A stretch of DNA of 64,000 nt, from contig JAUCBJ010009084.1 of the NCBI GenBank assembly GCA_032718475.1, forward strand, positions 1-64,000, in the 5' to 3' direction. A program made the translations under genes and the position numbers. Positions 1 to 64,000 of this stretch are shown here, piece after piece (position 1 is the stretch's first letter; each line of letters begins with the position of its first letter). Source of the DNA: Nemertoderma westbladi. Taxonomy: Eukaryota; Animalia; Xenacoelomorpha. The notes beneath the pieces were generated by a model, which saw only the letters and a program-made list of their open reading frames with translations, made no database searches and was not told the DNA's origin.

Positions 1-202
1 GCGACATCTAACTGATTTACCCACAGTGTAATTAGTTACGTAACGGAACCTTATTGGGATATATATATATGTATATACGCGCATAATGGAGAAGGAAATT
101 TGAGCGCAACCGCGGAGAGGATTTACTGCCAGAGAGGAGGCGGAGCTGCCATTTGCCCGACCGGGATGTAAGGATTCGAATGTTTACTACCACGGTAGGT
201 CG

Positions 203-1252
203 GTGATGGAGCTAAATGTGAAGTATAAACCCGCTTATGATAAAGAGTTAAGGAGGGAAAGAATGAGAGCGTTGGGGGACTGTATGGAAGTTTTGCGGAA
301 AGAGTATCGCACTCGGTATCCCTACGATTTCGCGTTAGACGTGTGCGACATTAGCGCAGACCCGGACGAGGAGATTGCGCAGCTGTACCATATGAACATG
401 TATTTACGACACAAAGAGCCTTTACCTGCAGTCCGAGATCAGTTCGACGGAATGCATCTGTATCGGAGGACTCGAGGCGAGGATCAAGAGACGTCGAAGG
501 TCTTCAGTGTATACAAGTTGTTCTACAAATGTGGTGAATGCATGAACAAACAAGACGTAGCAATTCCCGACCGATTGGACGAGCATCATCCTGAACCGAT
601 ATTAACGCGATGTCAAGCTCATCAGTTCCTTAGATATAACGAGGGAGGTTACCCAATGAGCAACCCGATGATCAGTATCGACTTCAGCGGAAAGCAACCT
701 CCAAGACCCATTACGCCGACCGTTACGACTTTAGATCCGTATACGGAGATTAAACCCTGTTCGACACCCAGTTTGATAGAGACAGCAGCGGCCATTTCGC
801 TGTACCGAGCCTACAAGGACCTAGAGGCGCGGCGCGAAGCAGCACGGGACTCGGGTACCAAACCTGCGGGTTTGGAGCTCTCAAGTCCCTGGACTACGTT
901 TACTTCGCCTCATCGAGTGAGAGCTCTCACGCCTGAGCATCAGGACGACATAGACGCGTTGCGGCAGGAGGAGCGAGCGGCGAAAGCGAAACAATTATTC
1001 GAAGCGCGGATAGCGGAATATAATAAGACCGCGGATAGACATCAAGAGGAGACGAGGAGAGTGACCGGATTTGTTCCACAGGCCGTATCTCAACCCCGAC
1101 CGGTGTATTATTCCGACGGTAGCGAACCTGCGATATTGGTAGATCACCTGGAGTCGCGAGAAGCGATTAGATTCTTGCCGATGGTGAGGATGTCGGATCA
1201 TTTGGAACGTCGACTGTCTACGGGAAGTTTTATGCGCGAAGTTCTTGCGTGA
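203..1252 (+). CDS. Accessory ORF of element A, N-terminal part (unknown function; CxxC..H..CxxH possible Zn site); probably once fused to the downstream exonuclease
   Basis: 349-aa ORF; frame extends to ATG at 86 across one TGA; homologous to element C remnant (YPYD motif); overlaps the next ORF at an apparent 1-nt frameshift. Confidence 0.6.
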   Translation: MMELNVKYKPAYDKELRRERMRALGDCMEVLRKEYRTRYPYDFALDVCDISADPDEEIAQLYHMNMYLRHKEPLPAVRDQFDGMHLYRRTRGEDQETSKVFSVYKLFYKCGECMNKQDVAIPDRLDEHHPEPILTRCQAHQFLRYNEGGYPMSNPMISIDFSGKQPPRPITPTVTTLDPYTEIKPCSTPSLIETAAAISLYRAYKDLEARREAARDSGTKPAGLELSSPWTTFTSPHRVRALTPEHQDDIDALRQEERAAKAKQLFEARIAEYNKTADRHQEETRRVTGFVPQAVSQPRPVYYSDGSEPAILVDHLESREAIRFLPMVRMSDHLERRLSTGSFMREVLA

Positions 1253-2099
1253 TGTCCCGATGCAGATCACAGACTACGACACATTGGATAAGATTGGAGC
1301 TCCGGGAAAAGAGAGTAAGTTATTTGGATGGTTAGACAAGTACATTAAGGTATGGGTCGCAGTGGCTACATTCCCAGATGACGAGGAGGTAGACCAGGCG
1401 TGGCTGAGGAGAAAGGGATCTTACACCCGATATGACGACCACAAGGCTATCGAGCGCATGTGGACCCCATCCGACGAGATTCAGCGTCAGTGGAGGAAAA
1501 CGGAGGAATCACTGCAAGATTGGAAAGTGATGTTTTACGACAATGAAGGAGGGTCTCAACAGGAATGCTTGACTAGTAAGTGCATTCAAATTCGCGTGGC
1601 CGATGGTGTGACTCATGTGTTTATGCGCGTAAGGGCGGATAGAGAGAGACCGGAGCCCATAATCACGGCGCAATATCGGAAAGGGAAGGATCCTAGGGAA
1701 CAGATTTTGGAGGTATGCAGGCGAGGAGGTATGCACGGAGCGGAGCGTATCGATGCCAGGATGCTACCCAAGAAGGTTAGAGAGGCGATTCTTAGCCAAG
1801 ATTACGTCAAGGTGGGATCGGGAGTCCAGAGCGATTTGGAGAGTGACTTCAACGCCATGACTGATTTAGAAGATAGATTGCCGAGACCGTTTGTCGACAC
1901 CAAGCTATTGTTGCTATGGGCACAAGACATTGGAATTTATAGGGAGTATCCCAACTCTGCCAAGACTGGTATGGGCTTCATAGCACATTTATTGTATAAT
2001 TGGGACTTCAAGTTGAAGACGCAGAAGAGGAAGCGTATGGTGAATATAACACGCCACCGGGAGCGGAGTTCAAATCCCACTTCAAGCGGCAAGCGTTAG
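1245..2099 (+). CDS. DEDDy 3'-5' exonuclease domain (WRN/EXD2/Mut-7-like), retrotransposon-encoded; C-terminus frameshifted, continuing to ~2301
   Basis: ExoI VMFYDNEG, CIQI, LPKKVREAILSQDYVKVGSGVQSD (ExoII), FVDTK, GMGFIAHLL; ExoIII-like QYYLVLE in a shifted frame at ~2137-2157. Confidence 0.75.
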   Translation: MRDVPMQITDYDTLDKIGAPGKESKLFGWLDKYIKVWVAVATFPDDEEVDQAWLRRKGSYTRYDDHKAIERMWTPSDEIQRQWRKTEESLQDWKVMFYDNEGGSQQECLTSKCIQIRVADGVTHVFMRVRADRERPEPIITAQYRKGKDPREQILEVCRRGGMHGAERIDARMLPKKVREAILSQDYVKVGSGVQSDLESDFNAMTDLEDRLPRPFVDTKLLLLWAQDIGIYREYPNSAKTGMGFIAHLLYNWDFKLKTQKRKRMVNITRHRERSSNPTSSGKR

Positions 2100-2520
2100 T
2101 GTATTGGAACATTTACGCGCCACCCCGTGCGTCACACAATATTATTTGGTGCTTGAGTCGAACACGGTAACTTGTTTATAAGCGGATATCATTGCGCGAG
2201 TTTAGAAGCGTCATTCATTGGTGTTCGGAGGACGATTGGTGTATCTGGGTAGGGGGCGAAAGAGAGGAGCGAGCCCGAAGAACCCAGGAGCGGGTCAGTA
2301 ATGCATCGTATCACGGGGCGACAGACTCTAGATATATACATCATCGTCGCTCTGATGTATATTGTAGCATTTGTAAATATCCGACTTGACACATATACAC
2401 TAGTCGCACTGATTTGGATTCATATTATGAGAGAGGCGAAGGAGGTGATTGGGGAGACAAACCTGCGGGTTTGGCTTACTCTTTTCACCTACCCTAGCAA
2501 AATTTTTTATAATTTGAAAG

Positions 2521-2660
2521 TATTTTGTAAATTTAATTTGTATGTAGCAATCATTATGTAGAACGAATGAGAAACAGTATTTTTTGTAAATTTAATTTGT
2601 ATGTAATAATCGTTAACATTGAGAGAGAGATAATATTTTGTAAATTTAATTTGTATGCAA
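2521..2660 (+). repeat. Three copies of TATTTTGTAAATTTAATTTGTATG in the 3' UTR of element A
   Basis: Direct repeats ~57-60 bp apart; also present inverted at ~48010-48150. Confidence 0.7.
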
Positions 2661-2818
2661 TTCATTATGCAATATCTATAGCAATATTTGTAAATAGTAG
2701 AATTATTATAGTACCAAGATATTTAGATTATTTGAAAGAGATTTATTTTGTTTTGTATACATCGCCTTACACTCTTCTACAATTGGAGGGAAACATTGCA
2801 TGATTTCCCTTGGAGCGG

Positions 2819-4250
2819 TGTTACGGTATATGGCGCTGTACCTACATTATGTAATACATTAGTCCGTTATACAGTATAATAATGTTAGTCCATTATGCAT
2901 TATAATATATTAGTCCATTATATAGTATCATATATTAGTCCGTGATGTAGTATAATTATTTAGATAAGGCATAATGCGCAATGATATTTAGATAAGGAAA
3001 CTGAAACGCCCATATATTTTGAACTCATCCATTTTGTATAGTATGTAGCCCTACCTATGTAGTTTTGTAATAGGATATAAGTAGATAGTTCCAGGGTAGC
3101 AAGTCCTTGTTGGACCCTGGATCTGGGCTTGCCGTTATTAGCCTTGATGAGGCTAGCTACTGGTTTTAATTTCTCTATAATTGCGCTAAATTTATATTTG
3201 TGCATGATATTATTAGTACCGCCAAATTAAGCATCGGGAAAATTACCTTATATGGTGGCAATTTGCGATTTCAGGGAGCAATAGGCTCACAATCCGGCTC
3301 TCTTATTGGCCTAACTGCTTCCAGGTTGGTCTAATGTTAGCTCGGATTGCGGAGCCAATGAGAGATCGATTGCATCACCCTTCTCAAATCACCTATAAAT
3401 TGGCGTACTTCCATTGTCTCTACACACACCCCACACAGCTCACCTTCAACTATTATTCGATGCTTAGTTTTTTCTGTGTAAATTACTGCCCTTTTGATTT
3501 TCTTGCAATGATTCGCTAATTTGCAATTTCTGTTTGATTCTTGTTTGTGTTTCTCAATCAATCTCAATGATCGCTGTTAATTACAAATTGGAACTATGAT
3601 TTCTACCCCTTAGTAAATGGTTCTATGTGATTCCTTTCGACAATAATCCTACGGGATTTCTCAGACTGTCAGACTTTGTGATTTGCATGTGCCGCTACGG
3701 TAGCTACTCATTATGATGGAGGGCTAGGGTACCGGTAAGCGCGGCGGGTGCATCGGGGGGTTAGCGACGACGGGAGTGCGGAGGATTCAAAGACAAGTGA
3801 CATTGGGGGGATTACTATTGCGCGCAAGTTTGCAGCGTAGAGTGGGTCAGATACGCCGGTTCGGCAATTAGGGGCTGATGATCCAGGTTTTTGTAGCATT
3901 TTGTAGTATTAGGGGGACAGGAATTGGGTTAGTTAGGAAGCCTAGACGTAGCCGGGAGAGATCTGTGTCCTTTACGTTGCGAGTTGCGAGTTGTGAATTA
4001 CTAGCTAAACTGTAGATTGCGATTGTTGTTATGCTGATTGGTGCGTTACTAAAGTGTGCCTAATAAATCACGAATGCTTGGATAGGCGCTCTTTTCCCCT
4101 TTGATTGATTTCTATTTCTTAGCTTACTGTAATTAATTTCTGATTAGGTCGAAAATAATACGGTATTTTAGGCTGTTGCTAGTGTGACCCGTTGCGTAAT
4201 AATTTAGAATTACGCACTCTGGAATACTTAGTAATTAGTACGCCGTTACA
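2819..4250 (+). repeat. LTR of family A (~1.43 kb)
   Basis: TGTTACGG...CCGTTACA termini, preceded by GGAGCGG; CCAAT ~3356, TATAAA ~3395, AATAAA ~4062; matching termini in the inverted copy. Confidence 0.7.
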
Positions 4251-4315
4251 TATTTGTGACTGAAATTAATTAGTAAAATTAGGAATTTGTACGCTGCATA
4301 GCGGAGGGTAGTTAA

Positions 4316-5872
4316 CCCTATTAGTACCGGGCTATAAAATGTTGTACAAATACCGGGAGGGGGTCATATTGACCCCCCCCCCTCTAAAATCTACAAATAT
4401 TTACGAAAACGTCTGATTTTTTGTTTGTACTTAGGTATCACTTGTCTGGATCCGACCGAAAAAAAAAAAATTTTCGAAAAAATGTACTGGGGTGGTTATA
4501 TTGCAGCACCAAAATTACAAGTAGTGCACAATTTTCACAAAATTTGAAAGTTACATTTTCGGCTAATTATTTTTCAATACAGGTTTTCTGGGGTGCAAAA
4601 TACATTGGAAAATATTTAAAAATGATATGATTACTATAAATGGCTGTTTAGTCCTCTCTGCGTAGGAAAAAATGAAAAAAACAAGTAACCAGCACTTTTC
4701 AGTTAGAACACAAAATTTTTAATTCACTTATACGATGCTATAAATTCACATTTTCAGGTTTTCGAGGGCGTTGATTCTAATGGAATATATTTCTAATATG
4801 CCAGATCATTGCTACTTGTATTTTTCGGCGCAATTTGGCAATTTTTGGTGCTAGCACCAAATTTCGTACCCATCACCAAAAAGTACAAGTTTGCGATGTC
4901 CAGTGCTGTTTTTATGGATTCCATCGGATTCAGGACCCTCATAAACCCGTATAACGCAAGAAACAAGGTGATACTATCTCCTGATCAATTTGCATATTTT
5001 CCAAAATTTGGTGCTGGCACAACAATTTTCACCCACTGGCGAAAAATACAAGTTTGAGAACTCTTATGAAATTTTTACTGATTCCATTGAATTCAGAACC
5101 ATCACAAACACGTATAACGCAAGAAACAAGGTGACACAATCAATTGATATATTTGATGGTTTTCAAAATTTGGTGCTAGCACCACATTTTGCACCCATAT
5201 CCGAAAAATACAAGTTTGAGATGTCTAGTTCGATAATTATATATTCCATTGAATTCAGAACAGCCATAAACCTCTAAAACGCAATAAATAAATTGTCACA
5301 AGCAATTTTATCTATTGAATGAATTTTCAAAATTTCGTGCTAGCACCAAAATTTGCACACAGCACCGAAAAATACAAGTTTGATACGCTTGGTGCAACTC
5401 GTATATATTTCATCGAATCCAAAACCCCAAAAAACCCCAATTGCGTAAAAAACAAGTTTCAAACAATCAATTTACAAAATTTACATAATTCAAAATTTGG
5501 TGCTGGCACCAAAATTAGGCACCCACCGAAAAAAACAAGTTTGAAATTTCTAAATCAATTTATATGAATTCCATCCAATTTCTAACACCAAAAAACCGGT
5601 GTAAATAAAAAAGAGATGTTACAATTCATATTTAATGAAATGTAATTTTCAAAAAACGTCTCAAAAAAAGTGCCAAAAGTAGGGTTAAAAAATGGTGCTA
5701 TAACTCGAAAAGTACCCAATATTTTTGAAAACGGTTTTCACTACTAGGAAGACAATAGATTTTTAGGAAAAGTCATAAAATTTCAGATTCCCAACTGCGT
5801 TTGTTTCAGAATTATAATAAAAAAACCACGGGGGGGGTCATATTGACCCCCCCCCCCCCGGGTTTAATAGGG
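4316..5872. mobile_element. piggyBac-like non-autonomous element (TTAA TSD)
   Basis: TTAA at 4312-4315 and 5873-5876; TIR CCCTATTA..CCGGG; subterminal GGGGTCATATTGACCCC at both ends; empty site visible in the homologous copy at ~46395-46410. Confidence 0.9.
4845..5515. repeat. ~163-bp degenerate tandem repeats, each with a palindromic TTTGGTGCT(A/G)GCACCAAA core, inside the piggyBac-like element
   Basis: Five cores at ~4845, 5008, 5170, 5335, 5498. Confidence 0.7.
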
Positions 5873-6489
5873 TTAAGGTAATAATTTAGAGTACCGTACA
5901 CTATTCACGCTGGGCGGTTATTTGAATTAGCGGACAAAATTCACATCGTAGTATACAGTACGCAGCGCGCATCAGTAAATTGCTGGCCTAAAGCCAGCCG
6001 CAGATAAGTTTGAGTCCCGAAATAATTACCGTACCGATTTTCGATTATTTTAAATATTCTCACATTCACACATTCCGTTAGGGAACCCCAGTATTGCGAT
6101 TAGACGTGATTAGAAAAGACGTAGTTGTAAGCACAATTTTACAGTAATATTAGGCTATAAAATACACTCTGAGTGTCAAATCTCTCACACTCGTTTTAAG
6201 TCAGCTTAGGGAGCCGATTCGGGTTTATTGTTTTGGTTATTCCCGCGTGGCTCATATATTCGAACAGTTAGCTCTCTATCGAGTAATCGGTAGAGAAAGG
6301 AATGAGAATTTAGTAGGAGCCGTAGAAATTTAGGAAATATATTAGCGGACGGCAGATTAGCGCCATCCAACGGTAAGTAGTGGTTTTCCGTATCTGAAAC
6401 CCTATATTAGTAATTATACGCTCCTGATTGCCCCGTCTAGTAAATAGAGCAGTTTGTGTCTTTATTGGTTAGGCTGGGGTAGTTCGTTT

Positions 6490-6935
6490 AACAGTAAAGG
6501 ACGGTATTATTTTATTGCACACAGCAACAGTATTATTTACTGTTACTTCGTAACAGTAAAGGACGTGATATTGGCTGTTGCTTGCAGCAGTAAAGAGTGT
6601 ATTCAGCATTAGATTACTGTATTATTTACTGATACTTCGCAACAGTAAAGGATGTTTTTTGTTTTGCTGTACTGCGTACAGTAAAGTACGAATTAGATTA
6701 CTGTATTAGGCACTGTCTGACTGTACTGCGTACAGTAGAACATAGAGTGTATTCTTAGGCTGTTAGTTTAGATTACTGTATTCACTGGTTGCATACAATA
6801 GTACAGTAGTACATTAGGCTGATTGCTGTTACTGCATACAAGTAGAAAATACATTTGTTTTGCTGTACCGCACACAGTATTCATTAGGCTGTTAGGTTGG
6901 TGTACTGTTTTACTTACTGTACTGCGTACAGTGGA
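6490..6935 (+). repeat. Array of short hairpin repeats in the 5'UTR of element A
   Basis: Recurring TACTGCGTACAGTA and ACTGTTACTTCGTAACAGT palindromes. Confidence 0.6.
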
Positions 6936-7794
6936 TATGCGGTAGTGCTTTTACAAATCACAAATACAGCGGTTCCTTAGGCCGTTAGGGCAGGCCGTAA
7001 TTAGTAAGTTTTTGAAAATTTTAGCTAGGTTTGTGAGAATACAGTTTTGGTAAAAATTATTTTGTAATCAAATCTAGAGTTTTGTACCGGTATGTTGGAT
7101 AACCGCTTAGTTATTTTATACCATCTGGAGATACATGGCAAGACGGAGCTTCTGAGTTTGGGGTTCGTGTGGGTCTGCGGGTTCGGTTTGCAATCAGTGA
7201 AAGGACTGAAACTTTGGACGCGGACGTGGAATCTCACAGCAAACAAGGTTAGTTGTTCTGTTGGCACCATTGTGTTTGTGGAAGCAGTAAAAAATTATCG
7301 GTTGTTTAACTGCGAAGCTGAACTCAATTTATTAGTTAGGATATTTAGGTTTAGCCGACCATGGGTTTTTGAATCGCTCGAGTTAGAGAGAGAGAGAGAG
7401 GGTCGTAACCCGAAGATGTAGCCATGCGCTAGTGGATACATATAATATTTGAAATTAAAATTGCGTTGATTAGAGTTATCTATGTAAAATTAGAAATATT
7501 CGGGTGGCAGGTATATTTTGAATATTTTGTATTAGATTCAAAAAATTATTTGTGTCATACCAATATTTAAATACTATATAATAACTATAAATTAATATTT
7601 TGTTTAAATATTGTACTGGTATTTGCTAAAATTAGATCCTATTAAATTCACAATATTGCATTGCAAATTTATTTTGACATTTTGGACAAATTGATTATTT
7701 GACAATAATTTAATCGTATTTTCGGTTAAATTATATATATATCTCGAACTTTTGCGAGATATATTTTTGCCGGAAGGCAAATATTATTAAGACT

Positions 7795-10700
7795 ATGAGT
7801 GTCTCAGAGAAGGAGGCACTAGAGGACAGCTATGAGACGGCGGCAGGACCGCCGACTGACGATAGCGTTAATATTACTGTTGACGACAATGCCGACTATG
7901 ACGACGCAGCGAGTGACGCTGACGTAAGCGAACAGGAGGACGAGACAGTAACCAGTGAGGAAGAACAGCAACCTCAGGTAATAGTATTAGGATCCCCTAC
8001 CGCTACTGTAAGGAAGGATTGTACAGCAACCCAACCAGAGGTGAGTGATAGGGAGGGTAGTGTAGCAGAAGCGAGAGCCCGGAGCCCGGTTTCCAGACCT
8101 GTGGGTATGGTAAGTGCCGTGGTCCCAGTGGCTAAAAGGAGTACCCGTAGTTCCCGAAATAATCCTTCAAGTCCACTAAGTGTTAGTCAGGTAAGCGAAA
8201 GTGAACTAGACATCGCGATAAAGAAGAAACTTCGCGCGCATGCCGGACATATAACCCGTACGGCGGACAAGGTAAGGAAGATGTTAGCCGACTCAGCGAA
8301 CATCGGAAGGGAAGGGTTAGTAGAGATTAGAAGAGGATACAACTCAGCGTTATTCAAACAAACGGAGGAGCTTGCAGTCCTAGCAAAGAAGGCAGTAGAG
8401 TCTCAGTCGAGCGACGTGGCGACGAGGATTTACGACAGGGTTTTAGCAGCCTTGTTGGAGCACCGCGCGTTATCGGAGCCATTTCGACGAGTTAGGACGG
8501 AGAACTGGCTGCTATGGGCATCACAAGCGCAGGCGACTCAGGTGAGTGACACAGAGTTGAGAGATTTAGTGGAGCGGGAAGAAACGCAAGATAAGGAGGA
8601 GCGCCGTTATCAGCGGGAAGTTACCAGCTGGCTGATGCAGAGTGGAGTGGTGGTACCGGGCCAGGTGCTACCGATGACGGAGAACATTCAACAGAGAACG
8701 TTAACTCCACCCGATGATGCATCTAGAAACAGTGGCGATTCCCAGGTTAGTCACGCGCGAGGTAAAGTTATATGTGCTAGATCCCTTGTTTCTCACAACT
8801 CGGCGGAGGAGAGAAGACGCCGACTGGACGAACAGCAGGTGGAAGTTTTGCGTGCATCGGAAGCACGGAAGGAAGCCGAGCGGGAATGGGAGTGCACACG
8901 TAAGTTAGACGCGAAGTTGCGAGAGTTGGAAGATAAAGGTAAGTGTGAGGGATAGGAAGATGGAGACCGAGAAGGGGATGCGAATGATCGAAGAATGTGG
9001 GGCGAGTGTAGGGACTGAGTTGCGAGAACTGTTTGCACTGCAGAAGGCCGAACAGGAAGCGAGAACTCCGACCATACGCGAGTCGACGATGACCATAATT
9101 CCTATACCCGGTCCAGCTATTACGAGTACACGGATCGCTAAACCGTTCTCTACATATCGCACGCCAGTTGGTATTAGTGCTTCACCTATCACGCAGAATC
9201 CAGCGCATCATCGCACCGCACCACTATACACGGAATGCGAGAACGAAGAGTTTAGAGAAACTCCGACGGGCCGAGTATTTGGCGAACCGAACCCGCGGGT
9301 TTGGAATACGTGGACGGAGCGCCGACCCAGTTCGACGGAGAACTTCCGGGTTAAACCGGAAGAGGGATCATATGAGAGACAGCGGATTACTCAGATAGAG
9401 CCGACTATACAACAGAACCCTAGCCAGGAATTTATTACGAGGGATGAGTTGAGTGCTAGTTTAGCGCAAGCTATATCGCCGCACATCCAACCTATAACGG
9501 ACATGCTTAGCAACCTACGGTTAAAGGAAGCAGCCCAGGTAAGAAGTAATTCTAATCCTAGCAGGCCTGAGTTAGATAAAGTCCAGCCTAGTCAACGAGT
9601 ACGCATATCGGAGGCAACTATACCACATAGACCTCATGTAAGGACGCCTGTCCCGAATATCCATAATCCCGATTTCGAAAATTCGGCTGAGAAATTTATA
9701 CAAGACGCTTGGATGCCTAAGGAGGTGAGGTCTCTATAAGTGTGTCCAAAACAGGCGGCGGCGGACTCGTGAGGGTCTGGGGACACGTTAAATCTAAATG
9801 CGTCTTGTATAGTGCAAGGGAGTCACTGAAGGCCCTCGTGTCTAACGAACCATGAATTGCCATGGTGCCGTGGTAACGTCTAGTCGGCCTGTTGCCGTAC
9901 TGCCAGTCCTGTACACAGTAGGGGTGGTGGCATGGCGTGATTTGTGGTTCATATGGTGTGAACTGTGATTTGTATGTGGGCGACCAGTGGCAGTTAGCTT
10001 TGGGGCTTGGATGTGTGCCATTGACCGTCAGCTGTTCCGTTTTTTTGATACTATATGTTATTGTCTCCATGTTCAGCTGATTGGTCTTTGGGGTGTGTTT
10101 AGGTCTGAGATGAGCTTTCTGTTGCTGTGGGTATGTGAGTACACGTGATTGTATGTATGGCCACTGTGAGTGAGTGTGGGAAACCTTGCCGGTTGAGCCA
10201 GACGCCGCTGGTATTAGTAGGAACATACTTTACTGCGCCCCAGCATGCTTTGTACACACAAGTTATTTTGCCCTGACGGTAAAATAAAGTACTCTCGACT
10301 ATCTCTTTCGCGATGTCTCTAGTCGATACAACTAGTCCCTCCTGATTTTGACCCCGATTTTGTCTTTCCCGATTATGTCCTCTGTGTGTGCATGGTATGT
10401 GTCAGATTTTGTGTTTACCGTAGTGTACTTGATATTGTGAACATCTGTTGAGTACACGTGTATAGGACTGGTAAGTGGTTACTTGTTCCTAGCTTTCGAG
10501 CTAGTCAGTATTGCTTGCGGAACTTACTTCCCCTCAATACTGCTGGCGAGGCGGGTGAAAACGTGTCAATATTCCATGTTGGGTAGCGCAAGCCCACATG
10601 GGACAAGACCGTCGGTTAGGCCCAAGGGCGACCTTGGTGCTCGATCGTTATCGACTGGTCCACCCGCCGGTTGACTCTCTGAGTTGGCTCAATGTACAGT

Positions 10701-12146
10701 CAGGCCACAGTAAGTTGACAGTAGCCGCCCATCTGGCTACACGTTCGACGAGCTGTGCCGGTGTGATCGGGGGACTGAAAACAGAACCCGGGAAGCATCG
10801 GGCCACCCTCCGGCCCGGTCTGATAATAACATCAGTCAGGCTGGCCCCAGGGGTGGTGGGACAGTGTCCGCCTCATGGGTGCGCCTCTGGGAGGAGCCCA
10901 GAAGGACACAAGCGCAGGGCCTCGGCGCATAAACCATCGCGAGCGCTAAGGACTGACACAGAATCGAGTGATGAAGAGGAAGACATGAGACGTCAGAAGT
11001 CCCGAAACTATAAGGAAAGAAGGACGGACGCGGAGCAGGTAAGTCTCAATCCCCGGGAAAGGACCAGACTTAACAACCCTGCAGAACTAAACCATTTGTT
11101 AACCCGGAACGACGCAACCCTTAGGGACATAGGTAAGTTTGCTGCTAGGCAAGGACTGCCGACGCAACAACCCCAGAAGTTTATGGGTAACCACAAGCAC
11201 TGGAGGACTTTCAAAACCTATGTCGACGAGCAGCTAACCAACAGCACCTTTACTCCCAACGAGAAGTTCAACTATTTGCTTTAGATGCTCCATCGAGAAC
11301 CTAGAGCCATTGCTGACAACTTCGTCGGCAATGAAAGAGCATTCGAGTTGGCAATGAAGATGCTTAGTGACATCTACGGGAATAAAACCAAGATGGCACA
11401 GTCGATAGTGGAAGACTTGGGTAAGGGCGGAAGGATTACAACTCCGTTAGAGCTGTTGAACTTAGCGAACGCTATTTCGAACGCATTGGACATCTTGAGG
11501 ACGGTGAATCTACCTCATCCATCATGGTGATCACGCCGAAGTTTTGAAAAGCGTAATAAGACGTTTAAACATGCGTTACAGACAGAAATGGCGCAAATTA
11601 GAGAAGAAGTTGGAGGGTCAAGGTAAGGTGTTGACACTTCAGCATATTCATGACATGATAGCCACAGACGCAGTAGCAGAGATGAAATCGAACTTCTCAG
11701 AAGAGAATATGAGAGAGTCTAAACCTGTTACCGGTAAGTCTATGGTAAGTTTTGACGATGACAGGACCACTGTGACATTTAACTTAGTAGACAGATATAA
11801 TTCGAGTACCCCAGCCTTTAGATCAGACTCGCGAGTATGGTCAGGTGAGCGGTTAGATAGACCTAGGTTGAAGCAACAGGAGTTGCCGGATGGATTTGTA
11901 GGTTGCCAATACTGTTTACCCAAAGGAGGTAAGATCTGACGACCATAATTTGGATAGTTGCAGACGGTTCAAAGAATTAAATTCGGAACAGAGAAGCGCG
12001 GACGTTGGACACCTGTTGGGCATGTCTTGCGCCAGGTCATGTACGGCGGCAGTGCCCGAACAGCAAGGACAGATGCATGGAATGTGGCAGACTACATCAC
12101 AAGTTGCTACATGCGGATTTCCACAACCCAACGGACCGTTACTTAC
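7795..12146 (+). pseudogene. gag: BEL/Pao gag (disrupted by frameshifts, stops and an LTR-like insertion)
   Basis: ORFs 7795-8955, 8945-9739, 10909-11284, 11285-11530, 11544-11939; capsid-like and Cys/His knuckle motifs; similar to element C gag (KFAARxGLPxQQPxKF, QQxLPxxFVGCxYC). Confidence 0.8.
9743..10908. mobile_element. Solo-LTR-like insertion (~1.17 kb) interrupting gag
   Basis: TGTCC...GGACA termini; flanks TAAGTG/CAAGCG (degenerate 6-bp TSD); internal AATAAA ~10283; non-coding relative to gag. Confidence 0.55.
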
Positions 12147-13420
12147 GGATGTAGGACAATTCGGTCCCGGACAATTCGGTCCCGGACAATTCGGTCCCGG
12201 ACAATTCGGTCCGGACAATTCGGTCCCGGACAATTCGGTCCCGGACAATTCGGTCCCAAAACACTAAATAAATGGGACCGAATTGTCCGGGACCGAATTG
12301 TCCGGGACCGAATTGTCATAGGACCGAATTGTCCTAGGACCGAATTGTCCAGGACCGAATTGTCCGGGACCGAATTGTCCGGGACCGAATTGTCCGGGAC
12401 CGAATTGTCTGGGACCGAATTGTCCGGGACCGAATTGTCCGGGACCGAATTGTCCGGGACCAAATTGTCCGGTTCCTAATAGCAACGAATGTTGAAGTGA
12501 ATGTTCTAAAACATTAGTAGATATATTTGTTATGCTAGCTAGTGTTATTTACTAGATATAATTTTTTGAAATTTCAAAATACTGTATTTTTTTTTATTTT
12601 TGTTATTGGTAGTGTTCGAGAACATTATTATATATTATTTATTAAGGTGTAGCTAGTGTTTTTTTTTTAACAGCTAACATTTCCTTGAAATTATAAAAAA
12701 ACTTGTGAATACATTGATATTTCAGTATTAGGCCTAAACTGTTGCTGATTATATTAATTACCCACAATATTGATGATATTATAACAGTCCCTGAATGAGA
12801 TCCAGCTATTATCTAGGATAATAATTTAGGCTTGTTAACCAACCAACAACACATACATACATACGCAATAAATAAAAAAAATCAGTTTTAAAAATAAACA
12901 TTTTAAATACATACTATTACTAGCTTGTAAATGATTCACAAGCTCCATAAAAACACTATGGTGTTTTTATGGAGGCTACCATAAATAATAATGTTAACAA
13001 AAAAAAGTAAATTTTTTTTATTTTTAAAAAAATGCTAGCTAGTAAAAAAAAACACTAGCTACCATATAATAATATATATTAAGGTTCTAGAACATTCACC
13101 ATTATATAATACCAATTAAATTTGGTCCTGGACAATTCGGTCCTGGACAATTCGGTCCCGGACAATTCGGTCCCGGACAATTCGGTCCCAGACAATTCGG
13201 TCCCGGACAATTCGGTCCCGGACAATTCGGTCCCATTAATATGCATGTTTTGGGACCGAATTGTCCTAGTCAGTATCCGGACAATTCGGTCCCGGACAAT
13301 TCGGTCCCGGACAATTCGGTCCCAAAACACAAAATTAATGGGACCGAATTGTCCGGGACCGAATTGTCCAGGACCGAATTGTCTGGACCGAATTGTCCGG
13401 GACCGAATTGTCCTGCTTCT
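12147..13420. mobile_element. MULE/foldback-like MITE with 15-bp tandem arrays (GGACAATTCGGTCCC) in both orientations
   Basis: Perfect 9-bp TSD GTTACTTAC (12138-12146, 13421-13429); imperfect TIRs; removal restores the gag-pol frame (DRYLQRNPH). Confidence 0.9.
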
Positions 13421-15060
13421 GTTACTTACAGCGAAATCCTCACAGGAAGGGGAGCAAAGAACCCGTATTGATAAGAAGGAATACGTATACCGGCATTCAA
13501 GACGATGGTTACCAACCAGGTTCGTCGGACGAGGATGGCGAGTTGAGCGCAAGAGAGGTGACCTGCCAAGGTTTCACCGCGGATAGTTCATCGACCAGCG
13601 CGCAGACGTATTTATCATCGGCCACATCGGAGATATTTAGCGTGATTCCGGTGAAACTCACTGGCGATAAAGGATCGAAGCGAATATATGTGATGTTGGA
13701 CACTGCGTCCACATTATCGTATATCGACGAGGAAGTGGCGAGAGCCGTTTCTAGCTTCCAGGACGCCGAGGAAATCCAAATAGAGTTGAAGTCTATGCAT
13801 GGAGTAGGAGACCTCAAGGGACACATAATTTCGGTGGAACTAGACTCCCTACTTCCAAGAGACCAACATACTCGACAAGAACGGAAAGCTTTGCCATTGG
13901 ACGGATTTAAGTGTCTAGCTATGAAGGGGTTCGGCAGGCAGTTAGGTAAGGTGCCGCCGATGAGTCCCATAGCACAGGAGTATTTTGACAAGCTCAGGAT
14001 ACCGAGACACCAGGTAGGATATAGGAATGTTTCTATGTTGATTGGTGCAGAACAGCTGATCGCACACCAAATATGGGAAACGAGACCAGCTGAGCCGCAT
14101 GTCAATGGACCACATGCCCATAGGACTATATTATGTTGGTATACAAGAGTACCCATGTCTTATGAATTTACAGGTGGCGACAAACCAATAGACAGATATG
14201 ACGAATTACAGCCTATAACTCAACCACCGTTAGTAGAACCACCAGACATAGACGAGTTTAGGAGAACCTGTATTGACCACTATAGTGACTTTAGCGAGTC
14301 GGACGAGGAGTTGATTCCCGATAATGTTAGGTTGTCGGAACCACTTCATAACGACCGGACAGATAGTGAACCCGAGGACTACTGTTATCAGACCAGTGGG
14401 TCTGGTTCAGCGACCCACGCTACCTATTTGAGTAACGTTTTGACTTATGCCAACATAGTGGAGGGTCAAGTGGCTAAATATCGAGACCTCAACATTTTCC
14501 AATACAGTGAGGAGGAATTACAGAAGGAATTGATACGCCAGGACCTCGAGACAGGAGCTAGAACCGTCGAATGGCTGGATAGGGACGCAATGGAACCCGG
14601 TGGGTATGACCTAGCCATGTCCTCTGATGAGAAACGGTCGCTGGAGATGATGGAAGATACCATACGTCTACTACCGACTGGACATTTTGAAGTTGGAATG
14701 TTGTGGCATCGACAACCTCCTAAATTGGAGAACAACTACACTTTAGCCTTGAAAAGATTGAACGGAGTAAGGGCTCGGTTGTTAAGGAATCCGGACATTA
14801 GGGAGAAGTATTGCGCCCAGATCAACAACTATTTCACCAAGGGATTTGCTGGGAAGGTAGAGGACCCTGACTTAGTGACAGACCAGACTTATTACCTCCC
14901 ACACCACTATATGACTCACCCTGACAAGCCAGACAAAGTCTGAGTAGTCAACGACTGTGCAGCAGTCTATAGAGGTATGTCCCTGAATTCAGAGTTGATG
15001 GATGGTCCCAACCTGAATAATTATTTGATAGGAATATTGTTGCGTTTTAGACAGCGGCGA
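13421..15060 (+). pseudogene. pol: BEL/Pao pol fragment: aspartic protease and start of reverse transcriptase
   Basis: VIPVKL..IYVMLDTASTLSYI; GHFEVGMLW; YYLPHH; stop at 14941; ends at LLRFRQRR where the satellite begins. Confidence 0.85.
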
Positions 15061-15064
15061 TTCG

Positions 15065-18000
15065 AGAACACAACAATATTAACAGGGAGATAGGCTACTT
15101 ATCTCTTCACTCTGAGAGCCTCAAAAAGGGGGTGTTCCGACGCAATCAAATTTCATCCATCTCCTGGGGAAAGACGAAGCAAATAACAGCTGATTACTTC
15201 TATAAATGAAAGTGTTGCCTGTTCTTATGACTTTCATTTAAGATTCTCTATCTCGTGGAGTGGGTTAGAAGTTATAAATATGAAAATCTATGTGGTTTTT
15301 GAAAAAAATCAAAGGAGATTTTGATAAATTATTGCTGAAAAACCCCAATGATTTTGACATGGCTTTAATACTCATTATATTCATGAAATAGCTGAGAAAT
15401 TTGAGGTGAATTATTGTATCACATATTAACTTCGGCTCCAGCCGCTTTGGCAATTCGATGAAACTATAATAAATATTCTAGAACACAACAATATTAACAG
15501 GGGGATAGGCTACTTATCTCTTCACTCTGAGAGCCTCAAAAAGGAGGTGTTCCGACGCAATCAAATTTCATCCATCTCCTGGGGAAAGACGAAGCAAATA
15601 ACAGCTGATTACTTCTATAAATGAAAGTGTTACCTGTTCTTATGACTTTCGTTTAAGATTCTCTATCTCGTGGAGTGGGTTAGAAGTTATAAATATGAAA
15701 ATCGATGTGGTTTTTGAAAAAAATCAGAGGAAATTTTAATAAATTATTGCTTAAAAACCCCAATTATTTTGACATGGCTTTAATACTTCATTATGTTCAT
15801 GAAAAAACTTAGATATTTGAGGTGAATTATTGTGTTACATAACAACTTTAACTCCAGCCACATTAGCAATACGATGAAACTATAATAAATATTCTACAAC
15901 AGAACAATATTAACAGGGAAATAGGCTACTTATCTCTTCACTCTTAGAGCCTCGAAAAGCGGGTGTTCCGACGCAATCAAAATTCATCCATCTCCTGGGG
16001 AAAGGCGAAGCAAAGAATAGCTGATTACTTCTATAAATGTAAGTGTTACCTGTTCTTTTGACTTTCGTTTAAGATTGTCTAATGTCAAAAAGCGGGTGTT
16101 CCGACGCAATCAAAATTCATCCATCTCCTGGGGAAAGGCGAAGCAAAGAATAGCTGATTACTTCAATAAATGTAAGTGTTACCTGTTCTTTTGACTTTCG
16201 TTTAAGATTGTCTAATGTCTATCTCTTGGAGTGGGTTAGAAGTCATGAATATGAAAATCGATGTCGTTTTTTGTAAAAAATCAGAGGAGATTTTAATAAA
16301 TTATTGCTGAAAAACACCAAGGATTTTTACAAGGATTTAATACTCATTATATTCATGAAATAGTTGAGATATTTGAGGTGAATTATTGCATTACATATTA
16401 ACTTTGGCTCCAGCCGCTTTGGCAATACGATGAAACTATAATAAATATTCTACAACACAACAATATTAACAGGGAGATAGGCTACTTATCTCTCCACTCT
16501 GAGAGCCCCAAAAAGGGGGTGTTCCGACGCAATCAAAATTCATCCATCTCCTGGGGAAAGACGAAGCAAATAACAGCTGAATACTTCTATAAATAAAAGT
16601 GTTACCTGTTCTTATGACTTTCGTTTAAGATTCTCTATCTCGTGGAGTGGGTTAGAAGTTATAAATATGAAAATCGATGTGGTTTTTGAAAAAAAATCAG
16701 AGGATATTTTAATAAATTATTGCTGAAAAACCCCAAGGATTTTGACATGGCTTTAATACTCATTATATTCATGAAATAGCTGAGAAATTTGAGGTGAATT
16801 ATTGTATCACATATTAACTTCGGCTCCAGCCGCTTTGGCAATACAATGAAACTATAATAAATATTCTAGAACACAACAATATTAACAGGGAGATAGGCTA
16901 CTTATCTCTTCACTCTGAGAGCCTCAAAAAGGGGGTGTTCCGACGCAATCAAAATTCATCCATCTCCTGGGGAAAGACGAAGCAATACGATGAAACTATA
17001 ATAAATATTCTAGAACACAACAATATTAACAGGGAGATAGGCTACTTATCTCTCCACTCTGAGAGCCTCAAAAAGGGGACGTTCCGACGCAATCAAAATT
17101 CATCCATCTCCTGGGGAAAGACGAAGCAAATATCAGCTGATTACTTCTATAAATGAAAGTGTTGCCTGTTCTTATGACTTTCGTTTAAGATTCTCCATCT
17201 TATGGAGTGGGTTAGCAGTTATAAATATGAAAATCGATGTGGTTTTTGAAAAAAATCAGAGGATATTTTGATAAATTATTTCTGAAAAACCCCAAGGATT
17301 TTGACATGGCTTTAATACTCATTATATTCATGAAATAGCTGAGAAATTTGAGGTGAATTATTGCATCACATATTAACTTCGGCTCCAGCCGCTTTGGCAA
17401 TACAATGAAACTATAATAAATATTCTAGAACACAACAATATTAACAGGGAGATAGGCTACTTATCTCTTCACTCTGAGAGCATCAAAAAGGGGGTGTTCC
17501 GACGCAATCAAAATTCATCCATCTGCAGGGGAAAGACGAAGCAAATAACAGCTGATTACTTCTATAAATGAAAGTGTTACCTGTTCTTATGACTTTCGTT
17601 TAAGATTCTCTATCTCGTGGAGTTGGTTAGAAGTTATAAATATGAAAATCGATGTGGTTTTTTAAAAAAAATCAGAGGATATTTTGATAAATTATTGCTG
17701 AAAAACCCCAAGGATTTTGACATGGCTTTAATACTTCATTATGTTCATGAAAAAACTGAGATATTTGAGGTGAATAATTGCATTACATAATAACTTTAAC
17801 TCCAGCCACATTAGCAATACGATGAAACTATAATAAATATTCTAGAACACAACAATATTAACATGGAGATAGGCTACTTATCTCTCCACTCTGGGAGCCT
17901 CAAAAAGGGGGTGTTCCGAAGCAATCAAAATTCATCCATCTCCTAAGGAAAGACGAAGCAAATAACAGCTGATTACTTCTATAAATGTAAGTGTTACCTT

Positions 18001-20552
18001 TTCTTATGACTTTCGTTTAACCCTATTCCACCTGGGGTTGGGCAGAATCTGCCCAACACTTTTCATTTTTAGAAATTCATCATGATGATTTTTATGTATT
18101 ATTATGAAATTCATTGACTTTTCCTAGAATTTAATTGGCTTTCTGATGGTAACAAAATATTTTTTTCATCATTTATACTTTTTGTGCTATGGTGTGTTTT
18201 TCATATCATAGTCACATTTTTTTATTATAATATCTTTATTAGCCTAACTGGTAGAAAAGATAATCCCTGGTTGGATACTTCCCCTGGTCAACAAGCTAGA
18301 ATACAACCAATTACGGTCCAGTACATTCATTTGGCTGGGTTGTAAAGTTAAATTCAAACACGAGATTGTCTTCTGCTTGGATTAGTACACATCAATAACA
18401 TTATTTTTTAATAACAAAATACTAAACTGACAGATAATCAATAAGTCTACTAGGATAAAACAACAACCACCATTGAAATCAGTATATTCCTAATGTAATA
18501 GAGCAGACATAAACAGAGGTGAATAAATCTATTCAATAACAGCACCCCTGCAAGCAAAATTTTCACTTGGGATGTCTGGCAGAGTTAGGCAGACAGTGGT
18601 GTTGGGAGGAGTATGTATAGTATAGTATTATCTCATCTTTTTACTGTAATGGGTTATCTTCATGATAATTAATTTATCTGGATATATTATTTAAAATTAT
18701 GAATATATACAAGTCAGAACAGATGCATTATATATTTTCCTATAAACCTGCGAAAATTTGGAAAGTTTTGATAAAATTATCATTACTTTTTAGTGTATAA
18801 TATACTGTTGGGCATATTATGCCCAACCCCAGGTGGAATCTCGGACAAAAGAGCCCAGGTGGAATAGGGTTAAGATTCTCTATCTCGTGGAGTGGGTTAG
18901 AAGTTATAAATATGAAAATCGATGTGGTTTTTTGTAAAAAATCTGAGGATATTTTGATAAATTATTGCTGAAAAACCCCAAGGATTTTGACATGGCTTTA
19001 ATACTTCATTATGTTCATGAAAAAACTTAGATATTTGAGGTGAATTATTGCATTACATAATAACTTTAACTCCAGGCACATTAGCAATACGATGAAACTA
19101 TAATAAATATTCTAGAACACAACAATATTAACAGGGAGATAGGCTACTTATCTGTCCACTCTGAGAGCCTCAGAAAGGGGGTGTTCCGATGCAATCAAAA
19201 TTCATCCATCTCCAGGGGAAATACGAAGCAAATAACAGCTGATTACTTCTATAAATGTAAGTGTTACCTGCTCTTTTGACTTTCATTTAAGATTATCTAT
19301 CTCTTGGCGTAGGTTAGAAGTCATGAATATGAAAATCGATGTCGATTTTTGTAAAAAATCAGAGGAGATTTTAATAAATTATTGCTGAAAAACACCAACG
19401 ATTTTGACATGGCTTTAATACTTCATTATGTTCATGAAATAGCTAAGATATTTGAGGTGAATTATTGTATCACATATTAACTTCGGCTCCAGCCGCTTTG
19501 GCAATACGATGAAACTATAATAAATATTCTAGAACACAACAATATTAACAGGGAGATAGGCTACTTTTCTCTCCACTCTGAGAGCCTCAAAAAGGGGGTG
19601 TTCCGACGCAATCAAAATTCATCCATCTCCAGGGAAAAGACAAAGCAAAGAACAGCTGATTACTTCTATAAATGTAAGTGTTACCTGCTCTTTTGACTTT
19701 CATTTAAGATTATCTATCTCTTGGCGTAGGTTAGAAGTCATGAATATGAAAATCGATGTCGATTTTTGTAAAAAATCAGAGGAGATTTTAATAAATTATT
19801 GCTGAAAAACCCCAAGGATTTTGACATGGATTTAATACCTCATTACGTTCATGAAAAAACTGAGATATTTGAGGTGAATTATTGCATTACATAATAACTT
19901 TAACTCCAGCCACATTAGCAATACGATGAAACTATAATAAATATTCTAGAACACAACAATATTAACAGGGAGATAGGCTACTTATCTCTCCATTCAGACA
20001 GCCACAGATAGGGAGGGGTGTTTTGACACAATAAAAATTCCACCATCTCCAGGGGAAAGACGAAGCAAATAACAGCTGATTACTTCTATAAATGTAAGTG
20101 TTACCTGTTCTTTTGACTTTCGTTTAAGATTCTTTATCTTGTGGAGTGGGTTAGAAGATATAAATAAGAAAATCGATATGGTTTTTGAAAAAATCAGAGG
20201 GTATTTTGATAAATTATTGCCGAAAATCACCAATGATTTTGGCATGGCTTTAATACTTCATTATGTTCATGAAATAGCTGAGATATTTGAGGTGAATTAT
20301 TGCATTACATAATAACTTTAGCTCCAGCCACTTTATCAATGCGATGAAACAATAATAAATATTCTAGAATACAGTAATATTAATAGGGAGATAGGCTATT
20401 ATCTCTCCACTCATACAACCACAGATAGGGTGTGTTCTGACACAATCAAAATTCATTCATCTTCAGTGGTATGACATAGCAAATAACAGCTGATTACTTC
20501 TATAAATGTAAGTATTACCTGTTCTTTTGAAATTCATTTAAGATTCTCTATC
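15065..20552 (+). repeat. ~416-bp satellite array (~11 monomers, two partial internal duplications)
   Basis: AGAACACAACAATATTAACAGGG recurs at ~415-417-bp spacing. Confidence 0.95.
18021..18869. mobile_element. piggyBac-like MITE (849 bp) inserted in the satellite
   Basis: TTAA TSD at 18017-18020 and 18870-18873; perfect 16-bp TIR CCCTATTCCACCTGGG; subterminal GTTGGGCA..TGCCCAAC palindromes. Confidence 0.93.
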
Positions 20553-20574
20553 ATAAACTTATTCTCTATCATAT

Positions 20575-20915
20575 CATAATAACCTAAACTAGCACCGGTA
20601 TTGCACTGAGATAACTGAATTGGTATGATTACTGCCAAGTGGCTATATTGCACGGTTGGCCTTGTTACTCTACCTAATCGATGCCTTTCCCCCCTCTGAT
20701 TGGTTGATACCCTTGTTGGCGCCCTTTGGAGTGTTCCCGTTCACTCCACCTATTCTCTCTGGGTTAGGGGTTTGGCCCCTGACCCTCTATTGTGTGCTTC
20801 CTTCCCACTCTTATTGGGATGGCACGAGTTGGTTAATTATCCAATCTCGTGGCTCCCAATATTGCTTATCGGCTTATAACTTTATGGGGTATTAGCGGGA
20901 TTGAATAAGCTAACA
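20575..20915 (-). repeat. 3' LTR of element B
   Basis: Matches 30503-30843 except the terminal dinucleotide and one substitution that I can see. Confidence 0.93.
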
Positions 20916-20924
20916 CTCCCCCCC
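20916..20924 (-). other. Polypurine tract of element B
   Basis: GGGGGGGAG directly before TGTTAGC on the minus strand. Confidence 0.8.
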
Positions 20925-21814
20925 ATGCTATCTTCCCGGTAAGAAGATAGCATCAACCAAAAAGTGCGCTACAATCCCGCTGGATCCTGATCTAGTATCG
21001 GGTGTGGGGTGGAATTCTTTTCTCTCGGAGCCGGCTTTCCAGGCCGCCCCCTATTGGTATGATAACGCTACCCTGTGTGCCTGGCGTCTCATTTCGGGCC
21101 GATCGCGCTCACCTCTCACGCAACTTTTGTTTCCCCAACACTTCCGCCCTATCTCTTCTTCACTCCCACCCTAACTCTCTCACACTCGGACCTCCTCGCC
21201 CCTCACTCAGCCTCTTACTCCCCCCCCCCCACACTAGAATTGCGTCCGCACTCTATCCGCACTCCGCACTATTATTCCGTCCCTCAACCTCACTTCGACT
21301 GTCTCTTCCCTTCTGACGAATCTCCCCCCCCCTCTCGTGCCGTCGCACTCAAGAAGTGTGAAATTGTCTGGTGTCTCGTCCATGGTGCCATAGTCAGTTT
21401 TCCCCCAGTCCCAGTAGCTAATTGAGAAAGGTTGTATGACTATAGTACTTACTCCGAACATATATATTTCTAGATTACTAATTACTACGTACGTACATAC
21501 AAATTGCACTTATATGATTATTTTGCATTAATTAAATTTGTACTTAATAGTTCGTACATCCCACGCGGCGCCTTCCAGGCGTACCACGTCCAAGTCCCAG
21601 TCTCTCTCCCTCAACTCTGGGAACCTATCTGTTCCTCCGGGGGTAGTTCCCCCTGGCGTCCTCTTCCCTGGGTCATTTCTTGGTTATCACCGTTCCTCTG
21701 GCATCATCCGCTTTCTGCTTTCTGACCTTCGCCGCCACTTCCTTGCTGATCCCGGTCGTTGGCTCCTTGGGCGCTGGTGTTATTAGTGCCCGATATCGCT
21801 TCGCCGGTGGCCCC

Positions 21815-22774
21815 TCAGAGTGGCCCGGTTGTCTCCCTCTGGTGGCGTCCCATAGGATGATTGAGCAAACTTATCATCATCCAGTCCTCCTGCAGGATAT
21901 ATCGCTTCTGATATACCTTTATCGCTCCCCTGCGGAACTGATATACCTCCTGCTTTCCCGGTCTCGCTCCCCACTTTAGCGAGTTCGCTAGTTCTGCTCC
22001 GTATTCTTCCTTAAACTTCGCCCAATCCATTGGTTTGTGGCATGCGAGCCCCAATAATTGGCCCATCGCCACCGCCCCGCATTGGCCTGTGTTTTCGACT
22101 ACCCCCAACCCATCCGGTGCCGTCATAGCCATAAAGACTTTCTGCATATCCAGGAGGTTGGTGGCGTCCGGACCGATGATTCTCTCCGCATCCTCGCGAA
22201 TCGCCGATCCCACTTTCGTCGTCGACTTCTCTCTTACTAAGACTTGTACCGCTTTCGGTAACCGGTTTAGTTTCGGCCCGTCCTTCTTCCCATACGTCCC
22301 TAGGTCGAATAAGAAGATGTCCCCATTTGGCGCGGCCAAATGTAGGAGTATGGTCCTGGCCGACCCCGCCGTTCCTCGTCTCGAACCCGCCTCGTCTTCC
22401 ACGGTTCCCTCGTCATCTAGGATCATATATCCTCCTCTGTTGACGGACTCTATGAATCTCTTCCAGTCCTTCCTCGGTGATTCCCTCGGGTATTTCGGAA
22501 TCCCGAACTTCGCCTCGTCCCCTTTCACCACATAGTGGAAGTGTTGGAAGATCGCGTTGTCCAGCGACGGGGTCCCGTAGGTCACGACCAGCCGCTGTTT
22601 GTGCACCTCCCGGAAGTGATCCTGCAGCGCTCGTGCCGCGTGACTCCTTTCCAACCTCTCGTAGTATCCTCTCGTCTTCTCTTCCGGATGCCTCTCGGTG
22701 AAATCCACCAGTATCTCCTTTCCTCCTGACTCCGCCTTTCTCTTTCTGATCAACTTACTCGCCATTCCGAACAT
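21815..22774 (-). CDS. DEDDy 3'-5' exonuclease (WRN/EXD2/Mut-7-like), retrotransposon-encoded
   Basis: ExoI YMILDDEG; LLHLAAPNGDIFLFDL; LPKAVQVLV..KVGSAIRED (ExoII); LLDMQ; ExoIII QKRYILQED; uninterrupted 319-aa ORF. Confidence 0.8.
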   Translation of the reverse strand: MFGMASKLIRKRKAESGGKEILVDFTERHPEEKTRGYYERLERSHAARALQDHFREVHKQRLVVTYGTPSLDNAIFQHFHYVVKGDEAKFGIPKYPRESPRKDWKRFIESVNRGGYMILDDEGTVEDEAGSRRGTAGSARTILLHLAAPNGDIFLFDLGTYGKKDGPKLNRLPKAVQVLVREKSTTKVGSAIREDAERIIGPDATNLLDMQKVFMAMTAPDGLGVVENTGQCGAVAMGQLLGLACHKPMDWAKFKEEYGAELANSLKWGARPGKQEVYQFRRGAIKVYQKRYILQEDWMMISLLNHPMGRHQRETTGPL

Positions 22775-23270
22775 TCACTCGCTCACCTGCAAGGTGGTGC
22801 CTTACCAAGGCGCAATACAGATGAGTGATGTATCTAGGATGTTCTGTACAGTTCGATAATGGCCTATTTCCTACTCAACTGCGCCTTTTAACCTAAAATA
22901 TTCCTAATTAATTTTGAAGCTAGTAAATGAGCGTAATTTACAATTTCTGTCCGTTACTTTTATTATGTTCTAGAATAACTTCCCTTGTGTTGCCACTATT
23001 TTACAATTTTCAGCCCTATTCTATTTATTTTTATCTATTTACTTTGATTCTACTGTCCTACTACTTACTACTGCCTATGGATTATTCTATTCTCTAATCC
23101 ACATTCTGGCCTACTCTGTATTCTGGCCTATGCAGTACAGCAGTATGCGTCGTGTGGCCACACGATTTATCCAGCTGTACTCATATGCCCCCCTCTCTCT
23201 ACTAACTGCTAACTAATACCTATATCTATATCCCCTTTTACCTCTCTCTTACTCTCTCTCTTCTTATTAA

Positions 23271-24060
23271 CGGTACTTACGTACCCTCTAACTCTCTAAC
23301 TAACTATCGGTACTACGTACCCTCTAACTCTCTAACTAACTATTGGTACTACATACCTTCTAACTCTCTAACTAACTATCGGTACTACGTACCCTCTAAC
23401 TCTCTAACTAACTATCGGTACTACGTACCCTCTAACTCTAACTAACTAGCGGTACTACGTACCCTCTAACTCTCTGACTAGCAGTACTACGTACCCTCTA
23501 ACTCTCTAACTAACTATCGGTACTACGTACCCTCTAACTCTAACTAACTAGCGGTACTACGTACCCTCTAACTCTCTGACTAACTAACGGTACTTACGTA
23601 CCCTCTAACTCTCTACTACTACTACTACTATGATCGGCATGCTGCATTGCAGCTGCATTTCTAAGAATGCTGTGCCGGCTTGTCAACAAAATTGCACCGC
23701 CACAACTCCCTATCACCCATGACATTTGCTAGATCATCCGCATCTTTAAGGCCAGTGTCCTTTAAGATGCGTCTCAAGAAAGTCATGGGCTGTCCACCAT
23801 GCTTATTCACTCCATGAGGCTGCCAAAGTACAAGCTCTAACTCTCTAACTAACTATCGGTACTACGTACCCTCTAACTCTAACTAACTAGCGGTACTACG
23901 TACCCTCTAACTAACTCTCTAACTGGCGGTACTACGTACCTCCTAACTAACTAACTAATGGTACTTACGTACCCTCTAACTAACTCCCTAACTGGCGGTA
24001 CTACGTACCTCCTAACTAACTAACTAACTAGGTACTACATACCTTCTTACTAACTCTCTG
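23271..24060 (-). repeat. ~30-35-bp minisatellite with GGTAC-TAC-GTACC hairpin and CTAA/TTAG runs, interrupted by ~200 bp of unrelated sequence (~23630-23835)
   Basis: Repeated ggtactacgtaccctctaactctctaactaacta. Confidence 0.85.
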
Positions 24061-24242
24061 CCTACTAACTGCGTACCTACCATGTACTATTTTTTTTATT
24101 TTATTTTATTATTTTGTTTGTGGGAAGGGCGTCTCGCCCTCAATCCTACCCCCCTCAGTCCAAAACTTGGACGACTAAACTTTTCTCTAACTCTGCTAAG
24201 GTGCCCCTTCTAATAGACAGGTAACACCTCTGCCCGCACCTT

Positions 24243-26900
24243 TTACGGATCTAACTCTTCCATCCCAGTCCAACCTGTTGGACAACTCAGCGACCCAAGG
24301 GGTGATTCCTCCAGCAGGCAACTCTCCCACTGCCCCCCTATAGGTTCTCTAATTCTTCGCTCCGCTCTCCTTGTCAATTCGATAGGTGGTCTTTTCTCCT
24401 GTTTTTGCAAATGCTGTCTGTTATTTATGTTTCTGATCTCGTGGTTGTCCCTTGGCGGCAAAGTGCCACCCTTCAACGTGTCACCCGGCGGTATAATGCC
24501 GCCCCTGTTCTTCTCCTTAATCTTAGATGCCACCTCTGCTGGCCTCCCCCTTAATATGTGTGCTGGCATTAAAGGCTTCAACGACCCCCGTTCGTCCTTC
24601 GGTATACACGATGTCTGCCCATGTAATGCCCCCTCGCACTCTGTCAGTTCCGCGTGCGTACGCAGCACGCCTCCTACTCTCCCGGCTCCTTTTTCCACCA
24701 TGTGTTTATTCATGGGCTTATCTGCCCCTTGTCTGATCGTCTCACATCTTCTCCCTTTCCATCTTGTATTTTTACTCGGCTTCCCCCTTGTCGGTATGCT
24801 TCTCAACCGGACCGGCGTCTCTTTCGGACGCTCCTCTGGACACTCCACCGGACACTTCTCCGGTTTGTCCTCCCGACACTCCACCGTCCGCTCCTCTCCA
24901 TCTCCATACCGATACTTGCTGGGACCCTTATTCCAACCCATCGTCTCTAGATCTTCTGCATCCATACCATTCTCCTCCGCCCACTCTCTTGGTGTTGCTT
25001 CTACCTCTAGCTGTCTACCACTATTGCCCATCTCTGGCCTCTCCTCTATCTCGTCAGTTCCTGGCACCATGCATCCTGAACTCTCGGACACATGGAATGG
25101 TATATTACTCTTAATTGGGCCTGTCAGTGTCCACCCGAATGGTGTTAATATGGCCACCGGGTCACTCTGCTTGTCTTCGCCGAAGACCGTTTGCATTCTT
25201 TCGTGGGCCGTTGGGCAGTCCATGCCTACTATGATGGACACCTTCCTAACGTCCACGTCTGGAATTGAGAAGTCAATGTCGTCCAGGAATTTATACTGCT
25301 CGACCTCGATGTTGGTTGGCCGCCTGGCATTGATATTAATTGACTCTATCACTTGAATGGGGTCGATGGTTGCCCCATAGTCGCATCCTGGTGCCACTGC
25401 TGCAATTGCGCACCGTCCTGTTCTCATCTCAAGGATCTCATCTTTGCTAGAGATGGTTGTTACCGCCATCCTGCTTGGCCTCGTTCTCAATCCTATCTCC
25501 TCGGCCACCCATTCCTCGACTAATGTGAAGGCAGCTCCACTATCAACCAGCATTAGTGTTGTTACTGATCGATTGCCTTCCCCGATCACTCGTACTGGTA
25601 CTACTCCAAGTAGCACCGTTCCTCTCTTCTTCGCCCCTACTGTGCTCGTCGCCATCGTTTGGCCTCTCCTTTGACCAAATTTCATTGGCTTCTCCTTGCA
25701 CTCCCTTGCTCTATGTCCACTCATTACACATCGCGAGCAGATTTTATTGCTGAACGCATAATCTATCTGATCTTGCCTAGGTAGCGCCTGCCAGTACCTG
25801 CAGTTCATAGTTTGATGAAGCGCATTTGCGTGTAGCTGACATTTGCTCTTTGGGTCGTAGCCCTCTTTATACAGTGCATTGCGTATCGCAGTTGCGTTCG
25901 TACCAAAGTCCCTACTATTCTTATTGTTTGGGTTTTGCCTATTGGACGTACTGGGGTTATGTTTATTCGTGTTATTATTGTTTCCCTGTCCGTTCCATGG
26001 TGTTGTCTTATCCTCGGCTAGCTGTGGACTTGCAGTCCCCTGCGTCGCTGCATATGGCAATGATTGCCTGAGTCTCGGTAATGCGTTCGATGTGTTGTGC
26101 TCTGGTTTCGGTCTATGGTAGTCTGTCTTCGGTCCCTTTCCCAGGCTGTCTTCGCTATAGACTGGGTCAGTTATTAGTTCAGCCTCGTAGTTTAAGAAGT
26201 TTGACATTTCTTCTAAACCCGGTTCCGCACCCTTCTTATCTCGAGTGGAGAAGGCGATTTTCCTCCACTTGTTGCGCAGCCAGTTTGGTAGTGCCTGCGC
26301 TATCGTGGTGATGTTGTTGGACGCATTGAGCTCGTACGGCGCGTCTAGCGTCTTCAGCACGATTAGCGCCTTTTCGACTTTGTTAGCGAACGTCTTAATG
26401 CTAACGGGATTATCCTGTAGGCCACCCGATGTTATGCCTCTCAGCGTCTGCCTGATGATCTTGGCCGGGTGCCCGTATTCCCTATCCAGTGCCCGCCATG
26501 CTGTCGTGAAGCCGCCCTCTATTCCTTGATATTGCCTCACGATGTCGTATGCTGGGCCTCCCGTGTACACTTGTAGATACTTTAGGCACTCCGCCTGCGT
26601 CAAGTTTTTTGTTAGTATTTCGTTACTATACATGCGCCGAAACTGTAGATATTCTTCCGGCCTGCTCCCATCGAATTTGAATGGTTCCACGGGTGGTAAC
26701 TCGATCCTCGTTTTCAACGCATCGATCAACGTGGCCATCCCCATCGCCTGCGCTTCCAGTGGATTCGATGGGTGCTGCATAGTTTCTCCTGTCTGGTGCG
26801 TTCCGTCTGTCCTATTTCTTGACTTTCTCTGACTTGGGTATGTCATCGGGGGTAGCGGCCCCCTCCATATGTCTGTGTCACACGACCTATTCTCATCCAA
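24243..26900 (-). CDS. gag: BEL/Pao Gag (capsid, Zn knuckle) - aspartic protease polyprotein; pol deleted
   Basis: PFKFDGS..EYLQF, LKYLQVYTGGPA, CSRCVMSGHRAREC, LVDSGAAFTLV, TPFGWTLTGP; only a possible integrase-tail remnant (PLMPAHIL). Confidence 0.85.
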   Translation of the reverse strand: MDENRSCDTDIWRGPLPPMTYPSQRKSRNRTDGTHQTGETMQHPSNPLEAQAMGMATLIDALKTRIELPPVEPFKFDGSRPEEYLQFRRMYSNEILTKNLTQAECLKYLQVYTGGPAYDIVRQYQGIEGGFTTAWRALDREYGHPAKIIRQTLRGITSGGLQDNPVSIKTFANKVEKALIVLKTLDAPYELNASNNITTIAQALPNWLRNKWRKIAFSTRDKKGAEPGLEEMSNFLNYEAELITDPVYSEDSLGKGPKTDYHRPKPEHNTSNALPRLRQSLPYAATQGTASPQLAEDKTTPWNGQGNNNNTNKHNPSTSNRQNPNNKNSRDFGTNATAIRNALYKEGYDPKSKCQLHANALHQTMNCRYWQALPRQDQIDYAFSNKICSRCVMSGHRARECKEKPMKFGQRRGQTMATSTVGAKKRGTVLLGVVPVRVIGEGNRSVTTLMLVDSGAAFTLVEEWVAEEIGLRTRPSRMAVTTISSKDEILEMRTGRCAIAAVAPGCDYGATIDPIQVIESININARRPTNIEVEQYKFLDDIDFSIPDVDVRKVSIIVGMDCPTAHERMQTVFGEDKQSDPVAILTPFGWTLTGPIKSNIPFHVSESSGCMVPGTDEIEERPEMGNSGRQLEVEATPREWAEENGMDAEDLETMGWNKGPSKYRYGDGEERTVECREDKPEKCPVECPEERPKETPVRLRSIPTRGKPSKNTRWKGRRCETIRQGADKPMNKHMVEKGAGRVGGVLRTHAELTECEGALHGQTSCIPKDERGSLKPLMPAHILRGRPAEVASKIKEKNRGGIIPPGDTLKGGTLPPRDNHEIRNINNRQHLQKQEKRPPIELTRRAERRIREPIGGQWESCLLEESPLGSLSCPTGWTGMEELDP

Positions 26901-26958
26901 GGGTCTCGTTGTTCTTGCTCCTATCGGGGTATATTGTTGATATTGTGATGGGGGAATG

Positions 26959-29900
26959 TCACCCTGTCCCCCCCCCCACCGGTATGTTTGGTACTGGGGT
27001 TGATGTTAATATGTTGGGGCCCATACACCTATCCGCAATAATTCCCCCCTCCCCTGGGTATATGTTATGTCCCTGCATGCTGTAGTCATACTGCTGTGCT
27101 GGTACCGGTATAGGCCTATCAGCTTCTGGCCTACTCGCCGGTATGTATTCCGCGACTTCCGGGTTTAATCCCGTTGTCCACGCCATCCTATCGCCTACAT
27201 TGCCTCTCTCAGTATGGCCTATGGTATGTGCAGTAAGGCCTACAGTATGTCCTACAGTCTGCATGTGTCGCTCGGGATCGAAGTTTATTCTTCTCGAATA
27301 ATCCTCCCCGCGGCTACCGTATTCTCGATCGATAGGTGTATTCCGTCGGAAAGTTTCTCTTCGACCCCCCCCCTCTACTGTTCTCATCTTCGTACCGGTA
27401 CATCGCGTACCCCTCCATCGGCGCGTAGTGCGCCTCGCCGGGTCGCATCTCTCCGGGGCGACGGCAATCTCCCGGAGTCCGACCCCACTGACTCTCCGTT
27501 CTCATCTCAACTACCGACGGCTCGCTATCCGTCCTCGCTCTTCTATCGTTCGCGGCGATACCTCTACTACTGTCTTCTCTTCTTCTCCTTTCAGTGGAGT
27601 ATTCCCGCTCGTGAGATCTCTCGTCGACCTCCCGGTTAAACCCCACTGTTCTTCTTCCCTCTTCTGATCGGGCTCGACGCTTCGTCCGCCCTCTTACGAC
27701 GTCAACCTGTCTCTCTCTGCTCGGTCGCACGCCGCTGGGGATACTCGCAATCCCCCTATTACTTTCCGTCGCCGGTTGTTGCGGTTTACCTATTTCGGCC
27801 CGCGCATTATCCGCTGACGGCTGTGGGACACTCTCTGCCCCCCCCCTTTCGCCGCTAACTCGCTGTTGTGGGGTTCTCGTAGCCCCCCCCCCCCCCCACT
27901 CGCCACATCTAACTTCGCTACTCCTCACCCCGCTACTATATCCCTCTCCAGTCGACACATCAACCCTACCGCGGTCGGGTCTATTCACCCCCGCCTCTCC
28001 CTCTGCTATTGCGTGGCCTACCAGGCCCTCTACTCCCTGCCTACCAACTATGTGGCCTACCAGGCCCTCGCTGGGTCTACCTAACCCAGCCACTCCCTGC
28101 CTACCAACTACGTGGCCTACCAGGCCCTCGCCGGGTCTACCTAACCCAGCTACTTCCCTGCCTACCAACTACGTGGCCTACCAGGCCCTCGCTGGGTCTA
28201 CCTAACCCAGCTACTTCCCTGGCCTACCAACTACGTGGCCTACCAGGCCCTCGTCTGTCTGGCCATACACGCCCGACGTGTTTACATTAATAGCACCCGT
28301 ATTGGAAACGGAATTAATTTGTTCGTTCGAAATAAAATCATTTGAATTATCTTGCGCGACTACACTATCTGAATTATTTTGTAAATTCGGGCTCGCTGAA
28401 TTATTTAAGTTATTTAGATTATTTTGTGTTATTGCATTACTTAAATTATTTTGTAAGTTCGAATTTGGGTTATTACTTTGATTAATTGGATTATTTTGCG
28501 TAGCTACATTAATATTAGAATTATTTTCTACATTAGTATTAGGAATGTTCTGATTTAAATTTAAATTACTACCACTAAGTAAAGTATTTCCTGCAATAAA
28601 GGTTTGATTAGAATTGTCCCACACGGTACTATTAATATTAACCACGTCTACTGTACCATCATCATTATTACCCCCCCCCCCCCCCCCCCCCCTCCCGTAC
28701 GGTCACACCAGTTTTGAGTCTGTCGTGCGGTCCCTGTAAGTGGGGTATTAATAAATGTATCCACGGCCCCCGGCTCCTCAAAAATACTCGAGCCAGCCTC
28801 GCTCTCAGACTCCCCCATCTGCGCCAGTTCCACCTCACGCGTGTGTACAGCTTCACACTCTACGAGTTTGTCTCGCTGTTTCTCCAATTCTTTTCGCTCA
28901 CGCTCCACTTTTGCTATTTTATCCATAGCCTCCCGTTCGGTCTGCTTGGCCAATTCCACCTCTCTCCTAATCCCCTCCCTTCGCCTCGCCTCACGCGCTC
29001 TATGCTCACTCTCCTCCCTCACTTCACGCTCTCTGCGTTCACTTTCCTCCTTCGCTTCACGCTCTCTGCGTTCACTTTTCTCTCTCGCCACACGCTCTTC
29101 TTGTTCCTTCAACTCTATTTCCTCATACTCCCTGAGGCTCCTCACGGCCCTTTCGGCCCTCTCTCTTATCTCTCCCATCGACGCCATTTCCCTCTCCATC
29201 AGCACTCTCCCTTCCTCTAGCCATCTACCTACTTCTCTATTACCTTGCACTGCTAGATTGAGACGATGCCTAGCGTCTATCTCTCTCACCCGTCTTTCTT
29301 TTGCGGAGGATGTAGCAGACTTATCGGTTGTGGAGGATTCCCTCCGCCTTCCCGATCTACTAGCTTTCCCCCTCCTCCCGGAACTCCCTCCGACCGACGA
29401 GACCGAATCCGCGGGGTCAGCCTCGGATTCGCCCTCCTCAGGTCTGTTCCAACCCACTAATTTTACTCCCCAGGCATCGACCAAGTATGGCCCTATGTAC
29501 ACTGACGCTACGCTAGGTTCCATACTCCCACATTCCCATAGTTCAAATAGTTCGCTGGCAACCCCTTTTGCTCTCTCCTCGGCTAGTTCTCTCTGCCCAA
29601 AACGCATTAGGTAATTAAAGTGTCTATCCGACTCACCTAGTCGTTTCCTCAGTCTCACCTCGTCTATCTTCGCCCCTTCCTTCTTAGCGTCCTTTAGTAG
29701 TCTTTGGGTCGCGTTGTAGGCCCGTCGGAGTCGATCAGAAACCCCGACGTCCTCGTCGCCGATCTTTCGTCCGTCTCTCCGGGTCCGACGTCGTACCGGC
29801 GGCCCCACCATCGCCGTTTCGGCGGGCCGTCCGTCGCCCTCGGCCTGTAGCTGGCCGGTGACATCGGTAGCGATGTCTCCTTCATCTCTCTGCATCCGGG

Positions 29901-30204
29901 GTCGCACCGTCGGCCCCACCGTCGCCGTTTCGGCGGGCCGCTCGTCGCCCTCAGCCTGTGGCTGGCCGGCGACACCGGTGCGTCGACCCCCGTCCCGTGT
30001 CGACTCGTCTCCGCCTCCCTCCGTCTCGCTCTCTCTCTCTCTCGGTTCGACCTCGGGTTCCAGGCCCCCCTCGTCCTGAACTGCCGGATGACCCGTTACC
30101 GATGGGTCCGGCGTTGTGGGCCTGTATCGCCTGGTTGCGGCCTCGCGGATCGTTAGCTCTTCGTCCGGGGTCCGCGTCGGTGTGGTGTCACCTGACCGAC
30201 TCAT
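26959..30204 (-). pseudogene. gag: N-terminal part of element B gag (coiled coil, Asn-rich and repeat segments), split mainly at G/C homopolymers
   Basis: Consecutive ORFs 30204-28648, 28645-28211, 28168-27314, 27387-26959; frame changes at poly-C 28671-28692, ~27364 and ~26968. Confidence 0.7.
28013..28252 (-). repeat. ~60-bp coding tandem repeat (EGLVGHVVGR) with GGCCT-ACC-AGGCC hairpin
   Basis: Five copies of gtggcctaccaggccctc. Confidence 0.85.
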
Positions 30205-30502
30205 CTCTCTTCTGCAGATTGGTGACTGGTGGTTTAGCTAGTTTTACAGTTTGACTAGGGCGGCAGCTCGATTTAGTTACTGCCGAAGGGTTTAGTTACT
30301 GTGACGGGATCCAAGAGGGATCCCGGTTTATCCGGTTTTAGTTCACGCGTCCCCGCCGTGTATAAAGAGTGAATGAGTTCTGATGTTTGTCGTATATAAT
30401 ATGATAAGTGGATATAGATACAGATATAGATATGGGATATATTGTTGTATATGGAAGGCGGGATATGGTAACTAAAGTCCCGGTCCTTCCCTAGCTAAAC
30501 TA

Positions 30503-30843
30503 TGTAATAACCTAAACTAGCACCGGTATTGCACTGAGATAACTGAATTGGTATGATTACTGCCAAGTGGCTATATTGCACGGTTGGCCTTGTTACTCTA
30601 CCTAATCGATGCCTTTCCCCCCTCTGATTGGTTGATACCCTTGTTGGCGCCCTTTGGAGTGTTCCCGTTCACTCCACCTATTCTCTCTGGGTTAGGGGTT
30701 TGGCCCCTGACCCTCTATTGTGTGCTTCCTTCCCACTCTTATTGGGATGGCACGAGTTGGTTAATTATCCAATCTCGTGGCTCCCAATATTGCTTATCGG
30801 CTTATAACTTTATGGGGTGTTAGCGGGATTGAATAAGCTAACA
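30503..30843 (-). repeat. 5' LTR of element B
   Basis: TG...CA termini, 341 bp. Confidence 0.95.
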
Positions 30844-33800
30844 TTAATGAACTAGCTGAGATATTTGAGGTGAATTATTGCATTACATATTAACTTTGGC
30901 TCCAGCCGCTTTTGCAATACGATGAAACTATAATAAATATTCTAGAACACAACAATATTAACAGGGAGATAGGCTACTTGTCTCTCCATTCAGACAGCCA
31001 CAGATAGGGAGGGGTGTTTTGACACAATAAAAATTCCACCATCTCCAGGGGAAAGACGAAGCAAATAACAGCTGATTACTTCTATAAATGTAAGTGTTAC
31101 CTGTTTTTTGACTTTCGTTTAAGATTATTTTCTTGTGGACTGGGATAGAATTTATGAATATGAAAATCGATGTCGTTTTTTGTAAAAAATCAGAGGAGAT
31201 TTTGATAAATTATTGCAGAAAAACACCAAGGATTTTGACAAGGATTTAATACTCATTATATTCATGAAATAGCTGAGAAATTTGAGGTGAATTATTGCAT
31301 TACATAATAACTTTAACTCCAGGCACATTAGCAATACGATGAAACTATAATAAATATTCTAGAACACAACAATATTAACAGGGAGATAGGCTACTTATCT
31401 GTCCACTCTGAGAGCCTCAGAAAGGGGGTGTTCCGACGCAATCAAAAGTCATCCATCTCCAGGGGAAATACGAAGCAAAGAACAGCTGATTACTTCTATA
31501 AATGTAAGTGTTACCTGCTCTTTTGACTTTCATTTAAGATTGTCTATCTCTTGGAGTGGGTTAGAAGTTATAAATATGAAAATCGATGTGGTTTTTGAAA
31601 AAAATCAAAGGATATTATGATTAATTATTGCTGAAAAACACCAACGATTTTGACATGGCTTTAATACTTCATTATGTTCATGAAAAAACTGAGATATTTG
31701 AGGTGAATTATTGCATTACATAATAAATTTAACTCCAGCCACATTAGCAATACGATGGAACTATAATAAATATTCTAGAACACAACAATATTAACAGGGA
31801 GATAGGCTACTTATCTCTCCACTCAGACAGCTACAGATATGGGTGATCTGACACAATCAAAATTCAACCATCTCCAGGTGAAAGACGAAGCAAATAGCAG
31901 CTGATTACTTCTATAATTGTAAGTGTTACCTGTTTTTTGACTTTCGTTTAAGTTTCTTTATCTTGTGGACTGGGATAGAAGTCATGGATATGAAAATCGA
32001 TGTGGTTTTTGAAAAAAATCAAAGGATATTATGATTAATTATTGCTGAAAAACACCAAGGATTTTGACATGGCGTTAATACTCATTATATTCATGAGATA
32101 GCTGAGAAATTTGAGGTGAATTATTGTATCACATATTAATTTCGGCCCCAGCCGCTTTGGCAATACGATGAAACTATAATAAATATTTTAGAACACAACA
32201 ATATTAACAGGGAAATAGGCTACTTATCTCTTCACTCTGAGAGCCTCAAAAAGGGGGTGTTCCGACGCAATCAAAATTCATCCATCTGCAGGGGAAAGAC
32301 GAAGCAAATATCAGCAGATTACTTCTATAAATGAAAGTGTTACCTGTTCTTATGACTTTCGTTTAAGATTCTCTATCTCGTGGAGTTGGTTAGAAGTTAT
32401 AAATATGAAAATCGATGTGGTTTTTTAAAAAAAATCAGAGGATATTTTGATAAATTATTGCTGAAAAACCCCAAGGATCTTGACATGGCTTTAATACTCA
32501 ATTATGTTCATGAAAAAACTGAGATATTTGAGGTGAATAATTGCATTACATAATAACTTTAACTCCAGCCACATTAGCAATACGATGACACTATAATAAA
32601 TATTCTAGAACACAACAATATTAACAGGGAGATAGGCTACTTATCTCTCCACTCTGGGAGCCTCAGAAAGGGGGTGTTCCGACGCAATCAAAATTCATCC
32701 ATCTCCTAAGGAAAGACGAAGCAAATAACAGCTGATTACTTCTATAAATGTAAGTGTTACCTTTTCTTATGACTTTCGTTTAAGATTCTCTATCTCGTGG
32801 AGTGGGTTAGAAGTTATAAATATGAAAATCGATGTGGTTTTTTGTAAAAAATTTGAGGATATTTTGATAAATTATTGCTGAAAAACCCCAAGTATTTTGA
32901 CATGGCTTTAATACTTCATTATGTTCATGAAAAAACTTAGATATTTGAGGTGAATTATTGCATTACATAATAACTTTAACTCCAGGCACATTAGCAATAC
33001 GATGAAACTATAATAAATATTCTAGAACACAACAATATTAACAGGGAGATAGGCTACTTATCTGTCCACTCTGAGAGCCTCAGAAAGGGGGTGTTCCGAC
33101 GCAATCAAAATTCATCCATCTCCAGGGGAAATACGAAGCAAATAACAGCTGATTACTTCTATAAATGTAAGTGTTACCTGCTCTTTTGACTTTCATTTAA
33201 GATTATCTATCTCTTGGAGTAGGTTAGAAGTCATGAATATGAAAATCAATGTCGATTTTTGTAAAAAATCAGAGGAGATTTTAATAAATTATTGCTGAAA
33301 AACACCAAGGATTTTGACAAGGATTTAATACTCATTATATTAATGAACTAGCTGAGATATTTGAGGTGAATTATTGCATTACATATTAACTTTGGCTCCA
33401 GCCGCTTTTGCAATACGATGAAACTATAATAAATATTCTAGAACACAACAATATTAACAGGGAGATAGGCTACTTGTCTCTCCATTCAGACAGCCACAGA
33501 TAGGGAGGGGTGTTTTGACACAATAAAAATGCCACCATCTCCTGGGGAAAGACGAAGCAAATTTCAGCTGATTACTTCTATAAATGAAAGTGTTGCCTGT
33601 TCTTTTGACTTTCGTATAAGATTCTCCATCTTATGGAGTGGGTTAGCAGTTATAAATATGAAAATCGATGTGGTTTTTGAAAAAAATCAGAGGATATTTT
33701 GATAAATTATTGCTGAAAAATCCCAAGGATTTTGACATGGCTTAAATACTTCATTATGTTCATGAAAAAACTGAGATATTTGAGGTGAATTATTGCATTA

Positions 33801-36800
33801 CATAATAACTTTAACTCCAGCCACATTAGCAATACGATGAAACTATAATAAATATTCTAGAACACAACAATATTAACAGGGAGATAGGCTACTTATCTCT
33901 CCACTCAGACAGCTACAGATAGGGGTGATCTGACACAATCAAAATTCAACCATCTCCAGGTGAAAGACGAAGCAAATAACAGCTGATTACTTCTATAAAT
34001 GTAAGTGTTACCTGTTTTTTGACTTTCGTTTAAGTTTCTTTATCTTGTGGACTGGGATAGAAGTCATGAATATGAAAATCGATGTGGTTTTTGAAAAAAA
34101 TCAAAGGATATTATGATTAATTATTGCTGAAAAACACCAAGGATTTTGACAAGGATTTAATACTCATTATATTAATGAACTAGCTGAGATATTTGAGGTG
34201 AATTATTGCATTACATATTAACTTTGGCTCCAGCCGCTTTTGCAATACGATGAAACTATAATAAATATTCTAGAACACAACAATATTAACAGGGAGATAG
34301 GCTACTTATCTCTCCACTCTGAGAGCCTCAAAAAGGGGACGTTCCGACGCAATCAAAATTCATCCATCTCCTGGGGAAAGACGAAGCAAATATCAGCTGA
34401 TTACTTCTATAAATGAAAGTGTTGCCTGTTCTTATGACTTTCGTTTAAGATTCTCCATCTTATGGAGTGGGTTAGCAGTTATAAATATGAAAATCGATGT
34501 GGTTTTTGAAAAAAATCAGAGGATATTTTGATAAATTATTGCTGAAAAACCCCAAGGATTTTGACATGGCTTTAATACTCATATTCATGAAATAGCTGAG
34601 AAGTTTGAGGTGAATTATTGTATCACATATTAACTTCGGCTCCAGCCGCTTTGGCAATACAATGAAACTATAATAAATATTCTAGAACACAACAATATTA
34701 ACAGGGAGATAGGCTACTTATCTCTTCAGTCTGAGAGCCTCAAAAAGGGGGTGTTCCGACGCAATCAAAATTAATCCATCTGCAGGGGAAAGACGAAGCA
34801 AATAACAGCTGATTACTTCTATAAATGAAAGTTTTACCTGTTCTTATGACTTTCGTTTAAGATTCTCTATCTCGTGGAGTTGGTTAGACGTTATAAATAT
34901 GAAAATCGATGTGGTTTTTTAAAAAAAATCAGAGGATATTTTGATAAATTATTGCTGAAAAACCCCAAGGATTTTGACATGGCTTTAATACTTCATTATG
35001 TTCATGAAAAAACTGAGATATTTGAGGTGAATAATTGCATTACATAATAACTTTAACTCCAGCCACATTAGCAATACGATGAAACTATAATAAATATTCT
35101 AGAACACAACAATATTAACAGGGAGATAGGGTACTTATCTCTCCACTCTGGGAGCCTCAGAAAGGGGGTGTTCCGACGCAATCAAAATTCATCCATCTCC
35201 TAAGGAAAGACGAAGCAAATAACAGCTGATTACTTCTATAAATGTAAGTGTTACCTTTTCTTATGACTTTCGTTTAAGATTCTCTATCTCGTGGAGTGGG
35301 TTAGAAGTTATAAATTAGAAAATCGATGTCGTTTTTTGTAAAAAATCTGAGGATATTTTGATAAATTATTGCTGAAAAACCCCAAGGATTTTGACATGGC
35401 TTTAATACTTCATTATGTTCATGAAAAAACTTAGATATTTGAGGTGAATTATTGCATTACATAATAACTTTAACTCCAGGCACATTAGCAATACGATGAA
35501 ACTATAATAAATATTATAGAACACAACAATATTAACAGGGAGATAGGCTACTTATCTGTCCACTCTGAGAGCCTCAGAAAGGGGGTGTTCCGACGCAATC
35601 AAAATTCATCCATCTCCAGGGGAAATACGAAGCAAAGAACAGCTGATTACTTCTATAAATGTAGTGTTACCTGCTCTTTTGACTTTCATTTAAGATTGTC
35701 TATCTCTTGGAGTAGGTTAGAAGTCATGAATATGAAAATCGATGTCGTTTTTTGTAAAAAAATCAGAGGAGATTTTAATAAATTATTGCTGAAAAACACC
35801 AAGGATTTTGACAAGGATTTAATACTCATTATATTAATGAACTAGCTGAGATATTTGAGGTGAATTATTGCATTACATATTAACTTTGGCTCCAGCCGCT
35901 TTTGCAATACGATGAAACTATAATAAATATTCTAGAACACAACAATATTAACAGGGAGATAGGCTACTTTTCTCTTCACTCTGAGAGCCTCAAAAGGGGG
36001 TGTTCCGATGCAATCAAAATTCATCCATCTCCAGGGGAAAGACGAAGCAAGTAACAGCTGATTACTTCTATAAATGTAAGTGTTACCTGTTTTTTGACTT
36101 TCGTTTAAGATTCTTTTTCTTGTGGAGTGGGTTAGAAGTCATGACTATGAAAATCGATGTAGTTTTTTGTAAAAAATCTGAGGATATTTTGATAAATTAT
36201 TGCTGAAAAACCCCAAGGATTTTGACATGGCTTTAATACTTCATTATGTTCATGAAAAAACTGAGATATTTGAGGTGAATATTGCATTACATAATAACTT
36301 TAACTCCAGCCACGTTAGCAATACGATGAAACTATAATAAATATTCTAGAACACAACAATATTAACAGGGAGATAGGCTACTTATCTCTCCATTCAGACA
36401 GCCACAGATAGGGAGGGGGTGTATTGACACAATAAAAATTCCACCATCTCCAGGGGAAAGACGAAGCAAATAACAGCTGATTACTTCTATAAATGTAAGT
36501 GTTACCTGTTTTTTGACTTTCGTTTAAGATTCTTTATCTTGTGGACTGGGATAGAATTTCTGAATATGAAAATCGATGTTGTTTTTTGTAAAAAATCAGA
36601 GGAGATTTTGATAAATTATTGCAGAAAAACACCAAGGATTTTGACAAGGATTTAATACTCATTATATTCATGAAATAGCTGAGAAATTTGAGGTGAATTA
36701 TTGCATTACATAATAACTTTAACTCCAGGCACATTAGCAATACGATGAAACTATAATAAATATTCTAGAACACAACAATATTAACAGGGAGATAGGCTAC

Positions 36801-39800
36801 TTGTCTCTCCATTCAGACAGCCACAGATAGGGAGGGGTGTTTTGACACAATAAAAATGCCACCATCTCCTGGGGAAAGACGAAGCAAATTTCAGCTGATT
36901 ACTTCTATAAATGAAAGTGTTGCCTGTTCTTTTGACTTTCGTATAAGATTCTCCATCTTATGGAGTGGGTTAGCAGTTATAAATATGAAAATCGATGTGG
37001 TTTTTGAAAAAAATCAGAGGATATTTTGATAAATTATTGCTGAAAAATCCCAAGGATTTTGACATGGCTTAAATACTTCATTATGTTCATGAAAAAACTG
37101 AGATATTTGAGGTGAATTATTGCATTACATAATAACTTTAACTCCAGCCACATTAGCAATACGATGAAACTATAATAAATATTCTAGAACACAACAATAT
37201 TAACAGGGAGATAGGCTACTTATCTCTCCACTCAGACAGCTACAGATAGGGGTGATCTGACACAATCAAAATTCAACCATCTCCAGGTGAAAGACGAAGC
37301 AAATAACAGCTGATTACTTCTATAAATGTAAGTGTTACCTGTTTTTTGACTTTCGTTTAAGTTTCTTTATCTTGTGGACTGGGATAGAAGTCATGAATAT
37401 GAAAATCGATGTGGTTTTTGAAAAAAATCAAAGGATATTATGATTAATTATTGCTGAAAAACACCAAGGATTTTGACAAGGATTTAATACTCATTATATT
37501 AATGAACTAGCTGAGATATTTGAGGTGAATTATTGCATTACATATTAACTTTGGCTCCAGCCGCTTTTGCAATACGATGAAACTATAATAAATATTCTAG
37601 AACACAACAATATTAACAGGGAGATAGGCTACTTATCTCTCCACTCTGAGAGCCTCAAAAAGGGGACGTTCCGACGCAATCAAAATTCATCCATCTCCTG
37701 GGGAAAGACGAAGCAAATATCAGCTGATTACTTCTATAAATGAAAGTGTTGCCTGTTCTTATGACTTTCGTTTAAGATTCTCCATCTTATGGAGTGGGTT
37801 AGCAGTTATAAATATGAAAATTGTGGTTTTTGAAAAAAATCAGAGGATATTTTGATAAATTATTGCTGAAAAACCCCAAGGATTTTGACATGGCTTTAAT
37901 ACTCATATTCATGAAATAGCTGAGAAGTTTGAGGTGAATTATTGTATCACATATTAACTTCGGCTCCAGCCGCTTTGGCAATACAATGAAACTATAATAA
38001 ATATTCTAGAACACAACAATATTAACAGGGAGATAGGCTACTTATCTCTTCAGTCTGAGAGCCTCAAAAAGGGGGTGTTCCGACGCAATCAAAATTAATC
38101 CATCTGCAGGGGAAAGACGAAGCAAATAACAGCTGATTACTTCTATAAATGAAAGTTTTACCTGTTCTTATGACTTTCGTTTAAGATTCTCTATCTCGTG
38201 GAGTTGGTTAGACGTTATAAATATGAAAATCGATGTGGTTTTTTAAAAAAAATCAGAGGATATTTTGATAAATTATTGCTGAAAAACCCCAAGGATTTTG
38301 ACATGGCTTTAATACTTCATTATGTTCATGAAAAAACTGAGATATTTGAGGTGAATAATTGCATTACATAATAACTTTAACTCCAGCCACATTAGCAATA
38401 CGATGAAACTATAATAAATATTCTAGAACACAACAATATTAACAGGGAGATAGGGTACTTATCTCTCCACTCTGGGAGCCTCAGAAAGGGGGTGTTCCGA
38501 CGCAATCAAAATTCATCCATCTCCTAAGGAAAGACGAAGCAAATAACAGCTGATTACTTCTATAAATGTAAGTGTTACCTTTTCTTATGACTTTCGTTTA
38601 AGATTCTCTATCTCGTGGAGTGGGTTAGAAGTTATAAATTAGAAAATCGATGTCGTTTTTTGTAAAAAATCTGAGGATATTTTGATAAATTATTGCTGAA
38701 AAACCCCAAGGATTTTGACATGGCTTTAATACTTCATTATGTTCATGAAAAAACTTAGATATTTGAGGTGAATTATTGCATTACATAATAACTTTAACTC
38801 CAGGCACATTAGCAATACGATGAAACTATAATAAATATTATAGAACACAACAATATTAACAGGGAGATAGGCTACTTATCTGTCCACTCTGAGAGCCTCA
38901 GAAAGGGGGTGTTCCGACGCAATCAAAATTCATCCATCTCCAGGGGAAATACGAAGCAAAGAACAGCTGATTACTTCTATAAATGTAGTGTTACCTGCTC
39001 TTTTGACTTTCATTTAAGATTGTCTATCTCTTGGAGTAGGTTAGAAGTCATGAATATGAAAATCGATGTCGTTTTTTGTAAAAAATCAGAGGAGATTTTA
39101 ATAAATTATTGCTGAAAAACACCAAGGATTTTGACAAGGATTTAATACTCATTATATTAATGAACTAGCTGAGATATTTGAGGTGAATTATTGCATTACA
39201 TATTAACTTTGGCTCCAGCCGCTTTTGCAATACGATGAAACTATAATAAATATTCTAGAACACAACAATATTAACAGGGAGATAGGCTACTTTTCTCTTC
39301 ACTCTGAGAGCCTCAAAAGGGGGTGTTCCGATGCAATCAAAATTCATCCATCTCCAGGGGAAAGACGAAGCAAGTAACAGCTGATTACTTCTATAAATGT
39401 AAGTGTTACCTGTTTTTTGACTTTCGTTTAAGATTCTTTTTCTTGTGGAGTGGGTTAGAAGTCATGACTATGAAAATCGATGTAGTTTTTTGTAAAAAAT
39501 CTGAGGATATTTTGATAAATTATTGCTGAAAAACCCCAAGGATTTTGACATGGCTTTAATACTTCATAATGTTCATGAAAAAACTGAGATATTTGAGGTG
39601 AATATTGCATTACATAATAACTTTAACTCCAGCCACGTTAGCAATACGATGAAACTATAATAAATATTCTAGAACACAACAATATTAACAGGGAGATAGG
39701 CTACTTATCTCTCCATTCAGACAGCCACAGATAGGGAGGGGGTGTATTGACACAATAAAAATTCCACCATCTCCAGGGGAAAGACGAAGCAAATAACAGC

Positions 39801-42800
39801 TGATTACTTCTATAAATGTAAGTGTTACCTGTTTTTTGACTTTCGTTTAAGATTCTTTATCTTGTGGACTGGGATAGAATTTCTGAATATGAAAATCGAT
39901 GTTGTTTTTTGTAAAAAATCAGAGGAGATTTTGATAAATTATTGCAGAAAAACACCAAGGATTTTGACAAGGATTTAATACTCATTATATTCATGAAATA
40001 GCTGAGAAATTTGAGGTGAATTATTGCATTACATAATAACTTTAACTCCAGGCACATTAGCAATACGATGAAACTATAATAAATATTCTAGAACACAACA
40101 ATATTAACAGGGAGATAGGCTACTTGTCTCTCCATTCAGACAGCCACAGATAGGGAGGGGTGTTTTGACACAATAAAAATGCCACCATCTCCTGGGGAAA
40201 GACGAAGCAAATTTCAGCTGATTACTTCTATAAATGAAAGTGTTGCCTGTTCTTTTGACTTTCGTATAAGATTCTCCATCTTATGGAGTGGGTTAGCAGT
40301 TATAAATATGAAAATCGATGTGGTTTTTGAAAAAAATCAGAGGATATTTTGATAAATTATTGCTGAAAAATCCCAAGGATTTTGACATGGCTTAAATACT
40401 TCATTATGTTCATGAAAAAACTGAGATATTTGAGGTGAATTATTGCATTACATAATAACTTTAACTCCAGCCACATTAGCAATACGATGAAACTATAATA
40501 AATATTCTAGAACACAACAATATTAACAGGGAGATAGGCTACTTATCTCTCCACTCAGACAGCTACAGATAGGGGTGATCTGACACAATCAAAATTCAAC
40601 CATCTCCAGGTGAAAGACGAAGCAAATAACAGCTGATTACTTCTATAAATGTAAGTGTTACCTGTTTTTTGACTTTCGTTTAAGTTTCTTTATCTTGTGG
40701 ACTGGGATAGAAGTCATGAATATGAAAATCGATGTGGTTTTTGAAAAAAATCAAAGGATATTATGATTAATTATTGCTGAAAAACACCAAGGATTTTGAC
40801 AAGGATTTAATACTCATTATATTAATGAACTAGCTGAGATATTTGAGGTGAATTATTGCATTACATATTAACTTTGGCTCCAGCCGCTTTTGCAATACGA
40901 TGAAACTATAATAAATATTCTAGAACACAACAATATTAACAGGGAGATAGGCTACTTATCTCTCCACTCTGAGAGCCTCAAAAAGGGGACGTTCCGACGC
41001 AATCAAAATTCATCCATCTCCTGGGGAAAGACGAAGCAAATATCAGCTGATTACTTCTATAAATGAAAGTGTTGCCTGTTCTTATGACTTTCGTTTAAGA
41101 TTCTCCATCTTATGGAGTGGGTTAGCAGTTATAAATATGAAAATCGATGTGGTTTTTGAAAAAAATCAGAGGATATTTTGATAAATTATTGCTGAAAAAC
41201 CCCAAGGATTTTGACATGGCTTTAATACTCATATTCATGAAATAGCTGAGAAGTTTGAGGTGAATTATTGTATCACATATTAACTTCGGCTCCAGCCGCT
41301 TTGGCAATACAATGAAACTATAATAAATATTCTAGAACACAACAATATTAACAGGGAGATAGGCTACTTATCTCTTCAGTCTGAGAGCCTCAAAAAGGGG
41401 GTGTTCCGACGCAATCAAAATTAATCCATCTGCAGGGGAAAGACGAAGCAAATAACAGCTGATTACTTCTATAAATGAAAGTTTTACCTGTTCTTATGAC
41501 TTTCGTTTAAGATTCTCTATCTCGTGGAGTTGGTTAGACGTTATAAATATGAAAATCGATGTGGTTTTTTAAAAAAAATCAGAGGATATTTTGATAAATT
41601 ATTGCTGAAAAACCCCAAGGATTTTGACATGGCTTTAATACTTCATTATGTTCATGAAAAAACTGAGATATTTGAGGTGAATAATTGCATTACATAATAA
41701 CTTTAACTCCAGCCACATTAGCAATACGATGAAACTATAATAAATATTCTAGAACACAACAATATTAACAGGGAGATAGGGTACTTATCTCTCCACTCTG
41801 GGAGCCTCAGAAAGGGGGTGTTCCGACGCAATCAAAATTCATCCATCTCCTAAGGAAAGACGAAGCAAATAACAGCTGATTACTTCTATAAATGTAAGTG
41901 TTACCTTTTCTTATGACTTTCGTTTAAGATTCTCTATCTCGTGGAGTGGGTTAGAAGTTATAAATTAGAAAATCGATGTCGTTTTTTGTAAAAAATCTGA
42001 GGATATTTTGATAAATTATTGCTGAAAAACCCCAAGGATTTTGACATGGCTTTAATACTTCATTATGTTCATGAAAAAACTTAGATATTTGAGGTGAATT
42101 ATTGCATTACATAATAACTTTAACTCCAGGCACATTAGCAATACGATGAAACTATAATAAATATTATAGAACACAACAATATTAACAGGGAGATAGGCTA
42201 CTTATCTGTCCACTCTGAGAGCCTCAGAAAGGGGGTGTTCCGACGCAATCAAAATTCATCCATCTCCAGGGGAAATACGAAGCAAAGAACAGCTGATTAC
42301 TTCTATAAATGTAGTGTTACCTGCTCTTTTGACTTTCATTTAAGATTGTCTATCTCTTGGAGTAGGTTAGAAGTCATGAATATGAAAATCGATGTCGTTT
42401 TTTGTAAAAAATCAGAGGAGATTTTAATAAATTATTGCTGAAAAACACCAAGGATTTTGACAAGGATTTAATACTCATTATATTAATGAACTAGCTGAGA
42501 TATTTGAGGTGAATTATTGCATTACATATTAACTTTGGCTCCAGCCGCTTTTGCAATACGATGAAACTATAATAAATATTCTAGAACACAACAATATTAA
42601 CAGGGAGATAGGCTACTTTTCTCTTCACTCTGAGAGCCTCAAAAGGGGGTGTTCCGATGCAATCAAAATTCATCCATCTCCAGGGGAAAGACGAAGCAAG
42701 TAACAGCTGATTACTTCTATAAATGTAAGTGTTACCTGTTTTTTGACTTTCGTTTAAGATTCTTTTTCTTGTGGAGTGGGTTAGAAGTCATGACTATGAA

Positions 42801-44906
42801 AATCGATGTAGTTTTTTGTAAAAAATCTGAGGATATTTTGATAAATTATTGCTGAAAAACCCCAAGGATTTTGACATGGCTTTAATACTTCATAATGTTC
42901 ATGAAAAAACTGAGATATTTGAGGTGAATATTGCATTACATAATAACTTTAACTCCAGCCACGTTAGCAATACGATGAAACTATAATAAATATTCTAGAA
43001 CACAACAATATTAACAGGGAGATAGGCTACTTATCTCTCCATTCAGACAGCCACAGATAGGGAGGGGGTGTATTGACACAATAAAAATTCCACCATCTCC
43101 AGGGGAAAGACGAAGCAAATAACAGCTGATTACTTCTATAAATGTAAGTGTTACCTGTTTTTTGACTTTCGTTTAAGATTCTTTATCTTGTGGACTGGGA
43201 TAGAATTTCTGAATATGAAAATCGATGTTGTTTTTTGTAAAAAATCAGAGGAGATTTTGATAAATTATTGCAGAAAAACACCAAGGATTTTGACAAGGAT
43301 TTAATACTCATTATATTCATGAAATAGCTGAGAAATTTGAGGTGAATTATTGCATTACATAATAACTTTAACTCCAGGCACATTAGCAATACGATGAAAC
43401 TATAATAAATATTCTAGAACACAACAATATTAACAGGGAGATAGGCTACTTGTCTCTCCATTCAGACAGCCACAGATAGGGAGGGGTGTTTTGACACAAT
43501 AAAAATGCCACCATCTCCTGGGGAAAGACGAAGCAAATTTCAGCTGATTACTTCTATAAATGAAAGTGTTGCCTGTTCTTTTGACTTTCGTATAAGATTC
43601 TCCATCTTATGGAGTGGGTTAGCAGTTATAAATATGAAAATCGATGTGGTTTTTGAAAAAAATCAGAGGATATTTTGATAAATTATTGCTGAAAAATCCC
43701 AAGGATTTTGACATGGCTTAAATACTTCATTATGTTCATGAAAAAACTGAGATATTTGAGGTGAATTATTGCATTACATAATAACTTTAACTCCAGCCAC
43801 ATTAGCAATACGATGAAACTATAATAAATATTCTAGAACACAACAATATTAACAGGGAGATAGGCTACTTATCTCTCCACTCAGACAGCTACAGATAGGG
43901 GTGATCTGACACAATCAAAATTCAACCATCTCCAGGTGAAAGACGAAGCAAATAACAGCTGATTACTTCTATAAATGTAAGTGTTACCTGTTTTTTGACT
44001 TTCGTTTAAGTTTCTTTATCTTGTGGACTGGGATAGAAGTCATGAATATGAAAATCGATGTGGTTTTTGAAAAAAATCAAAGGATATTATGATTAATTAT
44101 TGCTGAAAAACACCAAGGATTTTGACAAGGATTTAATACTCATTATATTAATGAACTAGCTGAGATATTTGAGGTGAATTATTGCATTACATATTAACTT
44201 TGGCTCCAGCCGCTTTTGCAATACGATGAAACTATAATAAATATTCTAGAACACAACAATATTAACAGGGAGATAGGCTACTTATCTCTCCACTCTGAGA
44301 GCCTCAAAAAGGGGACGTTCCGACGCAATCAAAATTCATCCATCTCCTGGGGAAAGACGAAGCAAATATCAGCTGATTACTTCTATAAATGAAAGTGTTG
44401 CCTGTTCTTATGACTTTCGTTTAAGATTCTCCATCTTATGGAGTGGGTTAGCAGTTATAAATATGAAAATCGATGTGGTTTTTGAAAAAAATCAGAGGAT
44501 ATTTTGATAAATTATTGCTGAAAAACCCCAAGGATTTTGACATGGCTTTAATACTCATATTCATGAAATAGCTGAGAAGTTTGAGGTGAATTATTGTATC
44601 ACATATTAACTTCGGCTCCAGCCGCTTTGGCAATACAATGAAACTATAATAAATATTCTAGAACACAACAATATTAACAGGGAGATAGGCTACTTATCTC
44701 TTCAGTCTGAGAGCCTCAAAAAGGGGGTGTTCCGACGCAATCAAAATTAATCCATCTGCAGGGGAAAGACGAAGCAAATAACAGCTGATTACTTCTATAA
44801 ATGAAAGTTTTACCTGTTCTTATGACTTTCGTTTAAGATTCTCTATCTCGTGGAGTTGGTTAGACGTTATAAATATGAAAATCGATGTGGTTTTTTAAAA
44901 AAAATC
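30844..44906 (+). repeat. ~416-bp satellite array; 8-mer higher-order repeat (~3.33 kb) from ~33420 to the gap
   Basis: Identical variant monomers recur at 34472/37799/41122/44448 and 36000/39323/42649. Confidence 0.95.
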
Positions 44907-45006
44907 NNNNNNNNNNNNNNNNNNNNNNNNNNNNNNNNNNNNNNNNNNNNNNNNNNNNNNNNNNNNNNNNNNNNNNNNNNNNNNNNNNNNNNNNNNNNNN
45001 NNNNNN
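44907..45006. other. Assembly gap (100 N)
   Basis: Run of n. Confidence 1.
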
Positions 45007-45757
45007 ATGAAACTATAATAAATATTCTAGAACACAACAATATTAACAGGGAGATAGGCTACTTATCTCTACACTCTGAGAGACTCAAAAAGGGGGTGTT
45101 CCGACGCAATCAAAATTCATCCATCTCCTGGGGAAAGACGAAGCAATACGATGAAACTATAATAAATATTCTAGAACACAACAATATTAACAGGGAGATA
45201 GGCTACTTATCTCTCCACTCTGAGAGCCTCAAAAAGGGGACGTTCCGACGCAATCAAAATTCATCCATCTCCTGGGGAAAGACGAAGCAAATATCAGCTG
45301 ATTACTTCTATAAATGAAAGTGTTGCCTGTTCTTATGACTTTCGTTTAAGATTCTCCATCTTATGGAGTGGGTTAGCAGTTATAAATATGAAAATCGATG
45401 TGGTTTTTGAAAAAAATCAGAGGATATTTTGATAAATTATTGCTGAAAAATCCCAAGGATTTTGACATGGCTTTAATACTCATTATATTCATGAAATAGC
45501 TGAGAAATTTGAGGTGAATTATTGTATCACATATTGACTTCGGTTCCAGCCGCTTTGGCAATACAATGAAACTATAATAAATATTCTAGAACACAACAAT
45601 ATTAACAGGGAGATAGGCTACTTATCTCTTCAGTCTGAGAGCCTCAAAAAGGGGGTGTTCCGACGCAATCAAAATTCATCCATCTGCAGGGGAAAGACGA
45701 AGCAAATAACAGCTGATTACTTCTATAAATGAAAGTGTTACCTGTTCTTATGACTTT
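45007..45757 (+). repeat. ~416-bp satellite
   Basis: Same monomer; includes the same truncated monomer as ~16845-17600. Confidence 0.93.
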
Positions 45758-48700
45758 TGTTAAACAAACTACCCCGGCCTAACCAATAAAGACACAAAAC
45801 TGCTCTATTTATTAGACAGGGCAATCAGGAGCGTATTATTGCTAATGTGAGGGGCTGCTAAATACAAAACCGCTACTTACCATTAGATGGCGCTAACCTG
45901 CCGTCCGCTAATATGTTTTACTAATTTTCTACGGCTCCTGCTAATTTCTTGTTCCTTTCTCTACCAATTACTCGATAGAGAGCTAACTGTTCGAATATAT
46001 GAGCCACGCGGGAATAACCAAAACAACAAACCCGAATCGGCTCCCTAAGCTGACTTAAAACGAGTGTGAGAGGTTTTACACTCAGAGTATATTCTTACGC
46101 CTAATCTTACTGTTAAAGTATGCCAATGCCTACGTCTTTTCTAATCGCGAATACTGGGGGTTCCCTAACGGAATGTGTGAATGCGAGAATATTTAAAATA
46201 ATCAAAGTGGTACAGTGTTTATTAGGGCTAATACCTATAGTGGGACTAAACTTGTCTGCGGCTGGCTTTAGGCCAGCAAATTACTAATGCGTTTTGCGTA
46301 CTGAATACTGCTATCCAGTAAGCAAAGTCTAGCTTATTGCCCGCTAATTCAAATAACCGCTCAGCGTGAATAGTTTACGGTACTCTAATTATTACCTTAG
46401 CTACTCTCCGCTATGCTGCGTACTAATTCTTAATTTTACTAATTAATTACAGTCACAAATATGTAACAGCCTAAAATACTGTATTACTTTGACCTAATCA
46501 GTAATTATTTACAGTAAACTAAGAGATAGAAATCAATCAAAGGGAAAAGAGCGCCTATCTAAGCATTCGTAATCTTAGGCACACTTTAGTAACACACCAA
46601 TCAGCGTCAGCAATCACAGCTCGCAATGCGCGATTCACAATTGTACAATCCGCAATGCACGCAATTAGCAATTACACAGCACAATATAATAATTCGCAAT
46701 ACATGCAATTCGCAATTGTAAAGCACGCAGACCTCTCCCGGGTACATCTAGGCTTCCTAACTAACCCAATTCCTGCCCCCCTAATACTAAATAGAGACAA
46801 AACCTGGATCATCAGCCCCCTAATTACTGTACCAGCGAGCTGCCCCCACGCTACAATGCAAATTGCCCGACCGCAACGGTGACCCCCCGCCAGCGTTGCT
46901 CGCCTTTGAATCCTCCGCTCCCTTCGTCGCTAACCCCCCGATGTGCCCACCGCCCACTGGCGCCTTAGCCCTCCATTATGCTAATAGCTACCGTAGCGGC
47001 GCATGCAAATCACAAAGTCTGACAGTCTCAGAAATCCCTTAGGATTATTGCGCAGAAAGGAATCACATAGAACCATTAATCAAAAGGTAGAAATCATAGT
47101 TCCAGTTGTAATTTGCAGTAATCGAAGGAATTAATTGAGAAACACAATCAAGAGTAATCGCACTAGCAAATCATTTTGAGATTAATCGAAAAAGCAAATT
47201 GCAGAACATACGCTAAAATATCCGTCAAAATTGAATAGAGACAGCTCAGCAAGTACAAGGTGATAGCAGATCATGTGAGGTGTCATGTGAGGCTCTACCG
47301 GCACACCGCCAATTTATAGGTGATCCGGATGGGGTGATGCAATAGGGTGACTCAATCGCTCTCCTATTGGCTCTCCAGTCCGTGCTAGCATTAGACCAAC
47401 CTGGAAGCAGTTAATCCAATAAGGAGGCCGGATTGTAGCCCTATTGCCTGCCCAAACCTCAAATTATTACCATATATGGTAATGGTTCACGTCCCTGGCT
47501 GCTGAGTGGCCAGGACAGCGTCCCTATATGCTAGCCCTATCGATGCTAATATCAGCAAGCACAAAATCCAGGGTCCGAATAAACTCGCTACCCTGGAACT
47601 ATCTACATATATCCTAATACAAAATTACGTAGGTAGGGCTACATACTATACAAAATGGATGGATTCAAATATATGGGTGTTTCGATTTCCCTATCTAAAT
47701 ACTACTGCGTTATTATGCCTTATCTAAAATATTATGCTGCACAACGGACTAATATTACATACAGTATAACGGACTAATATTGTGTACAGTATAACGGACT
47801 AATATATTATACTGCATAATGGCTAATAATGTGGATACAGCGCCATATACCATAACACCGCTCCAAGGGAAATCATATAATGTTTCCCTCCAATTGTAGA
47901 AGAGTATAAGGTGATGTATACAAACAAAATAAATTTCTTCCAACTAATCTAAATACTTGATACTATAAATCCTACTATTTACAAATATTGCTATAGATAT
48001 TGCATAATGAATTGCATACAAATTAAATTTACAAAATATTATCTCTCTCATTGTTAACGATTATTACATACAAATTAAATTTACAAAATACTGTTTCTCG
48101 TTCGTTCTACATAATGATTACTACATACAAAATTAAATTTACAAAATATTACTTCCTTTATTTATTTACAAATTGACGGTCTACATATTGAAATGGAACA
48201 TGGCTAGGACAATGTCCCCCATTTCCCATCTCAAATTAACGATCAACATTAACAAGATAAACTAAATATAAACGTATTTGAGGCTAAATTTTTAACTAAA
48301 TTGCATTAAAGGCCGATAATCAAATTAAATATAAAATACGTAATAATTTCTTTCATTTTCGGACTTTACTTAATTTCTTATAAAAAACGCAAATCACCTT
48401 GGTTTGATGATTGCTCAGGTAAGTGATAGGAGTAAGCCAAACCCGCGGGTTTGTCTCCCCAATCACTTCCTTTGCCTCTTTCAATAAACTTTAGAGCAAA
48501 TAAAGTCATATACACAAAATCAAATATAGTTAAAGTATTTACTATTTCCAATCGGACTACAAAATAAAAGTATTTCCTTTCAATATTTTTCGGCCTTCGA
48601 AAATAAAATTCTAAAACATGGATACGACTAGTGTATATGAGTCCAGTCGAATGATTGATCAAAACCTACGATATACATCAGAGCGACGATGATGTATATG

Positions 48701-49054
48701 TCTAGAGTATGTCGCTCCGTGATATTATAGTCTCATCGGCTAGCTCCTGGGTCTCTCGGGCTCGCTCCCTTCTCCAGATACACCAGTCTACCCCCTGTAG
48801 ACTCTGTTGACGGCGTCCTTGAGGCGTCACTTCCCGGAACCGGCGACGACGTTCCCTGGGCACCGACTATCTCCTGACTGGTGCTCCTCCCTCGGCCTCG
48901 TCCCATTTGCCGTGTCCCTGTGGGCGCCTCCGCCAACTCCTTTTCTTCAACCGTCGAATAGAACTGCTCGTCCTTGGCTTGACGCTTGCCAAGGACTCCT
49001 CCTTCTGGTACTTGCCGCGAGCTGTGAGCTCCGGCTGTTGTCGCTGTGGGGCTG
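45758..49054 (-). mobile_element. Diverged inverted fragment of family A: end of accessory ORF, 3'UTR, LTR, start of 5'UTR
   Basis: Reverse complement aligns to ~2230-6490 minus the piggyBac-like insertion; ORF end RLVYL..GASPRDPGA. Confidence 0.9.
46462..47857 (-). repeat. LTR of family A (second copy)
   Basis: TGTTATGG...TGTTACA on the minus strand; same flanks as 2819-4250. Confidence 0.7.
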
Positions 49055-50645
49055 TTATCTCTTCACTCTGAGAGCCTCAAAAAGGGGGTGTTCCGACGCA
49101 ATCAAAATTCATCCATCTGCAGGGGAAAGACGAAGCAAATATCAGCAGATTACTTCTATAAATGAAAGTGTTACCTGTTCTTATGACTTTCGTTTAAGAT
49201 TCTCTATCTCGTGGAGTTGGTTAGAAGTTATAAATATGAAAATCGATGTGGTTTTTTAAAAAAAATCAGAGGATATTTTGATAAATTATTGCTGAAAAAC
49301 CCCAAGGATCTTGACATGGCTTTAATACTCAATTATGTTCATGAAAAAACTGAGATATTTGAGGTGAATAATTGCATTACATAATAACTTTAACTCCAGC
49401 CACATTAGCAATACGATGACACTATAATAAATATTCTAGAACACAACAATATTAACAGGGAGATAGGCTACTTATCTCTCCACTCTGGGAGCCTCAGAAA
49501 GGGGGTGTTCCGACGCAATCAAAATTCATCCATCTCCTAAGGAAAGACGAAGCAAATAACAGCTGATTACTTCTATAAATGTAAGTGTTACCTTTTCTTA
49601 TGACTTTCGTTTAAGATTCTCTATCTCGTGGAGTGGGTTAGAAGTTATAAATATGAAAATCGATGTGGTTTTTTGTAAAAAATTTGAGGATATTTTGATA
49701 AATTATTGCTGAAAAACCCCAAGGATTTTGACATGGCTTTAATACTTCATTATGTTCATGAAAAAACTTAGATATTTGAGGTGAATTATTGCATTACATA
49801 ATAACTTTAACTCCAGGCACATTAGCAATACGATGAAACTATAATAAATATTCTAGAACACAACAATATTAACAGGGAGATAGGCTACTTATCTGTCCAC
49901 TCTGAGAGCCTCAGAAAGGGGGTGTTCCGACGCAATCAAAATTCATCCATCTCCAGGGGAAATACGAAGCAAATAACAGCTGATTACTTCTATAAATGTA
50001 AGTGTTACCTGCTCTTTTGACTTTCATTTAAGATTATCTATCTCTTGGAGTAGGTTAGAAGTCATGAATATGAAAATCAATGTCGATTTTTGTAAAAAAT
50101 CAGAGGAGATTTTAATAAATTATTGCTGAAAAACACCAAGGATTTTGACAAGGATTTAATACTCATTATATTAATGAACTAGCTGAGATATTTGAGGTGA
50201 ATTATTGCATTACATATTAACTTTGGCTCCAGCCGCTTTTGCAATACGATGAAACTATAATAAATATTCTAGAACACAACAATATTAACAGGGAGATAGG
50301 CTACTTGTCTCTCCATTCAGACAGCCACAGATAGGGAGGGGTGTTTTGACACAATAAAAATGCCACCATCTCCTGGGGAAAGACGAAGCAAATTTCAGCT
50401 GATTACTTCTATAAATGAAAGTGTTGCCTGTTCTTTTGACTTTCGTATAAGATTCTCCATCTTATGGAGTGGGTTAGCAGTTATAAATATGAAAATCGAT
50501 GTGGTTTTTGAAAAAAATCAGAGGATATTTTGATAAATTATTGCTGAAAAATCCCAAGGATTTTGACATGGCTTAAATACTTCATTATGTTCATGAAAAA
50601 ACTGAGATATTTGAGGTGAATTATTGCATTACATAATAACTTTAA
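49055..50645 (+). repeat. ~416-bp satellite (~4 monomers)
   Basis: Same monomer; shares diagnostic variants with ~32225-33815. Confidence 0.93.
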
Positions 50646-50850
50646 CCCTTTCCGGCCTGAATTATTTTAATTTAGGAAAAAAAATTGGTTGGTGTTGTTA
50701 ATGGGTTAATTATACACCAAATAATAATTTTCGATGAAAAAATTTTCAAAAAATTATTTCCAATGTTGTTTTTTTTATTGTATACAAAAGTATACGTTAG
50801 GTATATGAAACATGTTCCCAATGTATACTTTTGTATACGAACTCTAGATT
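50646..50850. mobile_element. Probable single end of a piggyBac-like element
   Basis: Satellite stops exactly at TTAA followed by CCCTTTCC; no matching right TIR seen; right boundary approximate. Confidence 0.45.
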
Positions 50851-50892
50851 GTAAGTACTTACTTACATACATACATCGTATAGTAAGTATAT

Positions 50893-50927
<35 letters not shown>

Positions 50928-51108
50928 CAAGGTAAGTTTGACATTTGGACATTTCGACATTTTGACATTTCGACATTCTGACTTTGTTGATTTATTTGTA
51001 CCGGTTAGGGTATATATATACTATATATACCAAGGTAAGGTTGACATTTCGACATTCAGATACTTTGACGTTTTATTACCCGTACTTGACGCATATAATA
51101 AGACATGA

Positions 51109-54100
51109 GTGACACACCCCATTCGACTCGATACCCCTACCGACTATGACTCGTGCGACCCGGACAGATCGACAGTAGACGAACCGAGAAGGAGAACCCG
51201 AGATTCTACCGATGTCACACCGTGTGCGTCACCGGTACCCCGAACGGAATTACCGGAAGCCGCAACGCGTGGCGACGGCAGAATCGAAGATTTCCTTGCC
51301 GTCCCGCAGACCAGATCGCGGGAACCGAACATGGTAAGTTCGACTGGAAGCCAGGAGAACATTATTAGGAGTATAGGAGGACACATGGCCCAGATTACTC
51401 GAAACTTCGGAGAAGGTTTTCGCCTTTTACGCGAGTTAACCGCCCCAATGTTGAGATACGAGTTCTACGCCTTACAGGTAAGGATAGAAAGTAGGGTACA
51501 TGCTTCCATAGATAAACTTAAAGGTTTACACGAACTTGCAGAGTTGCGTGGCGACAACTTTACTCAGGTAAAGATAATCGATAAGTTGGTAAGTGCGAGG
51601 GAAAGCCTCATTCAGTTTAAGTCGGTTGAAGGATCGACTCATCAAGAACAACTCAACCAACTGTTAGGTGAGTCAGTTTCGGATGCGTTGTTACAACCCG
51701 AAGAGGAAGAAGAACTATACTGCCTGGACGGGAGGTTAGGGACGCTCACCAATTTTCTTCGTAGATGCGGAGTACCGATCGAAGAACCGGAAGTTGTACC
51801 GAGAGGGACGACGGAAGTTCTATCTACGGAAGGCTCGCGAGTCTACCAAATTCCACAACTGGATAGATTGTTCGTTAGTGTACGGAGCGACGTTGGCGAC
51901 GTTGGCGACGTTAGTAGAACAGCGTCTGGAATTACTCGACAACAACAGGAGGTCGCACGCCGACAACAAGACGTCTAGGAAGAAGCGCAACGGCAGATGG
52001 CGCAGATCGCCATCGAAGGAGAAAGACAGCGCAGAGAGGATGTAGCAAAACTTGCGAAACTTCAAGTGCAGGCTGAGTTCGAAGCATCAGAGATGCGGAG
52101 ACTGGAGGAAGACTTAGCGCGAGAAGCGGCCACGGCGGCAGCAGCCAACGAGTTAGCATGACAGGCAGCAGTGGCAGCAGCCAACGAGTTAGCACGACAG
52201 GCGGCAGCTGATGAGTTAGCATGACAGGCGGGGGCTGACGAGCTAGCACGAGTTGCGGCGGTAAACGCAGCTGAGTTAGCACAGAAGAAAGCAGCATCTG
52301 ACGCTTGTGCCAAGTTGGAGGCGCGACAAATAAACACTCATTTAGCTATACAGGAAGCGGAGTAGGCAGTACAACAACAGGAAGCAGATCAACGCGAAAG
52401 GGAGATGCAGCTCCAGTTCAAACTAAATCGCAGATCGCGCGAGGCGGCGAACGCGCAAGAGGACCTCGAACTCGACGCGAGAGATCTATAAGATCTATAA
52501 GGTCTCGAGCTGGACACGACTTGTCTGCCCTGGATCGCATGGAGACTCGATATTGCGGAATTCAGAAGCGAATCGAGGAAGGAAGTGTGGGAGCGATAGA
52601 CCGAGGAGAGGAGTTCGTCAAGGATTACTGTAAACGTTTTCCCCAAGTTATTCCTATGCTCAAACCCACGACTCCAGTAAAACCGGTTATGGTTGCAAAA
52701 CCGAACGAAATATCACCCGTGCAAGGTAATAGGTTTGTTATGTCGGAATCAATTCCGCAGGCACGAGCGACTTCATCGCCGATTCTCGCAGGTAAGATAA
52801 GTAGTACACCTACTGTAAACCGTAGTTTACTTGTAGAGAGAGACGAACCTGCGTTTATGACAGTAAAACAGGTAAGTAAACCATTACAAGTTAAACCTGT
52901 GACGTGCTGCGCGAACCCAGTCATTTATAAACCTACAGTAGAGCTTAACTCTGATGTTTTTACTAAACCTCTCACCCAATGTTTATCGAGGCCTACGACT
53001 TCGTGGAAGGCTTGTGAGCCTACCGAACAACGGAGGAGGATGGATGTGGGTAGTACCCACAGGATCGAACTGAGTTCAACGAGACCTACGACTTCGTGGA
53101 AGGCTTGCGAGCCTGTCGAACAACGGGGAGCCGTTATCCCAGACCACGACGAACTCGACCAAGAATAATACGCCGGACGCAAACCCGCCAACCACCTTAT
53201 CCGGACGACAGCGACTCATCTAGCGACTTGGAATCGACGGAACGGGAAATATTCTGTACTGGAGCGGCAGCGGCAGCGGATAACAAACGGGAGGAGAGAT
53301 CAACGAACCCATACATTGACAATCCACCATGAGAAACACCCCAACAGAAACTCTCTTTGCAAAAAGCGGAAGCGATCAGCACCAACAGACTCGCCGAAAT
53401 AATGCGACCTGTAACGGACCGACTAGCTCAGATAGAAGAGCGACTCGAAGCGCAACCGTCGGATCGATCACGAACCAGCGTGGAGTTAGAACAACCTGAA
53501 CAACATCAACCACCAAGGAGAGAAAAGGAGACTAGACAGACCCCGACCCATCGAGAAGAAGATCCCGTAAATAATTCCTACCGATGAACAATGCGCGGAA
53601 GGGAGCGACTGGACGACGCCACCGAACAGGGACGCGGACAGTTGGATTTGGTTAGCGAGATTGCGAAATTCGCGGCTAGATACGGATTACCGGCACAGCA
53701 ACCACCGAAGTTCTCTGGCAACGCGAAACACTGGCACTCACTGGTAGACTACGTAGAGTCCCAGATCGCTAAGTGTGCTTTCACCTCAACGGAGAAGTTT
53801 AATTACTTGCTCCTAGTCCTGTCTGGTGAGCCGAAACGATTAGCGGAAACCTTTATTGGTGTTCCCGATTGGCATACGACCGTTTGTATTAGATTTACGG
53901 CGGTAACGTCGCCATGGCTAAATCCATTATCGAAGACCTCTGTAGAGGAGGCAGCATTTCGAAACCGATCGATCTTCTACGACTCGCGGACGAAATAAAA
54001 AACGCTATAGGGACTTTACGGTCCATTGGACAACTCGAGTACGCTAACGCACCGACGGTTCTCATCAGGATAATCGGTCGACTTCATTATCGACTCCGAC

Positions 54101-56021
54101 GAGAATGGCGACGCATCGAGTACCAGCGTGAAGAGGCCGGCGGGCTATTAAAACTCACCGACGTCTATCAACTGATTTCGCGGGAGGCCGTTATCGAGAC
54201 TCGATCGAATTATACTGATCACCATATCGCGGCAGAAGGGATAGCTATTTCTGCGCCGAATCGGACTAAACCGTTTCCGACGAACGCGAAAGCCGTTACC
54301 TACGCCACCCCTACTGAGACTTCTAATGTTCTGATGCCTATCGGCACCACGCAGCCACGACAACAGTTGCCGGCAGACTTTGTGGGATGCTCATACTGCG
54401 AGCGGAACGGCAGAAACCATAGCGGACATAAACTTCGTGGATGTCGCGCTTTTAAAGAGTTAGGAATCGAGGAGAGGAGACTCCAAATACGATCTTTAGA
54501 TTCTTGCTGGAGATGTACGAAGCCAGGACACGTCTGGAAGGATTGCCCGAGCGATGATACATGTCCTCTGTGTGGACGTAACCATGACGCGTTACTTCAC
54601 ACTACTAGTCATACTCCGACCAGACGCTTTCGACGAGAGCATCCAGATAAAGCGGCTAGATGCGACGCACTATATAAGGACCGTGCGCCGCACGAGATCC
54701 GTACGTTTTATACGGACTGCATGGATCAGTCAGGATCATCGGACGAGTACGAGGAGGAAGACGACACTTTCTATGTGCATGCAGGTGAGGAACAGCCATC
54801 GGTAACGCTCCTCACACAGAACCAATTGAAAGGGTTTAGCGTGATTCCTATAAAGATTACCGGAACCCGAGGGAGCAAGCGTATATACGCTATCTTAGAC
54901 TCTGCGTCATCACACAGTTATGTCGACGAACAAGTAGCCGACGTGGTTACGGACATGAGTCAAGATAAGACTGCTCAGTATACTGTAAGCAGCATGCATG
55001 GTAAGAGAGCGATCCCTGTGATGAGAGTGAAACTAACCTTAGACACTCTTCTTTCCAAAGCGGAACACAGCAAGGAGGAGCGCTCATTACTTTCGGTAAG
55101 AAATTTGACCTTTGCAGCTACGAAGGACTTTAGTAACTTGCTCGGCCCTGTGCCAGAGCAATCACCGGAAGATCGTAAGTATTTCTGACACCTTGGAATA
55201 CCGGAATGTCCTGTTAATTATCGTTCCATTGCGATGTTAATTGGGACAGACCAGTTTAACTTACATCAGGTATGGGAGACACACCTATCTGTTATTACAG
55301 CGGGCAACCCCTACGCATGTAGAACTCCCATAGGTTGGTATACTAGAGCACCAATACGTTCACTAGAGGTAAGTGACCAGGAGGACGATGTTTTGAGTAC
55401 GTGTAGTTTATTGACTACTACGATAGATAACTCTCCTTCACACTCCCGTGGTCCAATTGTACGGACGGCACTATGACAGACTTGCGTCGATAACGCAGAT
55501 GCCACCGATACTGACGTAACTGATCTGGACACGACCACACGGACCTCTGACTTACAACTACTTGCAGTAAACCAGGTTGTATTGACTACCGAAGACCAAA
55601 GGGTTGTTGCTGTGGATGACTCGATGAACGAGGATTTTGGAAGGCTTGCGAGCCTACCGAAAAATCCAAAGGTCATTGACCCCACCCACCAGGCTTCGAC
55701 ACCGGTCGTTGATCTAGGAAGGCTTGCGAGCCTACCGATAGATCAAGAAGTTGTCGAACCGCCACACGACGATTCGACGCCGACTAGTGACACCAGAGGG
55801 CTTGCGAGCCTACCAGACGCATTGACACTAGCCACCGCAGCGGACGAAGACGTGGACGCGGACCATGCCGCAGTGCAAGCAGCGCTTGACCGACTGCTGA
55901 CTGAACGGACCATTAAATGGTTGGAACAGGATTCAGCAGAACCCAGTAGTTACGAGACCGCTATGTCAGAACAGGAAAAATGGTCATTAAATATTAAGAG
56001 AGATACCATGAGAGAGTCCTA
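51109..56021 (+). pseudogene. gag: Element C gag-protease (multiple stops and frameshifts)
   Basis: PPKFSGN..W, CWRCTKPGHVWKDC..CPLCGRNHDALLH (BEL-type knuckles), YAILDSASSHSYV. Confidence 0.88.
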
Positions 56022-59000
56022 ATGCGTTTTAGACAAAGCAAAGTGGCTTTCACCTGTGACGTAGAGGCCATGTTTCACCAGGTTAAGGCTTTGGAGCGGG
56101 ACAGTGACAGCTTGAGGTTTCTTTGGTATCCGGATGGAAATTTAGAACTTCCGCCAGAAACTTACCAAATGCAGGTAAGAGTCTTCGGAGCCAGGGACAG
56201 CCCCAACTGCACCATGTACGCCTTAAAGCAGACCGCATTGGACAGACGAGACCAATTTGACCCAGAAGTAGTTCGGACAGTGGAACGAGATTTCTACGTG
56301 GATGATGGCCTCAAGAGTTGTGACACTTTGGAGCGCGCTACAACCGTAGCACACCAACTCCAGGATTGTCTCGCTGAGGGCGGATTCCGCCTGACGAAGC
56401 TTCCAACGAACCCGAGCTGGTGAACTCATTTGACCCGACGGATCGCAGTGGAGGTGACTTAGACTTAGACCTAGAGCCTCTACCGACGACCAAAGTATTC
56501 GGACTTAGTTGGGACCCTAACACCGACAATTTTAGGGTACGTGTAAGGTCCAACGACCAGACTAGACCTCTCACTAAGAGGCCTTGCTTATCGACCATGA
56601 GTCGATTGTATGACGCATTGTGTTTCATTAGTCCAGTGATCCTACATGCTAGGATCATACTCCGCAGCATTTGGCAAGCCGGACTGGAATGGGACGATCC
56701 CATCCCAGAAAAGTTAGCTGAGCAATGGAGGGACTGGGAAGCCAAACTGACGTTCCTACAAGACTATACCATACCAAGGGTATACTTTCCTTTGCAGACC
56801 ACCTTTCCAGCCGATTTAGAGCTTCACAGCTTTAGTGACTCTAGCAAGGATGGATTGGGGGTTACCTTATACGTTAGACGACAAGTGACATCGGACAGCT
56901 ACGATGTGTCTCTCGTTACTTCTAATGCCATTGAAGTATATGACTGTACCTCGTGGAGAGCTGCAAGCCGGGACGATATCCACCGATATTGTCAGTCTAG
57001 TTCAACGCGAGCTGGAGGCTAACTTGAAGGTCACATATTGGACGATGCGACATTGGTACTTTGGTACATAAACAACGAAGCGTTTGAGTTCAACACTTTC
57101 GTAGCCAACAGGCGGGCTGAAATATTAGACCGGTCGCTCAAACAAGATTGGCGTCACTGTCCAGGGAAGCTGAACCCAGCTGACATCGCGTCACGGGGGA
57201 TGCAACCGCTTGACTTTTGTAAACCGGACAATAAATCCTTTTGGTTTAGAGGACCCGATTTCCTACAGCGACCATCAGATGAATGGCCACCGTTATTCGA
57301 ACGCGACAACCAACACCATACCAGAGGGTGCCGAGATATCGAATCGACAAGGTTGTCAAATCTAAAGCGAAAGCCAACGCCAAGGTCAAGAGGAAACAAG
57401 GACGGACGAAATCTGATGACCTGGACGCCAGACCTGACATTACGCCTGACGTCTCACCAGACACTCGACCAGATGCTTGTACGAATCCTTCGCCGGATGT
57501 TCCGCGGGAGATTTCACCAGACGTTTCGCCGGATTGTTCACCAGATTACTCACCAGACTATTCACCAGAAGCGATACCAGATTGTTCTCCGGATTGCTCG
57601 CCAGATTGTTTTATGGAACTCTCGACAGAATGTCTACCAGACATCTCACCAGACTTTCCACCAGACATCTCGACAGACTGTCCACCAGACTTTGGACCAG
57701 ACTTTCTGACAGAAGTTACGCCAGACAGACTTTGGGACCGACAACCGGACATTTCGCTGGATGTTCCCCGCTATGTCTCACCAGACGTCTCACCAGACTG
57801 TTCACCGGACGCTTCACCAGACTCTCTACTAGACACTCCACTAGAAGACCCATTGGAGCGGACTTATAGAGACTTACCAAATTTGACTTCTTTGGACGAC
57901 AAAGGTGTGGCCACAGCGATCACACTCCGGTCAAAGAAGGTACTTGACTTACCGCCAGCAGGTAAACGTGTGACTAAAGTTAGGAAGCTTACAGGCTCAC
58001 AGGAACACACTGACACTGTAGAGTTGAAACCGTTACTGCCAGTCGACACATTAGGTGCGGACGGTAAAGGTAAGACCGTAGAGATTGACGTACTTGGGGA
58101 CTCAGACAAACCTACCGGAAGGCCCGTGGGCCTACCAAGTCCAGACAAGGATCCACAATACGACTATACTTTACCTGATGACGTCACTATCACTTACGTT
58201 GACCGGATAGTAAACCTAACTAGATCATGGACTGACGCGTGCCGCAAGTTAGCATGGCTCAAACGTTTGAGACAATATGCCAGAGGCAAACGCGACTTTC
58301 CTAGAAGACTTACCTTAAAGGAAGTTGGTCATTGTGAAGTTGATATCATTCGCCATTATCAATTGCGATATTTCGCACGAGAGTTCACAGCGATCAACCA
58401 AGGTAAACAGATTAAGTCTTCACCGATTTTGAGTTGGAGTCCTATTATTTACCGGGGTTTACTTTGCCACAAGACCAGACTCCAAAACATCGACTTTGCA
58501 CTTGACTTTAGGTATCCTATCATCATACCGCAACACCATGAATTACAGTGCGCTATGATACTGGACGCACATGTACAACTCAAACACGTGGGTAGACACC
58601 ACTGTCTATCACACTTACGTTTGAGGTTTGTACTGATTAGACCTAGTAAGGCACTGAGTTCGGTAATGCGGAACTGTATGATTTGTAAGAAGGTGCACGC
58701 AAGGATAGGACACCAAGAAATGAGTGAACTACCACTAGCGAGATTACAGGCATTTAGACCCCCTTTCACTGAGACAGGGATAGACTGTTTTGGACCCATA
58801 ATCGCGAAACGCGGAAGGGTACAGGTAAAACGTTGGGGATTGATCTTCACTTGCATGGCCAGCAGAGCTGTCCATATAGAGCGTGTGACAGATTTGACCA
58901 CCAATGCCTTTATCCTAGCCTTACGGCGATTTATCGCTAGACGTGAATTGGTCAAATCCATTTACTGCGACCAAGGGACAAACTTTGTGGGTGCACGGAA

Positions 59001-59703
59001 CGAAATAACCAGAGCTTTGAGAAAGTTGGACCAAAACCAGATTTCCGAGGAACTACGTCCTCACTGAATTGTTTGGAATTTTAATACTCCAGACAGTCCG
59101 TGGAGAGGCGGCGTTTGGGAAAGGCTGATTGGTTCAATTAAGCCAGCTATGGCTAAAGTAGTACCGACGCAACACATATTGACAGACGACCAACTGACAA
59201 CGTTGTTAATAGAAATCGAAGCGATTTTGAACACTAGACCGATCGCTTTGATCCCAGACAATAACGACACACAGTTTGCCTTGACACCAGCGCACCTGCT
59301 TATGCAGGCGCCGACGACATTGTTGCCCATTTCGGTACCCGTTGATAGCGACGGATATGGCAACAAAGCTTGGAAAATCACTCAATTGCTTGCAAATAAA
59401 TTATGGGAAATATGGCAGAAATATTATTTGCCCTCTATTTCAACCAGAACCTCTTCGTATCTAAACAAACGATGTTTGAGACGTGGTGACCACGTTTTAT
59501 TGGCTGAAGCCAATCTGAAAAGACGGTTTTGGCTGACTGGAGTCATTTTGACCACGCACCCTACATCTGGTGTAATAAGGACAGTTACTGTAAGGACTAT
59601 CGACGGACGTACAGTAGACAGACCTGTACAACGTCTCGTACTCCTTGAGGAGACTAGAAACGAGACAGGAGACTACAAATCTCCACCCAATATTAGTAAA
59701 TAG
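56022..59703 (+). pseudogene. pol: Element C pol: RT (N-terminus deleted), RNase H, integrase
   Basis: DVEAMFHQV, FYVDD, LHSFSDSS, NPADIASRG, H..H..CxxC, GIDCFGP, DQGTNF, GGVWERLI, RPVQRLV. Confidence 0.92.
57420..57850 (+). repeat. 12-bp coding repeat (xSPD/xPPD) between RNase H and integrase
   Basis: CCAGAC/CCGGAT recurring every 12 bp. Confidence 0.8.
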
Positions 59704-60369
59704 AGATGTGGGACCTTTGTTGGCCGCCACATAGACTTACCGTATTTTAGTAATTTAGTATTTTGTATTACTGTATGTGCATTTGTAATCCTCTTCACTG
59801 TAGATAGAGACAGTATCACATATGTATCACATATGTATCACATAGGAGCGGGATCGTGTGTACAGAAGGAATGGAATTCCACTTGGAACCCACAAGTGAG
59901 ACAATTTTTCAAAAATTATTAGACAAATCCATTTAGTTGGATTTAAATTTAAGAAAAATGATTCTCCAGTGAATGCGAATTCTAGAATACAACTAGATAA
60001 AAATTAAAATTGGGGAGGACAAGAGCGGATGGAAGGCTTGCGAGCCTACCGATAAATTTTTTTTGGAAAAGAAAACCGGCCTTGTTCTACGTAGTCGTGT
60101 CTACTATTATTTAGACCGAATTAATTCTCGACTGCATTATTTCTTTGGGAATGTAGTTTGGGAAATTAAAAGGTGAGTATTTTAGACTCGCGGCTAGTTT
60201 ACCCGAAATTCGTTTTTTATCGGCACAATTTTGGATTAGGAGCCAGTGCGAAATCACGCGAACCCGAAGTCATTAGGCAAATGGGTAAGGGTTTTAGAGC
60301 AAAGTTGAGCCGAAAGCCGACAAAACTCTAAGTCTCCTCACATCTAACCTCTGTTTGTGCTTCCTCTAG

Positions 60370-61058
60370 TAGACACACTACATATACAGGGATTCACGCA
60401 GGAACAGGAGCACCAGGCACCGTTTAATCGCTATGGAGCCAAAACTTTAACGTGTTTGAAGTGGAGAGTATGGCTAGGAGTACAGCCAAGCTCACTAAGT
60501 CCAAGGCGGATCCAAACATCACGCGACAGCGATTGGACGCTTATAACAAAAGAGAGGAGGAGTTACGCGCGGAGTTCAAAGCATTGTACCCCTACGATGC
60601 GTTATGCGACGCCAGCGACGTTTGCGAGAACCCCGAGCTGATATTAGCGCGTTGCCCAAACCACCAAAGTCTGCATTACCAAGAAGGCGGTCGTTTCATT
60701 TCCCGGTATTCTAGAACCGCAGGCAACTCGACGTAGGAACCACCGACAGCTCAACACCGAAGTCCGAGTCCAGTTCGATCCCGACCACCACCCAATCGTA
60801 TTAGAGGATGTGGACGAGCCCGTTCAACCAAGGATTAGGAGAGCGAGATGAAGGAAGGAAGGCTTGCGAGCCTACCGATTGGATATTATATTTGGATATT
60901 ATATTTGGTATTGTATTGGACGTTACGTTTGGATGTTGGTTTTGGAGGAGCGAGATAGAGAAGGAAGGCCTGCGAGCCTACCGTTAGCAATTAGTGCTCA
61001 GGAGAAGACATCCAGACCAGCAGGACGAACTTTTCAGATCGTCAGGAGGACACTTTAA
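60370..61058 (+). pseudogene. Remnant of the accessory ORF of element C, homologous to the N-terminus of the element A accessory protein
   Basis: QGFTQEQEHQAPFNRYGAK vs RGFTAREEAELPFARPGCK; LRAEFKALYPYDALCDASDVCENPE vs LRKEYRTRYPYDFALDVCDISADPD. Confidence 0.7.
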
Positions 61059-61240
61059 GACTTATTTGAAAGATTTTAGCGCCTTATGTTTATTTTATTT
61101 TTGAACTGATTTAATTTGGTGGAAGTTTATTATGTATATTTACAATATAAAGATTTATTGAAAGAGTTGAAATTATTTGTTCAATTTGTTTTGATTTAAT
61201 TTGTTCTGATTTGTTTAAATGGAATATCTTATTGCTCCAA

Positions 61241-61822
61241 TGTGAGGCCATGGAATACTCTAGAAGATTCTAGTAGATTCTATGTCCCAGATTTAGTATA
61301 TAAAGGGCTGGTTTGCATTCGGTTATCACTTCTCTTCACTACTACTCCTTGTAAAACATTCTCACACTTAATTCATTTGTTAACTTTAGTTTCTTGTTGA
61401 AACTTTGCAATTCTGTTTTGATAAAGTCGTAAACTGTAAATATAATACAAACTTCTGAACATGTTTTTCTGTATTTGTCCAACCTTGGGACAGTAAAGCA
61501 TCAGGAAAATGGCCGCCTAGACCGTTAGGCCATCAGCAACGCAGGGAAAGGATGTCCACAACACGCTAGCACCCACATTAGCTTAGACCGCGCACCCCCT
61601 TCGCCCTTCGGAATACTCCACTTGCCATGCAGCGCCCGCTTTATGAGGAAGGTAAGACTTTGTTTGACGCCCTTGCCCGACGTAAGACCTAATAGATCAG
61701 GGTAAGCGTGACACCGTCCTGGGACGCCGCAAATTTAGGATCAAATAACTATATTTTAGGCAGAAACCCCCCCCCCCCCCCCTTCAGTAGTACGAATCCC
61801 TGGGTTACCTGTATACCTCACA
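61241..61822 (+). repeat. Putative LTR (582 bp)
   Basis: TGTGAGG...CCTCACA inverted termini, TATATAAA ~61297; no clear PPT, PBS or TSD. Confidence 0.45.
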
Positions 61823-63171
61823 GGTGCGAATTATTGCCGTTCGTCAGTACGCGAGTACACATTAGGTACGGACAGCATATGTTCCATAATTTAGTGATTC
61901 GCAGTACTGACTGTTTGGTACCGGTTCGCTTTGTAGAATATACATTAGTACCCCCCCCCCCCCCCCCCACCTGCCTGAAGTTGGTTATTTGATCAGGCAA
62001 GGAGCATTTCTGCTACCGGCACACCGCTTGGCCTAGGGAGGTTTTTATTAATATCCTACCACGCCTTGCCACATACTGATAGGTATTGCTGCTAACTACC
62101 GCGGCAACAAAGTTCTAGAATTAAATTTGTATACCAGATCAGCTAACGTATGGTAGCAATTAATCCCTATTTCTTATCTTACAACCAGAATCTGGTATTT
62201 GTGCCGATCACGGGTGTAGTTACTAACACCGTGGTTGCCCAGTTGAGTTGTGGATAGGAAGGAGAGAGCTTTGACGTTATTTGTAAGTATAAAGCTCTAC
62301 AAAACGCGACTAGCTTATTTTAGTAGCTAGCGCACGGTATTATTTCGGTCAGAGAATTACTAAAACCTAGTAAATGATATACACCAAAATTGTTTTATTG
62401 TAACACACCCACACACACACGCCCTAAAACATATTTACCCTTAGAGTTTCTACTAGTTATAGCGCACTTTAGATTACTTTTAGGTATAAATTATCTGAAT
62501 TTGTAAATTAGGATCAGATATTTAGTTACGGCAAGAAGGAGTATTTCATTTCGTTATTAAACTGTTGTTTTCTGCGCAGCAGTATTGTTACATTTAGGCA
62601 CGACCTTTTAGACTGATTTCGTACAGGGGGATCAGTTATCGTTACATTAAGGCACGACCTTTTTTAGGCTGATTCAGACAGGGAGATCAGTATTGTTACG
62701 CTAGGGCTGTAACCCACCTAGCTCGTATATAAACCATATAAATCACACCGCGGCAAGTTACTGTATTTAGGACTGTCAGCGATAGTTAGGATTCGCTGCG
62801 CGGGGCTTGTTTTCCCGTGAGTTTGGTCTGTTACTGTAACTGTACATCTGCCATACCGGTTAGAGGACAGGTATCCTTTTGTCTAGTTCGTAGGCATTAG
62901 ACCCGCCCACGTACATAGAATAGACACCAGGCTCTGCTCCTCGCCAGTAGTAGTTTGTGTATTGTATCTGTTTGCTTAGATATCCTGGACTGGGATTTGT
63001 TGTCAGATACTGTACGAGCCCGTTTCATTACTAGAGACTTACAGTAAGATATATCATTACTAGGATCTGGTAAGCGGTATACTACTGGACTTTACGGATA
63101 GAGATATTATATAGCTTCGTATTAGTAGATTGTAGGCTGTAGGGTAGTCCCTATCGTAGAGGACACAACAG

Positions 63172-63730
63172 TCATATTTATAACTTCTATCCCACTCCAT
63201 GAGATAGAGAATCTTAAATGAACGTCAAAAGAACAGGTAACACTTACATTTATAGAAGTAATCAGCTGTTATTAGCTATGTCTTTCCGCTGGAGATGGAT
63301 GAATTTTGATTGCGTTGGAACACCCCCTATCTGTGGCTGTCTGAGTGGAGAGATAGGTAGCCTATCTCCCTGTTAATATTGCTGTGTTCTAGAATATTTT
63401 TTATAGTTTCATCGTATTGCCAAAGTTACTAGAGCTGAAGTTAACTCATAATACAATAATTCACCTCAAATATCTCAGCTATTTCATGAACATAATGAAG
63501 TATTAAAGCCATGTCAAAATCCTTGGTATTTTTCTGTAATAATTTATCAAAATATCCTGTGATTCTTTACTATAACCATATCGATTTTAATATTTATAAC
63601 TTCTATAACTTCTATAACGAGATAGATAATCTTAAATGAAAATCAAAAGAACAGGTAACACTTATATTTATAGATGTAATCAGTTGTTATTTGCTACGTT
63701 TTTCCGCTGGAAATGGATTAATTTTGATTG
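63172..63730 (-). repeat. Diverged, inverted copies of the ~416-bp satellite
   Basis: Reverse complement of the monomer (~1.3 units). Confidence 0.9.
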
Positions 63731-64000
63731 TTTTGATTGAATTTTGACTTCGTCGTCCATCCAGTCGCACTGGCGTCCGTAATGTCCCCGAAAGTTACAC
63801 TTCGAACATCGGTTATGCAACCGTGGACATGCCCCCATCCTGTGGCTCGACTCGCGGCAATAGAGACAACTAGTCCCTTTCTGGAACCGGTACAAACACC
63901 TGCTTTCCTGATGGGTCTGTCTCCCACAGTAGTCACAGCCGAGCACCAATGTCTCCCGCCCCACGTCGTCTTTCGTCCCAAGCGATCTCCGCGGTCTGTG
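63731..64000 (-). pseudogene. Triple CCHC zinc-knuckle coding fragment (runs off the window, truncated by satellite)
   Basis: CDYCGRQTHQESRC, CLYCRESSHRMGAC, CSKCNFRGHYGRQC (all Cx2Cx4Hx4C). Confidence 0.75.

Follow-up and report, generated by a model that had tools for sequence, protein, structure and literature searches.

We characterized the segment 86-2205 on the forward strand of Nemertoderma westbladi contig JAUCBJ010009084.1 as the decayed third gene of a high-copy BEL/Pao retrotransposon family; it is predicted to encode an ∼700-aa DEDDy-type exonuclease, most likely with an anti-silencing role, and we give this reading a probability of about 0.6. The term ‘window’ below refers to the whole stretch of 64 000 nt that was analysed, and ‘high-copy’ rests on 3,000-5,000 matching contigs per public run, contig depth not being equal to copy number. 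As judged from sequence, a real and selected accessory exonuclease gene is present in BEL/Pao elements, and its copy in the window has decayed. With this observation, exonuclease cargo, described so far in rotifer retroelements, is recorded for the BEL/Pao class as well, and purifying selection on ORF3 in a high-copy family is evidence that the rotifer study lacked. A naturally open 319-aa ORF in a second family, family B, can be assayed, thus making the role of retrotransposon DEDDy ORF3s (counter-silencing versus end processing) testable.

The gene (hereafter the family A gene) has the following parts.

4..35, forward strand: sites likely serving as branch point and 3′ splice acceptor, with the ORF beginning ∼60 nt further on; matched by a site in element 3
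86..2205, forward strand: decayed ORF3 (accessory gene), ∼700 codons in other copies, with two stops and three frame breaks
206..703, forward strand: domain without a known family, comprising YPYD and a Cys/His cluster with CxxC near 530 and CxxH near 611
704..1200, forward strand: Pro/Thr-rich, charged helical linker, no transmembrane segment, highest 19-residue hydropathy 0.7
1202..2205, forward strand: predicted DEDDy-type 3′-5′ exonuclease half, with ExoI D1539/E1545, ExoII KVGS..D1833 and ExoIII Y2143/E2155

We compared the region with other copies of ORF3 found in contigs from four studies (five public runs); the best-matching run shares 0.43 of sampled words, and run X4 is RNA by guess only. 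The other copies differ from the window copy at all five lesions, i.e. the frame breaks near 1201, 2026 and 2135 and the stops at 101-103 and 2179-2181. At the first stop another letter was seen at depths of 13653/13737, 17298/17509 and 26469/26780, and at the second stop at depths of 5740/5775 and 7923/7923. The length difference near 2135 was present at depths of 5761/6662 and 7733/8248; the one near 2026 was explicit in a few contigs, with loose ends in 14, 5 and 1 more. Given its stops and frame breaks, the window copy of ORF3 is a pseudogene. If length differences of the other copies are counted, the frame that opens with the ATG at 86 would be ∼709 codons long, in agreement with the protein of roughly 700 aa proposed in an earlier note on this DNA.

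The same note had described the component as selected, and the differences between copies bear this out. The counts were made on 40 of the 119 difference rows, with two rows at the 2135 break excluded. Among the differences listed, third codon positions accounted for 26 of 38 (p=1e-5), and 28 of 37 were synonymous, a stop also being excluded, against an expected fraction of 0.337 (p=2e-7); catalytic codons did not appear among these listed differences (40 of 119). In the rows from divergent subfamilies, many of which rest on one X5 contig and minor shares of X1 and X2, 16 of the 22 differences listed were synonymous (p=2e-4). As differences between copies are mostly synonymous, we conclude that ORF3 was under purifying selection. 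The skew was weaker in the best-supported, near-fixed and mostly window-private differences (15 of 30 synonymous, p=0.048, among those listed, 40 of 365), as expected with decay after insertion. Within 2027-2134, 13 of the 17 differences listed fell on third positions of the inferred frame versus 1 and 3 for the other frames; this bias independently confirms the frame leading to YYLVLE.

The window as a whole is a 417-bp satellite array with nested LTR retrotransposons. The satellite occupies 14957-50640 and 63172-63730, and between 33 and 44 kb it is organized into a higher-order repeat of ∼3.3 kb; 100 N at 44907-45006 mark an assembly gap. Pfam domains found in the window (DUF1759, Peptidase_A17, Integrase_H2C2 and DUF5641), along with RT motifs at 56058-56300, identify the elements as BEL/Pao. 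Outside the gene we delineated the following features.

2215..6493, forward strand: non-coding 3′ region interrupted by a MITE, with a TATA box at 3394 and a probable LTR; present a second time, inverted, at 48790-45758
7714..15055, forward strand: element 2, a BEL/Pao gag-protease region that reaches the beginning of RT and is interrupted by satellite; gag ATG at 7795
20577..30843, reverse strand: family B element; the 339-bp LTRs are 99.7% alike, and a protease accompanies the BEL gag (DUF1759)
21815..22774, reverse strand: stand-alone open 319-aa ORF of family B, predicted DEDDy by its motifs (DDEG / KVGSAIRED / YILQE) and hhalign
51109..59703, forward strand: element 3, BEL/Pao from gag to pol, by Pfam domains and RT motifs
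60340..60736, forward strand: acceptor and short ORF3 of element 3, behind its pol, with a YPYD/Cys-His domain

The pol of element 3 has the order PR-RT-RH-IN, with Peptidase_A17 at 3e-28 and DUF5641 at 9e-16 besides the RT motifs. Elements 2 and 3 are related to each other (57% over a gag piece, 42% in the protease), and family B, with gag recognized by Pfam DUF1759 at 6e-11, is distant from both (about 18%). We looked for RT, RNase H and integrase in the family B element (20577-30843) and found none; this copy is a young non-autonomous element in which gag and protease are kept and the exonuclease ORF is open. Paired LTRs were delimited in family B only, and no LTR match was found between A and B, in line with the earlier view that their LTRs are unrelated.

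Position of the gene behind pol is suggested by element 3. The YPYD domain and the Cys/His cluster were found where they had been placed before; they have no match in Pfam, PHROG, NCBIfam or the Atlas (Atlas 0.76), and possibly the Cys/His domain binds zinc. This half is homologous to the short ORF following the integrase of element 3 (score 81, z 10; second block z 10.6). Both the decayed ORF3 and the element 3 ORF are preceded by the same branch-point-like 9-mer and a pyrimidine-rich AG, with ∼60-nt spacing to the ATG; the acceptor pattern was derived from these two sites, so its chance figure is not independent. A common acceptor and a homologous domain behind the pol of element 3 point to an ORF3 and suggest a spliced mRNA. 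We therefore regard it as very probable that the decayed gene is an ORF3 behind pol, and its translation from a spliced mRNA is likely. Through the same homology the gene would be assigned to BEL/Pao. The ORF's own gag-pol lies outside the window, so that any assignment of the gag at 7795 to it is conjectural. An env role for ORF3 was considered and rejected, as there is no transmembrane segment and the highest 19-residue hydropathy is 0.7-1.07.

All three exonuclease motifs quoted in the earlier note, FYDNEG (D 1539, E 1545), KVGSGVQSD (D 1833) and the shifted-frame YYLVLE (E 2155), were located, and the proposed exonuclease identity is supported by ESM Atlas PF01612, by profile comparison and by a joint alignment with bacterial members. 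PF01612 appeared in 24 of 30 ESM Atlas matches; the top match (0.93, recognition 2376) shares 167 features, slightly below the tool's mark of 170, and PF01612 is carried by 11-31% of the members of those clusters. As a bacterial reference we collected 120 loci with an ExoII-like pattern and kept 117 proteins; 30 out of 30 tested were confirmed as PF01612, and the nearest PDB kin of the bacterial profile are WRN, Mut-7/Nibbler and EXD2. When A and B were aligned by MAFFT with 30 bacterial PF01612 proteins, ExoI D1539/E1545, KVG and ExoII D1833 were invariant in 32/32 sequences; since the bacterial set had been chosen by the KVG..DD motif, ExoI alone is independent evidence. The bacterial profile gave A a score of 3.7 bits, equalled by 1 of 500 shuffles. 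By hhalign its match to A was weak (E 0.037, probability 1.4%), and the match to B, from ExoI to ExoII, had an E of 8e-5 and a probability of 61%. At E<=1 neither A nor B had a Pfam match; being below Pfam detection, the protein would work like PF01612 rather than be a formal member.

The ExoIII YxxxE of A lies past two frame breaks, in a frame supported by the codon-position test. Its acid is E in both A and B versus D in 113/113 bacterial members, acidic and non-canonical, and this replacement may lower activity. Motif spacings are 98/107 in A and 75/101 in B versus a bacterial median of 58/70. A single-sequence AlphaFold model was unusable (pLDDT 34); an alignment-guided model reached pLDDT 57, its best matches being EXD2/Nibbler/RNase D at E of at least 0.019, and it is biased by the DEDDy alignment, which makes it circular. 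Searches with the A and B exonucleases in PHROGs, NCBIfam, PDB by sequence, plasmids, metagenome and viral contigs and for protein homologs were blank; the collections being mostly microbial and the searches word-limited, such blanks are weak evidence. Taken together, these results make us highly confident that the C-terminal half represents a DEDDy nuclease of very divergent sequence, its acidic set being D-E-D-E.

DEDDy ORF3s are known from rotifers. According to the sections of Rodriguez 2017 available to us (PMC5408684), restated in excerpts of PMC6431247, PMC5718144 and PMC6338049, they are carried by Juno/Vesta LTR and Athena elements. The same sections state that they were gained at least two times independently, that they are thought to be exchanged among retroelements, and that Mut-7-like silencing and 3′-end processing are candidate roles. 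As in our case, the ORF3s of Juno/Vesta/Athena/Terminon are described there as a separate RNase D/WRN-like DEDDy nuclease behind pol, typically spliced, with an altered acidic motif, patchy among families and fused to a second domain in one isolate. Unlike them, the carriers here, compared by description, are BEL/Pao; the motif is D-E-D-E versus DEED as written in those sections, and the fusion is to a YPYD/Cys-His domain without a known family. We see purifying selection in a high-copy family, whereas the env and GDSL ORF3s of rotifers that are reported there as tested looked neutral within the genome.

With the cellular DEDDy nucleases (WRN-exo, EXD2, Mut-7/Nibbler and RNase D; PF01612) the predicted enzyme shares the ExoI DxE, the LP..(x)..KVG..D block of ExoII, the FVD strand and the Yxxx-acid of ExoIII; unlike them, it has long insertions, E in ExoIII and ∼20% identity to bacterial members, below Pfam detection. 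BEL/Pao (Belpaoviridae) is a metazoan family, and its profile names env as the sole third gene (PMC8742986). The elements described here resemble the three-gene Belpaoviridae in having gag-PR-RT-RH-IN with DUF1759, Peptidase_A17 and DUF5641 and a third gene behind pol (PMC8742986); in contrast to the env-like ORF3, this gene would encode a nuclease and has no transmembrane segment. KolobokD DNA transposons, in the part of PMC9587614 available, also carry an accessory DEDD exonuclease, but one of the DEDDh subfamily and on a DNA transposon. The word ‘exonuclease’ is absent from the available main text of PMC3118150, PMC2774666 and PMC9094657. Our literature search, with subscription papers, Repbase and GyDB outside its scope, found no exonuclease described for BEL/Pao, and a search on Cer7 found nothing relevant. 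Malik, Henikoff and Eickbush in 2000 reportedly may have mentioned that a Cer element of C. elegans has an additional ORF resembling an exonuclease, which could lower the novelty.

The YxxxE at ExoIII is present in family B too, as had been stated. Of the component said to be common to A and B, the exonuclease is indeed shared; the B interior contains nothing that matches the YPYD/Cys-His half (scores 28-41, against 81 with element 3). Similarity of the two exonucleases exceeds that of shuffled sequences (z about 4.7-4.9); for whole domains with X at the breaks, 6 of 3000 local and 0 of 1000 global shuffles were as good. It does not, however, exceed the bacterial background, the A-B score of 54 being equalled by bacterial DEDDy proteins in 14/117 cases against A and 30/117 against B. 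BLASTP of A versus B gave 22.7 bits and an E-value of 0.009 over 26 aa. Traits common to A and B are the ExoIII E (0/113 bacterial), DxEG at ExoI, long spacers and the 3′ position. In the exonuclease tree, made without animal host nucleases and rotifer Juno/Vesta/Athena ORFs, A and B grouped with support 95/93, which we read as long-branch attraction because the tree is saturated, the two branches having reached the limit of 10. Homology of the two exonucleases is likely on these alignments, and the ExoIII E hints at a common transposon-borne pool, with exchange and vertical descent fitting equally.

The claim that the component is ancient rather than recently captured goes beyond what these data show: the similarity is no better than to bacterial proteins, the tree is saturated and the architectures differ. 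That the two exonucleases were captured or swapped independently, an old BEL/Pao ancestor not being needed, has close to an even chance in our estimate. The bacterial proteins reaching the A-B score, the different architectures and the repeated gain and exchange described for rotifers (available sections of PMC5408684) argue for it, and the traits in which A and B are alike (ExoIII E, DxEG, long spacers and 3′ position) argue against it; it concerns history and is compatible with every mechanism proposed below. We think it improbable that an old vertical D-E-D-E exonuclease lineage in BEL/Pao was fused to a new zinc-binding domain and acts as an anti-piRNA/siRNA nuclease; if true, it would be an enzymatic silencing suppressor encoded by an animal LTR retrotransposon.

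As to function, we tentatively propose that the ORF3 protein counters host small-RNA silencing. It would be produced apart from Gag-Pol and without a membrane anchor; the Cys/His half would direct it to RNA or a partner, and the exonuclease would act on piRNA/siRNA, or on precursors of these, by trimming or destroying their 3′ ends. Alternatively, the protein may jam host Nibbler/Mut-7-like trimming. In either case RNA of the element would escape silencing. Such a role fits a soluble product that is encoded apart from Gag-Pol and whose closest counterparts are small-RNA trimmers. It counts against this reading that the exonuclease is dispensable in a relative, no exonuclease signal having been found downstream of the post-pol ORF of element 3. 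In the pol-less B the exonuclease is open, although this possibly just reflects the youth of B.

A role in replication is rather unlikely: here the enzyme would trim genomic RNA 3′ ends, the tRNA primer or cDNA ends, or proofread for RT in the particle. WRN/EXD2-type enzymes act on both DNA and RNA, and the WRN/EXD2 kinship of the bacterial PF01612 profile fits such a role. Neither a primer-binding site nor a polypurine tract could be clearly recognized near the family A non-coding region, which makes unusual priming possible; replication has also been put forward for rotifer ORF3s and Terminons (available sections of PMC5408684 and PMC6431247). Against this, ORF3 is not fused to Gag or Pol, from which we infer that packaging is not assured; element 3 has pol and the N-terminal half of ORF3 without an exonuclease, and the nuclease of B stays open though its RT and IN are absent.

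The earlier note had joined ORFs 203-1252 and 1245-2099 by an apparent 1-nt frameshift. The ORFs were confirmed, as 104-1252 (with GTG at 203 and ATG at 206) and 1188-2099, and the junction was not, the break lying near 1201 instead of 1245. The length difference near 1201 makes up a minority of summed depth, 1297/5608 in X1 and 698/7688 in X2, with many contigs ending there, but the gap is present in 4/4 long bridging contigs among those listed (three studies), making the fusion of ORF1 and ORF2 likely, not certain. A single fused frame in working copies is thus probable. We consider it unlikely that ORF1 and ORF2 are separate genes, the exonuclease starting at the ATG at 1260 with a length of ∼315 aa, comparable with the 319-aa ORF of B. 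This ATG is found 8 nt past the ORF1 stop, the B exonuclease is stand-alone, element 3 has the first half only, and the minority depth at 1201 in X1 and X2 agrees with two genes. Yet the long bridging contigs carry the gap, and the third-position pattern changes frame at 1198-1211, ahead of the stop (2 sites between the break and 1260).

Least probable is that the protein is a DEDD derivative with little or no catalytic activity and serves, like EXD1 or Maelstrom, as a decoy or scaffold that binds RNA. This could be suggested by the ExoIII change from D to E and the wide motif spacings in A and B; against it, none of the four positions has lost its acid, and A and B, very distant as they are, both retain the ExoIII Tyr.

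Downstream of the decayed gene, a non-coding stretch (2215-7795) continues into the gag at 7795; more than 2.7 kb of it is common to two copies (76-88%), the other being at 48790-45758 on the reverse strand. A second LTR was not seen, and the stretch represents one very long LTR or, alternatively, a tandem junction; LTRs of Belpaoviridae are 0.2-1.2 kb long (PMC8742986), versus >2.7 kb in the two copies here. Upstream of the second copy, 48760-49058 was considered as a possible exonuclease remnant and dismissed, its match being limited to the last stretch near 2215. A piggyBac-like MITE (4316-5873) with TTAA-type ends, inverted terminal repeats and an internal 163-bp tandem unit resides in the non-coding region. 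Element 2 is interrupted between gag and protease by self-inverted arrays of a 15-nt unit (12154-12480 and 12996-13413). In element 3, the RNase H-integrase interval of pol has a long SPD-rich repeat insertion (57283-57850), and a motif of ∼25 nt is repeated over gag, pol and the ORF3 flanks (53004, 55638, 55716, 60027, 60853 and 60957).

Follow-up and report, generated by a model that had tools for sequence, protein, structure and literature searches.

In DEDDy enzymes four acidic residues hold two metals, with which nucleotides are taken off single-stranded 3' ends; the Juno and Vesta retrotransposons, which carry genes of this class, belong to the Ty3/gypsy lineage. DEDDy ORF3s have been known since 2017 from two LTR retrotransposons of bdelloid rotifers, Juno and Vesta, and from the Terminons/Athena; their catalytic residues are intact or changed from DEDD to DEED, activity is untested, ORF3s are typically made from spliced messages, and 3' processing or a mut-7-like role is proposed (PMC5408684), the finding being restated in PMC5718144 and PMC6431247. 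The words BEL and Pao are absent from PMC5408684, in which variation was tested only for env and GDSL ORFs, whereas purifying selection on the exonuclease ORF is reported here. A DEDDy exonuclease domain is also inserted in the transposase of the Dada DNA transposons (PMC3706591), and KolobokD DNA transposons carry a DEDDh exonuclease (PMC9587614). Dada and KolobokD resemble the element described below (element B) as mobile elements with a DnaQ-like exonuclease for which 3'-end processing in transposition has been proposed; they differ from it in being DNA transposons. A candidate precedent in the Penelope element 'Hydra' was discarded, since neither DEDD nor exonuclease occurs in bioRxiv 2021.04.23.441226.

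For BEL/Pao elements, the ICTV profile of the Belpaoviridae gives gag, pol and env-like genes only, and a normal element length of 4.2-10 kb (PMC8742986). The terms exonuclease and nuclease have no occurrence in the main text of PMC3118150 and PMC13524379, nor has exonuclease in that of PMC3248453, and no exonuclease-bearing BEL/Pao element was found in a literature search that stopped short of subscription journals, Repbase entries and supplements (e.g. the element files of PMC3118150). A sequence-only reading of the present locus had known of no description of such an ORF in BEL/Pao; DEDDy ORF3s in LTR retrotransposons are not new, as the 2017 report makes clear, and what appears to be new is the BEL/Pao host. 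The DEDDy-exonuclease cargo is thus known and BEL/Pao is apparently a new carrier, one more retroelement superfamily to be added to the rotifer LTR elements, Terminons and DNA transposons that have such cargo.

Element B together with its ORF3 does not amount to a system of a new kind, and its exonuclease function is predicted. Juno and Vesta likewise have a stand-alone DEDDy-type ORF with an altered acidic motif, placed behind pol where env would lie; they differ in the presence of a dUTPase and in the motif, which is given as DEED there and is D-E-D-E here. The cellular PF01612 exonucleases (WRN exo, EXD2, Nibbler/Mut-7, RNase D/Rrp6, EXD1) share with the product of this ORF (ORF3-B) the predicted fold and the ExoI/II/III layout, and differ from it in that ORF3-B has YxxxE(D) and is 9-19% identical to them in structural alignments.

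Layout and affinities of element B

The window, i.e. the whole 64-kb stretch of DNA that was analyzed, is eukaryotic and repeat-rich, with 417-bp satellite arrays broken by LTR elements, which sit inside the arrays or are cut off by them; a 100-base N gap lies at 44907-45006. Element B is LTR-bounded, lies on the minus strand and measures 10.3 kb. Its features, in the direction in which it is read, and the arrays are:

30503..30843, minus strand: 5' LTR of element B, 341 nt, TG...CA
30485..30502, minus strand: primer-binding-site (PBS) position, which starts TAG, not TGG
26959..30237, minus strand: putative 5' region of gag, assigned from its position and broken up into four frames in this copy
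24243..27005, minus strand: gag-protease ORF, 920 aa, with DUF1759 at aa 111-249 and an aspartic protease at aa 470-527 (Pfam)
22775..24242, minus strand: non-coding spacer upstream of ORF3-B, with 36-bp tandem repeats at 23271-23615 and 23835-24055
21815..22774, minus strand: ORF3-B, 319 aa, on the sense strand of element B
20916..20924, minus strand: polypurine tract (PPT), a G-run that adjoins the 3' LTR
20577..20915, minus strand: 3' LTR of element B, which begins TG and is without the terminal CA of the 5' LTR
14957-20552, 30836-45290, 49055-50646 and 63172-63605: 417-bp satellite arrays, the longest of 33.8 copies

The order is 5' LTR, split 5' gag, 920-aa ORF, a 1469-nt spacer counted from the gag-protease stop, ORF3 open over 319 codons, 889 nt, PPT and 3' LTR, which bears out the 319-aa open sense ORF that the sequence-only reading placed before the PPT and 3' LTR. 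The LTRs (339-341 nt) are identical at 338 of 339 aligned positions (20577-20915 against 30505-30843, 1 mismatch), and the insertion is therefore young. There is no target-site duplication at its borders (20553-20576, 30844), and about 130 nt of a satellite unit are missing between the flanks.

In common with BEL/Pao elements (PMC8742986; PMC3118150), element B has LTRs, a PPT, a DUF1759 Gag and a protease. The LTR length falls within the 0.2-1.2 kb given for the group, the PPT at 20916-20924 agrees with the expected ~10 nt before the 3' LTR, and 10.3 kb is an ordinary BEL size at the top of the range. The gag-protease ORF scores against Pfam with E 6e-11 for DUF1759 and E 2e-5 for the aspartic protease, and Cys/His knuckle-like motifs can be read in it by eye. 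DUF1759 marks the Gag capsid region and is tied to BEL, and a BEL-type Gag is further indicated by likeness to a metagenomic locus (L145) that has Peptidase_A17 and DUF5641; the range of E values against metagenomic BEL loci is 3e-7 to 0.02. Six such loci gave no exonuclease match, and all six end at or before the integrase end, too short to bear on a wider distribution of ORF3.

Element B differs from described BEL/Pao elements in having no RT, RNase H or integrase, a non-canonical PBS, and the nuclease ORF3. Neither RT nor RNase H nor significant integrase similarity was found in element B by Pfam, by profile comparison or by comparison with a sister element in the window. Of the PR-RT-RH-IN set expected in Pol only the protease is present, and element B is therefore regarded as a non-autonomous derivative and not as a complete BEL/Pao member. 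The sequence-only reading had placed ORF3 behind a 'pol remnant'; the position is right, and what precedes ORF3 is a protease domain with a tail. A candidate integrase remnant in this tail (24540-24647), likened by eye to the sister integrase, was rejected as not significant (E 0.42). Since element B has moved recently without RT or integrase, it would borrow both, possibly from an autonomous relative that supplies them in trans, and Gag, protease and ORF3 may have been retained when the other parts of pol disappeared or degenerated until they could no longer be recognized. For the PBS of BEL/Pao elements a complement of host tRNA-Arg or tRNA-Gly is expected and element B starts TAG; a TGG-type primer site is lacking both in element B (30485-30502) and in a second family in the window, family A (6494-6511). 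No significant complement of the PBS region, as for self-priming, was found in the LTRs of element B or family A, and the 64-kb window has no tRNA genes.

Motifs and predicted fold of ORF3-B

The true start of ORF3-B is probably the ATG at 22765, giving 316 aa, because the first ATG varies among relatives. Just upstream, at 22780-22792, the minus strand reads as both splice acceptor and donor (CAG/GTGAG). An exonuclease domain is predicted at about aa 95-305, a basic RKRK stretch lies at the N-terminus, and no helicase, HRDC or polymerase domain was detected in ORF3-B. Its motifs come in the order ILDDEG (D120, E122), LPK..KVGSAIRED (D195) and YILQED (Y292, E296, D297), and are collinear over ~180 residues:

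22409..22417, minus strand: ExoI, D120-x-E122, aligned with a D and an E that are invariant in 69 bacterial PF01612 proteins
22190..22192, minus strand: ExoII, D195 in KVGSAIRED, an invariant column and the best-scoring stretch in the profile comparison
21881..21901, minus strand: ExoIII, Y292-x3-E296-D297-W298, with Tyr retained and Glu where the references have Asp

D120, E122, D195 and Y292 fall on invariant columns of the 70-sequence alignment, and the ExoIII register aligns E296 with the reference Asp; next come D297 and a Trp that the references also have. The motif order ILDDEG, KVGSAIRED and YxxxE/D given in the sequence-only reading holds, whereas the canonical ExoIII YxxxD is absent, with Glu at +4 and Asp at +5; ORF3-B is therefore termed DEDDy-like and not canonical.

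Curated and sequence searches returned little. Pfam, the comparison with PF01612 that had been proposed included, gave no match above cut-off for ORF3-B, whole or trimmed, or for the family A ORF; phmmer found no ORF3 match among 1.84 billion proteins, and a 5.8-billion word-indexed search with ORF3-B and with the A+B alignment gave near lengths only and no match. No ORF3 match was found among PDB sequences beyond two chance ones, phages and plasmids gave matches at chance level only, and viral and metagenome contigs gave none; the viral contigs also had no match to the sister-element RT. The ESM Atlas, on the other hand, returned PF01612 (DNA_pol_A_exo1) clusters as 24 of 30 matches for ORF3-B (best score 0.94, 181 shared features), the best of these clusters being named 'Werner syndrome-like exonuclease' with the family on 38% of its members, while the two top rows are Basidiomycota clusters without a name. 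The family A protein likewise gave PF01612 clusters as 24 of 30 (best 0.93, 167 shared features; family on 31% of members).

A DEDDy profile of 30 sequences was built from bacterial PF01612 proteins, a kind of profile that finds WRN, EXD2 and Mut-7 first in PDB. Compared with the 283 ORFs of at least 60 aa in the window, it ranked ORF3-B first (E 0.022) and family A second (E 0.43), both with weak scores; ORF3-B reached 7.9 bits against 3.1 for the best shuffle, and 0 of 1000 shuffles reached the score of either B or A. With hhalign 0 of 100 shuffles reached the ORF3-B or family A score, at probabilities of only 41% (B) and 4% (A).

The single-sequence AlphaFold model of ORF3-B is poor (pLDDT 32) and has no Foldseek match. 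When guided by a bacterial exonuclease alignment, AlphaFold gave pLDDT 66 and pTM 0.64, and the top Foldseek rows of this model were RNase D, Nibbler and EXD2 (E 3e-6, TM about 0.35-0.55); VIA-align matched it to the mouse WRN exonuclease with Z 11.8 and rmsd 3.0 over 168 aligned residues. The matches of the guided model are partly circular, because DEDDy proteins served as its alignment, and the model shows compatibility with a DEDDy fold and only that. The structure prediction called for in the sequence-only reading thus agrees with WRN, Nibbler and RNase D in its guided, partly circular form and fails in its single-sequence form. As to the WRN/EXD2/EXD1/Mut-7 pattern of that reading, the DEDDy-like character is upheld and the subgroup is not: VIA-align Z values of 11.3-11.8 are tied among WRN, Nibbler, Pol I, RNase D and Exd1, with a guiding alignment that is mostly EXD2-like, and on the model no subgroup within PF01612 (WRN/EXD2/Mut-7 as against RNase D/Rrp6 or Pol I) is singled out. 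Egalitarian is also among the fold matches of the guided model.

The DEDDy identity has several points against it, viz. the blank curated searches, the weak profile scores, the Glu at ExoIII and a family A ORF that is without an in-frame ExoIII. Together with the unguided fold at pLDDT 32 the blank curated-profile and sequence searches would suit a conserved accessory protein of another fold that bears a chance likeness to the motifs; that two proteins only ~20% identical each return PF01612 clusters from the Atlas and outscore every shuffle with the DEDDy profile, with motifs collinear over the length given above, makes such a coincidence very unlikely. It is accordingly with high confidence that a DnaQ/PF01612 fold is predicted for ORF3-B, with metal ligands D120, E122, D195 and E296 (or D297) and with Y292 as the DEDDy tyrosine.

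A second family, related copies and selection

A divergent counterpart of ORF3-B and a sister BEL/Pao element lie elsewhere in the window:

104..2099, plus strand: family A ORF3, divided between two frames, 104-1252 (N-terminal part) and 1188-2099 (exonuclease part)
1536 and 1809, plus strand: family A motifs, ExoI YDNEG at 1536 (reads D-N-E) and ExoII KVGSGVQSD at 1809, with no ExoIII in frame
2227..6493, plus strand: long LTR-like repeat of family A, ending ...ACA, with a second copy at 45758-48795 on the minus strand
7714-14943: BEL-like gag-protease region of family A, behind the repeat 2227-6493
51094..59703, plus strand: sister BEL/Pao element with gag, PR region, RT, Peptidase_A17, integrase and DUF5641 (Pfam)
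60387..60745, plus strand: fragmentary homolog of the family A ORF3 N-terminal part, with tblastn E values of 7.7e-5 and 0.002

Family A and ORF3-B are about 20% identical over the core, a pairwise score that 4 of 2000 shuffles reach, and despite this low overall identity the ExoI D and E and the ExoII D are common to both. The homolog that the sequence-only reading placed at the same position in family A is therefore real, by this comparison and by its own PF01612 match in the Atlas, and its ExoIII is missing from the frame; an out-of-frame continuation toward ExoIII was dismissed as weak and not significant, 191 of 2000 shuffles being as good. The N-terminal part of family A ORF3 (104-1252, 382 aa) has Cys/His residues and no Pfam match, and is absent from ORF3-B.

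The domain order of the sister element, RT, Peptidase_A17, integrase and DUF5641, is the BEL order, and the element is interrupted by stops and frameshifts. At 31-54% amino-acid identity the 7714-14943 region of family A is related to it. The fragment at 60387-60745, which is without the exonuclease part, lies 0.7 kb downstream of the sister integrase, and since a homolog of the family A ORF3 N-terminal part stands behind this integrase, ORF3 is placed in the post-integrase slot of a BEL element. An exonuclease and a complete pol on one element were not seen together in the 64-kb window. Other observations on these elements are the following. The LTR-like repeat of family A is about 3 kb long, or 4.3 kb where 163-bp repeats are inserted near 4316-5874, which greatly exceeds the 0.2-1.2 kb stated for BEL/Pao; the first copy stands between ORF3 on its upstream side and gag on its downstream side, an arrangement that resembles a tandem array with a common LTR. 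A MITE-like insertion at 12154-13413, with long inverted arms of 15-bp repeats, splits the gag-protease region of family A. In the sister element a 12-nt repeat tract at 57489-57834, between the RNase H and integrase regions, encodes Pro/Asp/Ser-rich repeats.

Contig pieces from four public runs placed at 80% likeness over 20916-23250 numbered 4623, 2963, 65 and 5, in identity classes from 99+% down to below 90%. Among the variants of the best 40 of 335 rows, 25 of 33 in ORF3-B are synonymous, where 22-31% would be expected in the absence of selection (binomial p 1e-10 to 1e-7), counts that represent a best-supported subset and not a formal dN/dS and that may derive from autonomous relatives. 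Five of the eight listed non-synonymous variants are near-fixed in the relatives, and these five differences are therefore private to this copy. Catalytic positions show no change among the listed variants (same best 40 of 335), and none of the listed indels (12 of 49) falls between 21818 and 22765. A few single contigs skip parts of ORF3-B, and loose contig ends at 21858-21864 in all four runs indicate that relatives diverge just behind the ExoIII helix. Parts of the region are also covered by five contigs of a run that carries another organism label and whose RNA nature is a guess; they do not count as evidence for transcription.

Synonymous changes make up 23 of the 29 variants listed for the gag-protease ORF, as against 2 of 7 in the tail behind the protease (best 40 of 584 rows). 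Summed contig depth, which is not copy number, is ~10x lower over this tail than over gag-protease, and two longer contigs continue there into different sequence, which hints that relatives differ at the tail and may include autonomous elements.

ORF3 is a maintained, multi-copy element gene under purifying selection. Host EXD/WRN-like genes would be an obvious source for a fragment captured once and left to neutral drift; since thousands of related pieces exist and synonymous changes are in excess, with no frameshifting indel among those listed (12 of 49), and since a second family has a homolog at ~20% identity, a capture of this kind is hardly credible. A one-off neutral capture or the failure of a DEDD fold to appear was what the sequence-only reading named as counting against it, and neither was found, DEDD-fold matches having come from the Atlas, the authors' own profile and the partly circular guided model. 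Its central claim of a DEDDy/DnaQ-like ORF in the env slot of BEL/Pao-type elements is therefore sustained, in two divergent families and in multiple copies under purifying selection; its 'lineage-wide' accessory nuclease is good for two families in one genome and overstated beyond them. Purifying selection and long retention, across two families ~20% identical, are what this locus adds for ORFs of this type beyond the rotifer work.

The DEDD fold can also persist as a pseudo-nuclease module, of which Egalitarian is an example, and EXD1 and Maelstrom are inactive DEDD derivatives according to PMC5408684. Retention of the ORF3 fold as an RNA-binding or scaffolding module is favored by the change from Asp to Glu at ExoIII and by the presence of Exd1 and Egalitarian among the fold matches. 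Against this, the ExoI and ExoII acidic residues are kept in both families at their low identity, an acidic residue remains at ExoIII with D297 adjoining, and these codons are untouched among the listed variants (best 40 of 335), so that a pseudo-nuclease is improbable.

Candidate roles of ORF3

ORF3 is probably an active two-metal nuclease made from a separate, likely spliced or subgenomic, message. Given such activity, the chances that its substrate is the element's own nucleic acid are close to balanced. The reading tentatively put first, at somewhat less than an even chance, is that ORF3, a predicted DEDDy-like 3'-5' exonuclease, acts during replication on the RNA or cDNA of the element itself, whose unpaired 3' ends it trims; its targets would be the genomic RNA at the 3' end, a primer, or, ahead of integration, flaps of the cDNA. 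This substrate is suggested because ORF3 has stayed intact along with Gag and protease in a pol-less parasite, whose genes are expected to help its own RNA. This argument is weakened by the fact that the selection signal may stem from autonomous relatives and that recombination could refresh ORF3; a separate ORF, moreover, has no obvious route into the particle, and a role directed at the host fits it equally well.

Host Nibbler/Mut-7 act on the 3' ends of small RNAs. An active nuclease turned against the host could over-trim or degrade piRNA/siRNA intermediates, or remove by-products that alert the host, and this counter-defence is the less likely of the two roles but a substantial contender. 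It agrees with a separate ORF in the slot of accessory genes, unfused to Gag or Pol, with the basic N-terminal stretch of ORF3-B, with Nibbler and Exd1 being among the tied top structural matches, and with the mut-7-like role suggested for rotifer ORFs in PMC5408684. The structural ranking cannot, however, single out Nibbler among tied Z values of 11.3-11.8, and a suppressor acting in trans would be a shared good that a pol-less parasite might be expected to shed, whereas the ORF is intact here.

The lead idea of the sequence-only reading was that ORF3 could proofread for the BEL reverse transcriptase, in the manner of nidovirus ExoN. The DnaQ-type fold and the Pol I exonuclease domains among the matches are in keeping with it, but ORF3 is unfused to RT or to any part of Pol, RT is absent from element B, and the relatives vary widely. 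Since 10.3 kb is an ordinary size beside a normal length of 4.2-10 kb (PMC8742986), there is no large-genome pressure for proofreading, and this role is a long shot that finds little favor here.

A broader and rather unlikely proposal is that an old BEL/Pao lineage encodes an active Nibbler/WRN-type exonuclease that acts against piRNA/siRNA silencing or as a trimmer of a non-tRNA primer and that is kept even by pol-less derivatives; the primer variant is raised because both families are without a canonical TGG primer site. If true, a Nibbler/WRN-type anti-silencing or primer nuclease would represent a recruitment independent of that in the rotifer elements. That one class of enzyme has been recruited to the env slot more than once suggests a common unsolved step in the life of retrotransposons, for which nucleic-acid end processing and escape from small-RNA silencing are candidates, and the compact, intact single-domain protein of 316-319 aa encoded by element B makes the question directly assayable.
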